A stretch of DNA of 64,000 bases. It comes from Oscillospiraceae bacterium. Its GTDB lineage: Bacteria; Bacillota; Clostridia; Oscillospirales; Oscillospiraceae. The notes below the pieces were generated by a model that saw only the letters and a list, made by a program, of their open reading frames with translations, ran no database searches and was not told the origin of the DNA. Below are positions 1-64,000 of the stretch, piece after piece. A program made the position numbers and the translations under genes. Location: NCBI GenBank assembly GCA_024404315.1, contig JAKSQD010000005.1, forward strand, positions 599-64,598, in the 5' to 3' direction. Each line of letters begins with the position of its first letter. Within the stretch, counting starts at the first letter, position 1.

Positions 1-116
1 TTCTCTGCTGGCGCTTCCCCCTCCTGTGTTTTTGCGTTATTGTTGAGACGATTTCCCAATTCGGAGATTTTACGCTGGAGATCAGCACGTTCGGTTAATG
101 CGGTTGCCAGTTTCAT
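1..116 (-). CDS. 5' part of a DIP1984/DUF6847-like coiled-coil protein (runs off the window edge)
   Basis: My translation of the minus strand from ATG at 116 gives MKLATALTERADLQRKISELGNRLNNNAKTQEGEAPAE, with SD GAAAGGAG upstream. This matches the MKLAEAL..RADL..RI..L..RL..NA..QEGE.P pattern of that family. Not in the ORF track because it is truncated. Confidence 0.7.
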   Translation of the reverse strand, partial: MKLATALTERADLQRKISELGNRLNNNAKTQEGEAPAE

Positions 117-173
117 GCTATTTGCTCCTTTCCATGACACTTCTCATCACAACGGTTTTGATAAGGCAACTTT

Positions 174-202
174 ATTATAAGAAATCAGCAGCAAATTGTA
201 AA
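174..202 (-). promoter_or_regulatory. sigma-A promoter for the edge gene
   Basis: Minus strand TTTACA-17 bp-TATAAT. Confidence 0.7.
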
Positions 203-273
203 GACTTTTCGTCAAAAAGACCCTCTGAGCCGATGACAGCACCGTACCCAGAGGGAATTGACTTTATGTGTGA

Positions 274-2694
274 TTATTCCGCAGGAGCTTCTGTGGCTTC
301 CTGTGCCGAAGCTTCGCCGCCGTTATCGCCGCCGGACTCTCCACCACCGGAGGAATCGCCGCTATGATTACCGCCACCGGATTCTCCGCCAGAGTTGCCG
401 GAGTTATCGCCGCCGGAAGAGCTGTTACCACCGGAAGAGCCGCCATTGTCACCGCCGCTGGACTCACCACCGGAGCTGCCAGAGTTGTCACCACCAGAGG
501 AACCACTATCACCGGAAGAGCTGTTACCACCGGAAGAGCCGCCATTGTCGCCACCGCCGGACTCACTACCGGAGCTGCCGGAGTTATCGCCGCCAGAGGG
601 ATCGCTATTGCCGGAAGAGCTATTACCATCCGAAGAGCCGCCATTATCGCCGCCGCCGGATTCGCCACCGGAGTTGCCAGAGTTATCACCGCCAGAGGGA
701 CCGCTATTGCCGGAAGAGCCGCCGCTGGTGTCCTTATCCTTATCTTTGTCCTTGTCTTTATCCTTATCCTTGGACGGGGTTTTGTCCTTGTCCTTAGAAG
801 GCGTCTTATCTTTGTCCTTAGAGGGAGTTTTGTCCTTGGAAGGTGTCTTATCCTTAGAAGGAGTCTTGTCCTTGTTTGTACTCGTGTTGCTGGAGGGAGT
901 CTTTTCTTCGTTCTTGGAGGTTTCCTGACTGGAGCTGGTTTCCTCATTCGTAGGCTTGGAAACAACGGGCTTTGTTTCTCCGCTGCTCACGGTCACGTTA
1001 ATGGTCTTAGAAGCGCTGAAATAGGAAGCAGTAGAAGCCGCTTTGACCGTGATGGTAGCGGAACCGGTGCCGACTACGTTCACCCAGCCGTCTTTGTCCA
1101 CGGTCACAACGCTGTGATTGCTGGATTCATAGCTCAATGCACCATCGCCGCTGTTGGTGACATCCAGCCGGAAGCCGCCGTCAGTGATGTACTTATAATA
1201 GGAAGAAGTGCCGCTGATGGTTTGGATGCGATCCTCCGCAGAAACGCCGCCATAGAGAATCACATAGCTCCCCACGTCCACATTCTCAAAAACCTTACTG
1301 GCCAAGCTCAAAGGCATATTGATGCAGCCATGGGAGCCGCTTTCCAGGTAAACGTCACCGCCAAATTCTGCATCAGAACGCCAGGTAGCGTCATGGAGGC
1401 CAATGCCGCCGTTAAAGGGCATCCAATAGCTTACCCAGTCGTGCCAGGTGGGGCCGTTGAGCCAGCGGTCGGTTTCCATAGACTTGATGGTATACAGGCC
1501 GCCGGGGGTAGCGCAGTTATCGGCCACGTTACCGGAACAAATGGGGCCTTCTGCTACCAACTGATGCTTGCGATACACCCACAGGTGCTGATTGTCCAAA
1601 TCGACTTCCACATAGCTGCCGCCCAAGTCGGTGGTACCAGAAATACCGATGGAAGTAGAAGCATAAGGCGCTGTGCGGATTCCGCTCTCCATATTGTCGA
1701 TGCAGGAAATGATATCGTTATAAAGAGCGTCCTGATCCACGGTTTCATCGCAGGCAGGAAAATCAACGGGAACCAAATCACCATTGGTAGTAACAAACTG
1801 AGAATGAGAAGAAGAGGTTTCCTTCACAGAATAACGGTCATATGCTTCTTCAGCAAAGGCCTGCACTGCATTGGTGTCTGCGCTGATGGAAATACCGTCT
1901 TCATCCACATACAGCCACTGACTGAGCTGCTTATGGCCGATTTTCTCTTTACCGGAGATTTTCTTTCCAGGGACTTTAAACTCATAGGTCAGTTTCAGGT
2001 TCAGCTTTGCGTTGGCATCCTCCAGCGCCTTCTGCATGACCTCTCCCGCTTCGGTACGGATGGGCTGACCATACAGGCCGCTTTCCACGGCGTTGATGCT
2101 GGGATTGAGGATTTTCATCTGCTGTTCCATGACTCGAACCAGCTCCACGGTGTCGATGGTTCCGCCCACGGTCTCAGGGGCAATTAAGAAAACGCTGTTT
2201 TCCTCGTCGAAAACCAGGGTAGCATCCGTGGACTGGTCGCCTTCGTGACGATCCAGGTCATCCCAAGAGAGGCAGGCACTTTGCAGCGCCGCCACATCGC
2301 ATTGAAACAGATCTCTGTCCATCAGTTCCAAATCAGAATAGGAGACATTTGCCTCTTCAATTTTATTCTGTGCTTTAACCAGTTTTTTCAGGTTATTTTT
2401 TTCATTGACCTCCAGCTTGACATCAGCGCCGGAAATCTTCCGCTGGCCGTCTGCGAAATCCACGGTCAGCTCGTACTCCTTCGCCAAGTCAACAAACTTT
2501 GCTTCCGCCTGATCGGCTGTCAGACCGGAAACGTCCTGACCATTGACCGTGGTTCCATCATAAAAGGCTTTCTTGCTGCCGGTGGCCACGATCATTCGCA
2601 CAAGGGCAAAGGACAGCAGGCACACAACCATTGCCACTGTCATGATAACCGCATAAAAAGCGGTATTTTTCTTAGAAGGGGTTTGATTGGACAT
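274..2694 (-). CDS. Membrane-anchored L,D-transpeptidase (YkuD domain) with PG-binding-like repeats, an Ig-like domain and a long low-complexity C-terminal tail
   Basis: GIGLHDATW...GSHGCINM catalytic motif; YVEVDLDNQHL strand; N-terminal TM helix. Start moved to ATG 2694 (SD GAGAGGAG), which avoids overlap with the upstream gene. Confidence 0.9.
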   Translation of the reverse strand: MSNQTPSKKNTAFYAVIMTVAMVVCLLSFALVRMIVATGSKKAFYDGTTVNGQDVSGLTADQAEAKFVDLAKEYELTVDFADGQRKISGADVKLEVNEKNNLKKLVKAQNKIEEANVSYSDLELMDRDLFQCDVAALQSACLSWDDLDRHEGDQSTDATLVFDEENSVFLIAPETVGGTIDTVELVRVMEQQMKILNPSINAVESGLYGQPIRTEAGEVMQKALEDANAKLNLKLTYEFKVPGKKISGKEKIGHKQLSQWLYVDEDGISISADTNAVQAFAEEAYDRYSVKETSSSHSQFVTTNGDLVPVDFPACDETVDQDALYNDIISCIDNMESGIRTAPYASTSIGISGTTDLGGSYVEVDLDNQHLWVYRKHQLVAEGPICSGNVADNCATPGGLYTIKSMETDRWLNGPTWHDWVSYWMPFNGGIGLHDATWRSDAEFGGDVYLESGSHGCINMPLSLASKVFENVDVGSYVILYGGVSAEDRIQTISGTSSYYKYITDGGFRLDVTNSGDGALSYESSNHSVVTVDKDGWVNVVGTGSATITVKAASTASYFSASKTINVTVSSGETKPVVSKPTNEETSSSQETSKNEEKTPSSNTSTNKDKTPSKDKTPSKDKTPSKDKDKTPSKDKDKTPSKDKDKDKDKDKDKDTSGGSSGNSGPSGGDNSGNSGGESGGGDNGGSSDGNSSSGNSDPSGGDNSGSSGSESGGGDNGGSSGGNSSSGDSGSSGGDNSGSSGGESSGGDNGGSSGGNSSSGGDNSGNSGGESGGGNHSGDSSGGGESGGDNGGEASAQEATEAPAE
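366..714. repeat. Intragenic 99-bp tandem repeat (3 full copies plus a partial) encoding SG(N/D)SxxSGGDNSGxSGxESxGGDNGGSSxGNSS
   Basis: Unit starts at 714, 615, 516 and 417 on the minus strand. Confidence 0.9.
730..885. repeat. Intragenic short tandem repeats encoding (KDKTPS)n and (DK)n
   Basis: Translation KDKTPSKDKTPSKDKTPSKDKDKTPSKDKDKTPSKDKDKDKDKDKDKD. Confidence 0.9.
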
Positions 2695-2719
2695 TTGTGA
2701 GTTGTTACTCCTCTCGTTC

Positions 2720-4390
2720 TCAATTCTTCGTAATGGTAAGCGGGGCATCCACGCCCAGCGCCTCCAGCAGCTCCTGAATGGCGCTCAAATCCTGATCGGT
2801 GACGCTTCGGCTGTAGACAAAAAGATCCAGACAGACCGATTTTTCACTATCGGGAATGGTAATGGTGCTGGTTAGAATGGTGACATCCTGTTCGAGTTCT
2901 TCGTCATAATAGCCGATGCCGCCCATGGCTGTTTTTTGATCGGCAGAGGTTTTCACCGTTCCCTTTTGCGTGATGGAGTATCCATACTCATCCCGGAAGG
3001 TTTCCTCAAAGACCATCATATTATCCTGAACCTGTTTTTGAGGATCCCGAGCAGAGACGCTGGAATATTCCAGGACATAGCCATTACTGCTCAGGAAAAT
3101 ATCCACAACAGCGTTGTTTTCCCGTTCCACTTCCGCCGCAGCGTAATTCAGAGGAACAGGAACGGAGCGTTTTTTGCCATCCTCCGTATAAAGGTCTGTG
3201 AAACCAATATACTCGTGTTGGTCTGTCAGCGTAACCTCCAACTGTTCCGCAGGCTCCTCCTCATTGCCGTTCAAATTCTCGGGAGGCACTTCCCCTGCCT
3301 CGGAAGGAGTCTCCTGACGAATTCTGCGATAAATCTCACTGTAGGAATAAAGCTCTGCCAAGGGCTCAGGTACCTCAGAGGACGCAGTGGACTTTGGCAA
3401 TTCGTCTTGCTCCTGTGCTTGGGCGGGAGCAACGCTCAAGCGGTAATTGCGTGAACGCTCCCGATTGTCCGTCCAGTCGATGGTATAGCCGGATTCCTCG
3501 TTCCCACTGGCGACGACCTGAAGGCTCCAATCCTGCCAGGTGTCGGACGCTTCCACATGGGAGAGCGTTTCGTGGAGCTGTTCCACCGTTTCCCACTTCG
3601 TGATGAACCAATCCTCAGCGTTCATACCGTAAGAAACCAAAACGTCCGCAAAACCAGCTTTTAACGTTTGGACAACGCCTTGTTTGTAAACGTCTTGATT
3701 TTCCACAAGGCTGCCGGTCAATTTTAACAGCTCCGCTTGCAGGTCGTCCGATGCAAGCAGCAGAGAGCTGCTGTTTTCCCCGTTTTGGGTCTGGGAAGAA
3801 ACCGATTCTTTGACCGAATCATATACCTGTTTCAACATTTCCCGGGAAACGGAAAGAGTTCCGCTCTCAGAACTGGTCCAGGGATCCTCCCCGAGGTCAA
3901 AGGAAACATACTGCGTGGGAAGTTTCTCCGCAATTTTGAGAAGGTCGGCTTGAAAGTCCGCTTTGTCTTCTTCCTCCAGCGTGGTCAACTGTGTGTATTG
4001 CTTGGCCAGGGTTTCGGAAGCCGTCTTTGCGTCCATCAGAACGGTGCTTCCGTTTACATAAAATGTGGTGAGAGGGATTTCTTCCAGCGTCACCTGGATG
4101 GCAGCCTGTTTCAAACGGGCAAAGGAAACTCCTTCCATCAGAAGCAGGCTATGACCCGTTGTACCGTCTGAATTGACACTGTTGATCTGGAACGAAAAGC
4201 GATATTCTTTCAGCTTCCGAATTGCTTCCCAGGTCTGAAACACATCCATAGCTTGCGGCGCAGTAGGCTCCTGCTCTCCCACATCCGCAACGCTGGTTTC
4301 TCCTGACAGAGAGGGGGGCTTTTTCCCACAGGAAAGGAGCGAAAGAGCCATGCAGAAGGCGAGCAAAAGCGCAGTTATTCGTTTCAACAT
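2720..4390 (-). CDS. Hypothetical lipoprotein (556 aa)
   Basis: Signal peptide with lipobox LLSC; long ORF with SD; acidic linker separating two domains. Confidence 0.75.
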   Translation of the reverse strand: MLKRITALLLAFCMALSLLSCGKKPPSLSGETSVADVGEQEPTAPQAMDVFQTWEAIRKLKEYRFSFQINSVNSDGTTGHSLLLMEGVSFARLKQAAIQVTLEEIPLTTFYVNGSTVLMDAKTASETLAKQYTQLTTLEEEDKADFQADLLKIAEKLPTQYVSFDLGEDPWTSSESGTLSVSREMLKQVYDSVKESVSSQTQNGENSSSLLLASDDLQAELLKLTGSLVENQDVYKQGVVQTLKAGFADVLVSYGMNAEDWFITKWETVEQLHETLSHVEASDTWQDWSLQVVASGNEESGYTIDWTDNRERSRNYRLSVAPAQAQEQDELPKSTASSEVPEPLAELYSYSEIYRRIRQETPSEAGEVPPENLNGNEEEPAEQLEVTLTDQHEYIGFTDLYTEDGKKRSVPVPLNYAAAEVERENNAVVDIFLSSNGYVLEYSSVSARDPQKQVQDNMMVFEETFRDEYGYSITQKGTVKTSADQKTAMGGIGYYDEELEQDVTILTSTITIPDSEKSVCLDLFVYSRSVTDQDLSAIQELLEALGVDAPLTITKN

Positions 4391-4671
4391 CCTATATCCT
4401 CGTTTCTATCTGATGAAAACCGATGATTTATGCCATTGGCTTGAGCCTTCTATTTCACAACCGCTGACAAGAAAGCTCAGAATATACTTTACTACTCGCC
4501 GTAAAAAAAAGCAATGACCAAATTGTAAATTCCAAAAAATCTCAAAATAAAAGGAAGAAAATGGTTCTATCCGTCCGATTCTTTGGGATGGATACCACAA
4601 AAAATGCGCCCAGCCGCAGCAAACGGCCAGACACATTTTTGATACGCTTTCTTTTTAGTGAACAGCATCTT

Positions 4672-5619
4672 TTAGTGAACAGCTTCCTCTATCAAGAAAT
4701 GGACAAAGTTCCTTGCTCCTTCTTGGTTCAAATGGTCAGAGTTCATAAACCAGGCGTAATTGTCAGAAAAGCGCTCATCGAAAGCGTAATCGTAATATTC
4801 CACGCCGGTGTCATTGACCACTTGATTGACAATGGAATAGAACTGGTCATAAAAACCGGGGGCATTTTTTTTGACTGCGTTGGTATATTCGGCCAGATAA
4901 GGCGTTGTCACCAGAATCGGCGTGGCTCCCTGCTTTTGACAGCCCTCAATCAACGCATAAAGGGCATCCACTGATTCTTGGTTGAGAAGCAACTGACCGG
5001 TTTGCTCGTCTTGGTTGTATTCGATGTGGCGCACATAGGCTCCTTCCGCATCAGCGGACACGTCAATATCGAAGGCGACTCTTTGCCAGTCGTCACCACC
5101 GTCGTCAACTGTTTTTCCCAACAACGTTTTGATAAGCACATCTGTTTCCGCTCCCAGGGCAGGCACATAATGCGTAAACAAATCGGTTGCAAAATCGTAT
5201 TGTTTGATGAGTTTAGCAGGAAGAATGGGGTAGTATCTTGCGTTTTTGGACGCAAAATCCTCACTATTCTCTTCCGGCTCGCCGAAGAAGGAAAAATAAG
5301 ACAAGGTAATAAACACAACCGCATGTTCCCTGATGTGGTCTTTGTATTCTTGAAAAAGGCGGTAATCGTAGGAAAGAGATTGCGCTGACAGACCGAAATT
5401 AAAGCAGGCATCTTTCTCCTCAAGCTCCTCATAATCGTAGCTGTATAAGCCATGAGACGACCCGAAATTACAAATTTGAATTTCGTTTGGGATATTCTGG
5501 AATTTTCTGATGTAATTGGGATCGCTTTTGTCTCGTTTTACATAGACAATATTCACCGATTCCACCACAACCGCTAGGATAACGGCAAACAGAATCAGTT
5601 TGCTAATCAATTTTTTCAT
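4672..5619 (-). CDS. SGNH-like extracytoplasmic acyltransferase/esterase partner of MBOAT (PatB/AlgX/DltD-like)
   Basis: N-terminal TM helix, FGSSHG block I, NFG block, C-terminal SDHLN; directly downstream of the MBOAT gene. Confidence 0.65.
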   Translation of the reverse strand: MKKLISKLILFAVILAVVVESVNIVYVKRDKSDPNYIRKFQNIPNEIQICNFGSSHGLYSYDYEELEEKDACFNFGLSAQSLSYDYRLFQEYKDHIREHAVVFITLSYFSFFGEPEENSEDFASKNARYYPILPAKLIKQYDFATDLFTHYVPALGAETDVLIKTLLGKTVDDGGDDWQRVAFDIDVSADAEGAYVRHIEYNQDEQTGQLLLNQESVDALYALIEGCQKQGATPILVTTPYLAEYTNAVKKNAPGFYDQFYSIVNQVVNDTGVEYYDYAFDERFSDNYAWFMNSDHLNQEGARNFVHFLIEEAVH

Positions 5620-5625
5620 TTTTCT

Positions 5626-7071
5626 TTAGAACTGAAAATAAACAAATTCAGCTGCTACTCCTTTCTGCGAAAAGAACACGATGATCCATCCCAGGCAGAG
5701 ATACACAAGCCAACGAATGACCACGTTTTTCTTGCTGATTTCCTGAATAACATCCACTTGGAGGGAGAAATAATCATAGGCGGCCATCATGAAAATCAAG
5801 CAAGCCTCTTTCAAGAGGATGAATTTCTCCATTTCGATGGCGGCAAGGCCATCCTTCACATAGGCCAGCGGTGCGCTGATTCCGGTGAACAAGTGGCTGA
5901 TAACATAAAAAGCGTCTTGAACAGAATGAGACACAAAGAAAATCCACGCAAATGAGGCAAAGGCAAAGACAAACGCCACTCGAACCAGCCAGAAAATCCC
6001 TTTGCTCCGTCTTTTAATGGTTTGTTTGGGAACCAGAATGGATTCTACCACCTGGCCAGCGCCATGGATGCCGCCCCACAGTACAAAGGTCCAGTTGGCT
6101 CCATGCCACAATCCGCTGACCAAAAAGACAATCATCAGGTTGAGGTGATATCTGATTTTACTGACACGATTGCCGCCCAAGGGAATATAGACGTAATCCC
6201 GAAACCAGGTGGACAAGGAAATATGCCAGCGACTCCAGAATTCTTTGATGCTCTGGGAAAAATAAGGGCTTTTGAAGTTGGTCATCAGATTGATGCCCAG
6301 CAGCTTGGAGGTTCCAATGGCAATGTCGGAATATCCCGAAAAGTCACAATAAATTTGCAGGGTGAAAAACAGGGTAGCAAGTACAAGGGCAAAGCCGGAA
6401 AAGTTTTGGGGCGCATCATACACCCAACTGACATACGGAGAAAGGGTATCTGCAATGACAATTTTCTTGAAATATCCCCAGGCTATCAGCTTTAAGCCAT
6501 AGGTTGCCTGGTTATAATCAAAGGTGTGGTGTTTTTTTATCTGGGGGAGCAGATTGCTGGTTCTCTCGATGGGGCCAGCGACCAGCTGCGGAAAAAACGA
6601 AATAAAAGCGGCATAGTATCCAAAATGGCGTTCTGCCGCCACATCGCCTCGATACACATCAATGACATAGCTCAAGGTTTGGAAGGTATAGAAGGAAATT
6701 CCAACCGGCAGCAGCAAGTTTAAGGTAATGGGATTCATTTTGATGGCGAACAACGCCAGAAAATCGGCAACGGAACCGCTTACGAAATTAAAATACTTAA
6801 AGAAGAACAGCACGCCCAAACACAAAACCGCAGTGCCCACCAGAATCCATTTTTTTCGTTTTTGCATTTCTTCCTGTTCCAGCAGTCTGGCCGCTCCATA
6901 AGAAATGATGGTGGTAAACAGGATGAGAAACACATACTTTGCGTTCCAGCTCATATAAAAATAATAGCTGGCAAGCAGAATCAAAATCCACCGGTATTTG
7001 TGTGGCAACGCCCAATAGAGAGCAAAGACAATGGGCAAAAAAAGAGCAAAGGCAAATGAATTAAACAGCAT
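5626..7071 (-). CDS. MBOAT family O-acyltransferase (AlgI/PatA/DltB-like)
   Basis: LPVGISFYTFQ, FFPQLVAGPIER, WHISLSTWFRDYVYIPLGGNR, GLWHGANWTF. Confidence 0.95.
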   Translation of the reverse strand: MLFNSFAFALFLPIVFALYWALPHKYRWILILLASYYFYMSWNAKYVFLILFTTIISYGAARLLEQEEMQKRKKWILVGTAVLCLGVLFFFKYFNFVSGSVADFLALFAIKMNPITLNLLLPVGISFYTFQTLSYVIDVYRGDVAAERHFGYYAAFISFFPQLVAGPIERTSNLLPQIKKHHTFDYNQATYGLKLIAWGYFKKIVIADTLSPYVSWVYDAPQNFSGFALVLATLFFTLQIYCDFSGYSDIAIGTSKLLGINLMTNFKSPYFSQSIKEFWSRWHISLSTWFRDYVYIPLGGNRVSKIRYHLNLMIVFLVSGLWHGANWTFVLWGGIHGAGQVVESILVPKQTIKRRSKGIFWLVRVAFVFAFASFAWIFFVSHSVQDAFYVISHLFTGISAPLAYVKDGLAAIEMEKFILLKEACLIFMMAAYDYFSLQVDVIQEISKKNVVIRWLVYLCLGWIIVFFSQKGVAAEFVYFQF

Positions 7072-7611
7072 TGCTTACACGTTCCTTTAAACAAAAAATA
7101 AAGTTGGAAATCTATCGTTGACGTTTTTTCTTTCTGTGCTTCCTTTTAAAATTTTGTTGTAATGACCCGAAAATACGCATGGGATAGTATATCATGCCCC
7201 ACCCCTCTTTGCAAGCAAAATGAAACTTCACAATCAAAATTTCCCGTCCCCATTTCGCCCCATTTCGTACTGCTGGACGGACAGCAAAAACAAGGCTGGC
7301 TTTGGGAATTAACAAATATTTCATACTTCGTTTTCAAATTAGACATCATATGCCAAACGGGATATGGTATTCTATTTTCACAGCAAGGAAGCATGACAGC
7401 AGCTTACCAAACACAAATTCCGGTTTTCACCGTTTTTATATTGCTTTTCTCCTCCTCCTTTCTTTTCTTTTCATTTCTTTCCCTTCAAAAAACGTTCTGC
7501 TCTTCGTGGGCAGGGCGTTTTTTGATTGTTCCTTTCGTTATCAAGACGCAGAAACCCCCTGACGTGGCTCTACGCTGCTCCATCAGGGGGTGTTGTCATG
7601 CTTATGTGGTT

Positions 7612-8439
7612 CTATGATTCGTTTTTTCTTGTTTTTTTGAACAGCAGGTTCCAAAGGAGGATACCTCCAAAGATTCCCATGGTAACAAGAGCCACCATTT
7701 GAGAGACACGGATTCCAGTGTGGAAGAAATAGAGGCTGTCTGTTCGGAGTCCCTCAATCCAAAAACGCCCCATTCCATACCAGAACGCATAGAAGCAAAA
7801 CAGCATTCCATGGAACTTGCGATGATGGCGCACAACGAAAAACAAGAGCGCCAGTCCCACCAGATTCCACAGGCACTCATAGAGGAAGGTGGGATGCACT
7901 TCCATATAAGTACCGTCGTAGAGCGTCAAGCCCATGCGCCAAGGCAGGTTGGTGGGGCCGCCGTGGGCTTCCTGATTGAAGAAGTTACCCCAGCGTCCAA
8001 TGGCCTGGCCGGTGAACAAGCCAAAGGCGTAAGCGTCCATCACAGAAAGGACACTGCATTTTTTCAGGAGACACACGACGACGCAGGTCAACACACCGCC
8101 GATCAATCCGCCGTAGATGGCGATTCCACCATCCCAAATGGCGACGGCCTCCGCCCAGTTAAAGGAGCCGTCTGGATTTGTATAAAGCTCCAAGTAGAAG
8201 ATTACATAGTAGATACGAGCGCAGACAATGCCGATGGGGGCGGCGTAAAGAATGACATCCAGGATATCATCCGGCGTGACCCCCAAGCGTTGCGCCTGAC
8301 TGGAAGCAAAGCTGACACCCAGGATAAAACCAATCGCAATGATGATACCATACCAATAGATGTCTTTGCTGCCGATAGAAAAGGCCACTCGTTCCAGCTG
8401 GAAGGTCAGACCCAGTCCGGGAAAAGTAATGGGATTCAT
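7612..8439 (-). CDS. lgt: Prolipoprotein diacylglyceryl transferase
   Basis: WYGIII, ARIYYV, WDGGIAIYGG, QAIGRWGNFFNQEAHG, HPTFLYE. Confidence 0.97.
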   Translation of the reverse strand: MNPITFPGLGLTFQLERVAFSIGSKDIYWYGIIIAIGFILGVSFASSQAQRLGVTPDDILDVILYAAPIGIVCARIYYVIFYLELYTNPDGSFNWAEAVAIWDGGIAIYGGLIGGVLTCVVVCLLKKCSVLSVMDAYAFGLFTGQAIGRWGNFFNQEAHGGPTNLPWRMGLTLYDGTYMEVHPTFLYECLWNLVGLALLFFVVRHHRKFHGMLFCFYAFWYGMGRFWIEGLRTDSLYFFHTGIRVSQMVALVTMGIFGGILLWNLLFKKTRKNES

Positions 8440-9728
8440 AGTTGATCCTTTCCATGTGTTTTGGGTAGAATCTCCGCAAAAGCGGCTCGCTCCTTGGTCA
8501 GCACCCGGTTGAGGAACTGTTCCACGTCGTCCTTGGTAATGCTGTCAAAGACCTCTGGGAAGTGGTAATAGTGATATCCCTTGAATTCACCCTTTGCCAG
8601 CTGCACGCAGCAATGCTCAAACGAATTCAGGCTGCGAACTCGGCTTCCGTAGCAGGCACGCTTGCAGCGGAGGAATGCTTCGTCGGAGATACCCTGCTGA
8701 CGGATGCGCTCTCCTTCTTCCAGCAGCAAATCCACCACCTTGGAGGGGTTGTCCGTCTCGCCGCCCATGAGGAGGAAAGCAGCACCGGGATAATTATCAT
8801 ATCCTACGCCGAAGGTTTTATTGATGAGCCCCTCGTCATAGAGCTTCTGATAGACGGCGCTGGAGGTGCCGCAAAACAGCTCTCCAGCCAGCTCACCAAT
8901 GAGCTCCATTCTGAGCGCATTCTTTCCCGCTTCGTGCGGCTCGGCCTTGAAGCCCAGCAAAAAATCAGAGGTGGAAACCTCCATCGCACGGGAGAGGTGG
9001 AAGTGGGCGGCGTTCATCGTTTCGGGCGCTCCGTGGTCTTTTGCCGCCTGCTCACGAGCCTGGGCAGGCAGCACCATGCGAGCAATGGCGGATACCTGCT
9101 CGGGATCCACGTCACCGGCAATGCAGAGAACCATGTTTCCGGGGTGATAGAAGGCTCGATGACAGTGCTCCAGCGTTTCAGCGGTAATATGGGAGATGCT
9201 TTCCTGACTGCCAGCGACGGAAACCCGAAGCGGGTGGTGGTCATACAGTCCCTCCAGCAGCAGATGGAAGAGCTGCCAGCCGGGGTTATCCTCAATCATG
9301 CCGATTTCCTGGCCAATGATTCCCTGTTCCTTATTCACAGATTCCTGGGTGAAGTAAGGCGTGGAAACAAAAGTCAGCAGCAGGCGAAGATTGGATTCAA
9401 AATGACGGGTGCATTCAAAATGATAGGCTGTGAGAGCGGAGCTGGTGAACGCATTGGGGGAAGCTCCACTGGCGGACAGCTGCATCAGGGCGTTGCCATC
9501 CGGCATGTCAAACATCTTATGCTCCAGATAGTGGGCAACACCGGCGGGAGTGTCCTCCCACTTTCCATCCAACTGAAAGCGCATATCCATGCCGCCATAG
9601 GACGTGGCAAAAAACGCATAGCTCTTTTCAAATTCGGGTTTCACGGCGACATAAATGGGCAGACCATTTTCCAGCCGCTCGAAGTAGCAGGTTTCCGCCA
9701 ATCTGGGAAAATTGACTCGTTCCATCAT
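8436..9728 (-). CDS. ymfH: M16 family zinc peptidase (YmfH-like)
   Basis: GVAHYLEHKMF (HxxEH), NAFTS, KEQGIIGQEI. Confidence 0.88.
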   Translation of the reverse strand: MMERVNFPRLAETCYFERLENGLPIYVAVKPEFEKSYAFFATSYGGMDMRFQLDGKWEDTPAGVAHYLEHKMFDMPDGNALMQLSASGASPNAFTSSALTAYHFECTRHFESNLRLLLTFVSTPYFTQESVNKEQGIIGQEIGMIEDNPGWQLFHLLLEGLYDHHPLRVSVAGSQESISHITAETLEHCHRAFYHPGNMVLCIAGDVDPEQVSAIARMVLPAQAREQAAKDHGAPETMNAAHFHLSRAMEVSTSDFLLGFKAEPHEAGKNALRMELIGELAGELFCGTSSAVYQKLYDEGLINKTFGVGYDNYPGAAFLLMGGETDNPSKVVDLLLEEGERIRQQGISDEAFLRCKRACYGSRVRSLNSFEHCCVQLAKGEFKGYHYYHFPEVFDSITKDDVEQFLNRVLTKERAAFAEILPKTHGKDQL

Positions 9729-11056
9729 GCCTGTACCTCCTCTTCCGCAATCTCAACTTGCGCAGTCTCAACAGCGGGCTGTTCCAGCCCCTTGAGGTAG
9801 TAAACGGTATCCAGCTTCCACTGGCTGGCGGAACGCATCGCGTCTTCTCGGGTGACGTGTTCCAGTGCGGAGGAAATTTCCTGTGGGGTGAGCTTCAATT
9901 CTGAAACCGCCTGACTGAGCCAATAGTCCTCCTGTGCACTTTGGCTATCCAAAATGGTGCGGAATGTGCTGGAAACAGCGTCCTTTGCTGCTTGCAGGTC
10001 GCTTTCTGAGAAATCGCCCTCTCGAACCGCCTCCAACTGAGCGAGAATTTCGGTCTCCGCCTGCTCAAAGTCCTCAAACTTCATGCCGGACTGCACAAAG
10101 AGCAGCCCCTTGTGCTTATCCGTCACGGAACTGGCGTAATAGCACAGAGAAAGGCGTTCCCGGACATTCTGGAACAGCTTGGAAGTGGGCAATCCACCAA
10201 AAATGGCGTTGGCTACCACCATAGCGGGATAGCCCATGCTGTTCAGCGTGCAGCCGGTGCGGAAGCCCATGACTAACTTACCCTGGGTCACGTCCAGATG
10301 CTCGGTGACACGTCGCACCTCATCTCCGGCGGTCTTGCGCCAATCGGTGGAAAGCTCACAGCGTTCATTGCTGCGGGGAAGCTCCATCAGTGCCTCCCGC
10401 CACGCCTGCTCCACCCGTTTGGGGTCGGCGGAGCCGCAGTAATAGGCTTCCACACGAGCGGTAGAGAGCACCTGGCGGTAATGCTGGGTCAGCTTAACCA
10501 CGCCAATTTTCTTGGCGGAGCTGAGGTCGCCCAAACGATCCACGCCGTAAGCCTCTCCGGCGCACATCTCCTCAGTCAGACGCTGGCGGGCATACTGTCG
10601 CTTGTCATTGACAGAGCTGCGGATATCATCCATCAGATTTTTTCGCTCACTGACCACATAATCATTGCGGAGACGGCCATTTTTGGTAGCGGGACGGAGC
10701 AGCAAATCACCCATCATCCGAGCGGCACGATCCAACAAGGGCAAATCGTCTGGAACCAGGCCATCATCCAAAAAGGTTGCCACAAAACCAAAGCTCTGAA
10801 CCTCGCCTCGTTTGGTGACGGTAGGCTCAATGACACCGCCATACAGCTCGTCTAAGGCGGCGGAAAGCTGTTCCATGGTGGGATAATGAACCGTACCACG
10901 GCGGAGCACTCTGGGAAGAACCGCATTGAAAGCGGCAGTTTCCTTTTTCAAAGGAAGAATCAACCGTAAGGACCAGAAACTGCTTTTGAATTTTTTTGTC
11001 TGAATGCAGGTCAGACCAACTCCCGGGGAAAGCTCGATTCGGGAAACATCCTGCAT
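9725..11056 (-). CDS. ymfF: M16 family inactive-type peptidase subunit (YmfF-like)
   Basis: TKKFKS, L.ELYG, SKLFQNVRERLSLCYYASS; paired with ymfH; start set at ATG 11056 by SD GAGGTG. Confidence 0.85.
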   Translation of the reverse strand: MQDVSRIELSPGVGLTCIQTKKFKSSFWSLRLILPLKKETAAFNAVLPRVLRRGTVHYPTMEQLSAALDELYGGVIEPTVTKRGEVQSFGFVATFLDDGLVPDDLPLLDRAARMMGDLLLRPATKNGRLRNDYVVSERKNLMDDIRSSVNDKRQYARQRLTEEMCAGEAYGVDRLGDLSSAKKIGVVKLTQHYRQVLSTARVEAYYCGSADPKRVEQAWREALMELPRSNERCELSTDWRKTAGDEVRRVTEHLDVTQGKLVMGFRTGCTLNSMGYPAMVVANAIFGGLPTSKLFQNVRERLSLCYYASSVTDKHKGLLFVQSGMKFEDFEQAETEILAQLEAVREGDFSESDLQAAKDAVSSTFRTILDSQSAQEDYWLSQAVSELKLTPQEISSALEHVTREDAMRSASQWKLDTVYYLKGLEQPAVETAQVEIAEEEVQA

Positions 11057-11089
11057 AGAGATCACCTCTCATTTCAACTCATTGTCCCC

Positions 11090-11118
11090 ATTATACTAAA
11101 CCTTGGTTCAGTTGGCAA
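11090..11118 (-). promoter_or_regulatory. sigma-A promoter for ymfF-ymfH-lgt
   Basis: Minus strand TTGCCA-17 bp-TATAAT. Confidence 0.7.
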
Positions 11119-11224
11119 CAATTCGCTTTGGATTTCTTTTGACAAGGGCACAAAAACCCGGCGCATTCCACATTCCACGAAATACGCCAGGTTCAATGGT
11201 GAACAGTATGTTTGAAAATTGCTT

Positions 11225-11740
11225 TTAGCGAGTCAGCTTCAGCAGCTGCGCTCCCTGGGTCACTTCGCCGGAAGCATCCAGGTCGATGGTTTTGAAGTCA
11301 TCGGTGTTCAGGACAGCGGCAATCACAATGGCAGGATAACCGGCGGCTCTGATTTGATCCACGTCCACCTCCAGAAGAGCATCCCCTTCCTTGACCTTTT
11401 GTCCCTCACGAACCAGAGCTTGAAAGCCCTTTCCCTTCATCTCTATGGTGTCAACGCCCACATGAAGGATGATCTGCACGCCGTTTTCTCCGGCGACGCC
11501 AAGCGCATGGAAGGACGATGCCACCTGCATAATCGTACCGGTAAAGGGAGATTTGACCTCCACGATACCGCCGGTCGGCTCAATGCCGCAGCAAAAACCC
11601 ATTGCGCCGCTGTTAAAAGCTGCGTCGGGAATGTCCTTCATGGAAACAACAGTACCAGAAACCGGAGCAACAGCGGACACAGAGGAAGGATAGACCCGTT
11701 CTGCCTGCTTCTTTTTATTGAAAAAATCGAAAAAGCCCAT
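11225..11740 (-). CDS. Stand-alone PTS glucose-family EIIA component
   Basis: APVSG.VV.M..IPD.AF, HALG, ILHVGVDT..MKG.GF. Confidence 0.9.
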   Translation of the reverse strand: MGFFDFFNKKKQAERVYPSSVSAVAPVSGTVVSMKDIPDAAFNSGAMGFCCGIEPTGGIVEVKSPFTGTIMQVASSFHALGVAGENGVQIILHVGVDTIEMKGKGFQALVREGQKVKEGDALLEVDVDQIRAAGYPAIVIAAVLNTDDFKTIDLDASGEVTQGAQLLKLTR

Positions 11741-11753
11741 TCCGTTCTCCTTT

Positions 11754-12149
11754 TTACAGCTGATAGGTCTTAGGAGGCTCGGTAAAAGAGCAAATGACGG
11801 CGGTAGCGTTGTTCAGGTAGTAGACAGCGGTGTTTCCGTCTCCGGGCTGGTACATGGCTTTCAGGGAAGGATAAGCGTCCAGCATATGCTCCTGGGGCTC
11901 GATGCGGTCATCATGAATGGCCTCACCGGTGACACGAATCCACTTGCCCTCTGCCATGCCGGAAAGCTCCACCTTGGGATTGGCGGCCATCTGCTTGGCA
12001 ACGTCTTTTTTCAGTCCGGTCTGGATGTATAGCTTACCCTCGAACAGGTCAATGGTTCCAAAGGGACGGACTCTAGGCTGCTCTCCGTCCATCGTGGCCA
12101 GGTAATAAGTACCGCATTTTTTCAAAAACTCATATACTTCGTTCATCAT
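11754..12149 (-). CDS. Pyridoxamine 5'-phosphate oxidase-like FMN-binding protein
   Basis: YYLATMDGEQPRVRPFG, NPKVEL; start at MMNEVYEF with SD AGGAGG. Confidence 0.85.
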   Translation of the reverse strand: MMNEVYEFLKKCGTYYLATMDGEQPRVRPFGTIDLFEGKLYIQTGLKKDVAKQMAANPKVELSGMAEGKWIRVTGEAIHDDRIEPQEHMLDAYPSLKAMYQPGDGNTAVYYLNNATAVICSFTEPPKTYQL

Positions 12150-12233
12150 AAATTCCTCCTTATTTGGATTCAGAAACGAATATTTGGATAGAAACAGTAT
12201 AACACCAGTACATCCGATCCGCAAGGCCAGATT

Positions 12234-14762
12234 TTATTCTTTCTCAAAGATTGCTTCCACAGTGGTGTCCTTGAGAAGGCGCAGCTCTGCATAAGGCTGA
12301 TCCCCTTCGGTGAGAACGCCATTCTTGGAGACCTTCCAACCGGCAAACACATAACCCTCGGCAGGCTCCGCCGTGAGGGTGACGGGGCAGGCTGAGTGAT
12401 AGCGTCCCTGCCACTGGCCGGAAGAAAGGTCGGGTGTCAGGGTGTTGAGATGCACCGTACCGCCGTTTGCGTTCTGGGCGGAAAGGGTCAGCGTGTAAAG
12501 CTGGCCAGAAATCCCAAAGTAGGCTTCCAGATCCGGCAAAACAGCTTGAAAGCGCTCCTGAAAGAAGGACTTCATTTCCTCGCAGTTGGCCTTGAAGCGG
12601 GTATCATGCGTTTTTTTGTTGAGGGTAAGGGAATCATCGGTTTTCGGATAACGTTGGACGCAGACCCAGGCCATTTCCCGGTAGTCCTCCGCCAGCTGGT
12701 CAAGCAGGTCGGTCATGGTATCGCTGTCATAAATACCGTTGCCCATATCCAAAAAGGCGTTGATAAACTGCTGACAGAACCGCTCGTTCTTCATCAGGTA
12801 GGGAAAAAACGGGTCATTAGAAAGGCTCTGAGATTTACTCAATCGTGTGCCGGTGAAGCTGGGATAGGCTGCGGAGGCTTCGGCGGAGCCGCTGGAGTAA
12901 TCCAAATCATACAAAATCCAGTGCCAGCGCTGGTCAGCGTAGGGATTGGAACGATCCAGCTTTTTGCTGTAGAACAGCACCCCGTTTTGTCCCTCGTACC
13001 AATCCAGATTGGCAATGTAAATCTGAGCAGCGTAGAAGTCAATGAAGCTCTCTATATCCATCATGGTATCAAGCTGTGCGTAGGTCTCGGGGTCGGAGAG
13101 GTCATTTTTAGAGATAAAGTCCAACAGGGGCTGGTAGTAGGTCTCATAATCGCCCTCCTCCCCCATCTCATAGACCCAGCTTCCGCCCTTCCCCTTCATC
13201 AAAACAGTGTCATCGGTGTCAACACCATAATGATCTTCCAGGTAGGTGTCACTGTCATAAGCCTCCTGCATGGCATAAAAACCACAGTATTCTCCATCCA
13301 AAAACACCTGGATGAGCTGATGGTCTTGCGTATACATCGCACGGCCAGCATTCATGCGCTGGCTCAAAACATAGCGGCGGGGAGAAAGTGCCGTTGTCAG
13401 CAGCACCTTATCTGTGGTCAAGCCATCCGCAAAAAAGGGCTTCAAAAACTCGTTGTTTCCGTCGTATTCCGAGCGAGCCAGGAGGGAAAAGGACTTCTGC
13501 GCCGCCCGGCGGCTGGTGTTGCCGTGCATCCGAATGCCTGCTTCCTGTGTGAAGGAAAAAGACTTGTCAGAGTTAAAATAGTCGATATGGATGGGGCGTT
13601 CCCAATCGCTGCCGGACTGGAAGTAATGGAAATAGTCTCGCATGGCATACCACTTGGTTGCCGTGGTGATTTCGCCTTTGTCCAGGGCTTTGAGATAACG
13701 ATTTCCCGTGACCATGATGCCATTTTCCATTCCGTAAAGTCCTTCCGGGTCGCTGACCAAAGAGAGAACCGGGATTTTTTCGTATCCCTTCCGCTGACCA
13801 AAGCCAACAAAATAAGAGGCGGTTGTCACTTCGCTGGTCATGCCCTGCTCGTCCACCGCAATGGCACGCAGGACGGTACACTTATCCACATTCTTTTTGG
13901 GGAGCAGATAGTTGGCGTAATAGTCCTGATAGGCCGGTTTTTCATCCGCCAGAGGTGTTTTTCTCAGAGCGCCAAGGAACTGATTTTTGCTGTAGACGTT
14001 GGGGTTTTCCGTTGCGTCCGTGATGGTCAGGGGTTTGGTATATTGCTCTGAATCAGGGGTCGGAGTCGAGCCATCCAGCGTATAATAAACGCTCGCACCA
14101 TCAGGGACTTTGATTGATAGCGTGAAAGGCTTGTCATAAAAGCCGCTTTGCGCCGAAAAAACCGGTGCTTCCACAAGTGAATAGACCTCCGCTTGACTGT
14201 TATCCTCACCCGGCGTGGGAGAAAGCGGAGAAAGAAGACCTTCTTGTGTATAACCAAAGCTTGTTTGCGCCTGTAAAGTGTAAGGCGTTGACAGAGTATC
14301 CATCACCGTTCCCTCTTGGCTGAGGCACACCGTATCGCCACGCTTGACAGAGAAATCCATTTTCAGAGGGTTTTCATCCTCGCTGCGTTCCATGCCGACC
14401 AAGAGATAGGCTTCCGCTTCAATCACGGCATCCTCCGGGAAGGTATAACGGTGAAGGTCGGTTTTTTTGTTGCTGAGAGACCAGCCGTTCAAGGAAATTG
14501 CCTCCTCGGTTGGGTTGTACAGCTCCACCCAGCCTTGGGACACACTGACTTCATTGATACGAAGATGGGGTTCCTCTGGGGAAGGAAGAAGGTGGAACAA
14601 ACCTCTCAGGCCGTAGAGCGCCACAGAAGCCGCAAACAGCACACCAACGGCAGAAAAGACCAGCCATCTCCCCTGCCTTGGTGTCAGGCGAGACAGCTGA
14701 TCCTGATAATTTTTCATCTGCTTCCAGAGTCCCGTGCGCTTATCGTTAAAATCCATTGTCAT
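12234..14762 (-). CDS. CotH kinase family protein with N-terminal TM, lamin-tail-like and Fn3-associated domains
   Basis: RINEV..WVELYNP (LTD); PVFS..SGFY..YYTLDGSTP; GIRMHGNTSR, NLDW, W.WILYDLD (CotH). Confidence 0.85.
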   Translation of the reverse strand: MTMDFNDKRTGLWKQMKNYQDQLSRLTPRQGRWLVFSAVGVLFAASVALYGLRGLFHLLPSPEEPHLRINEVSVSQGWVELYNPTEEAISLNGWSLSNKKTDLHRYTFPEDAVIEAEAYLLVGMERSEDENPLKMDFSVKRGDTVCLSQEGTVMDTLSTPYTLQAQTSFGYTQEGLLSPLSPTPGEDNSQAEVYSLVEAPVFSAQSGFYDKPFTLSIKVPDGASVYYTLDGSTPTPDSEQYTKPLTITDATENPNVYSKNQFLGALRKTPLADEKPAYQDYYANYLLPKKNVDKCTVLRAIAVDEQGMTSEVTTASYFVGFGQRKGYEKIPVLSLVSDPEGLYGMENGIMVTGNRYLKALDKGEITTATKWYAMRDYFHYFQSGSDWERPIHIDYFNSDKSFSFTQEAGIRMHGNTSRRAAQKSFSLLARSEYDGNNEFLKPFFADGLTTDKVLLTTALSPRRYVLSQRMNAGRAMYTQDHQLIQVFLDGEYCGFYAMQEAYDSDTYLEDHYGVDTDDTVLMKGKGGSWVYEMGEEGDYETYYQPLLDFISKNDLSDPETYAQLDTMMDIESFIDFYAAQIYIANLDWYEGQNGVLFYSKKLDRSNPYADQRWHWILYDLDYSSGSAEASAAYPSFTGTRLSKSQSLSNDPFFPYLMKNERFCQQFINAFLDMGNGIYDSDTMTDLLDQLAEDYREMAWVCVQRYPKTDDSLTLNKKTHDTRFKANCEEMKSFFQERFQAVLPDLEAYFGISGQLYTLTLSAQNANGGTVHLNTLTPDLSSGQWQGRYHSACPVTLTAEPAEGYVFAGWKVSKNGVLTEGDQPYAELRLLKDTTVEAIFEKE

Positions 14763-14773
14763 AGCCTCCGGGG

Positions 14774-15712
14774 TTATTCTTCCTGGGTGACATCCATGCC
14801 GTTCTCATCGCAGAAAACGGTGATGCTTCCTTCTCTGGTCAACCAAACCTCTGTTCCCGCTTCTTGCAGCTTGGTCATCAGAGCGCTATGCTCCCGCTCC
14901 GAAGCGGACGAGGTGATAAGGGCGTGCTCGGGCACAAACTTTTTCAGCAGCTTCTGCAACGGCTTTGGGTCTCTGCCATGGTGGGGAATTTTCAAAAAAT
15001 CATACTGGGTTCCGTCGTACTGATTGGAAAGGAACTCCTTAACACGGGCTTTTTCTGCATCACCAGCAAACAGCAGCGTTTGTCCACCCTTGGAGCAAAA
15101 AACAGCGGTAATGATAGAGGAATTGTTGTCCTCATCCTTGGCGTAGGAATGCTCCATCGGCGGGTAAAGGATATAAGTGACTTCTCCCAGCTCCAAAAGG
15201 ATGGTTTCTGTGAGCGTGACCACTTCCGTTTGGGGGTTCTGACGCAAAGCGTCCAGCAGGGCGGCGTACTGCTCACTGTCTCCTTCGAACTCGGTTCTGT
15301 AAAGGTAATTCACTTGTATGCGGTTCAGCACCTCGGCAGCTCCTCCGATATGGTCTCGGTCGAAGTGCGTGAGAATGAGCGCATCCAAGCAGGTGACATG
15401 ATTTTCCTCCAAAAGGTTCAGAATTCTCCGGGCGTGGACATCTTCTCCGGTATCAATCAAAACCGCACTCTCTGGAGTGGTGAAAAGGAAGGCATCGGCA
15501 GCAGTGGAAAGCTTGGGGCAGCTGATTTTTAATCCTGGATATCTGTCAAGTAGATTTCCTTCACTGGAATCTGTCTCAACAACCGGAGGCAGAGGCTGCT
15601 CTTCCGGCTCGATGGAAAGGTGCTCTTTGTAGCCCAGCAAGCCGAAAACAGACATCCCCAAGGCAGTAATCCCGGCCATGATGCGGGAAGATCGTTTGTT
15701 TCCCATACTCAA
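14774..15712 (-). CDS. ComEC/Rec2-like metallo-beta-lactamase-fold hydrolase
   Basis: VLIDTG, LILTHFDRDHIGG, NNSSI, LFAGDAE, KIPHHG. Confidence 0.88.
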   Translation of the reverse strand: MSMGNKRSSRIMAGITALGMSVFGLLGYKEHLSIEPEEQPLPPVVETDSSEGNLLDRYPGLKISCPKLSTAADAFLFTTPESAVLIDTGEDVHARRILNLLEENHVTCLDALILTHFDRDHIGGAAEVLNRIQVNYLYRTEFEGDSEQYAALLDALRQNPQTEVVTLTETILLELGEVTYILYPPMEHSYAKDEDNNSSIITAVFCSKGGQTLLFAGDAEKARVKEFLSNQYDGTQYDFLKIPHHGRDPKPLQKLLKKFVPEHALITSSASEREHSALMTKLQEAGTEVWLTREGSITVFCDENGMDVTQEE

Positions 15713-16413
15713 AGAACCTGCTTGTTCTTGCGCTCGACGATGGCGGGAGCCACGATGAGCATCACGTTCATGTTGCCATTGCGAATGCGAATTTCATCCA
15801 ACAGTTCTTTTTGGTTCATTTTTTTCTTGGGCAACAGCTGATAGCGCAGCTCACAGAGAGAGCCAAAATCTGTGGTACGAACCATCAAAAGGGTGTAGCT
15901 CTTGGTGTGCTTTTGCAGCACTGGGTCAAACACATTCTGGAAATCCAACGTTTCAGGAACCCAGATTTTCAGCAGCATGGGATTGCCCTCTGGCTGACCC
16001 CATTTGACCGCTTCCAAAACAAAAATGAGGGCGCACATGACAACGGTAAACAGGATGCAGTAAGCCACATAACCGCAGCCACAGAGCACGCCGCAGCAGA
16101 TGGAGGCGAACAGATACGCCAAATCCTTGGTTTCCACGGGGCCGCTTCTGAAACGAACCAAGACAAAAATACCGCCCAGCCCCAAAGCGGTGGCAATGTT
16201 GCGCCCCACCAGCAGAATCACGATGGCAGCGGCAACAGGAACCACCACCATGGCCAGCGGAAGTCCGTTTGGGGCAACTTCGTCCCGGTGATGAAAGATA
16301 TAAACCGTGCTGAACAGCAGCCCGCAAAGAATCGAGGCAAACAGAATCATAGAAAAGCCGGTTAAGCTAATCCCCGCAGCGATGTCAGCTTGAAACAAAG
16401 ACTCAAATGGCAT
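15709..16413 (-). CDS. DUF4956 family membrane protein
   Basis: ALGLGGIFVLVRFRS.P.ETKDLAYLF; C-terminal IRIRNGNMNV. Confidence 0.85.
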   Translation of the reverse strand: MPFESLFQADIAAGISLTGFSMILFASILCGLLFSTVYIFHHRDEVAPNGLPLAMVVVPVAAAIVILLVGRNIATALGLGGIFVLVRFRSGPVETKDLAYLFASICCGVLCGCGYVAYCILFTVVMCALIFVLEAVKWGQPEGNPMLLKIWVPETLDFQNVFDPVLQKHTKSYTLLMVRTTDFGSLCELRYQLLPKKKMNQKELLDEIRIRNGNMNVMLIVAPAIVERKNKQVL

Positions 16414-16443
16414 AGAAAAACCTCCTGAATGGGTGGAAAGCGG

Positions 16444-17304
16444 TCACTCTTCCACAGGAATATACATCTGCTCTGTGCCGGTGATGGTTCCTGGGCAGCC
16501 GAACAGAAAGGGCGCTTCGACGGTAACGGCAGCGGTATCTGCCAGAGCAATACCAGAGACCGCTTTCAAGGCGTAGTGTCCGGCATTTAGGGATACAGAG
16601 CAATTTTCCATTGAAATTCCACCGGATGTTTGGACAGCGTTTTCCCCACTGGTCAGAGTGACAACGCCGTCGGTCATTGCAACGCTATCCTTCCCCCGTA
16701 AGGCTTGGTTGGGGGCGGTCACGGTGATGATTCCGTTGCGGATGAGCAAATCATCCGTGGTGGAAATTCCGTTGCGGAAATGAGCCGTGACGGTCAGGCT
16801 TCCTTTTCCTTTGATGGTCAAGTCCGCTTTGGAAAAAACGCAGGCGTTGGGCTGGTTGTTGTCTGCTTCCGGGAAGGCGTAGTATTCGCCATCGGTTAAG
16901 AAGTTTACGGTGTCCTCTGGCAGTTTGAGCTTGACCTTGCCAGCGCTTTTGACCCAAATGGGCGCTGAGTGTTGGCAGGTAATGGACACGTCATCCAGCT
17001 CCAGCGTGACTGCATCCTCCGGGCCAGCATCCACGATGATTTGCCCATCCTCCAGCGTGCCGGAAAGCTCATATTTTCCCGGGGCGGTGATGGTGGCCGT
17101 GGTTCCCTCTACCAAAATGGTTTTGGAATCGCTGACCAAGATATGATCTCCTTCTAAATAGAGGCCACCGTGACCAGCAATTTCCTCTGCAAAGGTGATT
17201 CCTGAATAATCAGAAGATGCCACATAGCCCTTCAACAGGTTCCAGCTCAACACAAGCGCCGCCAACAGCACTCCCATACAAAGCAGAGCGTTCCTTTTTC
17301 GCAA
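16444..17304 (-). CDS. Carbohydrate-binding domain protein (DUF4353-like beta-helix)
   Basis: TITAPGKYELSGTLEDGQIIV, L...T.N.LTDG, FSKADLTIKG.GSL, GKDSV; TTG start at 17304 after SD GGAGG. Confidence 0.8.
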   Translation of the reverse strand: MRKRNALLCMGVLLAALVLSWNLLKGYVASSDYSGITFAEEIAGHGGLYLEGDHILVSDSKTILVEGTTATITAPGKYELSGTLEDGQIIVDAGPEDAVTLELDDVSITCQHSAPIWVKSAGKVKLKLPEDTVNFLTDGEYYAFPEADNNQPNACVFSKADLTIKGKGSLTVTAHFRNGISTTDDLLIRNGIITVTAPNQALRGKDSVAMTDGVVTLTSGENAVQTSGGISMENCSVSLNAGHYALKAVSGIALADTAAVTVEAPFLFGCPGTITGTEQMYIPVEE

Positions 17305-17439
17305 ACAGTATCCCTCCAGAAAAAGAACCATAATTCATCAGAATAAGTATAGCACTGATTTCCCAGATTGTCTACCAGCCAAACAGAAAGCGCAAAGGGA
17401 AATCCAGCGGGATTTTCAGGAAATTTTCCTGTTTAACCG

Positions 17440-18642
<1,203 letters not shown>

Positions 18643-18713
18643 AGAGGCCAACTGCTCTTATTTGCAGTTTGAAATGTGTTTATTTTTATCTTTCATCATT
18701 GGAGGAATTTACT

Positions 18714-19997
18714 ATGGCATACACCATCAACACCAAGTGCGTTCAGGCCGGTTACACCCCCGGCAACGGCGAGCCCCGCCAGATTCCCATCATCCAGTCC
18801 ACCACCTTTAAATACAACACCAGCGAGGACATGGGTGCGCTGTTTGACCTGGAGGCTTCCGGTTACTTCTATACCCGCCTTCAGAACCCCACCAACGACT
18901 ATGTTGCCGCAAAAATCGCCGAGCTGGAAGGCGGCACTGCTGGTATGCTGACTTCTTCCGGTCAGGCAGCCAATTTCTTTGCCCTCTTCAACATCTGCGA
19001 GTGCGGCAGCCACATTGTCGCCTCCTCCTCTATTTATGGCGGCACCTTCAATCTGATTGCTGTCACCATGGCAAAGATGGGCGTTTCCGCTACCTTTGTC
19101 TCTCCCGACTGCACAGAGGAGGAGCTGGATGCCGCTTTCCAGGAGAATACCCGTGCGGTCTTTGGCGAAACCATCGCAAACCCCGCTCTGACTGTTCTGG
19201 ACATTGAGAAGTTCGCTCAGGCGGCTCATAAGCATGGCGTTCCTCTGATTGTGGACAACACCTTCCCCACTCCCGTCAACTGCCGTCCCATTGATTGGGG
19301 CGCTGATATCGTCACCCATTCTACCACCAAGTACATGGACGGTCACGGCGCAGCTGTGGGCGGCGCAATCGTGGATTCCGGCAATTTTGACTGGATGGCT
19401 CACGCCGACAAGTTCCCCGGCCTTTGCACCCCCGATGATTCCTATCACGGCATCACTTATGCGGAAAAGTTCGGTCAGGCTGGTGCTTTCATCACCAAGT
19501 GTACCGCTCAGTTGATGCGTGACTTCGGCTGCATTCAGGCTCCTCAGCACGCTTTCCTGCTGAATCTGGGTTTGGAGTCCCTGCATGTGCGTATGCCTCG
19601 CCATGTGGAGAACGGCATGGCCTGCGCCCAGTTCCTCCAGAACCATCCCAAGGTTAAGAGCGTGATTTGCCCCAACCTGCCTGGCGACAAGTACTATGAG
19701 CAGGCTCAAAAGTATCTGCCCAACGGCGGCTGTGGTGTCATCTCCTTTGAGCTGGAGGGTGGCCGTCCCGCCGCAGAAGCTTTCATGAAGAATTTGAAGC
19801 TGGCCGCCATCGAAACCCATGTTGCTGACGCACGTTCCTGCTGCTTGAATCCCGCCACTTCTACTCACCGTCAGATGACGGACGAGCAGCTGGCTCAAGC
19901 CGGTATCCCCGCTGGTCTGATTCGTCTGTCCTGCGGCCTGGAAGACAAGGCTGACCTCATTGCTGACCTGGCTCAGGCTCTGGACGGCATTGAATAA
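18714..19997 (+). CDS. metY: O-acetylhomoserine aminocarboxypropyltransferase / sulfhydrylase (PLP)
   Basis: YTRLQNPT, SSGQAA, IVTHSTTKYMDGHG, PATSTHRQ; start at 18714 after SD GGAGG. Confidence 0.9.
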   Translation: MAYTINTKCVQAGYTPGNGEPRQIPIIQSTTFKYNTSEDMGALFDLEASGYFYTRLQNPTNDYVAAKIAELEGGTAGMLTSSGQAANFFALFNICECGSHIVASSSIYGGTFNLIAVTMAKMGVSATFVSPDCTEEELDAAFQENTRAVFGETIANPALTVLDIEKFAQAAHKHGVPLIVDNTFPTPVNCRPIDWGADIVTHSTTKYMDGHGAAVGGAIVDSGNFDWMAHADKFPGLCTPDDSYHGITYAEKFGQAGAFITKCTAQLMRDFGCIQAPQHAFLLNLGLESLHVRMPRHVENGMACAQFLQNHPKVKSVICPNLPGDKYYEQAQKYLPNGGCGVISFELEGGRPAAEAFMKNLKLAAIETHVADARSCCLNPATSTHRQMTDEQLAQAGIPAGLIRLSCGLEDKADLIADLAQALDGIE

Positions 19998-19998
19998 G

Positions 19999-20463
19999 AT
20001 GACCAGAAAAGAACGGGCGATGAAGAACTTCACCGATGGCTATAACTGCGCTCAGTCGGTGGTTCTGGCCTACTCTGACCTGTTGGGATTGGAGGAAGCA
20101 ACCCTCAGCCGCCTTTCTTGCTCCTTTGGAGGGGGTATGGGTCGCCTGAGAGAGGTATGCGGCTCGGTGAGCGGAATGTTTCTGGCCGCTGGTCTGCTTT
20201 ACGGCTACGATGGGCCGGAAACCGGCAAGGTCAAAGCGGAGCACTACGCTCGCATTCAGGAGCTGGCTCATGCGTTTGAGGAACGAAACGGCTCCATTGT
20301 CTGCCGGGAGCTGCTGGGATTGAAGGTCAAACACGACGAATCCACGCCCTCCGCCCGAACAGCGGACTATTACCGCAAACGCCCCTGCAAGGAGCTGATT
20401 GGTATGTCCGCCGAAATTTTGGAGGAATACATCTGCTCTCACCCGCTTCACGAACAACCGTAA
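19999..20463 (+). CDS. C-GCAxxG-C-C family putative redox protein
   Basis: YNCAQSV, FGGGMG, VCGSVSG, IVCRELL, PCKELI. Confidence 0.9.
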   Translation: MTRKERAMKNFTDGYNCAQSVVLAYSDLLGLEEATLSRLSCSFGGGMGRLREVCGSVSGMFLAAGLLYGYDGPETGKVKAEHYARIQELAHAFEERNGSIVCRELLGLKVKHDESTPSARTADYYRKRPCKELIGMSAEILEEYICSHPLHEQP

Positions 20464-20518
20464 TGGGCTTTTTCACAGTCTGTGGAAGAAAAATTTGCGT
20501 CTTTTTTGTAAATATCTC

Positions 20519-20547
20519 TTGCCACAGACATAAAAACCCTGTATAAT
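20519..20547 (+). promoter_or_regulatory. sigma-A promoter for yajC
   Basis: TTGCCA-17 bp-TATAAT. Confidence 0.7.
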
Positions 20548-20603
20548 AGGTTCACTATGCTGTGCTGGTGGGTTCACCGGCAAAACAACGGAGGTAAACA
20601 ATT

Positions 20604-20900
20604 ATGGACGGCACTTTATATTCCATTCTGATGATCGTCGTGATGATCGCAATCTTCTACTTCATGCTCATTCGCCCCGAGCAGAAGAAGAAGAAGGAAC
20701 AGGACGCTATGCGCTCCAGTCTGGCTGTGGGTGATGATATCACCACCATCGGCGGCATTGTCGGCACCATCTGCGCTGTAAAGCCTAACACAATCGTCAT
20801 TGAGACCGGCGCTGACCGTGTTCGTATCGAGCTGATGAAGTGGGCCATTTCCACCAAGGGGATTCAGGCAAACGAGGACGGCAAGGCTGAGTCCAAATAA
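20604..20900 (+). CDS. yajC: Preprotein translocase subunit YajC
   Basis: YFMLIRPEQKK, SLAVGDDITTIGGIVG. Confidence 0.95.
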   Translation: MDGTLYSILMIVVMIAIFYFMLIRPEQKKKKEQDAMRSSLAVGDDITTIGGIVGTICAVKPNTIVIETGADRVRIELMKWAISTKGIQANEDGKAESK

Positions 20901-20916
20901 GCACGAATAAAAATTT

Positions 20917-20962
20917 CCTCCCGCTCATAGGTTCTCTCAAGGAACGAACGGGAGGTTTTTTT
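20917..20962 (+). terminator. Rho-independent terminator after yajC
   Basis: CCTCCCG...CGGGAGG followed by a T-run. Confidence 0.65.
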
Positions 20963-21361
20963 ATGCCAAAAAAAGGACGCAAGACGACACCCAGCATCTC
21001 ACCGGCCATGATGACAGCAACATTGCTCACCGGCGCTCTGGTCGCCTTTGGCGTGTGCGGGCTGGGATTGGCGCTGTCCGCTGGTTTGGTGTTGGCCGGA
21101 AGGTTGGGAGAGGATGCGGTGACGAGGTGCTGCTGCGTCAGCCTGGGGATTGGATGCTTTATCGGTGGACTATACACCGCTTTGAGCTGTAAGGTGCGAA
21201 TGCTGGCGGCATCGTTGGGTGCGGGGCTGATAACCGTTGCTTTTTTTGCTGCCATTGGGTTTGGATGCTTTGGGGGAATTGCTCCTCCCCTGCTGGGCAC
21301 CAATCTGCTGGCGGCGGCCTTGGGCAGCGGTCTGGCTGGATTGGTCTCGGTTCGGCATTAA
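20963..21361 (+). CDS. Small 4-TM membrane protein (TIGR04086-like)
   Basis: Hydrophobic Gly-rich helices; occupies the usual position between yajC and the SCIFF precursor. Confidence 0.6.
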   Translation: MPKKGRKTTPSISPAMMTATLLTGALVAFGVCGLGLALSAGLVLAGRLGEDAVTRCCCVSLGIGCFIGGLYTALSCKVRMLAASLGAGLITVAFFAAIGFGCFGGIAPPLLGTNLLAAALGSGLAGLVSVRH

Positions 21362-21417
21362 GCGCCTACGCCAGAAAAACTTTTCCCGAATTCCCCCCTT
21401 TTTTCATTGGAAATCCA

Positions 21418-21446
21418 TTGCAATTCCGTTTTCTTTATGCTATACT
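21418..21446 (+). promoter_or_regulatory. sigma-A promoter for the SCIFF operon
   Basis: TTGCAA-17 bp-TATACT. Confidence 0.6.
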
Positions 21447-21478
21447 CAAGGAAATACAGATGTAAGGAGGAGAGTATC

Positions 21479-21622
21479 TTGAAGCACGTTAAGACTCTTG
21501 CTGGCGCCACTCTGAAGATGAGCGCCGCTCACGGTGGCTGTGGTGAGTGCCAGACTTCCTGCCAGTCCGCCTGCAAGACTTCCTGCACCGTCGCTAACCA
21601 GAAGTGCGAGCAGTCCAAGTAA
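21479..21622 (+). CDS. scfA: Six-cysteine ranthipeptide precursor (SCIFF)
   Basis: TTG start after SD AAGGAGG; MKHVKTL...GGCGECQTSCQSACKTSCTVANQKC. Confidence 0.96.
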   Translation: MKHVKTLAGATLKMSAAHGGCGECQTSCQSACKTSCTVANQKCEQSK

Positions 21623-21762
21623 GCGATGCAAGTCCTACGAAAGGCTTTCTGTCATCCACACAGAGAGCCTTTCTTTTGCGTTTTTATCGTTTTATGGTGG
21701 AATAAATGAGAATTTCTGGCTACTAGATGGCCATTTTGATACGACTGAGAGGATTTTAATCT

Positions 21763-23124
21763 ATGATTCATACCTTTGAGGCACTGGGCTGCCACATTGC
21801 CCTGGACGTTGCCAGCGGCGCTGTTCATGTGCTGGACAAGATGAGCTATGATCTGCTCAACTGCGTGGAGCCCCCCATGGCGGAACACTGCCCCGCTGAG
21901 GTTGCCGAAAAACTGCCTCAGTACGACGCTGCCGCTCTGGAGGAGTGCTGGCAGGAGCTGCTGGAGCTGGTGAAGGCTCATCAGCTGTTTGAAGAGGAAA
22001 CCTACATTGACCCCAGCTGGGCTGTGGTGAAAAACACCCCCATCAAAGCGCTGTGCCTGAACGTCGCCCATGACTGCAACCTGCGCTGTAAGTACTGCTT
22101 TGCTTCTAAGGGTGGTTACGGCACGGGTCGAATGCTGATGAGCTTTGAAACCGCCAAGCGTGCCATTGATTTTGTGGTGGAACGCTCCGGCAAGCGTCAG
22201 AACATTGAGGTTGACTTCTTCGGCGGTGAGCCGATGATGGCTCTGGACACCTGCAAAAAGACGGTGGAGTATGCCCGTTCCATTGAAGAAAAGACCGGTA
22301 AGAAGTTCCGCTTCACCATGACCACCAACGGAATGCTGCTCAACGACGAGAACATGAAGTACTTCAACGAGGAGATGAAGAACTGCGTTCTGTCTTTGGA
22401 TGGCCGTCCGTGCGTCAATGATAAGATGCGTGTCACTGCTGGCGGCCACGGAAGCTATGATATCATTGTTCCCAAGTTCCAGAAGCTGGTGGCAGGCCGT
22501 GGCGACAAGGAATATTATGCCCGTGGCACCTTTACCCGTGAAAATCTGGACTTCGCTGACGATGTCATGCACATGGCCGATGAGTTGGGCTTTAAGAATG
22601 TCTCCGTGGAGCCCGCTGTTGGTAAGGCGGATGATCCTCTGGCCATCACCGAGGAGCAGGTTCCCCAGGTCTGCGCGGAATACGAAAAGCTGGCAGAGCG
22701 TTTGGTCAACCGTCCCGACATCAATTTCTTCCACTTCTTCGTGGATTTGGAGCAGGGTCCCTGCGTCATTAAGAGAATGCGTGGCTGCGGCGCTGGTAAT
22801 GAGTATGTGGCCATCACTCCCGAAGGTGACATTTACCCCTGTCATCAGTTTGTGGGCAACCCTGATTTCAAAATCGGCAACCTCTATGAAGGAACCTTTG
22901 ACAAGGAAATTGCGGAGAAGTTCTGCGGTGTCAACGTCTATACCAAGGAAGACTGCCGAAAATGCTGGGCCAAGTTCTACTGCTCCGGCGGCTGTTCCGC
23001 AGGCAACTACAACGTAAACGGCGACATCATGAAGCCCTCTAAGGTCGCCTGCGAATTGGAGCGCAAGAGACTGGAATGCGCCATTGCCATCAAAGCCATC
23101 CGTGCAGGACTGGCCGAAGAATAA
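21763..23124 (+). CDS. scfB: SCIFF thioether-forming radical SAM/SPASM maturase
   Basis: CNLRCKYC, DFFGGEP, SPASM GCGAG..YPCHQF..C..C.....C.GGC. Confidence 0.96.
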   Translation: MIHTFEALGCHIALDVASGAVHVLDKMSYDLLNCVEPPMAEHCPAEVAEKLPQYDAAALEECWQELLELVKAHQLFEEETYIDPSWAVVKNTPIKALCLNVAHDCNLRCKYCFASKGGYGTGRMLMSFETAKRAIDFVVERSGKRQNIEVDFFGGEPMMALDTCKKTVEYARSIEEKTGKKFRFTMTTNGMLLNDENMKYFNEEMKNCVLSLDGRPCVNDKMRVTAGGHGSYDIIVPKFQKLVAGRGDKEYYARGTFTRENLDFADDVMHMADELGFKNVSVEPAVGKADDPLAITEEQVPQVCAEYEKLAERLVNRPDINFFHFFVDLEQGPCVIKRMRGCGAGNEYVAITPEGDIYPCHQFVGNPDFKIGNLYEGTFDKEIAEKFCGVNVYTKEDCRKCWAKFYCSGGCSAGNYNVNGDIMKPSKVACELERKRLECAIAIKAIRAGLAEE

Positions 23125-23154
23125 GGTCATCCAACAATTAAATCAAATCCTCAA

Positions 23155-23192
23155 TGGGTCTGGAGCGCAACGCCTGCGTTCCAGACCTTTTC
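23155..23192 (+). terminator. Hairpin terminator between convergent scfB and gluQ
   Basis: GGTCTGGAGCGCA...TGCGTTCCAGACC TTTT. Confidence 0.65.
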
Positions 23193-23208
23193 TGTTGCCA
23201 AGAGGCTC

Positions 23209-24147
23209 TTATGGAACAACAATATCCATTTTTTGCACTTTAGCCCAGTCAAATTCCGAAATCAGTTCAGCAGCAGAGACTTTTTTCGGGCGTTCGAGCA
23301 GTCCAGCCCAATGCGCCAACAGGCCGATGACTTCTTCTGGTGCGGTTCCTTTGGCACGAATGGCACCCAAATCAATATCCCGCTGACGCTTGGACAAACG
23401 GTGTCCATCCGAACCGTAAAGCAGCGGAATATGATAGTGCTCCGGCGTGGCAAAGCCCAGCTCACGTTGAAGCCAGATTTGCCTGGGCGTGGAATCCAGC
23501 AGGTCACAGCCCCGCACCACCTGATTGATTCCCATCAGAGCATCATCCACTACAACCGCCAGCTGATAAGCATAAACGCCATCGCTGCGGCGCAGGATAA
23601 AATCTCCACACTCGGTTTCCAGATTCTGAGAGACCTCCCCCATCACGCCATCTGTGAAGGAAATCCGTTCGTTCGGCACACGAACCCGAAGCGCTGGACG
23701 GCGCAGCTTTGCTTTCTCCTTTCTTTGCTCTGGGGTCAAGCTTCGGCAAGCGCCGCCATAGAGCAGCACACCATCCGACCGGTGAGGGGCGGAAGCCGCA
23801 TGAAGCTCATTTCGGGAGCAATAACAGGGATACAGCAAGCCTTTTTCCTGCAAAAACTCGGTATAAGTGCGGTAAAGGTCACTCCGCTTGCTCTGTAGGT
23901 AAGTATCGCCTTCCTCAAGGCCGCCTCGATCCCAGGTCAGTCCCAGCCAGCGAAAATCTTCTTCCACCTGCTCACAGTAGGCTCGTTTGCATCGGGCGGG
24001 ATCCAAATCCTCCAGACGCAGCACCAGCTCTCCGCCAGCACTGCGAACGGACAGCCACGCCAGGAGAGCAGAAAAGGCGTTTCCCAAGTGCATTCGGCCA
24101 CTGGGCGAGGGCGCAAAGCGGCCTATTACTTTTTTCTCATCGTTCAT
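23209..24147 (-). CDS. gluQ: tRNA glutamyl-Q(34) synthetase (GluQ-RS)
   Basis: GRFAPSPSGRMHLGN, YPCYCSR, YQLAVVVDD, RLSKR; no anticodon-binding domain. Confidence 0.92.
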   Translation of the reverse strand: MNDEKKVIGRFAPSPSGRMHLGNAFSALLAWLSVRSAGGELVLRLEDLDPARCKRAYCEQVEEDFRWLGLTWDRGGLEEGDTYLQSKRSDLYRTYTEFLQEKGLLYPCYCSRNELHAASAPHRSDGVLLYGGACRSLTPEQRKEKAKLRRPALRVRVPNERISFTDGVMGEVSQNLETECGDFILRRSDGVYAYQLAVVVDDALMGINQVVRGCDLLDSTPRQIWLQRELGFATPEHYHIPLLYGSDGHRLSKRQRDIDLGAIRAKGTAPEEVIGLLAHWAGLLERPKKVSAAELISEFDWAKVQKMDIVVP

Positions 24148-24260
24148 ACTCTATGTTCTCCTTTTGAGGCTGGTTTGGGAATACAGCCCCCTAAAAAATT
24201 CATGCCGACAAGAAGTTTCCTCCTCTGTCGGCATGAATGGTTTTTCATTTTACAAAGGGT

Positions 24261-25331
24261 TTAACGGTGGCCGCCACGACCTCCGCCGAAGCCACCGCCA
24301 TGGAATCCACCAAAGCCGCCGCCTCGACTTCCACCGAACCCGCCGCCACGGAATCCGCCGCCGTGTCCGCCAAAACCGCCGGAACGAGGACGAGAACTGC
24401 TGCTGAACAGGTTCCCGGTACGGGGGCGGTGACTGCTCGGACGATAACCCGGATTTGGTCTGCCATTGCCAGGACGAGGTCCACCAACCGGCCCCCTTGG
24501 CCCACCGAAGCCACCCATAGGAGGTCGAGGCCGGAAGGTGTTCCAGAAAAAGATGGGGCGGAACACCACGGGAGGACGGGGCATATAACCATAGCTCCGA
24601 TACCAGGTGTTATATCTGGCTCTATCAATGGATTGTAGGATGAAAAAGAGAATCACCAAGAGGATCAGCAGACCCATAATAGAAAAGGAACCTTCTCCAC
24701 CACGGCTATACTGAGGAGCGTCCCACAAGGCGCTCCCCATGTTGTACTGTTCGTAGTTGTTGGGTGTCCGTCCGGTGGATTTGAAATAAGCGTTCAATCC
24801 CTTCATCAGGTTGAGAACGGCTGTGTCATAATCACCTTGAAAGAAGGAGGTTTCCACATACTTGGTCAAATATCCCTCATAGTCAAAGCCGGGATAGTCG
24901 CCGCCTTCGTAAAGATAAGCATTCTGACCACCGATGTCCATGACAAGGATCATATCACCGGAGCCGAGATCCCACTGGTTCGCCATGGTCAAGACGTAAG
25001 TCTCAGAATCCCATCCTTCCATGCTGCTCACCGCAGCCACGGCAACATAAGCATAATAATCCTTGTCAAACTGACGGTTCCAAGTGCGGATTTTATCCTC
25101 GGTCTTGCTGCTGAGGACTCCGGCTTCATCGCAAACCCAGTCATCCAGATTCAGAGTGGGCATTGAAACCCGCTGGACGGCCGCTCCGGGCTGAGGCGTA
25201 ACCTGAACCGAAGTTCCTGGCGACGCCGTGACAGGCTGCTGGTGATTGGTCAGCGCATAACCGCCGCAGCCCAGCACCACCAAAGCAGTTATGGCAACCG
25301 CCACAGGGAATTTCTTAAAAAAGTTCATCAT
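24261..25331 (-). CDS. TPM-domain membrane protein with Pro/Arg/Gly-rich tail
   Basis: V.DEAGVLS, VAAV.S, A.QWDLG..D.ILV, F.QGDY; TM helix; GGFGG repeats. Confidence 0.85.
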   Translation of the reverse strand: MMNFFKKFPVAVAITALVVLGCGGYALTNHQQPVTASPGTSVQVTPQPGAAVQRVSMPTLNLDDWVCDEAGVLSSKTEDKIRTWNRQFDKDYYAYVAVAAVSSMEGWDSETYVLTMANQWDLGSGDMILVMDIGGQNAYLYEGGDYPGFDYEGYLTKYVETSFFQGDYDTAVLNLMKGLNAYFKSTGRTPNNYEQYNMGSALWDAPQYSRGGEGSFSIMGLLILLVILFFILQSIDRARYNTWYRSYGYMPRPPVVFRPIFFWNTFRPRPPMGGFGGPRGPVGGPRPGNGRPNPGYRPSSHRPRTGNLFSSSSRPRSGGFGGHGGGFRGGGFGGSRGGGFGGFHGGGFGGGRGGHR

Positions 25332-25392
25332 ATTGCCTCATTTCACAAGCACTGGTTGACCGTTTTTGTGCTGCTGATTGACCGACAGGCGC

Positions 25393-26547
25393 TTACTTTC
25401 TCAGCTCCAGCAGCTTCTGACGAAGCTCACCCTCGATGCGCCCCAGTTCTTCTTCGGCCACAGCACGCTGCTGACGACCTTCTTTCTGAATGTTCATCAC
25501 TTCATCCAGCGTTTCAATCAAGCTGCGGTTGGTCTGCTTCAAGGTTTCCAGATCCACAATGCCACGCTCTGCTTCCCGAGCGGTGTTAATGGTGCCGACC
25601 TTCAGCATCTCCGCATTCTTCTTCAACAGGTCATTGGTCATGTTGGTGACAGCAGCCTGAGCAGCGGTTGCCTGACGGGAGCGTTCCAGACCCAAAGAGA
25701 TCACCATCTGGCTCTTCCACAGAGGAATGGTGTTCATGATGCTGGTGTCAATCTTCTCAATCATCATGGTGTCGTTGTTTTGCAGCAAACGGGTCTGGGG
25801 TCCCATCTGCAAAGAAATCATGCGGGTCAGCTCCAGATCTCCGATTTTCTTTTCAAAACGCTCCACCAGGTTGGACAGATCATTATAAGCCTCTGCGTCT
25901 TCCTGAGCGCCGGAAGCAATGGCCTTTCTCCGCAGTTCTTCCAGATCGCCAGCCTTCACCTCTGCCAGTTTCTTTTTACCGGCAACGATGTACATGGTCA
26001 GTTCTTTATAGTACTGCTGATTCAGGTTATACATTTCGTCCAGCATGGCAACGTCTTTCATCAGCTTGAGCTTGTGCTGCTCCAGAATGCCGCTGATTTT
26101 GTCCACGTTGGCTTCGGCTGCGGCGTTCTTTGCCCGTGCTTTGTCAGCGTCTTTCTTAAAGCTGCTGAAAAATCCCTTCTTTTTCTGGGATTCGGGATCC
26201 TCGGGGCTGTAGTTTTTCAGCTCAGTGACCAGGTTGGCCAAATCTTCGCCCACGCCTGCGCCCAGGTCTTTGGTGCGAACCTGATTGAGAGCGGTCTCAG
26301 AGAAAGCAGCGATATGCTTTTGGGCGGCGCTGCCGTACTGCATGACCTGCTGGGTATCGGTGATGTCAATTTTGGTCACAAAATCATTGACCACCTTTTT
26401 TTCGGCCTCACTGAGCATGGAATCGTCGATGACAACGGGCTTTACTTCTTCAGCGGGTTGTTCCTCGACGGCCAGGGCAGGGGCTGCCTGCACAGCGGGT
26501 TCTTCCACGGGCTCTAGGGTCAGGCTGGGCATTGCTAATTCACTCAT
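25393..26547 (-). CDS. telA: Toxic anion resistance protein (TelA family)
   Basis: YGSAAQ..IA.FS, L.KD..MLDEMY.LN.QYYKEL..YI.AG, TIPLWKSQ, RGIVD.ETL. Confidence 0.9.
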   Translation of the reverse strand: MSELAMPSLTLEPVEEPAVQAAPALAVEEQPAEEVKPVVIDDSMLSEAEKKVVNDFVTKIDITDTQQVMQYGSAAQKHIAAFSETALNQVRTKDLGAGVGEDLANLVTELKNYSPEDPESQKKKGFFSSFKKDADKARAKNAAAEANVDKISGILEQHKLKLMKDVAMLDEMYNLNQQYYKELTMYIVAGKKKLAEVKAGDLEELRRKAIASGAQEDAEAYNDLSNLVERFEKKIGDLELTRMISLQMGPQTRLLQNNDTMMIEKIDTSIMNTIPLWKSQMVISLGLERSRQATAAQAAVTNMTNDLLKKNAEMLKVGTINTAREAERGIVDLETLKQTNRSLIETLDEVMNIQKEGRQQRAVAEEELGRIEGELRQKLLELRK

Positions 26548-26690
26548 GTTTTTTCCTCCGGTCTTTTCGGTCGTGGAACGGAAGCAGTCTGTGCGTTCCG
26601 TTCCTTCTCTTAGAGATTAGTATCTATCACAAACGTGAAAAATCAATGGGTAAATAATGAATATTTTTTTAAGATTTTCCAGTGGTTCGG

Positions 26691-27185
26691 TCAGGCGTTT
26701 TTCACCTCATCAGGACGAGGAACCTTGCGCTCTCGGTAATAGGAGCCCATGGTAAAGCGTCGGTCATAGGTCAGCTCTGGACCGAGGAACGACAGCGGCT
26801 CCCAAGCGTTAGCGGCCTCCTCGCTCTCAAATTCCACTTCGGCGTAAGAAAAAGCACCATAATCCACAACGGAGCATTCCAGAATGTTTCCATCTGGTAG
26901 ACGATAGGCATGATAATCCTTATGCACCATGGGATGCTCCAGCATACCGGCCAGTTCCTCAAACTGCGTTTTCTCAATGGGCGTTTCCACCTCATGGCGG
27001 GAAAGTGTGCCTCGGCTTTTGATGCAAAGAATATACGTTTCACTGCCGGTGTCGCAGTTATGACTGCGGCGGATTCGGACTGTAACGGGCACAGTGGTCA
27101 AATATCCCTGCTCGGTTTCCAGATGAACCAGCTCGGGATATGCAGTGGGAAAGTCTGTGATCCAGAATTTACGTTCGATTTCCAT
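26691..27185 (-). CDS. CYTH-domain protein
   Basis: MEIERKF (ExExK), QGYL, VRIRR, EVET.I, AEVEF. Confidence 0.92.
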   Translation of the reverse strand: MEIERKFWITDFPTAYPELVHLETEQGYLTTVPVTVRIRRSHNCDTGSETYILCIKSRGTLSRHEVETPIEKTQFEELAGMLEHPMVHKDYHAYRLPDGNILECSVVDYGAFSYAEVEFESEEAANAWEPLSFLGPELTYDRRFTMGSYYRERKVPRPDEVKNA

Positions 27186-27498
27186 ACGCTCAAACCTCCA
27201 AAACTCTCTGATTTTAGTTTATACGTTTCCAGGGCTTCCGTCAAGGTATTTTCTGTATTTTTGCGGATTATCTCACAGAAGCTCCGGGGTTTCCAACGGG
27301 ATGCGCCCCGCTCTTTCCCGCAGACATATGATGGAAGGCATGAATTTTTCCCAGTTTGCTGGAAATTTTTTGTGTCATCTGGTAACATTTTGTTACTTTT
27401 ATTCTTCTCTTCATCTGAGTTTGTTTTATTTTTTTAAACTTTTTATCTCCATTTTTTGCGTTCATGATTCGTTCACAATTAAAATGTTATCATTTAGG

Positions 27499-27527
27499 TT
27501 GACAAATAGGTATTTTAGGTATACAAT
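27499..27527 (+). promoter_or_regulatory. sigma-A promoter for the 3D/G5 gene
   Basis: TTGACA-17 bp-TACAAT. Confidence 0.8.
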
Positions 27528-27611
27528 TCAATCATTCAAGGATTGTTACAAAAATTACAAATCGTAACCAAGCTATCAGAAATCCAAACATCTGACTCGG
27601 AGGTTTTGTTC

Positions 27612-28733
27612 ATGTCTCACCAAAGTTCCGCAGCAGCAAAGGACTGGTTCTCTGTCATCCTTCGTCTGACCGTTGTGTTCGCAATGGTTCTGGCATTTGT
27701 TTTTTCCGCAAACGCAAAAAGCATTTATACCATTCAGGCCGATTCCTCCATTTTTACCGTGGAATCTGAAAGCCTGGAGGAAGAACAGTTAAATGATCGT
27801 GAAGTGATGACCGGCATTTTAAATGAGGCTGGCGTGGATATTAATTCCACCGATCAGATTATCCCCATCGGTTATGTGGACAGCGGTGACAGCTCTTTGG
27901 ATCCGGTGCTGGAAGTAACCGTCACCCGTGCGCAATACGCCACTGTCACCGTGGACGGCGCTTTCTCCACCACGCTGCTGCAAGAAGGCGATACCGCCCA
28001 GGATTTGATTGACCGCCTGAACATTGAGTTGGGCGAATTTGACATCATCACCCTCAACGGCGAAGATATCAGCAAAGACCTAAGCGTAGCCGTGGCGGGC
28101 AATGATTCCATCTCCATCAGCCGAGTGGAAATCAGCTATTTTGATAAGGTAAAGGAATTTGGATATGATTCCTACCGGGTGGCAGACCCCTATAGCTCCA
28201 TCGGTACCGAGTACATCAAGCAATATGGCTCCAAAGCCAAAAAAACGACCACTTATAAAAAGACCATCGTGGACGGCGGCAAGCCTGTGGTGAAGAAGGT
28301 CAATACCGAGTATGTGGACGCTGTGGACGAAATCACGGCCTACGGTACCAGAGTTTCCTTCCCGGAGCTTTCCAGTCTGAGCGCTTCTCGTACCTACATC
28401 ACCAACCGAGACGAGGCGGAAAAAACCATCACCCTTTCAGATGGTTCCACTTACGGCTACAGCTCCATTCAGAGCTTTACCGCTACCGCTTACACCTCTA
28501 ACAATGGCCGCACCTCTACTGGCCGCACCGCTCAGGTCGGCGTGGTGGCGGTGGATCCCAACGTGATTCCTTATGGTACGCTGATGTATATTTACAGCGG
28601 CGGCATTAACTACGGTGTCTGCGTCGCCGGTGACTGCGGCGTTCACGGAAGAACCATTGACCTGTATTATAATTCCTCTTCTGCGTGCTACTCCTTTGGA
28701 CGCAGAGACATCACGGTTTACTTCCTGAACTGA
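27612..28733 (+). CDS. Cell-wall protein with ubiquitin-like/G5 and 3D domains (YabE-like)
   Basis: Signal/TM region; G5-like segment; ATAYT, T.TGR, VAVDP.VIPYGT, AGDCG, IDLY. Confidence 0.9.
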   Translation: MSHQSSAAAKDWFSVILRLTVVFAMVLAFVFSANAKSIYTIQADSSIFTVESESLEEEQLNDREVMTGILNEAGVDINSTDQIIPIGYVDSGDSSLDPVLEVTVTRAQYATVTVDGAFSTTLLQEGDTAQDLIDRLNIELGEFDIITLNGEDISKDLSVAVAGNDSISISRVEISYFDKVKEFGYDSYRVADPYSSIGTEYIKQYGSKAKKTTTYKKTIVDGGKPVVKKVNTEYVDAVDEITAYGTRVSFPELSSLSASRTYITNRDEAEKTITLSDGSTYGYSSIQSFTATAYTSNNGRTSTGRTAQVGVVAVDPNVIPYGTLMYIYSGGINYGVCVAGDCGVHGRTIDLYYNSSSACYSFGRRDITVYFLN

Positions 28734-28754
28734 TTCTTGCTTCTCCAATCCATC

Positions 28755-28793
28755 AAACAGCTCTCGGTTGCACGCCGAGAGCTGTTTCTTTTT
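28755..28793 (+). terminator. Rho-independent terminator after the 3D gene; marks the left edge of the cas block
   Basis: AAACAGCTCTCGG-7 nt-CCGAGAGCTGTTT CTTTTT. Confidence 0.85.
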
Positions 28794-28898
28794 ACGTTTT
28801 TTCTCATATCTCCGAACGGAACGACAATTTTCCCGATGATAGATTGTAGCGGATAAGCTCTTAAAGCGTATTTCTCATGATGATTGCGTGGAAGAAGG

Positions 28899-28944
28899 TT
28901 GATTTCCGCTTTTTCATGCTGTAAACTAAAAAAGCATGATAAAA
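28899..28944 (+). promoter_or_regulatory. Putative cas operon promoter with an inverted repeat around the -10
   Basis: TTGATT-17 bp-TAAACT; TCATGCT-N12-AGCATGA flanks the -10. Confidence 0.5.
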
Positions 28945-28997
28945 ACACACATGACCGAGTTACACCGAATGACAACCGGATAGGAAAGAGGCGCAGT

Positions 28998-30566
28998 ATG
29001 AGCATTCAGACAACACCGGAGGTACTGACCATTCTGGAAGTGACCCAAAAACAGGCTTATATCTTCGGAGATAAGCACCTGATGGAGAATGTTAAGCGTT
29101 CCAGCCTGATTGAAGTGGTCACATCTCCCCGTTTTTTTAAATCCATCCCTGACAGCGGATATCAGCCGGACAACCTGGTCTATGCAGGCGGCGGTCATAC
29201 CATTTTGCAATTTGACAGCGCCGACAGCGCCAGACACTTTGTTCAGGCTGTGACCCGCAAAGCATATCTGGATCATGGGATTGAGCTATTTGCAAAAACC
29301 ATCCCCTACCGCACCGACCAAACACCCGGCCAAAACATGAAAGCGCTCATACAGGCATTGGAGAAGAAAAAGAGCCTGCGTCTCTTAGCCTTCCGTCAAC
29401 ACGGAATCGGACTGGAAAAAGAGAAGGAAAGAACCATCCCTATGCCGAACATCCCAGAAGAAGAGCCGGAAACTGAAAAGGCAAAGAAAAGAAAAGCCGA
29501 AGAAAACCTGAAACAGTTGGAATTCCCCACTGAAATCAAAACACTGTGTGGGAAGGATAACTTCTTCGCCGTGGTTCACATTGATGGCAACGGCATGGGC
29601 GCAAAATCTCAAGCTGTCACCGAAAAGGCAGGAAACGATTGGAATAGCTGCTGTGAAAAACACAGAGCGTTCAGTGATGATGTGGATCACTCTTTCAAAA
29701 AGGCTCTGCGCTCTGTGGTGGAGCTGGTAGATTATCACCGCTGGTATGGTACCTTTGAGAAGCTGGGCTTTGACAGTCAGAGCGAAATTGTTCCAATTAG
29801 ACCGCTCATCTGTGCCGGTGACGATGTAACCTTCCTCGTTCCTGCCTCCATCGCCTTGGAATGCGCCGCCTCCTATCTGCGGACACTGGATGAACAGACT
29901 GATGGGAGATATTCTGCTTGCGCCGGAATTGCAATGGTTCATCAGAAGTATCCCTTCCACCGTGCCTATGATCTGGCCGAGCATCTGTGCGACAGCGCCA
30001 AGCGTTACGCCGCCGAGCTGGCAGAAAAAGCCGACAACAATCAAGAGCGCATTGCCACGATGGATTGGCACATGGAGTTTGGTCAGGGTAAGAGTACATT
30101 GGGGGCAATTCGTGAGGATTATCTCACCGACGAGAGTGGAAACGGCACGAAGGAGGCTCCCGTTTCCACGATGACCCTTCGCCCGCTGTGCGTGAATGGT
30201 TTCTATGAGACCCCCTACCGCACCTATGATTTCTTTATCCGCCTGTTTGAGCTGCTGACAAAGGAAAAGTATCCACGCAGCAAGGTGAAGGGGTTGCGTG
30301 AAACGCTGAAAAAGAGTGAAGAGCAAATTCAGGTGTATCTCAGAAAGAACCAAATTCAAAAGCTTACCAAGCTGGGGATGCAGGCGGAGAGAGAGGATGC
30401 CGTCCGGTATGTCTATGAACAGGGCAAAATCTTGGCCGCTGTGAGTACCATCTGTGAGGAGCGAGCAGAGGGACATCAGACGCAGTTTGTCCGACGCAGG
30501 CTTTATTTCGATGTCATCGAGCTGATGGATCGTATGATTCTGCTGAGAAAGGAGGAAGAGGCATGA
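28998..30566 (+). CDS. cas10: Cas10 large subunit, HD-less (type III-D/Dv-like), palm motif AGDD
   Basis: KQAYIF N-terminal motif, VVHIDGNGMG, RPLICAGDDVTFL, SACAGIA, YPF..AY.LAE.L; 522 aa with no HD domain. Confidence 0.9.
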   Translation: MSIQTTPEVLTILEVTQKQAYIFGDKHLMENVKRSSLIEVVTSPRFFKSIPDSGYQPDNLVYAGGGHTILQFDSADSARHFVQAVTRKAYLDHGIELFAKTIPYRTDQTPGQNMKALIQALEKKKSLRLLAFRQHGIGLEKEKERTIPMPNIPEEEPETEKAKKRKAEENLKQLEFPTEIKTLCGKDNFFAVVHIDGNGMGAKSQAVTEKAGNDWNSCCEKHRAFSDDVDHSFKKALRSVVELVDYHRWYGTFEKLGFDSQSEIVPIRPLICAGDDVTFLVPASIALECAASYLRTLDEQTDGRYSACAGIAMVHQKYPFHRAYDLAEHLCDSAKRYAAELAEKADNNQERIATMDWHMEFGQGKSTLGAIREDYLTDESGNGTKEAPVSTMTLRPLCVNGFYETPYRTYDFFIRLFELLTKEKYPRSKVKGLRETLKKSEEQIQVYLRKNQIQKLTKLGMQAEREDAVRYVYEQGKILAAVSTICEERAEGHQTQFVRRRLYFDVIELMDRMILLRKEEEA

Positions 30567-32608
30567 GTAAGCGCATCAAAATCACCCTCAAGCTGGAAAG
30601 TGATACCATCATCGGCAGTGGATACAGAATCCCAGGCGGTGAGGATATCGCTGTCAGAAAAGACAGCAAGGGCTATCCTTATCTCCCCGGCGAGACGCTG
30701 AAAGGACTGCTCCGGGAGTCTCTGGAAGACCTTTTGGATTGGGAATATGCGGGCGAGGGGATGGTAAGAGCAACGGACTACTTCGGCGCACGTCAGGAAA
30801 GCCGCAATGCGGAGGAAAGCTGGCATGGAAACACCTGCCCGAAGCAAATTTTTGTCTCTCCCCTCCTCTTGGATGCTCCTCCCGAAGATGTGGACACCTG
30901 CTTCGGTGAGCGAATCTTCACCAGCCTAGAAAACGGCATCATCAAGGATGGTTCGCTCCGAGTGGCCTCTTGTGTCCGCAAGGGACTGACCTTTTCCGGC
31001 GCTGTCACCTGTGAATCGGATGATAGGGCTGACCTGGAGCTGGTAGAGGATGCGCTGCTGGGTATCAAGGCCATAGGAACCAGCCGCACCCGTGGTTTCG
31101 GTAAGGTTCATATACAGATTGGAGAATGGGAGGATGTGGCTTCCTCCAACACGGAAACGGAAATCGGAGCCGGAAACCATCTTTGCTATCGGGTTCGCCT
31201 GAATGAGCCCGTCCGTATCACCAGCCGCAACGACAGCCATGATACCTTCCTTGCCAGCCAGAACCACATCCCCGGCTCCGCTGTGCGGGGAGCTGTGCTG
31301 AACGCCCTGGCCAAAAAGGATCCCCAATGGTTCGAAGACAACAAGCGGTTTTTGTTGAAAAAGGCTTGCTTTGGGAATCTGCTTCCCGATAATGGCCACG
31401 AAGAGTCAGCGGTGATTCCCACCCCCAAGGGCTTCTACGCCGACAAGCTGGGCGATGACTTTTATCATTTTCTCACAGCGGGTGACGTGAAATCCAACAC
31501 CAAACGAGCCAAGCTGGGAGCTTTTGCGGTTTTGGACATGGAAAAGGGTCAGATTGACAGTTGGTCTTCTAAAACGGGCGAACATACCCGCATCAACCTC
31601 AAGCTGCAAAAGGATGCTTCCACCGAAAGCGGCGGCATGTTTCAGGCCAGTTGGCTGGAAGCGGATCAGACTGCCTCTGGTGTCATCTCCCTGCCCGAGA
31701 ACACCCCTGACGAAACGAAACGGCGCATCCATGCCGTTTTGAGCGGTGAAATTCGCTTCGGAGCTAGTGTTCACTCTGGTTTGGGGCTGTGTCAGGTTCT
31801 GAGTGAAGCATGGAAAGAGCAAATGCCGGAGCAGTGCTACAGCTATCAGCCTGGTGATACCATCAAACCGGTGTTGTATTTGATGCTGCTGTCTCCGCTG
31901 GCGCTGGTGAATGAATACGGTGAGCCTTGCGGCATCAGCAAGGAGCTTTTGAGCGAAAAGCTGAGGGTTTCCGTTACTGAGCTGATGTGCGCCACCTCTG
32001 TGACGGAGCGCCAAGGCTTTAACCGCACGCTGGGAATCCGGCTGCCGCCCACGCTGGTCTATGACAGCGGCTGTACCTTCCGCCTGACCTGTGACGCAGC
32101 GCCTACGCTGGATGCCATCCGACAACTGGAGCGAAACGGCTTGGGCATTCGCCAGGCGGAGGGCTTTGGACGGGTGGTATTTCTCAAGGATTTGGAGAAA
32201 ATCAAGGAAAAGGCCCCTCCCAAGCAGAAAACCGTTGCTCCGATGACCGAAAGCAAGCGGAAGGAACAGGCAAAAACCATCTGGCTGATTGAAAATCCCC
32301 TTCCCGAGGGACTCTCTAACAGTCAGATTGGAAAATTGGAGGAGCAATGCCGTGTTGCTGCTCTTTATCCCGATGATGCAGTGAGTACTCTGAATCAGTG
32401 GTTTGACAAGCTCATTGAGCGTAACGATCATGATGAAGGCACCTATGGAGACATTCAGAACTTTGTGAAGTGGGTTTTGACGGATGAGGCCATTCCTGTG
32501 GACACGGTGAAAGACCGTCTGAGCCTGTTAATCGACCTCATTCGATACGAGAGAAAGGAGGACAATGAAAAATGGCATCCTTTACCTATGCAAAACGCTA
32601 TCAAGTGA
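30563..32608 (+). CDS. Cas7-Cas5(Csx10-like)-Cas11-like fusion RAMP
   Basis: Cas7: PYLPGETLKGLLR, G-loop IGTSRTRGFG. Cas5: IPGSAVRGA, G-loops HSGLG and GIRQAEGFG. Helical C-terminus with LSNSQI. Confidence 0.82.
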   Translation: MSKRIKITLKLESDTIIGSGYRIPGGEDIAVRKDSKGYPYLPGETLKGLLRESLEDLLDWEYAGEGMVRATDYFGARQESRNAEESWHGNTCPKQIFVSPLLLDAPPEDVDTCFGERIFTSLENGIIKDGSLRVASCVRKGLTFSGAVTCESDDRADLELVEDALLGIKAIGTSRTRGFGKVHIQIGEWEDVASSNTETEIGAGNHLCYRVRLNEPVRITSRNDSHDTFLASQNHIPGSAVRGAVLNALAKKDPQWFEDNKRFLLKKACFGNLLPDNGHEESAVIPTPKGFYADKLGDDFYHFLTAGDVKSNTKRAKLGAFAVLDMEKGQIDSWSSKTGEHTRINLKLQKDASTESGGMFQASWLEADQTASGVISLPENTPDETKRRIHAVLSGEIRFGASVHSGLGLCQVLSEAWKEQMPEQCYSYQPGDTIKPVLYLMLLSPLALVNEYGEPCGISKELLSEKLRVSVTELMCATSVTERQGFNRTLGIRLPPTLVYDSGCTFRLTCDAAPTLDAIRQLERNGLGIRQAEGFGRVVFLKDLEKIKEKAPPKQKTVAPMTESKRKEQAKTIWLIENPLPEGLSNSQIGKLEEQCRVAALYPDDAVSTLNQWFDKLIERNDHDEGTYGDIQNFVKWVLTDEAIPVDTVKDRLSLLIDLIRYERKEDNEKWHPLPMQNAIK

Positions 32609-33870
32609 CGGCACGCTGTGTCTCCCCTCTGCGTACCGGCGGAATCGGCGGGGAAAACAACGTCGTTCTAACCAATGTGGACGGTGTACCGATGATTCAG
32701 GCGGCTTCCATTGCCGGTGTCCTCCGCTCTTGGCTGGAAGAGACCAATCCCACCGCCGCAAAAGGGCTGTTCGGTGACTCCAACACGGCAAAAGACAGTG
32801 ACCGAACCAGCAAAGTGACGGTATATGACGGTCTATTCCAAAATGGAACCACGACGCAGCTTCGTTCCCGCCTCCGCATCGACACCAAGACCGGCACAGG
32901 AATGGATCAACACAAGTTTGAGCTGGTGAGCGTTCCAACCGGTTCCCTGTTTACCTTTGAGATGATTTTGAAGGCTCAGAACGAGGAGGAGTTTTCTCAG
33001 GCAGAGCGTTGGCTGGAAGAGACGCTTTCCGCTCTGAATGAAGGTTTTCTCACCCTCGGCGGGCAGTATTCCAACGGCTTCGGCATTGTGAAGCTGGACA
33101 AGGTTGAAGCCTGCACCTTCTGCATGACCAATCGTGAGGACAGGCGGGCATGGCTGGACAACAAGGGCGTTTATGAGGTTCTGACTTCCCTGCCCGACGT
33201 AAAAAGAGAGCTTGTCACCTTCCGTTTGACCGGTGTTTCTGACCATTTTCTGATGAAAGGCGGTACAAGCTTCAAGGATGGTGACAAATCGGTCACAGAT
33301 GCCATGAAAAACCCTGACGGAAGCTATGTTCTGCCGGGTTCCTCTCTCAAGGGCGTTCTCCGTGGCCGGGTGAGCCGCATTGCGGCCTATAAGAATGCTG
33401 AATCTGAGGTAAATGTTCTCTTTGGGCGGGAAAATGACCCCAATATTAAAGGAGATAATGGTCTCCCCGGTCAGCTGCGAGTCAAGGAATACACGCTTCA
33501 AGAGGCAAAGGAACAAATTATCAGCCGCACCCGGCTGGATCGCTTCACCGGCGGCGTGATGCAGAAAAGCCTCTTCAGCGAAAAGACCCTCAGTGACCGG
33601 GTCTATATCACGGTTGAGGTTCGTGCGTCTACGCCCATTGGAAACGCCCTGCTGTTCTACGCCCTGCGAGATATGGCAATGGGGATGTATGCTTTTGGCA
33701 GTGAGAGCAGCGTGGGTCGTGGCTACCTGGTAAAAGAAACCGCCGTTTTGACGGTCTCCATAGGAGAAAAAACCTGTTCCTTTATCTTTGGAAAGGGGAT
33801 AGAAACGGACGGAGACAGCTCGTTTATTCGGCAATGGCTGAACGCACTGGATGGGAAGGAGGAAGGCTGA
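32572..33870 (+). CDS. cas7: Cas7-Cas7 (Csm3-like x2) fusion RAMP
   Basis: Two RAMP units: IQAASIAGVLRS / GGQYSNGFG and LPGSSLKGVLR / TRLDRFTGG / GSESSVGRG. Confidence 0.85.
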   Translation: MASFTYAKRYQVTARCVSPLRTGGIGGENNVVLTNVDGVPMIQAASIAGVLRSWLEETNPTAAKGLFGDSNTAKDSDRTSKVTVYDGLFQNGTTTQLRSRLRIDTKTGTGMDQHKFELVSVPTGSLFTFEMILKAQNEEEFSQAERWLEETLSALNEGFLTLGGQYSNGFGIVKLDKVEACTFCMTNREDRRAWLDNKGVYEVLTSLPDVKRELVTFRLTGVSDHFLMKGGTSFKDGDKSVTDAMKNPDGSYVLPGSSLKGVLRGRVSRIAAYKNAESEVNVLFGRENDPNIKGDNGLPGQLRVKEYTLQEAKEQIISRTRLDRFTGGVMQKSLFSEKTLSDRVYITVEVRASTPIGNALLFYALRDMAMGMYAFGSESSVGRGYLVKETAVLTVSIGEKTCSFIFGKGIETDGDSSFIRQWLNALDGKEEG

Positions 33871-33871
33871 C

Positions 33872-34264
33872 ATGAATGCGAGAGCAAAAGCGCTTTTCCG
33901 TGTGATTTCTCTGAACGACGCCAAGACAGAGGGGCAGTTGCTCCAATGGGTGCTGGTTCGACAACTGAGTGCGGTTGCCATGGGGGAAGTCAGCAAGATT
34001 CCCATTGACTGGGAGGATGTAACAGAGGTTCGCTTTTTTGACGACGAGAAGGAAATCCGCATTTTTGAGAGAGGGGGGAAGCTTTGTGCCGCCGTGATTG
34101 CCGATGTCGCCGAGGATGTGGAGGGTGTGGATTTTCGTGACAGAACCTTCCCCCTGGAACACAAGGGCGTGTTTGGCCAGGAAATCACCATGCGTGAATA
34201 CTTCGATTATGACGAGGATGGTCAAATCTTTGTTGTGGCAACTCGTTTGAAAGGATGGAGGTGA
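33872..34264 (+). CDS. csx19: Csx19 (TIGR03984-like)
   Basis: EVRFFD..KEIRIF, REYFDYDEDGQ....TRL.G; position within the RAMP operon. Confidence 0.8.
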   Translation: MNARAKALFRVISLNDAKTEGQLLQWVLVRQLSAVAMGEVSKIPIDWEDVTEVRFFDDEKEIRIFERGGKLCAAVIADVAEDVEGVDFRDRTFPLEHKGVFGQEITMREYFDYDEDGQIFVVATRLKGWR

Positions 34265-34271
34265 CAGGGAG

Positions 34272-36347
34272 ATGGCAAAGAAAAACAAAAAAGGGAAAGA
34301 GACCTCCAGCAATAAGGTACTTTTGGCGCACCCCATGCGGTATTTCAACAACCCTTATAACTTTGTACCTTTGGAGGAAACGGTTTATGCACGCTATCCT
34401 GACGCAGAATCTCTGCCCTGTCACGACAGCACGCAGGATAACCTTCTCTGTGGGGAAATTCGCTGTACCATCACAGCGGAAACGCCGCTCTCCGTGTCGG
34501 ACGGCAAAGAGGGTTTTTTCCGCAACGCAAAGGGAGATTATGTCATCCCCGGCTCTACGCTCAAAGGTCTGGTGCGGAGCAATATGCAGATTCTTGGCTT
34601 TGGTGCTCTACGCCCGGGTGAGGATTTCAACGATTCCCGCATGATGTATCGTGTAGTTGCCTCCTCCACCGATGGTGTGAAAAAGGAACTCCAAAGAGCA
34701 TATCAAGGCACTTTGGGAATCAAGTCGATTCAGAAAACCAATCCTGTGACCAACAAGCGTTTTTCTTACTCGGTGGCCGAAAACGTAAGGGCGGGCTATC
34801 TGGTTCAGCGTGCGGTGGATCAAAAATATGTCATTTATCCCATGACTTACTATAAGGTCAATCGTGCTCTGGATTGCGCCTCACGCTGGAAAAACCGCTA
34901 CACACAGGTAGAGGAGGTTTGGTATCAGCTCAGTCAAAAAGGAACCGTAACGCAACTGGTTGTAGGCAATCAGCCCCAGCCAGAGGGCACGCTTTCTGGT
35001 CTGCTGGTCTGTACAGGACGAGCGGTGGGAAAACTCCCCAATCACCTTTATCTTCTCCCTGCGTTTGATGCGGCGGTAAAGCCCTTTGAGCTATCCAATG
35101 AGGATATCAAAACCTATTTGACGGACTACGAGCTGCGGAAAAACACCTTAAAGGGAACCGACCGTAACGCTCAGATGGATGCAAGCCATTGGAAACCGCC
35201 TCACCTGGAAAAAGGAAGCAATCAGGATACCAAACCGTGGCCTGTGTTCTACGCAGTATCCGGTAAAAATCATTATTTTGGTCGTTCTCCGTTTCTGCGT
35301 GTGGGCTATCACCATTCCCTCAGAGAAGGACTTCCGCTGGCACATCAGCTGGCGGGGGATTCCCTGATGTTAGATTATCCTTATGCTATGCTGGGCTTTA
35401 CCTGGAGCGAGCCGAATGTGTCCTATCGTTCCAGAGTTTTCTTTGGAGATTTTGTCGCCGACACAAAACCGCTGGAACAAACCATCCCAGTTGTGTTAAG
35501 CAATCCCAAGCCCAGCAGCTTTGCAGATTACACCAAAGACGGCAAAAACTACAACCAGGATTTCCGCATCCGTGGCGTAAAACAGTATTGGCTGAAACAG
35601 GCTCAACAGCTCGAAGTGTCTCTTCAGCAGAGCAAGGTAAAGGATGAATTGAAAGTGATGTCGGAGCAAACCCATTTTTCCGGTGTCATTCGTTTTCATA
35701 ACCTCCATGACGATGAGTTGGGTCTGCTTTTGTGGTCTCTGCGGCTGAACAAAGGATGTTACCAAGGCATCGGCAAAGGAAAGCCGCTGGGATACGGTCG
35801 TTCCACGGTCGTGATTGATTCGGTGGAACAGTATCTCCCCGCCAAGCTCTACTCTGCTGATTGCCTGAACGGCGCAAGCTACACCAAGCCGCTGGACGCT
35901 GACGCTCTGATTGAGACCTATCAAAATCACATCGCCAAGCACCATCTGGACGGAAAAGCCGCCGAGGAACAGCCCTCTGTGAGAGATTTTCTCTTTATCC
36001 GCAGTGTCATTCGAGAGGCGGAGCAGGTTCGTTATTTGAACCTGAAAGAATATCAAAACAGGCAGGAAAAGGAACTCCTTCCCACGGTGGAAGAACAGAG
36101 GAAAAATCCATTGGGTGGTCAGCGTGAATTAAAACCGCTCAAAGAAAACAGGATTATCAAAGGTAAGGTGCTCAAGGTATTCAAAAGAGACCATAAAGCC
36201 GAAATTAAACTCTTTGATTATGATTTGATTGGAACGGTTTTCTTGCATTACGGTCAATGGCTCGAAGCAAAGCAGGTGGTTTCTGTACGAATTCTTCCCG
36301 GCAGCATTCCTGAAAATAACAGGCTGAAATTGGAATTGGTTTGGTGA
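34272..36347 (+). CDS. Cas7 with large insertion (TIGR03986-like RAMP) and C-terminal S1/OB-like domain
   Basis: NPYNFVP, AETPL, IPGSTLKGLVRS, RG.KQYW, IGKGKPLGYG. Confidence 0.85.
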   Translation: MAKKNKKGKETSSNKVLLAHPMRYFNNPYNFVPLEETVYARYPDAESLPCHDSTQDNLLCGEIRCTITAETPLSVSDGKEGFFRNAKGDYVIPGSTLKGLVRSNMQILGFGALRPGEDFNDSRMMYRVVASSTDGVKKELQRAYQGTLGIKSIQKTNPVTNKRFSYSVAENVRAGYLVQRAVDQKYVIYPMTYYKVNRALDCASRWKNRYTQVEEVWYQLSQKGTVTQLVVGNQPQPEGTLSGLLVCTGRAVGKLPNHLYLLPAFDAAVKPFELSNEDIKTYLTDYELRKNTLKGTDRNAQMDASHWKPPHLEKGSNQDTKPWPVFYAVSGKNHYFGRSPFLRVGYHHSLREGLPLAHQLAGDSLMLDYPYAMLGFTWSEPNVSYRSRVFFGDFVADTKPLEQTIPVVLSNPKPSSFADYTKDGKNYNQDFRIRGVKQYWLKQAQQLEVSLQQSKVKDELKVMSEQTHFSGVIRFHNLHDDELGLLLWSLRLNKGCYQGIGKGKPLGYGRSTVVIDSVEQYLPAKLYSADCLNGASYTKPLDADALIETYQNHIAKHHLDGKAAEEQPSVRDFLFIRSVIREAEQVRYLNLKEYQNRQEKELLPTVEEQRKNPLGGQRELKPLKENRIIKGKVLKVFKRDHKAEIKLFDYDLIGTVFLHYGQWLEAKQVVSVRILPGSIPENNRLKLELVW

Positions 36348-36459
36348 TGCTCCGAACTCTCCTCCATGTTTGACCGATTAAAAAACAAGAAAAACAGGGA
36401 GGCCATCTCTCAGTGCGGAGCAAAAGGCTCTCAGCGCTGTTTCCTTTCCTGTGCGTTTG

Positions 36460-36619
36460 GGTAACACCGCACAATAGTCGAATGTGCACCTTGCTTGTCC
36501 TTTCACTCCCAAATTTGCCGTAAAACCCTTGAAATACGTCAGTATTCCTGCGGCTTTCCCAACAAATTTGGAAGCAAAATTACTGCGCAATCCGCACATC
36601 CCTATTATGCGGTATTGCC
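36460..36619. mobile_element. 160-bp MITE, copy 1
   Basis: TIRs GGTAACACCGCACAAT / ATTATGCGGTATTGCC; TTTG duplicated on both flanks; second copy at 56254. Confidence 0.9.
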
Positions 36620-36669
36620 TTTGGAAATCCCCCACCACCATTTCGTCTTATTATGGAGTGATTATCACG

Positions 36670-37344
36670 ATGAAAAAATTTCTTATGGTTACGCCCTTAC
36701 AGCCCGTCGGTGTGAATGCGGATGGAACCCCCTTTGACCAGCTTCGTCTGTGTGATTACAAGCCCGTGGGAAATCAAAAGCTGGAATACCACAAGCAAAC
36801 CCGTTTTCCGCTGATGCACCTCATCAACGGCTACGCCGAACCTGGTGAGGAGATTCGAGTGATTGCCATTACGCCCAAGTATGAGTTCTGTCAGGTTCAT
36901 TTGCAGCAGCTTCGGGATGAATTGGCAGAGTTACAGGCGGAAAAGGGCTTTCTCTGCCGTGGTGTAGAAGCCGTTGAGGTAGATTTCGCCGGAGATGTTG
37001 CCACTCAAATTGAAGTGTTCCATCAACTTCTGTCCTATGTGGAGGATGACGACATTCTCTATGGCTGCCTCACCTACGGAATAAAGCCCATGCCCATTGC
37101 CGAGCTGATGGCCATTCAGTATGCTTACCGGGTGCTGAATAACGTTTCCATTGGTTGTCTGGTTTACGGTGAGGTGGATTACAGCCAGCCGCCCATTGGA
37201 AAGACATTCGACGGCAATGATATTTATCCCACCCGTATCTTTGATATCACCGCTCTGATTCAGCTGGATGAGATTGTCCGTGTTCTGGCAGACCGCAAGG
37301 TGGCAAACCCGAAGGGAGTCATTGAACGGATTCTGAGCCTGTGA
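36670..37344 (+). CDS. CARF-only TM1812-like CRISPR-associated protein (224 aa)
   Basis: TRFPL...I, IRVIAI, CLTYGIKPMP (DxTxGxK-like CARF motif), LVYG, FDITALI; no HEPN extension. Confidence 0.65.
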   Translation: MKKFLMVTPLQPVGVNADGTPFDQLRLCDYKPVGNQKLEYHKQTRFPLMHLINGYAEPGEEIRVIAITPKYEFCQVHLQQLRDELAELQAEKGFLCRGVEAVEVDFAGDVATQIEVFHQLLSYVEDDDILYGCLTYGIKPMPIAELMAIQYAYRVLNNVSIGCLVYGEVDYSQPPIGKTFDGNDIYPTRIFDITALIQLDEIVRVLADRKVANPKGVIERILSL

Positions 37345-37347
37345 GGT

Positions 37348-38244
37348 GTGAAGTTATGGCAAAAAAAGAGAACCAACCAAGCAAAGATTCGATTGAACGA
37401 GCTGGGAAAGCAGTGGAAGCTACATTCCCCTGTGGAAGACAAAGCCGTCTGTGAATCCCTCTGGCTGGAAATTTGGGCTGCACTCTTTGATATCTACTAT
37501 CCGTTTTTGAAAACGGAGCCGGAGCTGAACGCTTTTGAAGAAACGATAAAGCAAACCAAAGAAAAATTCGACGCAGAAAAAGGCACACTGTCCGCTTTTT
37601 TCTCCACCCACCTGAGATGGAATACTGCGGACGCAATCGAAAAGGAACTGCGGAAAAATCCCACGGAGCGCATACAGGAAACACCCACCGCTAACGAGTC
37701 TGAACCGGATCGTCCGCCATCCCCTGTCCTATCTGACCCGACGGGAATGGGCGGCATTGACGAAGTGGAAAACCAACTGCTGATGAATGCCGCACTGGTG
37801 GAGCTTTCCAGTCAAATTCTCCATTTTTCAGAAAACCATGGTAAAAAAAGTGGAAATCTCGCTCGGCGCAATTACTTTCAGCTTTTTTATACCTCTGGTG
37901 TTACCAGCCTTGTGAAAATGTCCGAGGAATCTCCCGCTTTTCAGCACCAGCGTGACATTGAGGAAGCAATGAAGCAATCCTTCGTTGACTACTGCATGAT
38001 ACAGCAATGTCAAACCCTTCCTGAAATTTTCTGCGGTGATTTGAAGCAATATGGAGCCGTCGTAGAGGGTTTGCCGGACGGCAAGAGGGAAATGTCCATT
38101 CCACTACCCATTCCCGACCAGGTTGGACGCAGCTATTTAAAGAACGTAAAAGCTCTCAGCGTTTCCAAGAGCACTTATTCTGAGCAGAAATCCGCCTACA
38201 AAGCCGAAATGAAACAGTTCTTGATAGACAAAAGCATTTTTTGA
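37348..38244 (+). CDS. Divergent sigma-70-like protein; start uncertain (GTG 37348 in frame, SD-optimal ATG 37356 out of frame)
   Basis: Region-2-like KFDAEKGTLSAFFSTHLRWNTADAIEKELRK; region-4.1-like RRNYFQLFY; terminal VSKSTYSEQK helix. Confidence 0.5.
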   Translation: MKLWQKKRTNQAKIRLNELGKQWKLHSPVEDKAVCESLWLEIWAALFDIYYPFLKTEPELNAFEETIKQTKEKFDAEKGTLSAFFSTHLRWNTADAIEKELRKNPTERIQETPTANESEPDRPPSPVLSDPTGMGGIDEVENQLLMNAALVELSSQILHFSENHGKKSGNLARRNYFQLFYTSGVTSLVKMSEESPAFQHQRDIEEAMKQSFVDYCMIQQCQTLPEIFCGDLKQYGAVVEGLPDGKREMSIPLPIPDQVGRSYLKNVKALSVSKSTYSEQKSAYKAEMKQFLIDKSIF

Positions 38245-38323
38245 ATCAGAAGGGCGAACATTTCTCTTTCTCTGACGATTAAACGGTGTAAGAACCAGTT
38301 TTGTCATCAGAAAGGAGTTTATT

Positions 38324-38545
38324 ATGCTCGCTCAATTGATTCACACCCCTGCCTTTCATACCCTCCTCATAATCCTGGGCTGCATGATGCTGCTGCTCCT
38401 TGTGGTGGCGACCATCATACTGGCAGCAATTGCCCTCATCAACGCAATCGTGCAATTCTTCGTACAGCATTGGAGAACGCTCACCAATATCAGCCTGTGT
38501 ATTGTCATCATGGGTGTGATAATCCTGCTTTTTGCTCCCGTATAA
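38324..38545 (+). CDS. Small two-helix membrane protein (73 aa)
   Basis: Strong SD AGAAAGGAG; two hydrophobic segments. Confidence 0.6.
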   Translation: MLAQLIHTPAFHTLLIILGCMMLLLLVVATIILAAIALINAIVQFFVQHWRTLTNISLCIVIMGVIILLFAPV

Positions 38546-38600
38546 TCACCCTTTCCCCCGGTTCTTCCTTTGTGAAAGCCAGGGGTTTTGCAAAAAAATC

Positions 38601-38635
38601 AGGACTGGAAGGCGATTTGCTTTCCAGTCCTTTTT
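38601..38635. terminator. Probable bidirectional terminator at the right edge of the cas block
   Basis: A-run, AGGACTGGAA...TTCCAGTCCT, then T-run. Confidence 0.7.
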
Positions 38636-38710
38636 GGACTCTGCCCCAATCATTGACACAGAGCCAATTTTGATTTTGTTGTTACTGTTGAAAGTTGCCG
38701 TTCGTCACGA

Positions 38711-39985
38711 TTATCTTTTGACTCTGCGCTTATTTCCTGGGGTATAGAGCACACTGTTACGCTGAGGCTGAGAGGTCGTATGGTTACGAGGTCTGTGCTG
38801 CTTATTTTGGGGCGGAAGCTCATCCGGTGTCTCGGTGTTTCGCACCCAATCTGGGTCACTTCGACTTCGAATGCCAGAAACCAAGCCCATTATCATAAAG
38901 TTGACCACCAGAGAAGTACCGCCTGCGGAAAAAAAGGGCAGGGTAACGCCGATAACCGGCATGACGAAAAGGCACATACCCAAGTTAAAACCAATCTGAG
39001 CAACAAACATACCAACGAATCCAAAGCAAATGAGGCTGTGGCAGGTATCGTTGCAGATAAAACCGATGTAGAGAATTCGCAGCAGAATCAGCGTCAAGAG
39101 GAGAATGACGATGGACGCTCCAACCATTCCCCACTCTTCGCAGCAGGTGGAGAAAATAAAGTCGTTGGTTCGTTCCGGGAGGCGAGAGCTTTGTGGATTC
39201 TGGGTCGTGATTCCCTTCATATACCCTTGTCCAAAGAAACCGCCGGAGCGAATAGCGGCGATGGAACGGAGCTGGTGCATGGAGACACCTTGGGGATCCA
39301 GCTCGTGGTCAAACAAGGTAAGAATACGGGCTTTATGGGTTTCATCATCTGGGATGATGGGCCAAACCACTCGAATTGCCGCCGTTAAAGAGGCAATGCC
39401 AAAGGCAAACCACAGCTTACTCAATCCAGCCCCCCACACCATAAACACAAAGATGAGGACAAAGATCAGGGCAGAGCCAAAGTCTTTGGAGAAAAACACG
39501 ACGATACCCGCAAAAAATCCCAGGGTGACACACATCAAAAGCACCGACGAAAGACGATTGATGACCTTTTGGCGTTTGAGATAGGTCAGCATATGAGCCA
39601 GGACGACGCAGAAGAATATTTTAACGATCTCGGCTGGCTGAATGGTCAGGCCTGTGCCCGGAATCATCAGCCAAGCGGTGTTGCCGTTCTGACTATACTT
39701 GAGCGGAGTTTTTAACAGTGCCATGAGCACAAAGCTGCCAAAGGTTACGAGCTTCCACTTCTGCCGCAGGATGTCAATATTAAACTGGCTAACGGCGAAA
39801 TAAAGAACGATGCCAGCGCACATCATGATGGCTTGTTTAAAGGGCATTCCATGGAGAACCGTTTTATATCGACTGGCGGAGTAAATCAGGATGACACCAT
39901 AGGAGCTGGCCGCAACGCAGAGCGCAAGCAGGATTTTATCCGCCTGTTTGAACGCATCCAGGATCAGATCACGCAAAGCAGACAT
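38711..39985 (-). CDS. FtsW/RodA/SpoVE (SEDS) family protein
   Basis: IQPAEIVK, KDFGSAL, LPERTNDFIFS..CEEWG, N.GM.L..MPV.GVTLPFFSAGGTS; start at ATG 39985 after SD GAGGTG. Confidence 0.92.
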   Translation of the reverse strand: MSALRDLILDAFKQADKILLALCVAASSYGVILIYSASRYKTVLHGMPFKQAIMMCAGIVLYFAVSQFNIDILRQKWKLVTFGSFVLMALLKTPLKYSQNGNTAWLMIPGTGLTIQPAEIVKIFFCVVLAHMLTYLKRQKVINRLSSVLLMCVTLGFFAGIVVFFSKDFGSALIFVLIFVFMVWGAGLSKLWFAFGIASLTAAIRVVWPIIPDDETHKARILTLFDHELDPQGVSMHQLRSIAAIRSGGFFGQGYMKGITTQNPQSSRLPERTNDFIFSTCCEEWGMVGASIVILLLTLILLRILYIGFICNDTCHSLICFGFVGMFVAQIGFNLGMCLFVMPVIGVTLPFFSAGGTSLVVNFMIMGLVSGIRSRSDPDWVRNTETPDELPPQNKQHRPRNHTTSQPQRNSVLYTPGNKRRVKR

Positions 39986-40141
39986 TTTGCCACCTCGTTT
40001 TCTTTTGAATTTTAGAGTTATTTTATCACAGACTTTTGGACGTGTAAACGAAATTTTTGTAAATAAGAAGGGAAGCCCTTTGAAGATGGAAAAGAAGATG
40101 GAAAAAACGATGCTGTTTCCAGCACCGTTTCCGTTCAAACT

Positions 40142-40484
40142 GCAAGTAAGCCTATAAGCCGGGTTCTGTTTTGACAGCCATCTATCTCGACCTGCCATTG
40201 CTGACAGGCTCAAGCCACCCCCACGGAACGGCCGGGCCGGCCTATTGTTCCCCCACGGTGTTGCTCCGAATAGAGTTTACAGAACGGAGCTGTTCCCAGT
40301 CCGTTGGTGAGCTCTTACCTCACCTTTCCACCCTTACCGGCATACAACCGGCGGTATATCTCTGTTGCACTTGTCCTGAAGTCGCCTTCGGCGGGCGTTA
40401 CCCGTTATTCTTGCCCTATGGAGCCCGGACTTTCCTCACCGACGGACGTTTCCCTCCGGCGGCGCGGCTGTCCAGCTTGCTTGC
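40142..40484 (-). ncRNA. rnpB: RNase P RNA
   Basis: Minus strand contains GAGGAAAGTCCGGGCTCC...AGTGCAACAGAG...CAGAACCCGGCTTA; termini are complementary. Confidence 0.97.
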
Positions 40485-40491
40485 GGTGGTT

Positions 40492-40520
40492 ATTATAGCG
40501 CCGGGAATGTGGTTTGTCAA
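40492..40520 (-). promoter_or_regulatory. rnpB promoter
   Basis: TTGACA-17 bp-TATAAT. Confidence 0.85.
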
Positions 40521-40597
40521 GGGGGGCGGAAACGCTTTGGATGGGATAGCGGGATATTTGTTGTAAAAAGCACTTTTTTCCACTTGTGTTCTCCCCT

Positions 40598-41212
40598 TTA
40601 CTCCTCCCCTTGCAGCAGCGTCATGATGCTGATTTCATAAGCAATGCGGCGGGTTTCCACACCGTCGATGAGCTTGGTATATTCCCGTGATTGGAGGCGA
40701 CCTGTGAGATGAATGCCCTCGCCGATGTTCATGCGGCTACATCGGGCGGCAAGGCTTCCCCAGGCGATGCAGGGTAAGTAATCAGCTCGTCCATAGGGTC
40801 GGTTGACCGCTAAAATCAAGTCGGTGATTTCCCGACCCAAGGGCGTGACACGGTAGATGGGCGCTTTGCAGAGCACCCCTGCCAGCGTCAACCGGTTGTC
40901 ATCCTCCCCCACCGTGTCAGAGCTGATGTGCCGGGCAAAGAGGGTAATCACCAGCTTGCTCCCCATACCAGAGCGGTTATTATAGGAACGCACCTCTCCT
41001 TCTATTCGCACTCGGTCTCCGGCACACACGGGGCAGCGCTCCAGCAGTGTGCGTGGGATGAGGACATTCACCACGTCCTCCGCCCCAGACAGCCGCAGGC
41101 AGCGCAATGGAAGCCGATAAAAATCCTCTCCATGACTGGCGTGGGAAAATTCCGGCTCCTGCATGGCCTCCCCAATAAGAAGGGCTTGATTGACGTTCCA
41201 GTCCGTTTTCAT
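40598..41212 (-). CDS. Tandem-OB-fold single-stranded DNA-binding protein (clostridial type)
   Basis: N..L.G......FSH..HGE.FY; GEVRSYN; R.TPLGREITDLILAVNRPYGRADYLPCIAWG; GRLQSREY.K. Confidence 0.85.
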   Translation of the reverse strand: MKTDWNVNQALLIGEAMQEPEFSHASHGEDFYRLPLRCLRLSGAEDVVNVLIPRTLLERCPVCAGDRVRIEGEVRSYNNRSGMGSKLVITLFARHISSDTVGEDDNRLTLAGVLCKAPIYRVTPLGREITDLILAVNRPYGRADYLPCIAWGSLAARCSRMNIGEGIHLTGRLQSREYTKLIDGVETRRIAYEISIMTLLQGEE

Positions 41213-41338
41213 AAGCAACGCTCCTTGAAATTCATTCTGATGGAGCTTATGCGGGTCACGATTGGAAAAGAACCCGTTTACATCGGATGAAAAATGGACT
41301 ATAATCAATGAAAATGGACAAAAAGAGAGGTTTTCCCC

Positions 41339-41830
41339 ATGAACATTCAGGTCAGAGGCTATCACGCCGAGGATCTCCCCCATCTCATCCGCATCTGGAA
41401 CCAAGTTGTTGAGGATGGCGTTGCTTTTCCCCAGGAAGATGCACTGGACGATGTGACCGGTGCAGCTTTCTTTGCCGAGCAGACCCACACCGCCGCCGCT
41501 GTGGATACAGACACTGGCAGGGTTTGCGGTCTTTACATTCTGCATCCCAACAACATTGGACGCTGCGGCCACATCTGCAACGCCAGTTACGCTGTGGATC
41601 GTCAGCTGCGGGGTCTGCACATCGGTGAAAAGCTGGTGCTGGACTGTCTGAAAGAAGGCAAAGCGCATGGTTTTTCCGTTTTGCAATTCAATGCTGTGGT
41701 TGCCAGCAATATTCACGCTCGGCATCTTTACGAACGCCTTGGTTTTGTGCAGCTAGGAGTGATTCCTCACGGCTTCCGCATGAAGGATGGACATTATGAG
41801 GACATTTGTCCTTATTACCACGAGCTATAA
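41339..41830 (+). CDS. GNAT family N-acetyltransferase
   Basis: NASYAV...RG.HIG, QFNAVVASN..A..LYERLGF. Confidence 0.9.
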   Translation: MNIQVRGYHAEDLPHLIRIWNQVVEDGVAFPQEDALDDVTGAAFFAEQTHTAAAVDTDTGRVCGLYILHPNNIGRCGHICNASYAVDRQLRGLHIGEKLVLDCLKEGKAHGFSVLQFNAVVASNIHARHLYERLGFVQLGVIPHGFRMKDGHYEDICPYYHEL

Positions 41831-41844
41831 GGAGAAAATCTTCC

Positions 41845-42396
41845 ATGAACAAGCTGCTGATTGCGTCGGATATTCACGGCTCCGCCTACTACTGTCAAAA
41901 GCTGATGGAGCGCATAGAGTGGGAGGCTCCTGACCGCATTCTCTTGCTGGGGGACTTACTCTATCACGGCCCAAGAAACAATCTGCCCCGGGATTATGAC
42001 CCCAAACAAGTGATTTCTCTTTTAAATGGTCTGAAAAACCGGTTGCTGTGTGTGCGGGGCAACTGTGACACAGAGGTGGATCAAATGGTGTTGGCCTTCC
42101 CCATGATGGCGGATTATGCCGTGTTGACACTGGGCGACACAATGGTATACGCCACCCACGGCCACCATGCCAACGAGGAGCATCCTCTGCCGCATTGTCC
42201 CGGAGATGTGCTTTTGTGCGGTCACACCCATATCCCCGCCTGGAATTGGCATGAGGATTTTCTTTATTTGAATCCCGGTTCGGTGTCCATCCCAAAGGAC
42301 GGCTCTTGTCACAGCTATTTGATGTGGGAAAATGGCGTATTTTTGTGGAAAGACGTGGAAAATGGTCAAATTTACCATGAATGGAATCTGAAATAA
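41845..42396 (+). CDS. Metallophosphoesterase (YfcE-like)
   Basis: SDIHG, LGDLLYHGPRN, VRGNCD, HGH, GHTH, NPGS. Confidence 0.92.
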   Translation: MNKLLIASDIHGSAYYCQKLMERIEWEAPDRILLLGDLLYHGPRNNLPRDYDPKQVISLLNGLKNRLLCVRGNCDTEVDQMVLAFPMMADYAVLTLGDTMVYATHGHHANEEHPLPHCPGDVLLCGHTHIPAWNWHEDFLYLNPGSVSIPKDGSCHSYLMWENGVFLWKDVENGQIYHEWNLK

Positions 42397-42498
42397 GAAA
42401 ACGGTCTGAAAAGCAGCTCTGTGACGGCACATCACGAACGGCTTTTCAGACCGTATGTTTGTTTGATTCAGCGCAAAACCGCTGTATGGTACGCTTGA

Positions 42499-42855
42499 TT
42501 AGAAGCCCAGACCGCCCAGATTCAGGTTGCCGGTGATGCGGTTCATGGTGTTGGCTGCGTCCTCATCTGCCTGACGGTTGGCATCGTTGATGGCGGTCAG
42601 GAGCATATCCTGGAGCAGCTCCACATCCTCGGGAGCCAGAACCTCGGGTTTAATCTCGATGGACTTGAGCTGATGCTTACCGGTGACGACCACCTTCACA
42701 GCGCCGCCGCCGGACTGAGAGACGTACTCACGGGTCTGAAGGCTGGACTGCGTTTTCTGCATATCAGCGGACATCTTTTGAGCCTGGCGCAGCATATTGG
42801 GGTTGATACCGCCGCCCATGCCGCGCATACCGCGGCTATTAAAACCTTTTGCCAT
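42499..42855 (-). CDS. ybaB: YbaB/EbfC nucleoid-associated protein
   Basis: QAQKM, SGGGAVKV, D.E.LQD....A.NDA; downstream of dnaX. Confidence 0.93.
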   Translation of the reverse strand: MAKGFNSRGMRGMGGGINPNMLRQAQKMSADMQKTQSSLQTREYVSQSGGGAVKVVVTGKHQLKSIEIKPEVLAPEDVELLQDMLLTAINDANRQADEDAANTMNRITGNLNLGGLGF

Positions 42856-43039
42856 TTGCGTTGATCTCCTTTGCATTTCAGCACTTCCTGAGTTCTTGCG
42901 TTTGTAAATCGAAGAATTGAGACCTATTTTTGACCAAACGAATCTCCAAGAAGGCTTATCTGTTACTTTTTTGTAAAATACGCCAAACGATAGGTTTGCG
43001 CTTCACAATATCCTCTGTATTATAACCAATTTCTGACGC

Positions 43040-44893
43040 TCAGTCAATGGTCAGAATTTCTTTTCCGAGCTCTGTATGGGCAAAGGCCATCAGCTCGTTC
43101 ATGGGGTCAACGGCCTCTTGTGGACGCAGGAAGCTTTGCTCTCCATTGGCCGCTGTTTGAGACGGCTCCACCTCCACCAGCACTCGAACCGGATGGCCAG
43201 CCTTCGCCGTGGCAGCAAGCTCAATGATTTGCTTGTCCCGCTCGTTGCTCAACCACATTCTTCCTCCCTCGTCGGGGGCATAAATGGTCAAGCGCTCTCC
43301 GTCATAAAGACCTGTGAGTAGGTTTTTGGTGATATAGCCATAAAAAACTTGACCCACCTGCTGAAGGAGCATGGGAGACAGCTCCTGCCAGAATTTAGGA
43401 TCACCGGCGGCGGCCATACCACTGGGGCGGTTCCGGTGGCCAGTCTTGGGGCGAGGGCTGTTCTGGTGGGGGTTGTTTGCCTGCGGCATATGGGTCGGAA
43501 TCTGCTCCAGGAGGAACTCCTCTTCTGGTTCGGGCGGCGCTTCCTCTGGAATGGGAATCTCTTCTTCCAGCAGTGCCGCCGGTGGAAGCTCCTCCATGGG
43601 GGGCGGAACCATTTCCTCCTGCGCTTGTTCCACTGTTCCCGCTTCCGGGTCCTCCTCCTCTATCGGAGGGGAATCCACAAAAGGGCGGGCAGGTTCCTCC
43701 ATAGGCTCCTCAGAGAACGAAGGAAGCGGGGTTCCCGCAGGAAGGGTTCCAGTGGCAATGGCAGCCTCAATTCGGGTGAGACGTTCTGACAGGCTCAGGA
43801 CGGAGCCGTCTAGGCGCTTATCACACAGACGAATCAAACACAGCTCCGCATCTGTTCGCCGGTCTGCGCTGGTTTTTAACTTGGTCAAGGTCTCTTGAAT
43901 CAGGTTCAGATTGTGAAGTAGCCGCTGCGGTGTCATATTCCGAGAAAGGGCACGCATGGTGGCCTCGTCATAGCCACCCGCCATCAGTCCGGGGGTGCTT
44001 CCTCCGGTTGTCAGACGCAGCAGCAGATCACGGGTCAATCCTGCCAGCTCCGAAAGGAGCGCACTCACATCCTTGCCAGCGGCGTAAAGGTCGGACAGCT
44101 CCGTGAGCGCCGAAGCGGTATCCCCTTTGCGAATGGCGTTCATAATATGGGCGGTACGGGTATTGCCCACCAGACCCAGGGCATCCAGCACGGCCTGTTT
44201 ATCCACAGTTTGGCCGGAAATGGCACACTGATCCAACAGAGAAAGCGCATCACGAAGAGCGCCATCTGCCAAGCGTGAGAGAATCGCAGCTCCATCCTCA
44301 GTGAGAGAAATCCCTTCTAATTGGGCAATATAAAGCAGACGGTTCTGGATATCTGTCGGCTGAATGCGCTTGAAGGAAAAGCGCTGGCAACGGGAAAGAA
44401 TGGTCGCCGGAACCTTATGTAGTTCGGTGGTCGCCAGAATAAAAATAACATGCTCCGGCGGCTCCTCTAAAATCTTGAGCAAAGCGTTAAAAGCGCCGAC
44501 AGACAGCATATGCACCTCGTCGATGATATACACACGGCGGCGCACTGCGGCAGGCGCATATACAGCCTCATCCCGGAGGGCACGCACCTGATCGACACCG
44601 TTATTGGAAGCGGCATCCAGCTCCACGACATCCAGAATGGAAGCAGACTCAATTCCCAGACAGGCGGGACAGGTTCCGCAGGGGTTGCCTTCCACCGGCG
44701 TTTGACAGTTGACTGCTTTGGCCATGAGCTTGGCGCAGGTCGTTTTACCGGTTCCCCGGGTTCCGGTAAAGAGATAGGCATGGGACAGATGGTCTGTCAT
44801 AATCTGCCGCTTGAGTGTTCGGGTGATATGAGACTGACCTACCACATCGTCAAAGGTTTTAGGCCGCCATTTGCGGTAAAGAGCCTGATACAC
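43040..44893 (-). CDS. dnaX: DNA polymerase III gamma/tau
   Basis: GTG start YQALYRKWRP, GTRGTGKTT, DEVHML, ILSRCQRF. Confidence 0.97.
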   Translation of the reverse strand: MYQALYRKWRPKTFDDVVGQSHITRTLKRQIMTDHLSHAYLFTGTRGTGKTTCAKLMAKAVNCQTPVEGNPCGTCPACLGIESASILDVVELDAASNNGVDQVRALRDEAVYAPAAVRRRVYIIDEVHMLSVGAFNALLKILEEPPEHVIFILATTELHKVPATILSRCQRFSFKRIQPTDIQNRLLYIAQLEGISLTEDGAAILSRLADGALRDALSLLDQCAISGQTVDKQAVLDALGLVGNTRTAHIMNAIRKGDTASALTELSDLYAAGKDVSALLSELAGLTRDLLLRLTTGGSTPGLMAGGYDEATMRALSRNMTPQRLLHNLNLIQETLTKLKTSADRRTDAELCLIRLCDKRLDGSVLSLSERLTRIEAAIATGTLPAGTPLPSFSEEPMEEPARPFVDSPPIEEEDPEAGTVEQAQEEMVPPPMEELPPAALLEEEIPIPEEAPPEPEEEFLLEQIPTHMPQANNPHQNSPRPKTGHRNRPSGMAAAGDPKFWQELSPMLLQQVGQVFYGYITKNLLTGLYDGERLTIYAPDEGGRMWLSNERDKQIIELAATAKAGHPVRVLVEVEPSQTAANGEQSFLRPQEAVDPMNELMAFAHTELGKEILTID

Positions 44894-44981
44894 CGTAAAG
44901 ACCTCCAGAAAAAGAAAAAGCACGAAACCATGACGGTTCCGCACCGATGGACGGATCCCGTCCGAAAATAAGTATAAGAAA

Positions 44982-45111
44982 ACTCCGGCAATCAAACAGA
45001 AACGGCTGGCCGCAACACACCGAAGTGTCCGCTTAATGCTGCTCGGTTCCCCGCCTGACATGGTTCACGGTCTCCCGTTGCGCGGGACCGTAACTGCTGA
45101 CTGCCGGAGCA
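44982..45111 (-). ncRNA. ffs: Signal recognition particle RNA
   Basis: Minus strand TCAGGCGGGGAACCGAGCAGCA (SRP helix 8); closing helix CTCCGGCA/TGCCGGAG; TTGCCA-17-TATAGT promoter upstream; lies just upstream of dnaX. Confidence 0.88.
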
Positions 45112-45342
45112 GGATTACTATATCACACTGTGTTCCGTTTGGCAAGTGTTTTTTTCGTTTTTCTCAAAAAATTTTGCAAAAATTTTGCTTCAAATTTCTG
45201 ACAACTCTTATTTCTTTCGCTTTTTTCTCTTCCATCCCATTTCATCGACCATCTCGGTCTTGACATCACGCCAAATTTCATTACAATAGATGATATTACT
45301 ACCTGTTTTTTTGCCAGTGTGTTTGAGAAGGAGGTTTGCGCC

Positions 45343-46140
45343 TTGGGAAAAGCAATCAAACGAATTGATGTTCCAACTGGTACGCTCAGAGCCAGCGAGC
45401 TGAAACGCCTGGCTATGGAGGTTTTTCAATACCAGTATTTTGATGGTATCATTCTGTTCGCCGATCCCTGTGACATTCCATTTTATGGAACAGCGCTGTC
45501 TCTGATCCTCAAAAACTTCCATCGTCCCATTGTTTTTTTCCACAAAGAGCATCTGGCGCAGGATGCCACCGCTTGGGCAGAGCTGGGCGTAAATGGTGTG
45601 TTCGCTCTGGGCGACGATGGGCTTGATTTGGCCTGCCGCACCACTTATGAGCCATGTGACGGTCTTTGCAGCCCCCATTATCCTCAAGTGGGACAATGGA
45701 CGGTTCGGCGCAGCTTTCTCCAGCATCTGCTTCCTTTAGAAGAACGGGATCCCTTTCTGATGTGCGATGCCCTGAATGACAAGGTTCTCGCTTTCTATCC
45801 TGGGGATGACCTGGCCAGCCACCCCGGATTAGAGACAATGAGCGGTGTTCTGATTGCTGTAAATGGAGAAAAAGACATGAAATGGCTGCTGGAAGAACAG
45901 ATGCCCGCTCTGACCCGTTTGCGGCGGCGGCGGATTCCTGTGGTAGTAACCGGCTTGCCCATGGACACCGGCGACCCCATCCGTCGGAGACAGCTGCTTT
46001 TGTCTGGCATTATCTCTGCCGGTGATATGACCCGTGAAGCGGCCTTGGTCAAGCTGATGTGGACCTTGGCACGAACCACTTCCTTTGACGGTCTCCGGCT
46101 GTATTTTGGTCTGAGCTTTGCAGGGGAAGTCTCTCAGTAA
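45343..46140 (+). CDS. Degenerate asparaginase-fold protein
   Basis: DGIILFADPCDIPFYGTALSLIL aligns with DGFVITHGTDT..Y.A.ALS..L; C-terminal ISAGDMTREAALVKLMW.L; TTG start after SD AGGAGG. Confidence 0.7.
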   Translation: MGKAIKRIDVPTGTLRASELKRLAMEVFQYQYFDGIILFADPCDIPFYGTALSLILKNFHRPIVFFHKEHLAQDATAWAELGVNGVFALGDDGLDLACRTTYEPCDGLCSPHYPQVGQWTVRRSFLQHLLPLEERDPFLMCDALNDKVLAFYPGDDLASHPGLETMSGVLIAVNGEKDMKWLLEEQMPALTRLRRRRIPVVVTGLPMDTGDPIRRRQLLLSGIISAGDMTREAALVKLMWTLARTTSFDGLRLYFGLSFAGEVSQ

Positions 46141-46200
46141 CAGTTGTGTTTGTTTTGCCGGAGCGTTCCGGTTTACAAAATAAAGGAGGAGCTATCATCT

Positions 46201-47142
46201 ATGAAAACTTATGCGTTTGGCGTGGACATTGGCGGAACCACGGTCAAAATCGGTCTGTTTACCACAAGCGGCACCATGGTGGACAAGTGGGAAATCCCCA
46301 CTCGCACGGAAAACAACGGCGAAAACGTGCTGCCTGATATTTCGGCTTCCATTCGGGAACATTTGGCCTCCCGCTCCATTGACTCGGAGCTGGTGGAAGG
46401 CATCGGTGTCGGCGTTCCTGGCCCCGTGGGTGATGACAACACCGTTTACAAGTGCGTCAATCTGGGCTGGGGTGTGTTCAACGTCAAAGACCGCATGAAC
46501 GCTCTGCTGCCCGAAATCCCCAATGTAGCCGCTGGCAACGACGCAAACGTGGCAGCGCTGGGCGAGCTTTGGCAGGGCGGTGCCAAGAGCCACAAGAGTG
46601 CCGTGATGTTTACCCTGGGCACGGGTGTCGGCGGCGGCGTGGTCATGAACGAGAACATTGTGGCCGGTACCAACGGCGGCGCAGGCGAAGTGGGACACAT
46701 CACCGTAGAACCCAACGAGACCATTCCCTGCGGCTGCGGCAAGTACGGTTGTTTGGAGCAGTATGCCTCCGCAAATGGCATTGTCCACCTGGCTAAGACC
46801 ATGCTGGAAAAGTGCGATAAGCCTTCTCAGCTCCGTGAGATGGAAACCTTCACTTCTAAGGATATCTGTGACCTGGCTCGTGAGGGAGAAGAGATGGCTT
46901 GTGCCATTCTGGACAAGTGCGGTTCCTATCTGGGACGTGCAATGAGCTATGTTTCCTGCGCCATTGATCCCGAAGTGTACGTCATTGGCGGCGGCATGAG
47001 CCGTGCCGGTGCTGTGTTGACGGATTCCATCGAGAAATATTACAAGAAATACGCATTCCATGTTTCCGCAAACACCAAGATTGTGGTTGCCCAGCTCGGC
47101 AATGACGCTGGTATGTATGGTTGCGTGAAAATGATTCTGTAA
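46201..47142 (+). CDS. ROK family glucokinase
   Basis: GVDIGGT, NDANVAALGE, TLGTGVGGG, GEVGH, CGCGKYGCLE. Confidence 0.93.
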   Translation: MKTYAFGVDIGGTTVKIGLFTTSGTMVDKWEIPTRTENNGENVLPDISASIREHLASRSIDSELVEGIGVGVPGPVGDDNTVYKCVNLGWGVFNVKDRMNALLPEIPNVAAGNDANVAALGELWQGGAKSHKSAVMFTLGTGVGGGVVMNENIVAGTNGGAGEVGHITVEPNETIPCGCGKYGCLEQYASANGIVHLAKTMLEKCDKPSQLREMETFTSKDICDLAREGEEMACAILDKCGSYLGRAMSYVSCAIDPEVYVIGGGMSRAGAVLTDSIEKYYKKYAFHVSANTKIVVAQLGNDAGMYGCVKMIL

Positions 47143-47303
47143 GCGATGCTCAGTGAGGGGAACTCATAGGAATTCGCTTTCCATCCCATAGAAACAAGAA
47201 TAAGCCTGAAACGGAAGCGCTTCGTTTCAGGCTTTCTTCTATCAAAAAGTTGGGAAAGCGAGAAATCCACTTTCCCAACCAACCGTCTTATTAGGATAGG
47301 CTC

Positions 47304-49301
47304 TTACTTAGAGATGGTTCTCCAGGTGCAGTTCATTCCCACCTGACGGGTATAGCCGTCGTCCTGATAGAGTTCGTAAGAGACAGGCTCAGTGGTCCAA
47401 CCTACCACAGTAAAGTCCTCTTCGTTCAGCTCTGCGACACACTGGGCGGGCTGTGCCAGAGGAACGATGTGGTTCTTTTTGACGAACATGGGAACCTCGT
47501 TGAGTGCAACGGAAATATAATGGATTCCCTTGGTCAGCTCCTCCTGATAGAGAGTTCCGTCGGGCATGAACTTCACCAGCAGCATATCCTCTGGCAGATA
47601 GACCACACGGCCAGAAGCGTTCTGCTGATAGACGGGAGCGACCATCAGGCTGTCACCCAGCATGAGCTGATCCTCGGTCTCCCTCGCAATGGCATCTTCG
47701 GGATACTCAAAGGCAAGGGGGCGGAAATACATCTCGTCATTCTCAACCGCCTTTACCAGCTCGCTGTAAAGGTAAGGCAGCAGGCGGTAACGAACGCCCA
47801 CGACATGGGCGAAGTCCTCGGGCTTCTCCCACTGATAGCACTCCTGCTCACGAGTACCAAGGGCGGCATGGTTCCGCATGAGCGGCGTGAACACGCCAAA
47901 GGCCAGCCAGCGCAGCACCAGATCACGGGTGGTATTTACGCCAAAGCCGCCAATATCCGCACCGGTAAAGAGGAAACCGCACATATTCAGAGCGGGCATC
48001 ATTTTGATGTTCAGCAGCAGGTGAGACCACCAGGACTTGTTATCCCCCGTCCAGATGCCGCCGTAACGGTGCATCCCGATATAAGAGGAGCGGGAGAACA
48101 TCAAAATGCGCTTGTCGGGAGAAATGCGCTCAAAGGCTTCTCCGGCGGCTCGGGTCATGTTGTAGCCGAAGAGGTTGTGTACCTGATCGTGGCATACTCG
48201 CTGACCGTTGACATTATGATAGAAACGAGTGTAATTTTCCGGGGTGGTCAGCAGCTCGGAAAGAGCGTTTGCCCGGTTATACGCAGTCTCGTCAATGGGA
48301 CTATCCAGGAATTCCCGGATGCCCTTTTTGTATGCCTCCATGCTGTCGTAGGTATAGAAGATAGAAGGCTCGTTCATATCGTTCCAGAAGCCGTCCACGC
48401 CCTGCTCCAGCAGGCGCTGATACTGGCTGCCAAACCACGCACGGGCTTCGGCGTTCAGGAAGTCGGGCATATAGGCAGGGCCGGGCCACACAGCCATCAT
48501 ATAAGGCTTGCCATCCTCACCGGTGCAAAAATACCCGTTTTTCACCCCTTCATCATGGACGGAGTAGCCCTCCTCCACCTTGACACCAGCGTCAATGATG
48601 GGCACCAGATGCACCTTCTTTTCCTTCATCGCCGCAGTAAAGGCGGGGAAATCGGGGAAATTTTTTTCGTTGGTGGTAAAGTCCTTGTAGCGTTCCATGT
48701 AATCAATATCCATGTAAACCGCATCCAGAGGAATGCCCAGCTTTCGGTAAGTATCCGCCACGAAGAGGAAATCCTCGGGGGTTTTATAACCCCATCGACT
48801 TTGACCAAAGCCCATGCCCCACTTGGGAGGCAGATAGCTCTTGCCGATGATCTGGCGGAACTCTTTGACAATGGCTAAGGCGCTTTCTCCTGTGAGTACA
48901 TAGAGGTACAAATCCGCTTTGGCGCAGGAGACGGTCAAGGTATCCTGACGGGTATATCCGATATCAAATTCCAATTTGGTGGGATAGTCAAAAAACAGGC
49001 CCACTTTCTCTTCGCCGTCTAAGAGGATAAAATTCTGGGAACCATAGAGGGAGATTTTATCCTCATGATGGTGAGGATCGTCGGTGGCGTAGCTGATATA
49101 ACGATATCCTCGCTTGTTCATGCCTCGCAGGGTTTCGCCCAGGCCATAAACAACCTCCTTCTCCCCCATTGTATAGGTAAAACAGAAGCCATGCTCACCC
49201 GTCTCAATGGTTCCAACGCTGGGCAACCCTTCAGCGCATTCCATCTCCCGCACGACCGCTTCGGTTTCGAATGGGGTTCCAAATTTGTATTTTTGAACCA
49301 T
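47304..49301 (-). CDS. Glycoside hydrolase family 31 (alpha-glucosidase-like)
   Basis: YMDIDYM, IIDAGVK, FWNDMNEPS, WTGDN, GADIGGF. Confidence 0.93.
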   Translation of the reverse strand: MVQKYKFGTPFETEAVVREMECAEGLPSVGTIETGEHGFCFTYTMGEKEVVYGLGETLRGMNKRGYRYISYATDDPHHHEDKISLYGSQNFILLDGEEKVGLFFDYPTKLEFDIGYTRQDTLTVSCAKADLYLYVLTGESALAIVKEFRQIIGKSYLPPKWGMGFGQSRWGYKTPEDFLFVADTYRKLGIPLDAVYMDIDYMERYKDFTTNEKNFPDFPAFTAAMKEKKVHLVPIIDAGVKVEEGYSVHDEGVKNGYFCTGEDGKPYMMAVWPGPAYMPDFLNAEARAWFGSQYQRLLEQGVDGFWNDMNEPSIFYTYDSMEAYKKGIREFLDSPIDETAYNRANALSELLTTPENYTRFYHNVNGQRVCHDQVHNLFGYNMTRAAGEAFERISPDKRILMFSRSSYIGMHRYGGIWTGDNKSWWSHLLLNIKMMPALNMCGFLFTGADIGGFGVNTTRDLVLRWLAFGVFTPLMRNHAALGTREQECYQWEKPEDFAHVVGVRYRLLPYLYSELVKAVENDEMYFRPLAFEYPEDAIARETEDQLMLGDSLMVAPVYQQNASGRVVYLPEDMLLVKFMPDGTLYQEELTKGIHYISVALNEVPMFVKKNHIVPLAQPAQCVAELNEEDFTVVGWTTEPVSYELYQDDGYTRQVGMNCTWRTISK

Positions 49302-49335
49302 TTCAGTTCCTCCTGTCAATGTTTTGCTTCTCTCC

Positions 49336-49355
49336 GGTGCGAAACTTTCCGCACC
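49336..49355. promoter_or_regulatory. Palindrome upstream of the GH31 gene, LacI-family operator-like
   Basis: GGTGCG-AAACTTTC-CGCACC. Confidence 0.45.
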
Positions 49356-49452
49356 TTTCTCTGTTATGAAGATAGCATAAATCCCCCTTCTTTTCAAGAG
49401 GAGATTTCTTGTTTTTCACCTGCTTCTTAGAGTTCGCCACTGTTTTCGACCC

Positions 49453-49481
49453 TTGACGCTTCCCAACAAGTAAGTTATAAT
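49453..49481 (+). promoter_or_regulatory. sigma-A promoter for the DUF3048 gene
   Basis: TTGACG-17 bp-TATAAT. Confidence 0.75.
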
Positions 49482-49525
49482 TGGCTCTCTGGAAGAGACA
49501 TCATCCATTTTAGGAGGAATGATTC

Positions 49526-50767
49526 ATGAAAAAATTCGTATGCTTTCTGCTGGCTATCGTGACCGTTTTTTCCCTGGCTGCCTGCGGAATGTCCGCTGAG
49601 AAAGACCTCCCGTTAGAGGATTCCGCCGAGGAATCTTTTCCAGCAGAATCCTCTTTTGAGGATTCATCTATAGAGAACTCAGGCGAAGAAGAGGCGGAAA
49701 TCCTGGACGTCACCGAGGAAGAGCCTCGTTTTGACTGGACGGTTGTCAACCCGCTCACCGGCGAACCCTCCGACAAGGACTATACCAACATCCGCCCGGT
49801 GGCGGTGATGCTGAACAACATCAAACAGGCTCTGCCCCAGTTCGGCAACGGTCAGGCCGATCTGCTCTATGAGGTTCCCGAAGAGGGTGGCATTACCCGC
49901 ATTATGGCGCTCTATCAAGACTTGACGGACGTTGGCTCTTTGGGAAGCATCCGTTCCACCCGTCCCTACTATGTCCGTTTGGCGCTGGCCAATGATGCCA
50001 TTCTGGTTCACGCCGGAGGAAGCGGCTCCGCTTATCGGCTCATCAAGAAGCTGATGGACAGCAAGTACAACTTTGAAGACATTGACTGTCTGTACAAGGG
50101 AACCAACTCGGCAGAGTCTATTTTCTTCCGGGATCAGGGGCGGATCAACTCCGGCTATGCCATGGAGCACACGCTTTTTACCACCTCTGACAACATTCAG
50201 GAGTGGATGGCTAGCCATTCTGACCATGTTCAGACCGAACACAGAAAGCACTTCCGCCGCACGCATACCTTTGTAGAGGACGGAACCCCCGCCCTGGGAA
50301 AAGACTGTACGTCTATGGATGTGAGCTTCTCCGGTTACAAGGGCACCTCCTTCCACTACGACGAGGAGAGCGGCACTTATCAGGTCAGTGAGTTCGGCTC
50401 CGCCTACACCGATGCCGCCACCGGAAATCAAGTTTCCGTGGAAAATGTCATTGTGATTCAGACCAAGCTGGAGCAGCTGAACGATGCCAAGCAGCGCATC
50501 GCCGTCTACCTCACCGGCGAAGGCACGGGTTATTACGCCTGCAACGGAAAATATGAGCCCATCCGCTGGGTAAAGAAAAAGGCTCGTTACACCTATTCCT
50601 TCTTCGACCAGAAGGGCAACGAAATCCCCCTTGGCGTGGGCAAAAGTTATATCTGCATTTTGGACAAGGATCGTCCCATCACCGTCAACGACAAGGTAAT
50701 TAGCAACGGAAAGAACGGGATGGATCTTTCCGACTTCCAGGAACTCAGCGACGAAGAGGCTGATTAA
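49526..50767 (+). CDS. DUF3048 family lipoprotein (YerB-like)
   Basis: Lipobox LAAC; NPLTG, RPVAVM.NN, PQ.G...AD..YE...EGGITR, GSIRS.R.Y, HAGGS. Confidence 0.88.
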   Translation: MKKFVCFLLAIVTVFSLAACGMSAEKDLPLEDSAEESFPAESSFEDSSIENSGEEEAEILDVTEEEPRFDWTVVNPLTGEPSDKDYTNIRPVAVMLNNIKQALPQFGNGQADLLYEVPEEGGITRIMALYQDLTDVGSLGSIRSTRPYYVRLALANDAILVHAGGSGSAYRLIKKLMDSKYNFEDIDCLYKGTNSAESIFFRDQGRINSGYAMEHTLFTTSDNIQEWMASHSDHVQTEHRKHFRRTHTFVEDGTPALGKDCTSMDVSFSGYKGTSFHYDEESGTYQVSEFGSAYTDAATGNQVSVENVIVIQTKLEQLNDAKQRIAVYLTGEGTGYYACNGKYEPIRWVKKKARYTYSFFDQKGNEIPLGVGKSYICILDKDRPITVNDKVISNGKNGMDLSDFQELSDEEAD

Positions 50768-50869
50768 GAACCTCCCCGTTGTTGACCAATCGGCTCAAAA
50801 GACAAAATACAACTGCGGATTCCTACAGGAGCAATCAACCTGAACGAATCCGCAGTTTTGTTTTGGAGA

Positions 50870-53761
50870 TCAGAAGGGCGGCAGCTCGTTTTTCTGGGGT
50901 GCATCGCTCATCATTTTTGCAAGCTCTGCACCGGAATCCAGACTCATTTGTTGTCCGGTCAACTGCATCTTTTTCTCCGCCCACTTTTCCTTTGTGACCA
51001 AGACGGTACGAGGCTTTGAGCCTTCAAACGGTCCGACATAGCCGTATTCTTCCATCTGATCCACCAGGCGAGCGGCACGGGCATAACCTACCTTTAACTT
51101 CCGCTGCAAGGTAGAGGCAGAAGCCATTTGCAGCTCCACCACCACGTCCACAGCATCGTAGAACAGTGGATCACGGTCATCCTGTGGCTCACTGCTGCTG
51201 GCGTAGCTATCGGGAGGAGCCACATTGAGGGCTGACGAGCCGCCCTTACTGCCCTTTTCGTTGCGCCGAGCATTTTCATCTACCTGGTGCATGACATCTT
51301 CGTTATACTCCACCGCTCCGCTGTGCTCCTTGATGTAGCGAATGACCTCATTGACCTCTTCTTCCGAAATATAACAGCCCTGAACACGGCGCTTAGGCTT
51401 GCCCAAAGGTGCAAAGAGCATATCACCGTTGCCCACCAGGTCTTCCGCACCGACGCTATCCAGAATAATACGGGAGTCCAGCGAGGAAGCCACAGCCAGA
51501 GCGATTCTGGAGGGGATATTGGCCTTCATCAGGCCGGTGATAACATCCGAGGAGGGACGCTGAGTGGCAATGACGAGGTGCATACCCGCTGCACGTCCCA
51601 TCTGTGCCACTCGGCAGATGGCCTCTTCCACCTCTTTGGCGGCGGCAATCATCAGGTCGGCCAGCTCGTCGATAAAAATCACGATTTTCGGCTTTTTCTT
51701 GCCCAGTTCCTCGTGTTCCTGAACCTTGCGGTTATAGGACTCGATATCCCGGGCGCCGATGTTGGCAAAATCCTGATAGCGCTGCATCATCTCAAACACA
51801 GCCCACTGCAAAGCGCCGGCGGCTTTCTTGGGATCTGTAACCACTGGAATGAGCAGATGCGGAATACCGTTGTAGTTGCTCAGTTCCACCATTTTGGGAT
51901 CCACCATCAGAAAGCGGACATCATCGGGCGAGGACTTATAGAGCAGGGAGATAATCATGGAGTTGGTACAAACCGACTTACCGGAGCCTGTTGTACCGGC
52001 GATGAGCAAATGAGGCATCCGGGCGATATCTCCAACCACATTGCGGTTGGAAATATCCTTGCCGACCGCAAAGGACACAGAGGAATAAGATTCCTGGAAC
52101 TCTTGAGAGGCCAGCACCGAGCGGATGGAAACGGGCGTTACCTTTCGGTTGGGCACTTCAATGCCAACAACAGAGTTTTTGCCCACGACAGGCGCAATGC
52201 GGACACTGAACACGCCCAGACAAAGGGCAATATCCCGGGCAAGGTTGGTCAGCTTACTGAGTTTAATCCCTCGCTCCAGCTCGAACTCATAGCGTGTGAC
52301 GGCGGGGCCACGAGTTGCATAGACGATGCGGCCACTGATGCCGAACGACTGGATGGTTTCCAGCAGGTCTTTTTGTGTGCCCTTGGTTTCTCCGTCGTTT
52401 TGGCGAGAGAGCTTCTCGTCGTCTAAGGTAGCCAGCAGCTCAAGCGGCGGAGCCTGGTAGTTTTCTACCTGCACAGCGCTGGCCTGCGCCAAGTCACGCT
52501 GAATTTGAGCATCCGGCACAACCTTTTCCTGTTTGGGTGCAGGCTTCGTCGGGGGACCCATATCAAGCCCGATTTGCTCCAGTTCTCCTACTTCAGATTC
52601 TATCATGGCAGGCTGTACCTGCACCGATTCAATCTCCTCAAAGACCAATTCCGAGGGCACGGGTTCGTCGGTAAGCGGTTCGGCAAAGAGCGCTTGTCCC
52701 GCTTTGCTCTCAAAGAACTTCTTTTTACCCTTTTTAAAGATGCTTTCGGGTTGCTTATTCTGATCACTTGCGCTGTTCCGCATGGCTTCGATGTCCTCTT
52801 TGGACAGCGTTTCTCCATCCAGGGGAATGTCCAACGGCTCTTTGCCTGTAATGACTCGCTGGACTTCCTTGAGCAGCGTCTCGTTGCCAAGGTCGCCGCT
52901 ATCCATGATTTCGTTTTCTTCCTCTGATGTCGCAATGGGAACACGACGATGAAATTTCTGCGGGTATTTTTGCGGATCGTCATCCTCCGGGTCATAGGTT
53001 CCCCAGAATCGGAAGCGAGAAAGGAGATGGGGGGCTTCCTGTTCCTTCTGCTTGTCCAGCATTCCCTCCACATACTCCCAGAGCGTTTGTGGAGTCGTCT
53101 TGGTCAGCACCATGGCGTAAATCATCATCAACAGCAGCGTCACAAAAACAGAGCCCACTCGTCCGATTGCGCCAATCAGCAGCTGCGCTCCGTAACCGCC
53201 AAACACACCGCCGGAAAAACGAAAATTACCCAGATTATAGGCCATCTCTGCACTATGGAAATTCCACTCCAACGGAGCGCCCACCACGGAGTGAAAGAAC
53301 ATGCCAATGATGGCGGGCAGCGTCACAATGCAGAATTTCCGCCAACGGCGGGGCGTTTCTCCCCCAAAGAGCTGAAGGACAGACAGCGCAAGGAACGACA
53401 GGGCGCAGAAACGCCAGCCCACGCCGACAAAGCCCCGTTCCAGCCGCCTGAGTTCATCGACGAAAGCACCACTGTTTTCCACGGAGAACCAGCCAAGAAA
53501 GGAACAGATGGTCAGCACCAAAAACGCCACTGCCCAAAAGGTATGCGCCACAACATCTGACACCTTGGGCATCTGATTTTGCTCCTTAGAGGAAGCCTTT
53601 GAAGCTTCCTTCGGAGCTTCTTTGGGTGCTTCTTTTTGGGAGTCCTTCGGCGGTTCTTGTTTCGCCTTTGTCGTGGCGGCAGGCTTTCGGCCTCGTTTTG
53701 CGGTGGTAGAACGCTTTTTCTTTTCTGCACTTGAATTGTTTTTACTTGATTGAGTAGCCAT
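50870..53761 (-). CDS. ftsK: DNA translocase FtsK/SpoIIIE
   Basis: N-terminal TM domain; PHLLIAGTTGSGKS, DELADLM, TQRPS, gamma domain LQR.LKVGY.RAAR. Confidence 0.96.
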   Translation of the reverse strand: MATQSSKNNSSAEKKKRSTTAKRGRKPAATTKAKQEPPKDSQKEAPKEAPKEASKASSKEQNQMPKVSDVVAHTFWAVAFLVLTICSFLGWFSVENSGAFVDELRRLERGFVGVGWRFCALSFLALSVLQLFGGETPRRWRKFCIVTLPAIIGMFFHSVVGAPLEWNFHSAEMAYNLGNFRFSGGVFGGYGAQLLIGAIGRVGSVFVTLLLMMIYAMVLTKTTPQTLWEYVEGMLDKQKEQEAPHLLSRFRFWGTYDPEDDDPQKYPQKFHRRVPIATSEEENEIMDSGDLGNETLLKEVQRVITGKEPLDIPLDGETLSKEDIEAMRNSASDQNKQPESIFKKGKKKFFESKAGQALFAEPLTDEPVPSELVFEEIESVQVQPAMIESEVGELEQIGLDMGPPTKPAPKQEKVVPDAQIQRDLAQASAVQVENYQAPPLELLATLDDEKLSRQNDGETKGTQKDLLETIQSFGISGRIVYATRGPAVTRYEFELERGIKLSKLTNLARDIALCLGVFSVRIAPVVGKNSVVGIEVPNRKVTPVSIRSVLASQEFQESYSSVSFAVGKDISNRNVVGDIARMPHLLIAGTTGSGKSVCTNSMIISLLYKSSPDDVRFLMVDPKMVELSNYNGIPHLLIPVVTDPKKAAGALQWAVFEMMQRYQDFANIGARDIESYNRKVQEHEELGKKKPKIVIFIDELADLMIAAAKEVEEAICRVAQMGRAAGMHLVIATQRPSSDVITGLMKANIPSRIALAVASSLDSRIILDSVGAEDLVGNGDMLFAPLGKPKRRVQGCYISEEEVNEVIRYIKEHSGAVEYNEDVMHQVDENARRNEKGSKGGSSALNVAPPDSYASSSEPQDDRDPLFYDAVDVVVELQMASASTLQRKLKVGYARAARLVDQMEEYGYVGPFEGSKPRTVLVTKEKWAEKKMQLTGQQMSLDSGAELAKMMSDAPQKNELPPF

Positions 53762-53853
53762 AACAGCCACCTCCTTAGAAAAACAGGAAGTGTGAAGCAA
53801 AGAGGTTATCGGGAGGTGATTTCCCTTCTCTCTCGTCCTCACACTTCGAAAAA

Positions 53854-54690
53854 TTACAACAGGATGGTCAGCACAATGGCCAGGACACCCACTGCCCAGC
53901 AGTAATAAGCAAAGGCACCAAATTTGCCCTTATCCGCCAGCAAATTCACCAGTCGAATGGAGAAATAACCGGACACAGCGGCCACAACCACGCCCACCAG
54001 ATAAACCGGAATCATGCTGGTGTCAATACCAACCTCCAGAGCGTCTTTAAAGCTGAGAATGTTTGCGCCCAGCACGGCGGGAATGCTCATCAGGAAGGAA
54101 TAACGAACGGCGTATTCACGGTTATAACCACGAAGCAGACCTGCGGCAATGGTCGTGCCGGAGCGGGAGAGACCCGGGACAGTTGCCAGGGCCTGTGCAA
54201 AACCGACAATCACGGTATCCAAGATGGTGGCACTGCGCTCGTTCTTTCTTCCTTTTCCCATACGGTCGGAGAGGAAAAGCAGTGTACCGGTGAGTAGCAG
54301 TGCGCAGCCGATGAAGAGGGTGCTGCCGCCCAGCTTCTCAACCACACTCTTAACGGGCAGGATGACAAACAGGGGCAGAGTGCCCACGATGATGAGCAGA
54401 ATCAGTCGGCGGGCAGGGGCAATTTCTTTTTCCTCGGTTCCGCCGTGCGCCAGATCACTGATCCAGCCGAAAAACTCCAGGATCATTTCCCAGATCATCT
54501 CACGATAGTAGACAAACACCGCCAGCAGGGTTCCCAAGTGCAAAAGCACATCGAAAAACATACTGGCTTCTTCTGCGCTCTGAATGCCCAGGAAGTTCTG
54601 GAACAGCGCCAAATGGCCGGAGCTGGAAATGGGCAGGAACTCAGCAACGCCCTGCACCAGACCCAGAAATGCGGATTGGATCAGTGTCAT
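53854..54690 (-). CDS. uppP: Undecaprenyl-diphosphate phosphatase
   Basis: GLVQGVAEFLPISSSGHL, PGLSRSG.TI. Confidence 0.96.
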   Translation of the reverse strand: MTLIQSAFLGLVQGVAEFLPISSSGHLALFQNFLGIQSAEEASMFFDVLLHLGTLLAVFVYYREMIWEMILEFFGWISDLAHGGTEEKEIAPARRLILLIIVGTLPLFVILPVKSVVEKLGGSTLFIGCALLLTGTLLFLSDRMGKGRKNERSATILDTVIVGFAQALATVPGLSRSGTTIAAGLLRGYNREYAVRYSFLMSIPAVLGANILSFKDALEVGIDTSMIPVYLVGVVVAAVSGYFSIRLVNLLADKGKFGAFAYYCWAVGVLAIVLTILL

Positions 54691-54778
54691 GGAAATACCT
54701 CCTCAATAAGGATCAGGGGTGGGAGGGAAGCCGCCTGTTCACACACAAGCAGCCTCCCGCTCGTTTCACTTTACGATT

Positions 54779-56170
54779 TTAGTGGTTGAAGAATGCCCGC
54801 ATTGCGCGGTAAGTCATGTAGCAGTCCAGCTTTGCGGTCACTTCAAAGGGAGCGTGCATCGCCAGGATAGGAGTACCAGCATCCAAGGTAGGAATGCCAC
54901 GACGAGCCATGTAATGAGCGATGGTTCCGCCGCCGCCGTTATCTACACGACCCAGCTCGCCAATCTGCCAGACAACGCCGTCTTCGTCCAGGATTCTGCG
55001 GGCGTATGCCAGCAGCTCGGCAGAAGCATCGGAAGCCCCGCTCTTGCCATGGGAGCCCGTGTATTTGCTGATACCAACGCCATAGTTTACATAACAGGCG
55101 TTGCGTTTCTCATAAGCAAAGGTATAATTGGTGTCGTATGCGGTGGTAACGTCGGCAGAGAGGCAGAAGGAGCGCTCAATGCAGGTTTTGAGATTGACCT
55201 GCTGTGCATCACACAGATCGGAGAGGAAGCGGTCAAAATAGCTGCTGTCCATGCCGGTGACACCGTAGGAGCCGATTTCTTCCTTGTCGCAGAAAACGGC
55301 AATACCGGTGCGCTGGAGGGTGTTCTCTGCGTCAAAGAGCGCCTTGAGGGTAGCATAAGCGCAAACACGGTCATCCTGTCCAAAAGCGCCCACCATGGAG
55401 CGATCCAAACCGATGTCAGCGGTACGCAAAGCGGGAACAGCGCACAGTTCGGCAGAGCTGAAATCCTGCTCGACGATGCCGTACTTTTCGTTCAGGAGCG
55501 CCATGACCATAAGCTTAATGCGGTCGCTCTCGTCCTCATCGGGATAAGGCTCACTGCCCACAACGGGATTCAAATCTTCTGCGCTGATGGCCAGCCACAG
55601 AGGTTCCTTGGCCTGCTTGTCCGCCAGGTGGGGCAAGAGATCGGGAATGGTCAGCTGAGGATCACCAGGCTCATCACCCAGACGAACGGTGATGGTGGAA
55701 CCGTCCTTCATGCAGATGACACCATGAAGGGACAGCGGGATGGATGCCCACTGATATTTACGGATACCGCCGTAATAGTGTGTCTTGAAACGAGCCATTC
55801 CGTCGCTATCCTCATAGAGGGGGCGAGGCTTCAAATCCAGACGGGGGTTGTCGATATGGGCATCGCCGATGACTGCGCCATTTTCCAGTGACTCGCTGCC
55901 GATGACAGCCAGCATGATGGCCTTGTTTCCCTCCACACGGTAGAGCTTATCGCCGGTTTTGACGGCTTCGCCCCGGATGTAAGGACGATATCCACGAGCC
56001 TCCGCCTGACGGATGATTTCGATAACGCACTCACGTTCAGTACGGCCTTCGTCGAGAAACGCTTTATAGCCCTCGCAGTAATCCTTCATCTCCTGACGCT
56101 CCGCCGAAGTAATGCGGTCATAGCCGTTCTTGGGCTTTCGCAGCAGCAGATCACTTTTTTTTGTACTCAT
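54779..56170 (-). CDS. M18 family aminopeptidase
   Basis: AHIDNPRL, YYGGI.KYQW, GQDDRVC, DKEEIGS, MHAP.E. Confidence 0.92.
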   Translation of the reverse strand: MSTKKSDLLLRKPKNGYDRITSAERQEMKDYCEGYKAFLDEGRTERECVIEIIRQAEARGYRPYIRGEAVKTGDKLYRVEGNKAIMLAVIGSESLENGAVIGDAHIDNPRLDLKPRPLYEDSDGMARFKTHYYGGIRKYQWASIPLSLHGVICMKDGSTITVRLGDEPGDPQLTIPDLLPHLADKQAKEPLWLAISAEDLNPVVGSEPYPDEDESDRIKLMVMALLNEKYGIVEQDFSSAELCAVPALRTADIGLDRSMVGAFGQDDRVCAYATLKALFDAENTLQRTGIAVFCDKEEIGSYGVTGMDSSYFDRFLSDLCDAQQVNLKTCIERSFCLSADVTTAYDTNYTFAYEKRNACYVNYGVGISKYTGSHGKSGASDASAELLAYARRILDEDGVVWQIGELGRVDNGGGGTIAHYMARRGIPTLDAGTPILAMHAPFEVTAKLDCYMTYRAMRAFFNH

Positions 56171-56253
56171 TTTTTGTTCTCCTGTCTGTCCGGGCTGATA
56201 CGAACCCGAAAAAAGAATTTTTATATTAAGTTTCTCTCTCAAGGGGTATATAA

Positions 56254-56413
56254 GGCAACACCGCACAATCGTCGAATGTGCGCCTTGCTTGTCCTTTCAC
56301 TCCCAAATTTGCCGCAAAACCCTTGAAATACGTCAGTATTCCTGCGGCTTTCCCAACAAATTTGGAAGCAAAATTACTGCGCAATCCGCACATCCCTATT
56401 ATGCGGTATTGCC
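56254..56413. mobile_element. 160-bp MITE, copy 2
   Basis: TIRs GGCAACACCGCACAAT / ATTATGCGGTATTGCC; ATAA duplicated on both flanks; 4 differences from copy 1. Confidence 0.9.
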
Positions 56414-56424
56414 ATAACAGCATT

Positions 56425-57024
56425 TTAATCTTCCTGAGAAGACAAAATGTGTTCAAAAAGAGTTCTCGCACGGCGAGCGTAGGTTTCCTGGTCTCCGTCG
56501 TTGACCAAGGTATAATCACAGTGGTCAGAAAACCAACTGTCTGGCTTTTGGGCGGAGACACGTTTTCTGGCATACTCCTCACTGATGTTTTCCCGAGCCA
56601 TAATGCGGCGAATGCGGGTTTCCACCGGGGCGGTGATGGCCACCATTGCGTCACAGTCCTGCTTCAAGTCACTGTCCAGAAGCGCCACACCATCAATGGC
56701 AGTCACGGCACATCCTCTCTCTCTTGCAAGCGCCGTTCTGCGCCGAATCTCAGCGGTGATGATGTCAAACGTAATGGCGTTCAAATCGGCCAAAGCCTGC
56801 TGATTTCCGAAAACGATGGAGCCCAGCTTTTTTCGATTCAGAGCATTGGAGTCGAACACCGAACCAAACCGGGCGATGAGTCTCTCTCTCAGTTCATCGC
56901 TGTTGGTCAAAAGCTGGTGATAGATGGCATCGCAATCCAAAATTTCGGCGTTGAACTCTCGGAGGACGTTTAACGCTGTGGTTTTTCCGGCGCCAGTGGC
57001 TCCGACAATCCCGATGATTTTCAT
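56425..57024 (-). CDS. coaE: Dephospho-CoA kinase
   Basis: IGIVGATGAGKTT, D.D.I.H.L, R..LG.IVF, R..RI.AR. Confidence 0.93.
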   Translation of the reverse strand: MKIIGIVGATGAGKTTALNVLREFNAEILDCDAIYHQLLTNSDELRERLIARFGSVFDSNALNRKKLGSIVFGNQQALADLNAITFDIITAEIRRRTALARERGCAVTAIDGVALLDSDLKQDCDAMVAITAPVETRIRRIMARENISEEYARKRVSAQKPDSWFSDHCDYTLVNDGDQETYARRARTLFEHILSSQED

Positions 57025-58061
57025 TTCGCCACCTCCACAATGTGGAAACCTGCCGCCTTTTGCAGGCGGTTCAGCACAGCGAACCCCAAACCAGAGCGGT
57101 CGGGGCACTGAGCGTAAATTTCGGTCACATCTGTGCTGTCAAAGGCTCGAAGAACGCCAAACACTCTGCGAGCCTGAGCCGCCTTATTGAAGGCACTGCC
57201 CAGACATTCTACGGTTTGATGCGGAAACAGCTCTGCATACTCATCAAAGCAGATTACACCGGACGTTTTTCCCACGTTTTTCAGGATGTAAGCCGCCGTT
57301 TGGTCGGCGGAGCCAGTGACCACCGTCACGGGTGCTTTGGGAGCGTAATGGCGGAAGGCCATTCCGGGCGCTCTTGGTTGAACGCCGGGCTTGATTTCAG
57401 AGGTGACGGCGGAGTCAATGTCCACCTCCCCCACCACCTCGATGAGCTCTTCCAGCGGCATACCACCGGGGCGGAGCAGGCAAGGTGGATTGCTTGTCAG
57501 ATCCAGAATGGTGGATTCCACGCCCACTTCACTGTCTCCGCCGTCCACAATTCCCTCAATTCGCCCATCCATATCCTCAATGACATGACTAGCGGAGGTA
57601 CAGCTGGGGCGGCCAGAGGTATTGGCGGAAGGGGCGGCGATGGGCACTCCTGCGGCGGCAATGATGGCAGAGGCCACAGGATGAGCGGGACAGCGAACTG
57701 CAACGGTATCCAAACCGCCGGTGGTTCGCTTGGGAATGATGGGTTTTGCCTTCAAAATGAGGGTCAGAGGGCCAGGCCAAAAGGCTTCGGCCACGTCATA
57801 GGCCAGCTGCGGCACATCAGCACAATAAGTATCCAGCCAGTCGGCGGAGGGAACATGGATAATGAGCGGATTGGTAGAAGGACGCCCCTTTGCTTCGTAG
57901 ATGCGCCGGACAGCATCCTCATTCAGCGCATCAGCCCCCAACCCGTAAACGGTTTCGGTGGGAATGCCCACCAGACCGCCGGAGCGGAGGATGGATGCCG
58001 CTGCCTGGATGTCTTCCTCATATCCTTTGACTTGAGGAATGACGAATAATTTGGTATTCAT
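57021..58061 (-). CDS. sua5: Threonylcarbamoyl-AMP synthase (Sua5)
   Basis: PTETVYGLG, KGRPS.NPLIIH, AAPSANTSG, ESTI, PGM..RHYAP. Confidence 0.96.
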   Translation of the reverse strand: MNTKLFVIPQVKGYEEDIQAAASILRSGGLVGIPTETVYGLGADALNEDAVRRIYEAKGRPSTNPLIIHVPSADWLDTYCADVPQLAYDVAEAFWPGPLTLILKAKPIIPKRTTGGLDTVAVRCPAHPVASAIIAAAGVPIAAPSANTSGRPSCTSASHVIEDMDGRIEGIVDGGDSEVGVESTILDLTSNPPCLLRPGGMPLEELIEVVGEVDIDSAVTSEIKPGVQPRAPGMAFRHYAPKAPVTVVTGSADQTAAYILKNVGKTSGVICFDEYAELFPHQTVECLGSAFNKAAQARRVFGVLRAFDSTDVTEIYAQCPDRSGLGFAVLNRLQKAAGFHIVEVAK

Positions 58062-58093
58062 TCTATTTTTCACCTGATTGTCATGCTCTGGCG

Positions 58094-59164
58094 TTAAGAT
58101 TGTTCCGCCAGCTTCTCCGCTTGGTCAGCGGCGGCGAGGGCATTGATGATTTCATCCAGCTCACCATCCATGACGCTGTCAATCTTATAAAGCGTCAGGC
58201 CGATACGGTGGTCAGTGACACGACCTTGCGGAAAATTGTAGGTGCGGATGCGTTCGTTTCGCATTCCTGTACCCACCTGACTGCGGCGGTCAGCGGCTAC
58301 AGCGTCCTGCTGCTGCTGTACCTTTTGTTGGTAAAGACGGGCACGGAGAATTTCCAGCGCCTTATCTTTGTTCTGGAACTGACTGCGCTGATCCTGACAT
58401 TCCACCACCGTTCCGGTGGGAATATGGGTCACTCGGATGGCGGAAGAGGTTTTGTTGATATGCTGACCGCCTGCGCCGGACGAACGGAAGGTGTCAATGC
58501 GGAGGTCGTTTCGATCCAGCTCGAAGGTAACTTCATCCACCTCCGGCATCACCGCAACTGTGGCGGTGGAGGTGTGAACTCTGCCGCCGGATTCGGTTTC
58601 AGGAACTCGCTGGACACGATGAACGCCGGATTCATACTTCAAACGGGAGTAAACTCCGGTGCCAGAAATTGTAAAGGTTATTTCCTTCACGCCTCCAAGC
58701 TCAGTCAAATTGGAGCTTGCCACCTCCTGCTGCCACCCTCTTTGATCGCCGTACATTCCGTACATGCGGTAGAGAGAATGGGCAAACAAGGCCGCTTCCT
58801 CGCCGCCGACACCGGCACGAATCTCCACAATGACATTTTTTTCATCGTTTGGATCTTTGGGTAAAAGCAGGATTTGAAGTGTTTTCTCCAACTCTGCGGA
58901 GCGGTTTTTTGCTGTGAAGTATTCTTCCTTTGCGAGCTCTCGCAGCTCAGGATCCTCTTCCTCCATCATCCACTCGGACTCCTCCATGGCGGTCTGACAC
59001 TTCTGATAGTCCCGATAGGTCATTACCAGCTCTTCCAGCTCTCGCTGCTCCTGGTTGAGCTTTGTCACCAATGCGGTGTCATTGTAGGTCTCCGGTTCAT
59101 TGAGCCGAGCCTGCACCAAGCTGTAGCGCTGTTCCAACTGTTGGAGTTTTTCAAGCATTATCAT
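58094..59164 (-). CDS. prfA: Peptide chain release factor 1
   Basis: ESGVHRVQRVP, GAGGQH.NKT, RTYNFPQ.RVTDHR; PxT motif variant PET. Confidence 0.97.
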   Translation of the reverse strand: MIMLEKLQQLEQRYSLVQARLNEPETYNDTALVTKLNQEQRELEELVMTYRDYQKCQTAMEESEWMMEEEDPELRELAKEEYFTAKNRSAELEKTLQILLLPKDPNDEKNVIVEIRAGVGGEEAALFAHSLYRMYGMYGDQRGWQQEVASSNLTELGGVKEITFTISGTGVYSRLKYESGVHRVQRVPETESGGRVHTSTATVAVMPEVDEVTFELDRNDLRIDTFRSSGAGGQHINKTSSAIRVTHIPTGTVVECQDQRSQFQNKDKALEILRARLYQQKVQQQQDAVAADRRSQVGTGMRNERIRTYNFPQGRVTDHRIGLTLYKIDSVMDGELDEIINALAAADQAEKLAEQS

Positions 59165-59946
59165 GACGGGTATCCTTCTGGAAGACGGTCAAAGAGAAAG
59201 GATTTCACCAGGGCGGCTCCTTCTCTCAGTGCAAAATAGGTACGGTATACGCTGTCACCAGGGACAGGAGCGGATAGGGTGCTGACGGTCAGATGGTTGC
59301 GCTTGGCCAGCAGCTCCGCCCGAGCCAAGTGAGAGGAGCTGCTAACCACCAGTAGATGCTCGGTGGAAAATCCTTTTTGCTCCAACAGGCTCTTGGAAAA
59401 CTGAAGGTTCTGCATGGTGTTGGCCGCTTCTTCCTCCAGGATGATTTGCTGGGACGGAACGCCCAGTTGCATCAGCGCTTGAGCCATGGCTTCTGCTTCG
59501 GAGCAGGGCTCGTCGTCCCCCATACCGCCGGTAACGACAACGGTCATGTCAGGGTGCTTCTTCCAATAGTCTGCCGCCACGTTGAGGCGCTGCTGTAAAA
59601 TGGGAGATGGTTTGTGATCCCAAAGATTGGCTCCCAAGACCACCATAGTTTCCGGCTCACCGGTGATATGGCTGCTTGAGCGCTGCATAATATAAAGCTC
59701 TAACACAGAAAACAGCACCACCAGAATCAAAATCGCCGCTGTCATGGCTCCCAGCAGGATTTTGGAAAGGAGCGGCGGCAGGATGAGGGACACCGTGACC
59801 ACAAGGGCAATCAGCGCCAATCCCCAAAACGCCATGGCTCCGAAGAGCATGGGGCGGCCTCCCGCATAGTAGACCGCTTCACCGGTGGCTGCCATGGACA
59901 GGGCTATCAGCGTGCCGGGAAGCAAGGATTTTTTGGTTTTCTTCAT
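59161..59946 (-). CDS. YdcF/ElyC (DUF218) family membrane protein
   Basis: VVLGA, RL..A, VTGG.G.DE..SEA..M, E..A.NT..N, HL.RA. Confidence 0.88.
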   Translation of the reverse strand: MKKTKKSLLPGTLIALSMAATGEAVYYAGGRPMLFGAMAFWGLALIALVVTVSLILPPLLSKILLGAMTAAILILVVLFSVLELYIMQRSSSHITGEPETMVVLGANLWDHKPSPILQQRLNVAADYWKKHPDMTVVVTGGMGDDEPCSEAEAMAQALMQLGVPSQQIILEEEAANTMQNLQFSKSLLEQKGFSTEHLLVVSSSSHLARAELLAKRNHLTVSTLSAPVPGDSVYRTYFALREGAALVKSFLFDRLPEGYPS

Positions 59947-59949
59947 GGG

Positions 59950-61836
59950 TCATTCCTCCAATTGCAGAGAAAGTTCCTCCCACTGTTCATAAAGTTCTGC
60001 GATTTTCTCGTCAATCTCGTCTTTTTGCGTGGAAATATCCTTCCAAGCGGTGTAATCCGTGGCCTTGGCAGCCATTTCCTCTTCCAAAGCAGCAGACTGC
60101 TCTTCCAGCTTGGCGATTTCTCGTTCCACCTGAGCAATCTTCTTTTCCACCATTTTGGTGCCTCCGGTGCGTTTTGGCTTTTCCTTTTTTGGTTTCTCGG
60201 TTTTGGGCTTGAGAACGCTTCTCAGCTCCTCTTCCCTCGCCTTTCGTGCCAGCCATGCTTCATAATTGCCGTGGAAATCGGTGATTCCGCCGTTTTCCAG
60301 CACCCAAATACGAGTGGCGAAACGGTTAATGAAGTAGCGGTCATGGGAGACGAAGAGCAAAGCACCCTCATAATTTTCCACCGCTTCCTCAATCCATTCA
60401 CGGGAGGCGATGTCCAGATGGTTGGTTGGTTCGTCCAGCACCAGGAAGTTAATGCGCTCGTCCATCAGCATACAGAGCTTCAACCGGCTGCGCTCGCCGC
60501 CGGAGAGGTTGTAAACCGCTTTGAACACATCATCCCCACGGAACTGAAACGTACCCAGACGGTTACGAGCCTCCTGAACGTCACAGTTGGTCTCATAGAG
60601 CATAGTATCCACCAGCGTCCGCTCCATATGGTCAAATTGGATAATCTGGGGCAGATAGCCAGGACGGACAGCAGGGCCAAAGTGGATGTAACCGTCATAC
60701 TTCTTATCATCCCCGAGGAGGATTTTCAGGAAGGTGGTTTTTCCGGTTCCGTTGTCACCCAAGAGGGCAATGCGTTCACCGCCGGTGACTTCCAAGTTCA
60801 GGTTAGAGAAGAGGGTGCGTTCGCCGAACGCCTTACCCACTTTGTTCAGAGTGAACAGCTCGTCTCCTTTAAAATCCAGGCCGGAGAAGCCCGCCTTCAT
60901 CCTGCGGGGGCCGGAATCGGGACGGTCGGTGGTTCTCATGCGCTCAATGCGTTTTTCAATGGCAAAGGCGGTTTTATGCTGCTTTTCCGTACCCCGCTGG
61001 TGCATGAGGGTGGCGGTAGCGGTAAGCTGGGCAATCTTGTCCTGTTCCTTTTGGAACTGCTTGAGCTGCTCTTGATAGCGCTTTTCCTTCTCCACGACAT
61101 AAAAGGAATAATTGCCGGAATAAAAAGCCGCTTGACCGTTGTCGATTTCCACAATGCGCTTGACCACTTTATCCAAGAAATAGCGGTCATGGGAGATGGC
61201 CAGAACAGTGCCTTTGAAGCTTTCCAGGTACTCTTCCAGCCACTCTACGGCGTGGAGATCCAAATGGTTGGTTGGCTCGTCCAAGAGCAGAATTTCGGTA
61301 TCCTCTAAGATGAGGCGACCCAGGTTGACACGGGTTTTTTCGCCGCCGGAGAGCATCTCAAATGGCTGCTGCCGCATCTCGGCGTTGATGCCCAGACCGT
61401 TGCAGACTTTGCTGATTTGGACGGAGATATCATAGCCGCCCGCCCGCTCGAACTCATGGCTGAGGAAATCGTAGCGGTTCATGGTAGCGCTGGAAGTATC
61501 ACCGGCGGCCATTTTCGCCGCCAGCTCCTCCATTTCCCATTCCATGCGGTGGACACGGACGAAAGCGTCATCCAGCACTTGCTCCACGGTGCACCCCAGC
61601 GGATAGACGGGAATCTGGGAAATGAGCCCCAGACGCTTTCCCGGCGCAATGGAAATTTCGCCTTCGTCGTAGTCATACTCACCGGTGAGGATTTTGAAGA
61701 GGGTGGTTTTTCCGCAGCCGTTTTTGCCGAGGATGCCCACACGCTCCCCCTCATTGACCTGAAAAGTGAGACCCTTGAGGATTTCATCACCGATGGTGAA
61801 GGATTTTACTAAGTTGTTGATGGAAATGTCAATCAT
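59950..61836 (-). CDS. ABC-F family ATPase
   Basis: Two ABC domains (GKNGCGKTT, LSGGEKTR; GDNGTGKTT, LSGGERSR), LLLDEPTNHLD; no TM domain; C-terminal coiled coil. Confidence 0.95.
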   Translation of the reverse strand: MIDISINNLVKSFTIGDEILKGLTFQVNEGERVGILGKNGCGKTTLFKILTGEYDYDEGEISIAPGKRLGLISQIPVYPLGCTVEQVLDDAFVRVHRMEWEMEELAAKMAAGDTSSATMNRYDFLSHEFERAGGYDISVQISKVCNGLGINAEMRQQPFEMLSGGEKTRVNLGRLILEDTEILLLDEPTNHLDLHAVEWLEEYLESFKGTVLAISHDRYFLDKVVKRIVEIDNGQAAFYSGNYSFYVVEKEKRYQEQLKQFQKEQDKIAQLTATATLMHQRGTEKQHKTAFAIEKRIERMRTTDRPDSGPRRMKAGFSGLDFKGDELFTLNKVGKAFGERTLFSNLNLEVTGGERIALLGDNGTGKTTFLKILLGDDKKYDGYIHFGPAVRPGYLPQIIQFDHMERTLVDTMLYETNCDVQEARNRLGTFQFRGDDVFKAVYNLSGGERSRLKLCMLMDERINFLVLDEPTNHLDIASREWIEEAVENYEGALLFVSHDRYFINRFATRIWVLENGGITDFHGNYEAWLARKAREEELRSVLKPKTEKPKKEKPKRTGGTKMVEKKIAQVEREIAKLEEQSAALEEEMAAKATDYTAWKDISTQKDEIDEKIAELYEQWEELSLQLEE

Positions 61837-61942
61837 GGTTTTATCCTTTCCTGTCGGATGCAGCACGCCGCACCCTCACGGCGAAGGAAAAACGCCGGTT
61901 TTGTCCCAATTGTGCCTTGGGCACTTGTGCGTTGCGTGCGGA

Positions 61943-63325
61943 TTATTCGGTAATGGTTTTGAGGTATTCCACCAGCTCTTCCATTCTCATGCCACGGGAT
62001 GCCTTGACCAGAACGGCGGAATCAGGCTTGACCACCTGATCCAAAACAGCTTTGGCTTCTTCCTTATTGGGGCGGGCATAGCACTCGGTCTGGGAAGAGA
62101 CAGCACCGTTATAGATATTCTCGGCCAGCTCACCCACAGCAATGAGCACATCAATGCCGCACTCGCCCACAAAACGTCCCACGCCCTCATGCAGGATGGG
62201 ACCAAGCGTGCCCAGCTCCAGCATATCGCCCAAAACAGCAATCTTCCGGGGAGCGGAAAGCTTGGAAAGGGTGTCCACAGCGGCACGCATGGACTGGGGA
62301 TTGGCGTTGTAGGTGTCGTTGAGGATGGTGATATTATCGCCTCGATGGATGATATCCATTCTCATCTTGGTGGGGACAAAATTGGAGATGCCACGGCGAA
62401 TTTCTTCGGTGGTCATGCCGAACCAACTGCCCACAGCAGCGGCAGCCAGCACGGGGTAAACCATATAGGATCCGAGGCCGGGGACATTCTGCGTCCACTT
62501 GTCCTGGGGCGCTTTGATGCTCATCAGCATATGGCCATCATAGCTCTCGTCCAGAGACCGACAGCGGAAGGTATTGTTTTCGCCGTTGCCGTACCACATA
62601 ATCTGCTGACGAAGCTTGCCCTCCAGCGTGCAAAGAAGAGGGTCATCACCGTTTAAGATGGCAACACCCTGCGCCGTCATACCATTGAAAATTTCGCTCT
62701 TTGCCTTGAGGGTGTTCTCTCGGCAGCCCATATTCTCAATGTGAGCGTCGCCGACGTTGGTGATAACGGCGACATCAGGATTGGCAATGTTGGTGAGGTA
62801 ATCAATCTCACCGAGATGGTTCATACCCATCTCCACAACGGCAACCTGATGCTTGCTGTTCAGGCGGAAGAGGGTTTTGGGCACGCCAATGTTGTTATTA
62901 AAGTTGCCGTCGGTCTTCAGGACGTCGAAGCGCTCGCTGAGGACAGAAGCAATCATATCCTTAGAGGTGGTCTTTCCCACGCTGCCAGTGACGGCAACAA
63001 TTTTCACATTGAACTTATGGCGGTAATAATAAGCCAAATCCCGGAGAGCCAGCATGGTATTTTCTACCTTGATGTAGAATTTATTCTCATCGTAGTGGTT
63101 CAGCTCCACCTCGGTGAGCGTGCCAGCCGCACCCTGTTCCAGTGCTTTGCCGATGTAAGCGTGTCCATCAAACCGTTCGCCCACCAGAGGGATAAAGAGA
63201 GAGCCTTCGCTCATGGCTCGGCTGTCGGTGTCAACAGCTGTCACCACGGTATCCAGCTTGTCAGAGCTGCCCAGCAAGGTGCCGTGGACAGCCTCCAGAA
63301 TTTCGCTCAGAGTAATGGGTTCCAT
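61943..63325 (-). CDS. murF: UDP-MurNAc-tripeptide--D-Ala-D-Ala ligase
   Basis: DSR, G.RFDGH, TGSVGKTTSK, EMGM.H.GEI, DTYNANP.SM, LGDMLELG. Confidence 0.96.
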   Translation of the reverse strand: MEPITLSEILEAVHGTLLGSSDKLDTVVTAVDTDSRAMSEGSLFIPLVGERFDGHAYIGKALEQGAAGTLTEVELNHYDENKFYIKVENTMLALRDLAYYYRHKFNVKIVAVTGSVGKTTSKDMIASVLSERFDVLKTDGNFNNNIGVPKTLFRLNSKHQVAVVEMGMNHLGEIDYLTNIANPDVAVITNVGDAHIENMGCRENTLKAKSEIFNGMTAQGVAILNGDDPLLCTLEGKLRQQIMWYGNGENNTFRCRSLDESYDGHMLMSIKAPQDKWTQNVPGLGSYMVYPVLAAAAVGSWFGMTTEEIRRGISNFVPTKMRMDIIHRGDNITILNDTYNANPQSMRAAVDTLSKLSAPRKIAVLGDMLELGTLGPILHEGVGRFVGECGIDVLIAVGELAENIYNGAVSSQTECYARPNKEEAKAVLDQVVKPDSAVLVKASRGMRMEELVEYLKTITE

Positions 63326-63340
63326 ATTCTGTCCCTCCTG

Positions 63341-64000
63341 TTAGTGGTTGCCGCGGATGCGGAGAGATTCCTTAATAATCATTTCGCACAGCTCACCATA
63401 ACCGATGCCAACGACAGCGGCTTCCTGCGGAACCAGGCTGGTGGGGGTCATGCCGGGAAGCGTGTTAATCTCCAGGAACCAGGGCGTTCCGTCCTCGGTG
63501 ACGATAAAATCCGCACGGGCATACACTGCCATACCAATGGCCTTAAAAACCTTTTCAGTGGCCTTAGAGATGCGGGCTTCCCACTCAGCGGGAATGGGAG
63601 CCGGGGTCACTTCAACGGCTGCGCCGGGCTGATATTTGTTTTCGTAGTCGTAGAAGCCCTCCTTGGGGATAATCTCAATGGAAGGCAGGGTGCGATTCAC
63701 CAGATAGGCCATTTGGATTTCACGACCCTTTACGTACTGTTCCAGCAGAACGTTAGCACCCAGGGGAATGCAGTTGAGCAAAGCCTGCTCCAGCTCCTCG
63801 GAGGTGGTGGCAATGGCAACGCCGATGGAGCTGCCGGAGGAAAGCGGCTTGACCACAACGGGGAGGCCGGTTCGGGCGACGATGGCTGGAATCTCTTTCT
63901 CTGTATAGGTAAAGGTTTCCCACATGGGAGTCTGAACCCCAGTCGGAAGGATGGCCTTTTTGGTCAGATCCTTATCCATGGCAATGGCGGCGGCAACAAA
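63341..64000 (-). CDS. ddl: D-alanine--D-alanine ligase, 3' part (5' end outside the window)
   Basis: A.AMDK..TK, PVVVKP...GSSIG, EQYV.GRE, YDYENKY, R.DF, LEINTLPGMT..S. Confidence 0.93.
   Translation of the reverse strand, partial: FVAAAIAMDKDLTKKAILPTGVQTPMWETFTYTEKEIPAIVARTGLPVVVKPLSSGSSIGVAIATTSEELEQALLNCIPLGANVLLEQYVKGREIQMAYLVNRTLPSIEIIPKEGFYDYENKYQPGAAVEVTPAPIPAEWEARISKATEKVFKAIGMAVYARADFIVTEDGTPWFLEINTLPGMTPTSLVPQEAAVVGIGYGELCEMIIKESLRIRGNH

Follow-up and report, generated by a model that had tools for sequence, protein, structure and literature searches.

A predicted intact type III-Dv CRISPR effector operon with cas6 in trans in an Oscillospiraceae bacterium

Analysis of a 64-kb stretch of Oscillospiraceae DNA (the window, 64,000 nucleotides in full) revealed an operon that, by its sequence matches, encodes an intact RNA-guided type III-Dv effector. 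The system is an ordinary yet dispersed III-Dv, with cas6 in trans. We consider it reasonably likely that the operon is a working module for interference and signalling and that its ancestral locus became dispersed, with guides coming most likely from a type I-C array or else from an unassembled array. All five effector genes are intact. An MJ1673-like gene and cas6 are located on another contig, and a MITE is found at a junction that differs from that in relatives. The features of the locus are as follows.

28758..28790, plus strand: hairpin and T-run, reading cagctctcggttgcacgccgagagctg then ttt, 3' of the 3D/G5 gene
28998..30566, plus strand: cas10, 522 aa, HD-less (PF22335, E 1.7e-12)
30563..32608, plus strand: cas7-cas5(csx10) fusion with a C-terminal helical tail, presumed cas11, 681 aa (RAMP, TIGR02674, 8s9t_A)
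32572..33870, plus strand: cas7-2x, two Cas7 domains, 432 aa (PF03787 in two stretches, 8s9t_D)
33851..34264, plus strand: csx19 (TIGR03984, 44.8 bits against a cut-off of 35)
34272..36347, plus strand: cas7-insertion, TIGR03986 family, 691 aa (284 bits against a cut-off of 161)
36460..36621, no strand assigned: MITE, 162 bp, with 18-bp terminal inverted repeats (multicopy BLAST matches)
36670..37344, plus strand: predicted CARF-fold protein, 224 aa (AlphaFold2 and Foldseek)
37348..38244, plus strand: putative divergent sigma-70-like protein, 298 aa (family-level profile matches)
38324..38545, plus strand: 73-aa hydrophobic ORF (translation; a 74-aa ORF occupies the same position in the related locus L023)

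The ORF map places five plus-strand ORFs, with overlapping or abutting ends, between 28998 and 36347. Together with the family matches, it gives the order cas10, cas7-cas5-cas11, cas7-2x, csx19 and cas7-insertion, which is that of the published Synechocystis operon used as the reference for III-Dv (PMC11026444). A sequence-only reading of this DNA had proposed a complete five-gene III-Dv-like operon with this subunit order; family and PDB matches bear out the former, and the published operon the latter. It had also ended the block at 36347. Instead, the locus continues past cas7-insertion with the MITE and then, on the same strand, the CARF-fold, sigma-factor-like and small membrane protein genes, which are conserved partners in related loci. 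The hairpin and T-run form the upstream boundary of the III-Dv unit, and the 264-bp spacer that leads to cas10 contains no repeats.

The sole PDB sequence match of Cas10 is 8s9t_C, the Synechocystis III-Dv Cas10. Its palm1 motif HIDGNG stands within VVHIDGNGMG, and its palm2 motif AGDD aligns to GGDD of 8s9t_C. The 522 residues include no HD domain. Judged from sequence, this Cas10 thus combines loss of the HD nuclease with retention of the palm cyclase residues, a feature of III-Dv. [quoted passage not shown] In Synechocystis, the III-Dv Cas10 produces cyclic oligoadenylate (cOA) that activates Csx1 (PMC11026444).

The fusion protein contains a RAMP domain at residues 8-182 and a Csx10/TIGR02674 match at 442-548 (E 3.5e-21, below the curated cut-off). 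Its best PDB match is 8s9t_A, ‘Cas7-Cas5-Cas11’, in which the catalytic D26 aligns with D28. The presumed Cas11 tail (545-681, 137 aa) has no sequence match in the PDB. Cas7-2x best matches 8s9t_D. The aspartate context in its second domain, VTDAMK, is conserved. The loop in the first domain reads GGENN, compared with GGDND in the close relatives L023 and L024, and we counted this replacement against a working module. Csx19 has no match in a PDB sequence search; public gene calls begin at 33872, giving 130 aa, and PF27799 is annotated on those calls. Cas7-insertion covers positions 1-565 of the 568 in the TIGR03986 profile, matches Cas7-11 and 8s9t_E in the PDB, and has a C-terminal S1/OB-like extension of ~110 aa. 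A homologue (P0085) carries PF00575.

The MITE is located where relatives have the MJ1673-like gene. It gave 59 BLAST matches, including 36 near-full copies, on 29 contigs, and its depth is ~85x that of its flanks. Five independent public assemblies all stop exactly 139 bp past the cas7-insertion stop codon, inside the MITE. These ends resembled an array boundary, and a hidden array 3' of cas7-insertion was considered; it was rejected, as the ends correspond to the 162-bp element with its more than 35 near-full copies.

The AlphaFold2 model of the protein encoded at 36670-37344 has a pLDDT of 95.2. Every one of its best 30 Foldseek matches in the PDB is a CARF protein (among them Csx1, Csa3, Csm6 and ring nucleases), with E down to 7e-6, probability 1.0 and TM 0.4-0.57, and the sequence weakly matches TIGR02221. 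The model points to the Rossmann-like fold that defines the CARF superfamily; no effector domain was seen in it, and a PDB sequence search gave no match. The gene is kept beside III-Dv in L012, L013, L023, L024 and L025. The protein is probably a cOA sensor. The earlier statement that the locus has no csm6 or csx1 is literally correct, but a protein of the cOA-sensor type is present.

The adjacent gene, conserved together with the CARF gene in relatives, encodes two predicted helical domains and a disordered linker. In its family, PF04542 (Sigma70_r2) is found in 10 of 75 members and the r3 domain in five of the 75. The family profile has SigA, ECF SigE and SigK as its top PDB matches, at E ~0.008-0.03. 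The window's own protein has no Pfam or PDB sequence match, and the Foldseek matches of its model are not significant. The family matches weakly suggest a sigma factor. The 73-aa ORF probably encodes a small membrane protein.

The sequence-only reading found no array, cas6, cas1 or cas2 within the 64 kb, and repeat and genome-wide searches agree; neither Tandem Repeats Finder nor k-mer scans detected a repeat-spacer array in the window. For array and cas6, this is largely an effect of window size. The genome assembly has 140 contigs (280 contig ends, 55-bp contig overlaps) and is 98% complete; cas1 and cas2 are absent from all of it. Its sole Cas6 match to PF01881 is located on a contig other than the window's. 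A cas6 gene, cas6-1, is present on contig C63 (L003:10756-11490). Cas6-1 is 69% identical to the cas6 beside L023. This is the homologous III-Dv operon closest to that of the window, with core-gene identities of 58-74%. These data support the suggestion that the operon borrows Cas6 from a distant locus. An MJ1673-like gene precedes cas6-1 on C63 and is 58% identical to the operon copy of relatives, located there between cas7-insertion and the CARF gene. The pair is directly upstream of a complete III-A csm operon. Neither cas6 nor an array to supply an 8-nt-tagged crRNA is present in cis, which concerns the III-Dv locus and not the effector complex.

In relatives these elements are found together. 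Arrays adjoin the III-Dv operon in three congeners and in metagenomic relatives: 21 repeats and cas6 flank the operon in G022, and arrays are located on both sides in G013 and G001. Some related III-Dv loci have cas6 in cis. MJ1673-like, CARF and sigma-like genes come after cas7-insertion in L023, L024 and L025; in L023 and L024 the four effector genes upstream of it are visible as well. Past the sigma-like gene, L023 continues with the 74-aa ORF, a mini-array and cas6. The crRNA tags ATTGAAAC and ATTGTTAC co-occur in one array of the relatives. Empty-site synteny did not delimit the insertion: an ftsW/rodA homologue is found in 25 of 25 congeners, and in the four closest it has none of the window's neighboring genes beside it. 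By the sequence-only reading's own account, a cognate array and cas6 elsewhere in the genome, or next to the operon in close relatives, would make this an ordinary split locus. The whole-genome search located cas6 elsewhere, and arrays adjoin the operon in relatives; for this genome, it did not clearly identify a cognate array.

The assembly contains a single array, of type I-C, with seven repeats and six spacers, on C131/C3. Its last eight repeat bases, ATTGAAAT, match the relatives' tag ATTGAAAC at seven of eight positions. The repeat body is unlike those of relatives. It forms a strong hairpin (-12.9 kcal/mol, with 12 nt past the stem) and has no CCTTACC motif, whereas repeats accompanying this cas6 type are weakly structured and carry CCTTACC, so that processing by Cas6-1 is doubtful. 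In type I-C systems, Cas5c is normally the enzyme that cuts the array, leaving an 11-nt handle. The interference half of the I-C locus is complete, with cas5c, cas8c and cas7c above curated cut-offs and cas3 above those of the Cas3 core and HD domain models. The adaptation half has been lost, with no cas1 or cas2 in the genome and a cas4 cut short after ~100 aa, at the first repeat. A megablast search of 50,697 phage records gave no match for the array region. Fuzzy searches of the three intergenic flanks and the genome, with the relatives' repeats and the pattern CCTTACC...ATTGWWAC, found no cognate-type repeat. No structured or repeat-like element with a ATTGAAAC-type tag was found outside the I-C array.

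The operon could be a guide-less orphan heading to decay, which lost its arrays and adaptation genes, has no crRNA and persists as the loss is recent. The missing cas1, cas2 and cognate-type repeat fit this, as do the truncated I-C cas4, the displaced MJ1673-like gene with a MITE at the junction, and the acidic residues replaced in the first Cas7-2x loop. However, two strains both keep all seven reading frames open; they differ at 24 synonymous and 14 non-synonymous sites, none of which creates a stop (roughly pN/pS 0.2). This pattern also disfavors the relic raised as an alternative by the sequence-only reading. In addition, the cognate cas6 and MJ1673-like gene are kept intact, and the operon is represented in a metatranscriptome (X20). 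Contigs from it span cas10 to cas7-insertion and the junction of the MJ1673-like gene with cas6-1, nearly all of them at 100% identity, at depth 1-5, at which DNA carry-over is possible; the CARF and sigma-like genes have no RNA contigs. Decay is, in our judgment, quite unlikely. That the real chromosome holds a cognate array absent from the assembly, whether collapsed, unbinned or strain-variable, is likewise unlikely. The assembly is fragmented, arrays often break assemblies, the I-C array is itself at a contig break, and spacer content is wholly different between strains. Yet with 55-bp overlaps a contig next to an array would be expected to terminate in a complete repeat, and the CCTTACC...ATTGWWAC repeat is found at none of the 280 contig ends and at no internal site, nor do the ends share any other repeat-like motif. 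The completeness of 98% also argues against a missed array. Furthermore, both loci (G000), III-Dv and cas6/III-A, are contiguous without arrays, at equal depth of ~56-69, in two further metagenome assemblies.

The sequence-only reading had also raised a non-canonical guide. In this case, an RNA of non-CRISPR origin would be loaded into the complex, such as one transcribed from the abundant MITE or produced by a host RNase. In Synechocystis III-Bv, RNase E takes the place of Cas6; this is the sole premise of the idea, beside the MITE inside the operon. It is contradicted by the intact cognate-type cas6, the ordinary arrays of relatives and the failure to find structured or repeat-like elements with a ATTGAAAC-type tag outside the I-C array. 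Nothing in the genome supports such a guide, which we regard as highly improbable.

If the operon is a working module with a dispersed locus, as we favor, the five proteins would assemble 1:1 around a Cas6-cut crRNA, by analogy with Synechocystis. The reference III-Dv effector is defined as a complex with 1:1 subunits on a crRNA of fixed length that cleaves RNA at three sites. The complex would cut complementary RNA at the Cas7 aspartate sites, and target binding would cause the HD-less Cas10, with its AGDD palm, to make cOA. The downstream CARF-only protein may sense cOA and relay the signal to the sigma-like protein encoded next to it, with a transcriptional response as the outcome. The guides would most likely come from the I-C array, with its repeat end ATTGAAAT, after cleavage by either of the two Cas6 enzymes encoded in trans. 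The next most likely source would be an array that the assembly lacks. A bolder and rather doubtful version is that the one six-spacer I-C array feeds the I-C Cascade, the III-A Csm complex and the III-Dv complex, the last accepting crRNA from a hairpin-type repeat, with the adaptation genes lost. The CARF-only protein would then directly control the divergent sigma factor, a protease-free form of CalpS-type signalling. If the I-C array is shared, RNAs bound to the complex would be ~37 nt long and start with AUUGAAAU.

Sharing of crRNA across types is reportedly known from work of Silas and colleagues in 2017, in which the III-B system of Marinomonas mediterranea uses I-F arrays. In both cases, an array-less type III effector resides in the same genome as an array-bearing type I system, and the end of a type I repeat could satisfy the type III tag requirement. 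Unlike that case, the candidate donor here is a I-C array, normally Cas5c-cut rather than Cas6-cut, and sharing is hypothetical.

Compared with the III-Dv (CRISPR2) of Synechocystis sp. PCC 6803 (PDB 8s9t; PMC11026444), the five-gene order is identical, and Cas10, Cas7-Cas5-Cas11 and Cas7-2x each have their counterpart as best or only PDB match. Both systems have an HD-less Cas10 with two palm aspartates, Csx19, and a Cas7 with a large insertion. However, the sequences are very distant (phmmer E 1e-7 to 1e-15 over partial lengths), with AGDD in place of GGDD in the palm. The fusion protein, with a presumed Cas11 part, falls 110 aa short of its counterpart, and cas7-insertion has an extra S1-like tail. 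Here cas6, adaptation genes and array are absent in cis, and the accessory genes are CARF-only and sigma-like instead of Csx1/Csm6.

Signalling from cOA to a sigma factor is known for CalpL-CalpT-CalpS (PMC11229360; bioRxiv 10.1101/2024.05.08.593097). There, as here, a type III locus is tied to a domain that senses cyclic nucleotides and to a protein resembling sigma factors, a combination that suggests a transcriptional output. In contrast, our locus has no SAVED-Lon protease and no recognizable anti-sigma factor, and the sensor would be the 224-aa CARF-only protein. Type III-D2 comprises Cas7x3, Cas7-5, Cas10 and CorA and signals through SAM-AMP (PMC13294483). It similarly has fused Cas7 modules and an HD-less Cas10, and both types are viewed as intermediates towards III-E. 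Our locus has Cas7-2x, a separate Cas7-insertion and Csx19 in place of Cas7x3, and no CorA, NrN or toxin-antitoxin module. A III-D2/SAM-AMP assignment was rejected because Cas7x3, CorA and NrN are missing.

To our knowledge, III-Dv has been studied only in Synechocystis. The locus represents a distant, apparently functional III-Dv clade in gut Firmicutes-type bacteria, with an accessory set of its own: MJ1673-like, CARF-only, sigma-like and small membrane proteins. The genome is a natural test case for the programming of III-Dv from a I-C array or through a Cas6 from another locus, and for the persistence of CRISPR effector modules after loss of the adaptation module and their own arrays.

A 3D/G5 cell-wall gene (27543-28733) on one side and a convergent ftsW/rodA gene (38711-40213, minus strand) on the other enclose five plus-strand open reading frames, with stops and starts overlapping or nearly abutting.

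28998-30566, plus strand: cas10, with the second palm domain (PF22335)
30563-32608, plus strand: cas7-cas5 fusion, with a RAMP domain and then a Csx10 (Cas5) region; the Cas11 part is presumed
32572-33870, plus strand: cas7-2x, with two RAMP domains
33851-34264, plus strand: csx19 (TIGR03984, score above the curated cut-off)
34272-36347, plus strand: cas7-insertion (TIGR03986 'Cas7 with insertion', 284 bits)

Their order is that published for the III-Dv operon of Synechocystis (PMC11026444). Repeat searches detected no CRISPR array within the 64-kb window. The sequence-only reading had proposed a III-Dv operon without an array in the window, and both the five gene identities and the searches bear it out. 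The window Cas10 has no HD region. It retains the palm1 motif HIDGNG and both palm2 aspartates, in the form AGDD. Sequence comparison found AGDD in Cas10 of the whole clade, and it is one of the variants in Cas10s from loci with a known effector, judged likely active (PMC11229360). The catalytic aspartate of the fusion protein is kept (D28 aligned with D26). In Cas7-2x the second site appears conserved, and the first loop reads GGENN in the window versus GGDND in the closest relatives. The effector is real and intact. The C-terminal ~110 residues of Cas7-insertion (35990-36347) resemble an S1/OB RNA-binding domain. They lie beyond the TIGR03986 profile and are missing from the 603-aa homologue in the congener G022; Pfam S1 (PF00575) was found in one distant homologue.

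The unit extends past its reported end, where cas7-insertion is followed by a MITE and three further genes.

36460-36621: MITE, 162 bp, with 18-bp terminal inverted repeats (GGTAACACCGCACAATAG)
36670-37344, plus strand: CARF-fold protein, 224 aa (AlphaFold2 pLDDT 95)
37348-38244, plus strand: sigma-like protein, 298 aa, helical, two domains
38324-38545, plus strand: hydrophobic ORF, 73 aa, from translation

The MITE recurs at 56254-56413. Genome-wide it occupies more than 50 sites, including 36 near-full copies (92-99% identity) on 29 contigs, and in two metagenomes its depth is ~85x that of single-copy DNA. It looks recently active and is a frequent source of contig breaks. Five independent public assemblies all end 139 bp past the cas7-insertion stop codon because the MITE lies there. 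The 30 best PDB matches of the 224-aa model are all CARF proteins (Csx1, Csa3, Csm6 and ring nucleases). Sigma-70 signals in the 298-aa protein's family are weak but consistent: Sigma70_r2 matches 10 of 75 members, and sigma factors rank first when the family profile is compared to the PDB (E ~0.01). Foldseek with the protein itself gave no significant match. Both genes are found with homologous III-Dv operons in the congeners G013 and G001 and in the metagenomic loci L023 and L025; in L024 the CARF gene is present and the contig then ends. A second strain, in sequencing run X2, has two insertions near the 5' end of the sigma-like gene (37360-37370), +A and +AACC, 5 nt net and both within eight codons of the start; they imply another start codon or a frameshifted N-terminus in that strain. 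At the window start, tandem repeats of 81-99 bp and 18-24 bp (370-873) probably sit in a low-complexity Gly/Ser-rich coding region.

The III-Dv homologue occurs in only 3 of 24 congeneric species, at 41-45% identity; closer relatives (55-77%) come from other gut metagenomes. Flanking synteny is not kept in the nearest species. The L024 CARF gene (7701-8135) is 94% identical to the window's (36670-37104), compared to ~66% for the core cas genes, which argues that the accessory module has been exchanged by recombination. Sequence comparison thus points to horizontal transfer, with module exchange at the MITE-marked junction.

The sequence-only reading had also found no cas6 in the window. No array is in the window, but cas6 is elsewhere in the genome and relatives carry arrays in cis. 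The two cas6 genes of the assembly (2.6 Mb, 140 contigs, 98% complete) bracket a complete III-A operon, csm1-csm5, on contig C63. Cas6-1 shares 69% identity with its counterpart adjoining L023, the closest homologous locus; between the core proteins of L023 and those of the window, identity is 58-74%. The gene directly upstream of cas6-1 shares 58% identity with the MJ1673-like gene (PF27247). In L023, L024 and L025 the MJ1673-like gene separates cas7-insertion from the CARF gene, at the very position that the MITE occupies in the window. The genome thus does encode the 'missing' cas6, in trans and together with a further part of the ancestral locus. Between Cas6-2 and the cas6 near the G022 operon, identity is 38%. 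Since cas6 and one accessory gene are elsewhere and relatives have the ordinary cis arrangement, the isolation of the operon is mostly locus dispersal.

Other features of C63 (locus L003) were observed. Csm1 (13600-15702) has an N-terminal HD (residue 15) and the palm2 motif SGVDD (GVDD) instead of GGDD, a variant missing from the published list of likely active ones. Nuclease activity may be all that the III-A module contributes, leaving the III-Dv Cas10 as the cell's cyclase. Between cas6-1 and csm1 (12134-13447) is a gene for a 437-aa protein that carries a WCX domain, which forms the C-terminal extension of WYL regulators; the protein is possibly a CRISPR-linked regulator. A 6-phospho-beta-glucosidase C-terminal gene fragment (19511-19834) overlaps the end of cas6-2, which suggests that a bgl gene was the insertion site of the III-A cassette or was truncated by it.

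Arrays near the III-Dv operons of relatives are as follows.

G022: 21 repeats, adjoining the operon
G013: arrays flanking the operon on both sides
G001: arrays flanking the operon on both sides
L023: one repeat where the contig starts, plus a mini-array next to cas6; operon-orientation repeat GAGTTACCTTACCTGTACGCAGAGATTGAAAC
L025: seven repeats; operon-orientation repeat GATACGCCTTACCCGTGTGTGGAGATTGTTAC, older copies ending ATTGAAAC

The clade therefore employs 8-nt tags ATTGAAAC or ATTGTTAC. CCTTACC is common to its repeats, whose folding is weak, at -0.4 to -5 kcal/mol. The sole array in the assembly, seven repeats (GTCGCCCCTCTCGCAGGGGCGTGAATTGAAAT) with six spacers, spans the overlapping ends of contigs C131 and C3. 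Before it come cas3-cas5c-cas8c-cas7c and a cas4 that stops after ~100 aa right at the first repeat (L004 6542-6894 joined to L001 1-455). This I-C locus is therefore an interference-only module with six spacers and no adaptation genes; a genome-wide search found no cas1 or cas2. Its repeat ends in ATTGAAAT, matching the clade tag at 7 of 8 positions. The repeat folds into a hairpin of -12.9 kcal/mol that leaves 12 nt past the stem, and its body is unlike clade repeats. In the X2 strain, whose cas operon diverges by 0.4%, the same I-C repeat is at ~7-10x depth (L001 1-700), but all six spacers are absent. The content of the array thus turns over, and is wholly different, between close strains, although the source genome has no cas1/cas2.

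We favor, with moderate confidence, a system that is dispersed but working, with cas6 encoded in trans; the I-C array is the most likely source of its guides. A cognate array missed by the assembly is unlikely: the assembly is fragmented and the I-C array itself lies at a contig break, but clade-type repeats are absent from the whole assembly, contig ends included, and in two other metagenome assemblies the III-Dv and cas6/III-A loci are both contiguous, at equal depth and array-less.

That the operon is an orphan effector in early decay seems doubtful too. It is array-less, but among the 38 coding differences listed between the window and one of these two assemblies, that of the X2 strain, 24 are synonymous, 14 non-synonymous and none a stop, a pattern that indicates purifying selection. 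Low-depth contigs of one metatranscriptome cover cas10 to cas7-insertion and span the MJ1673-like/cas6-1 junction, 100% identical with one exception, though DNA carry-over is possible; the CARF and sigma-like genes have no such contigs. A non-canonical guide, one of the two options in the sequence-only reading, is very improbable beside a cas6 in trans. With the dispersed working system preferred, the moderately interesting point is the source of guides in a genome without adaptation genes, whose only array is a six-spacer I-C array.
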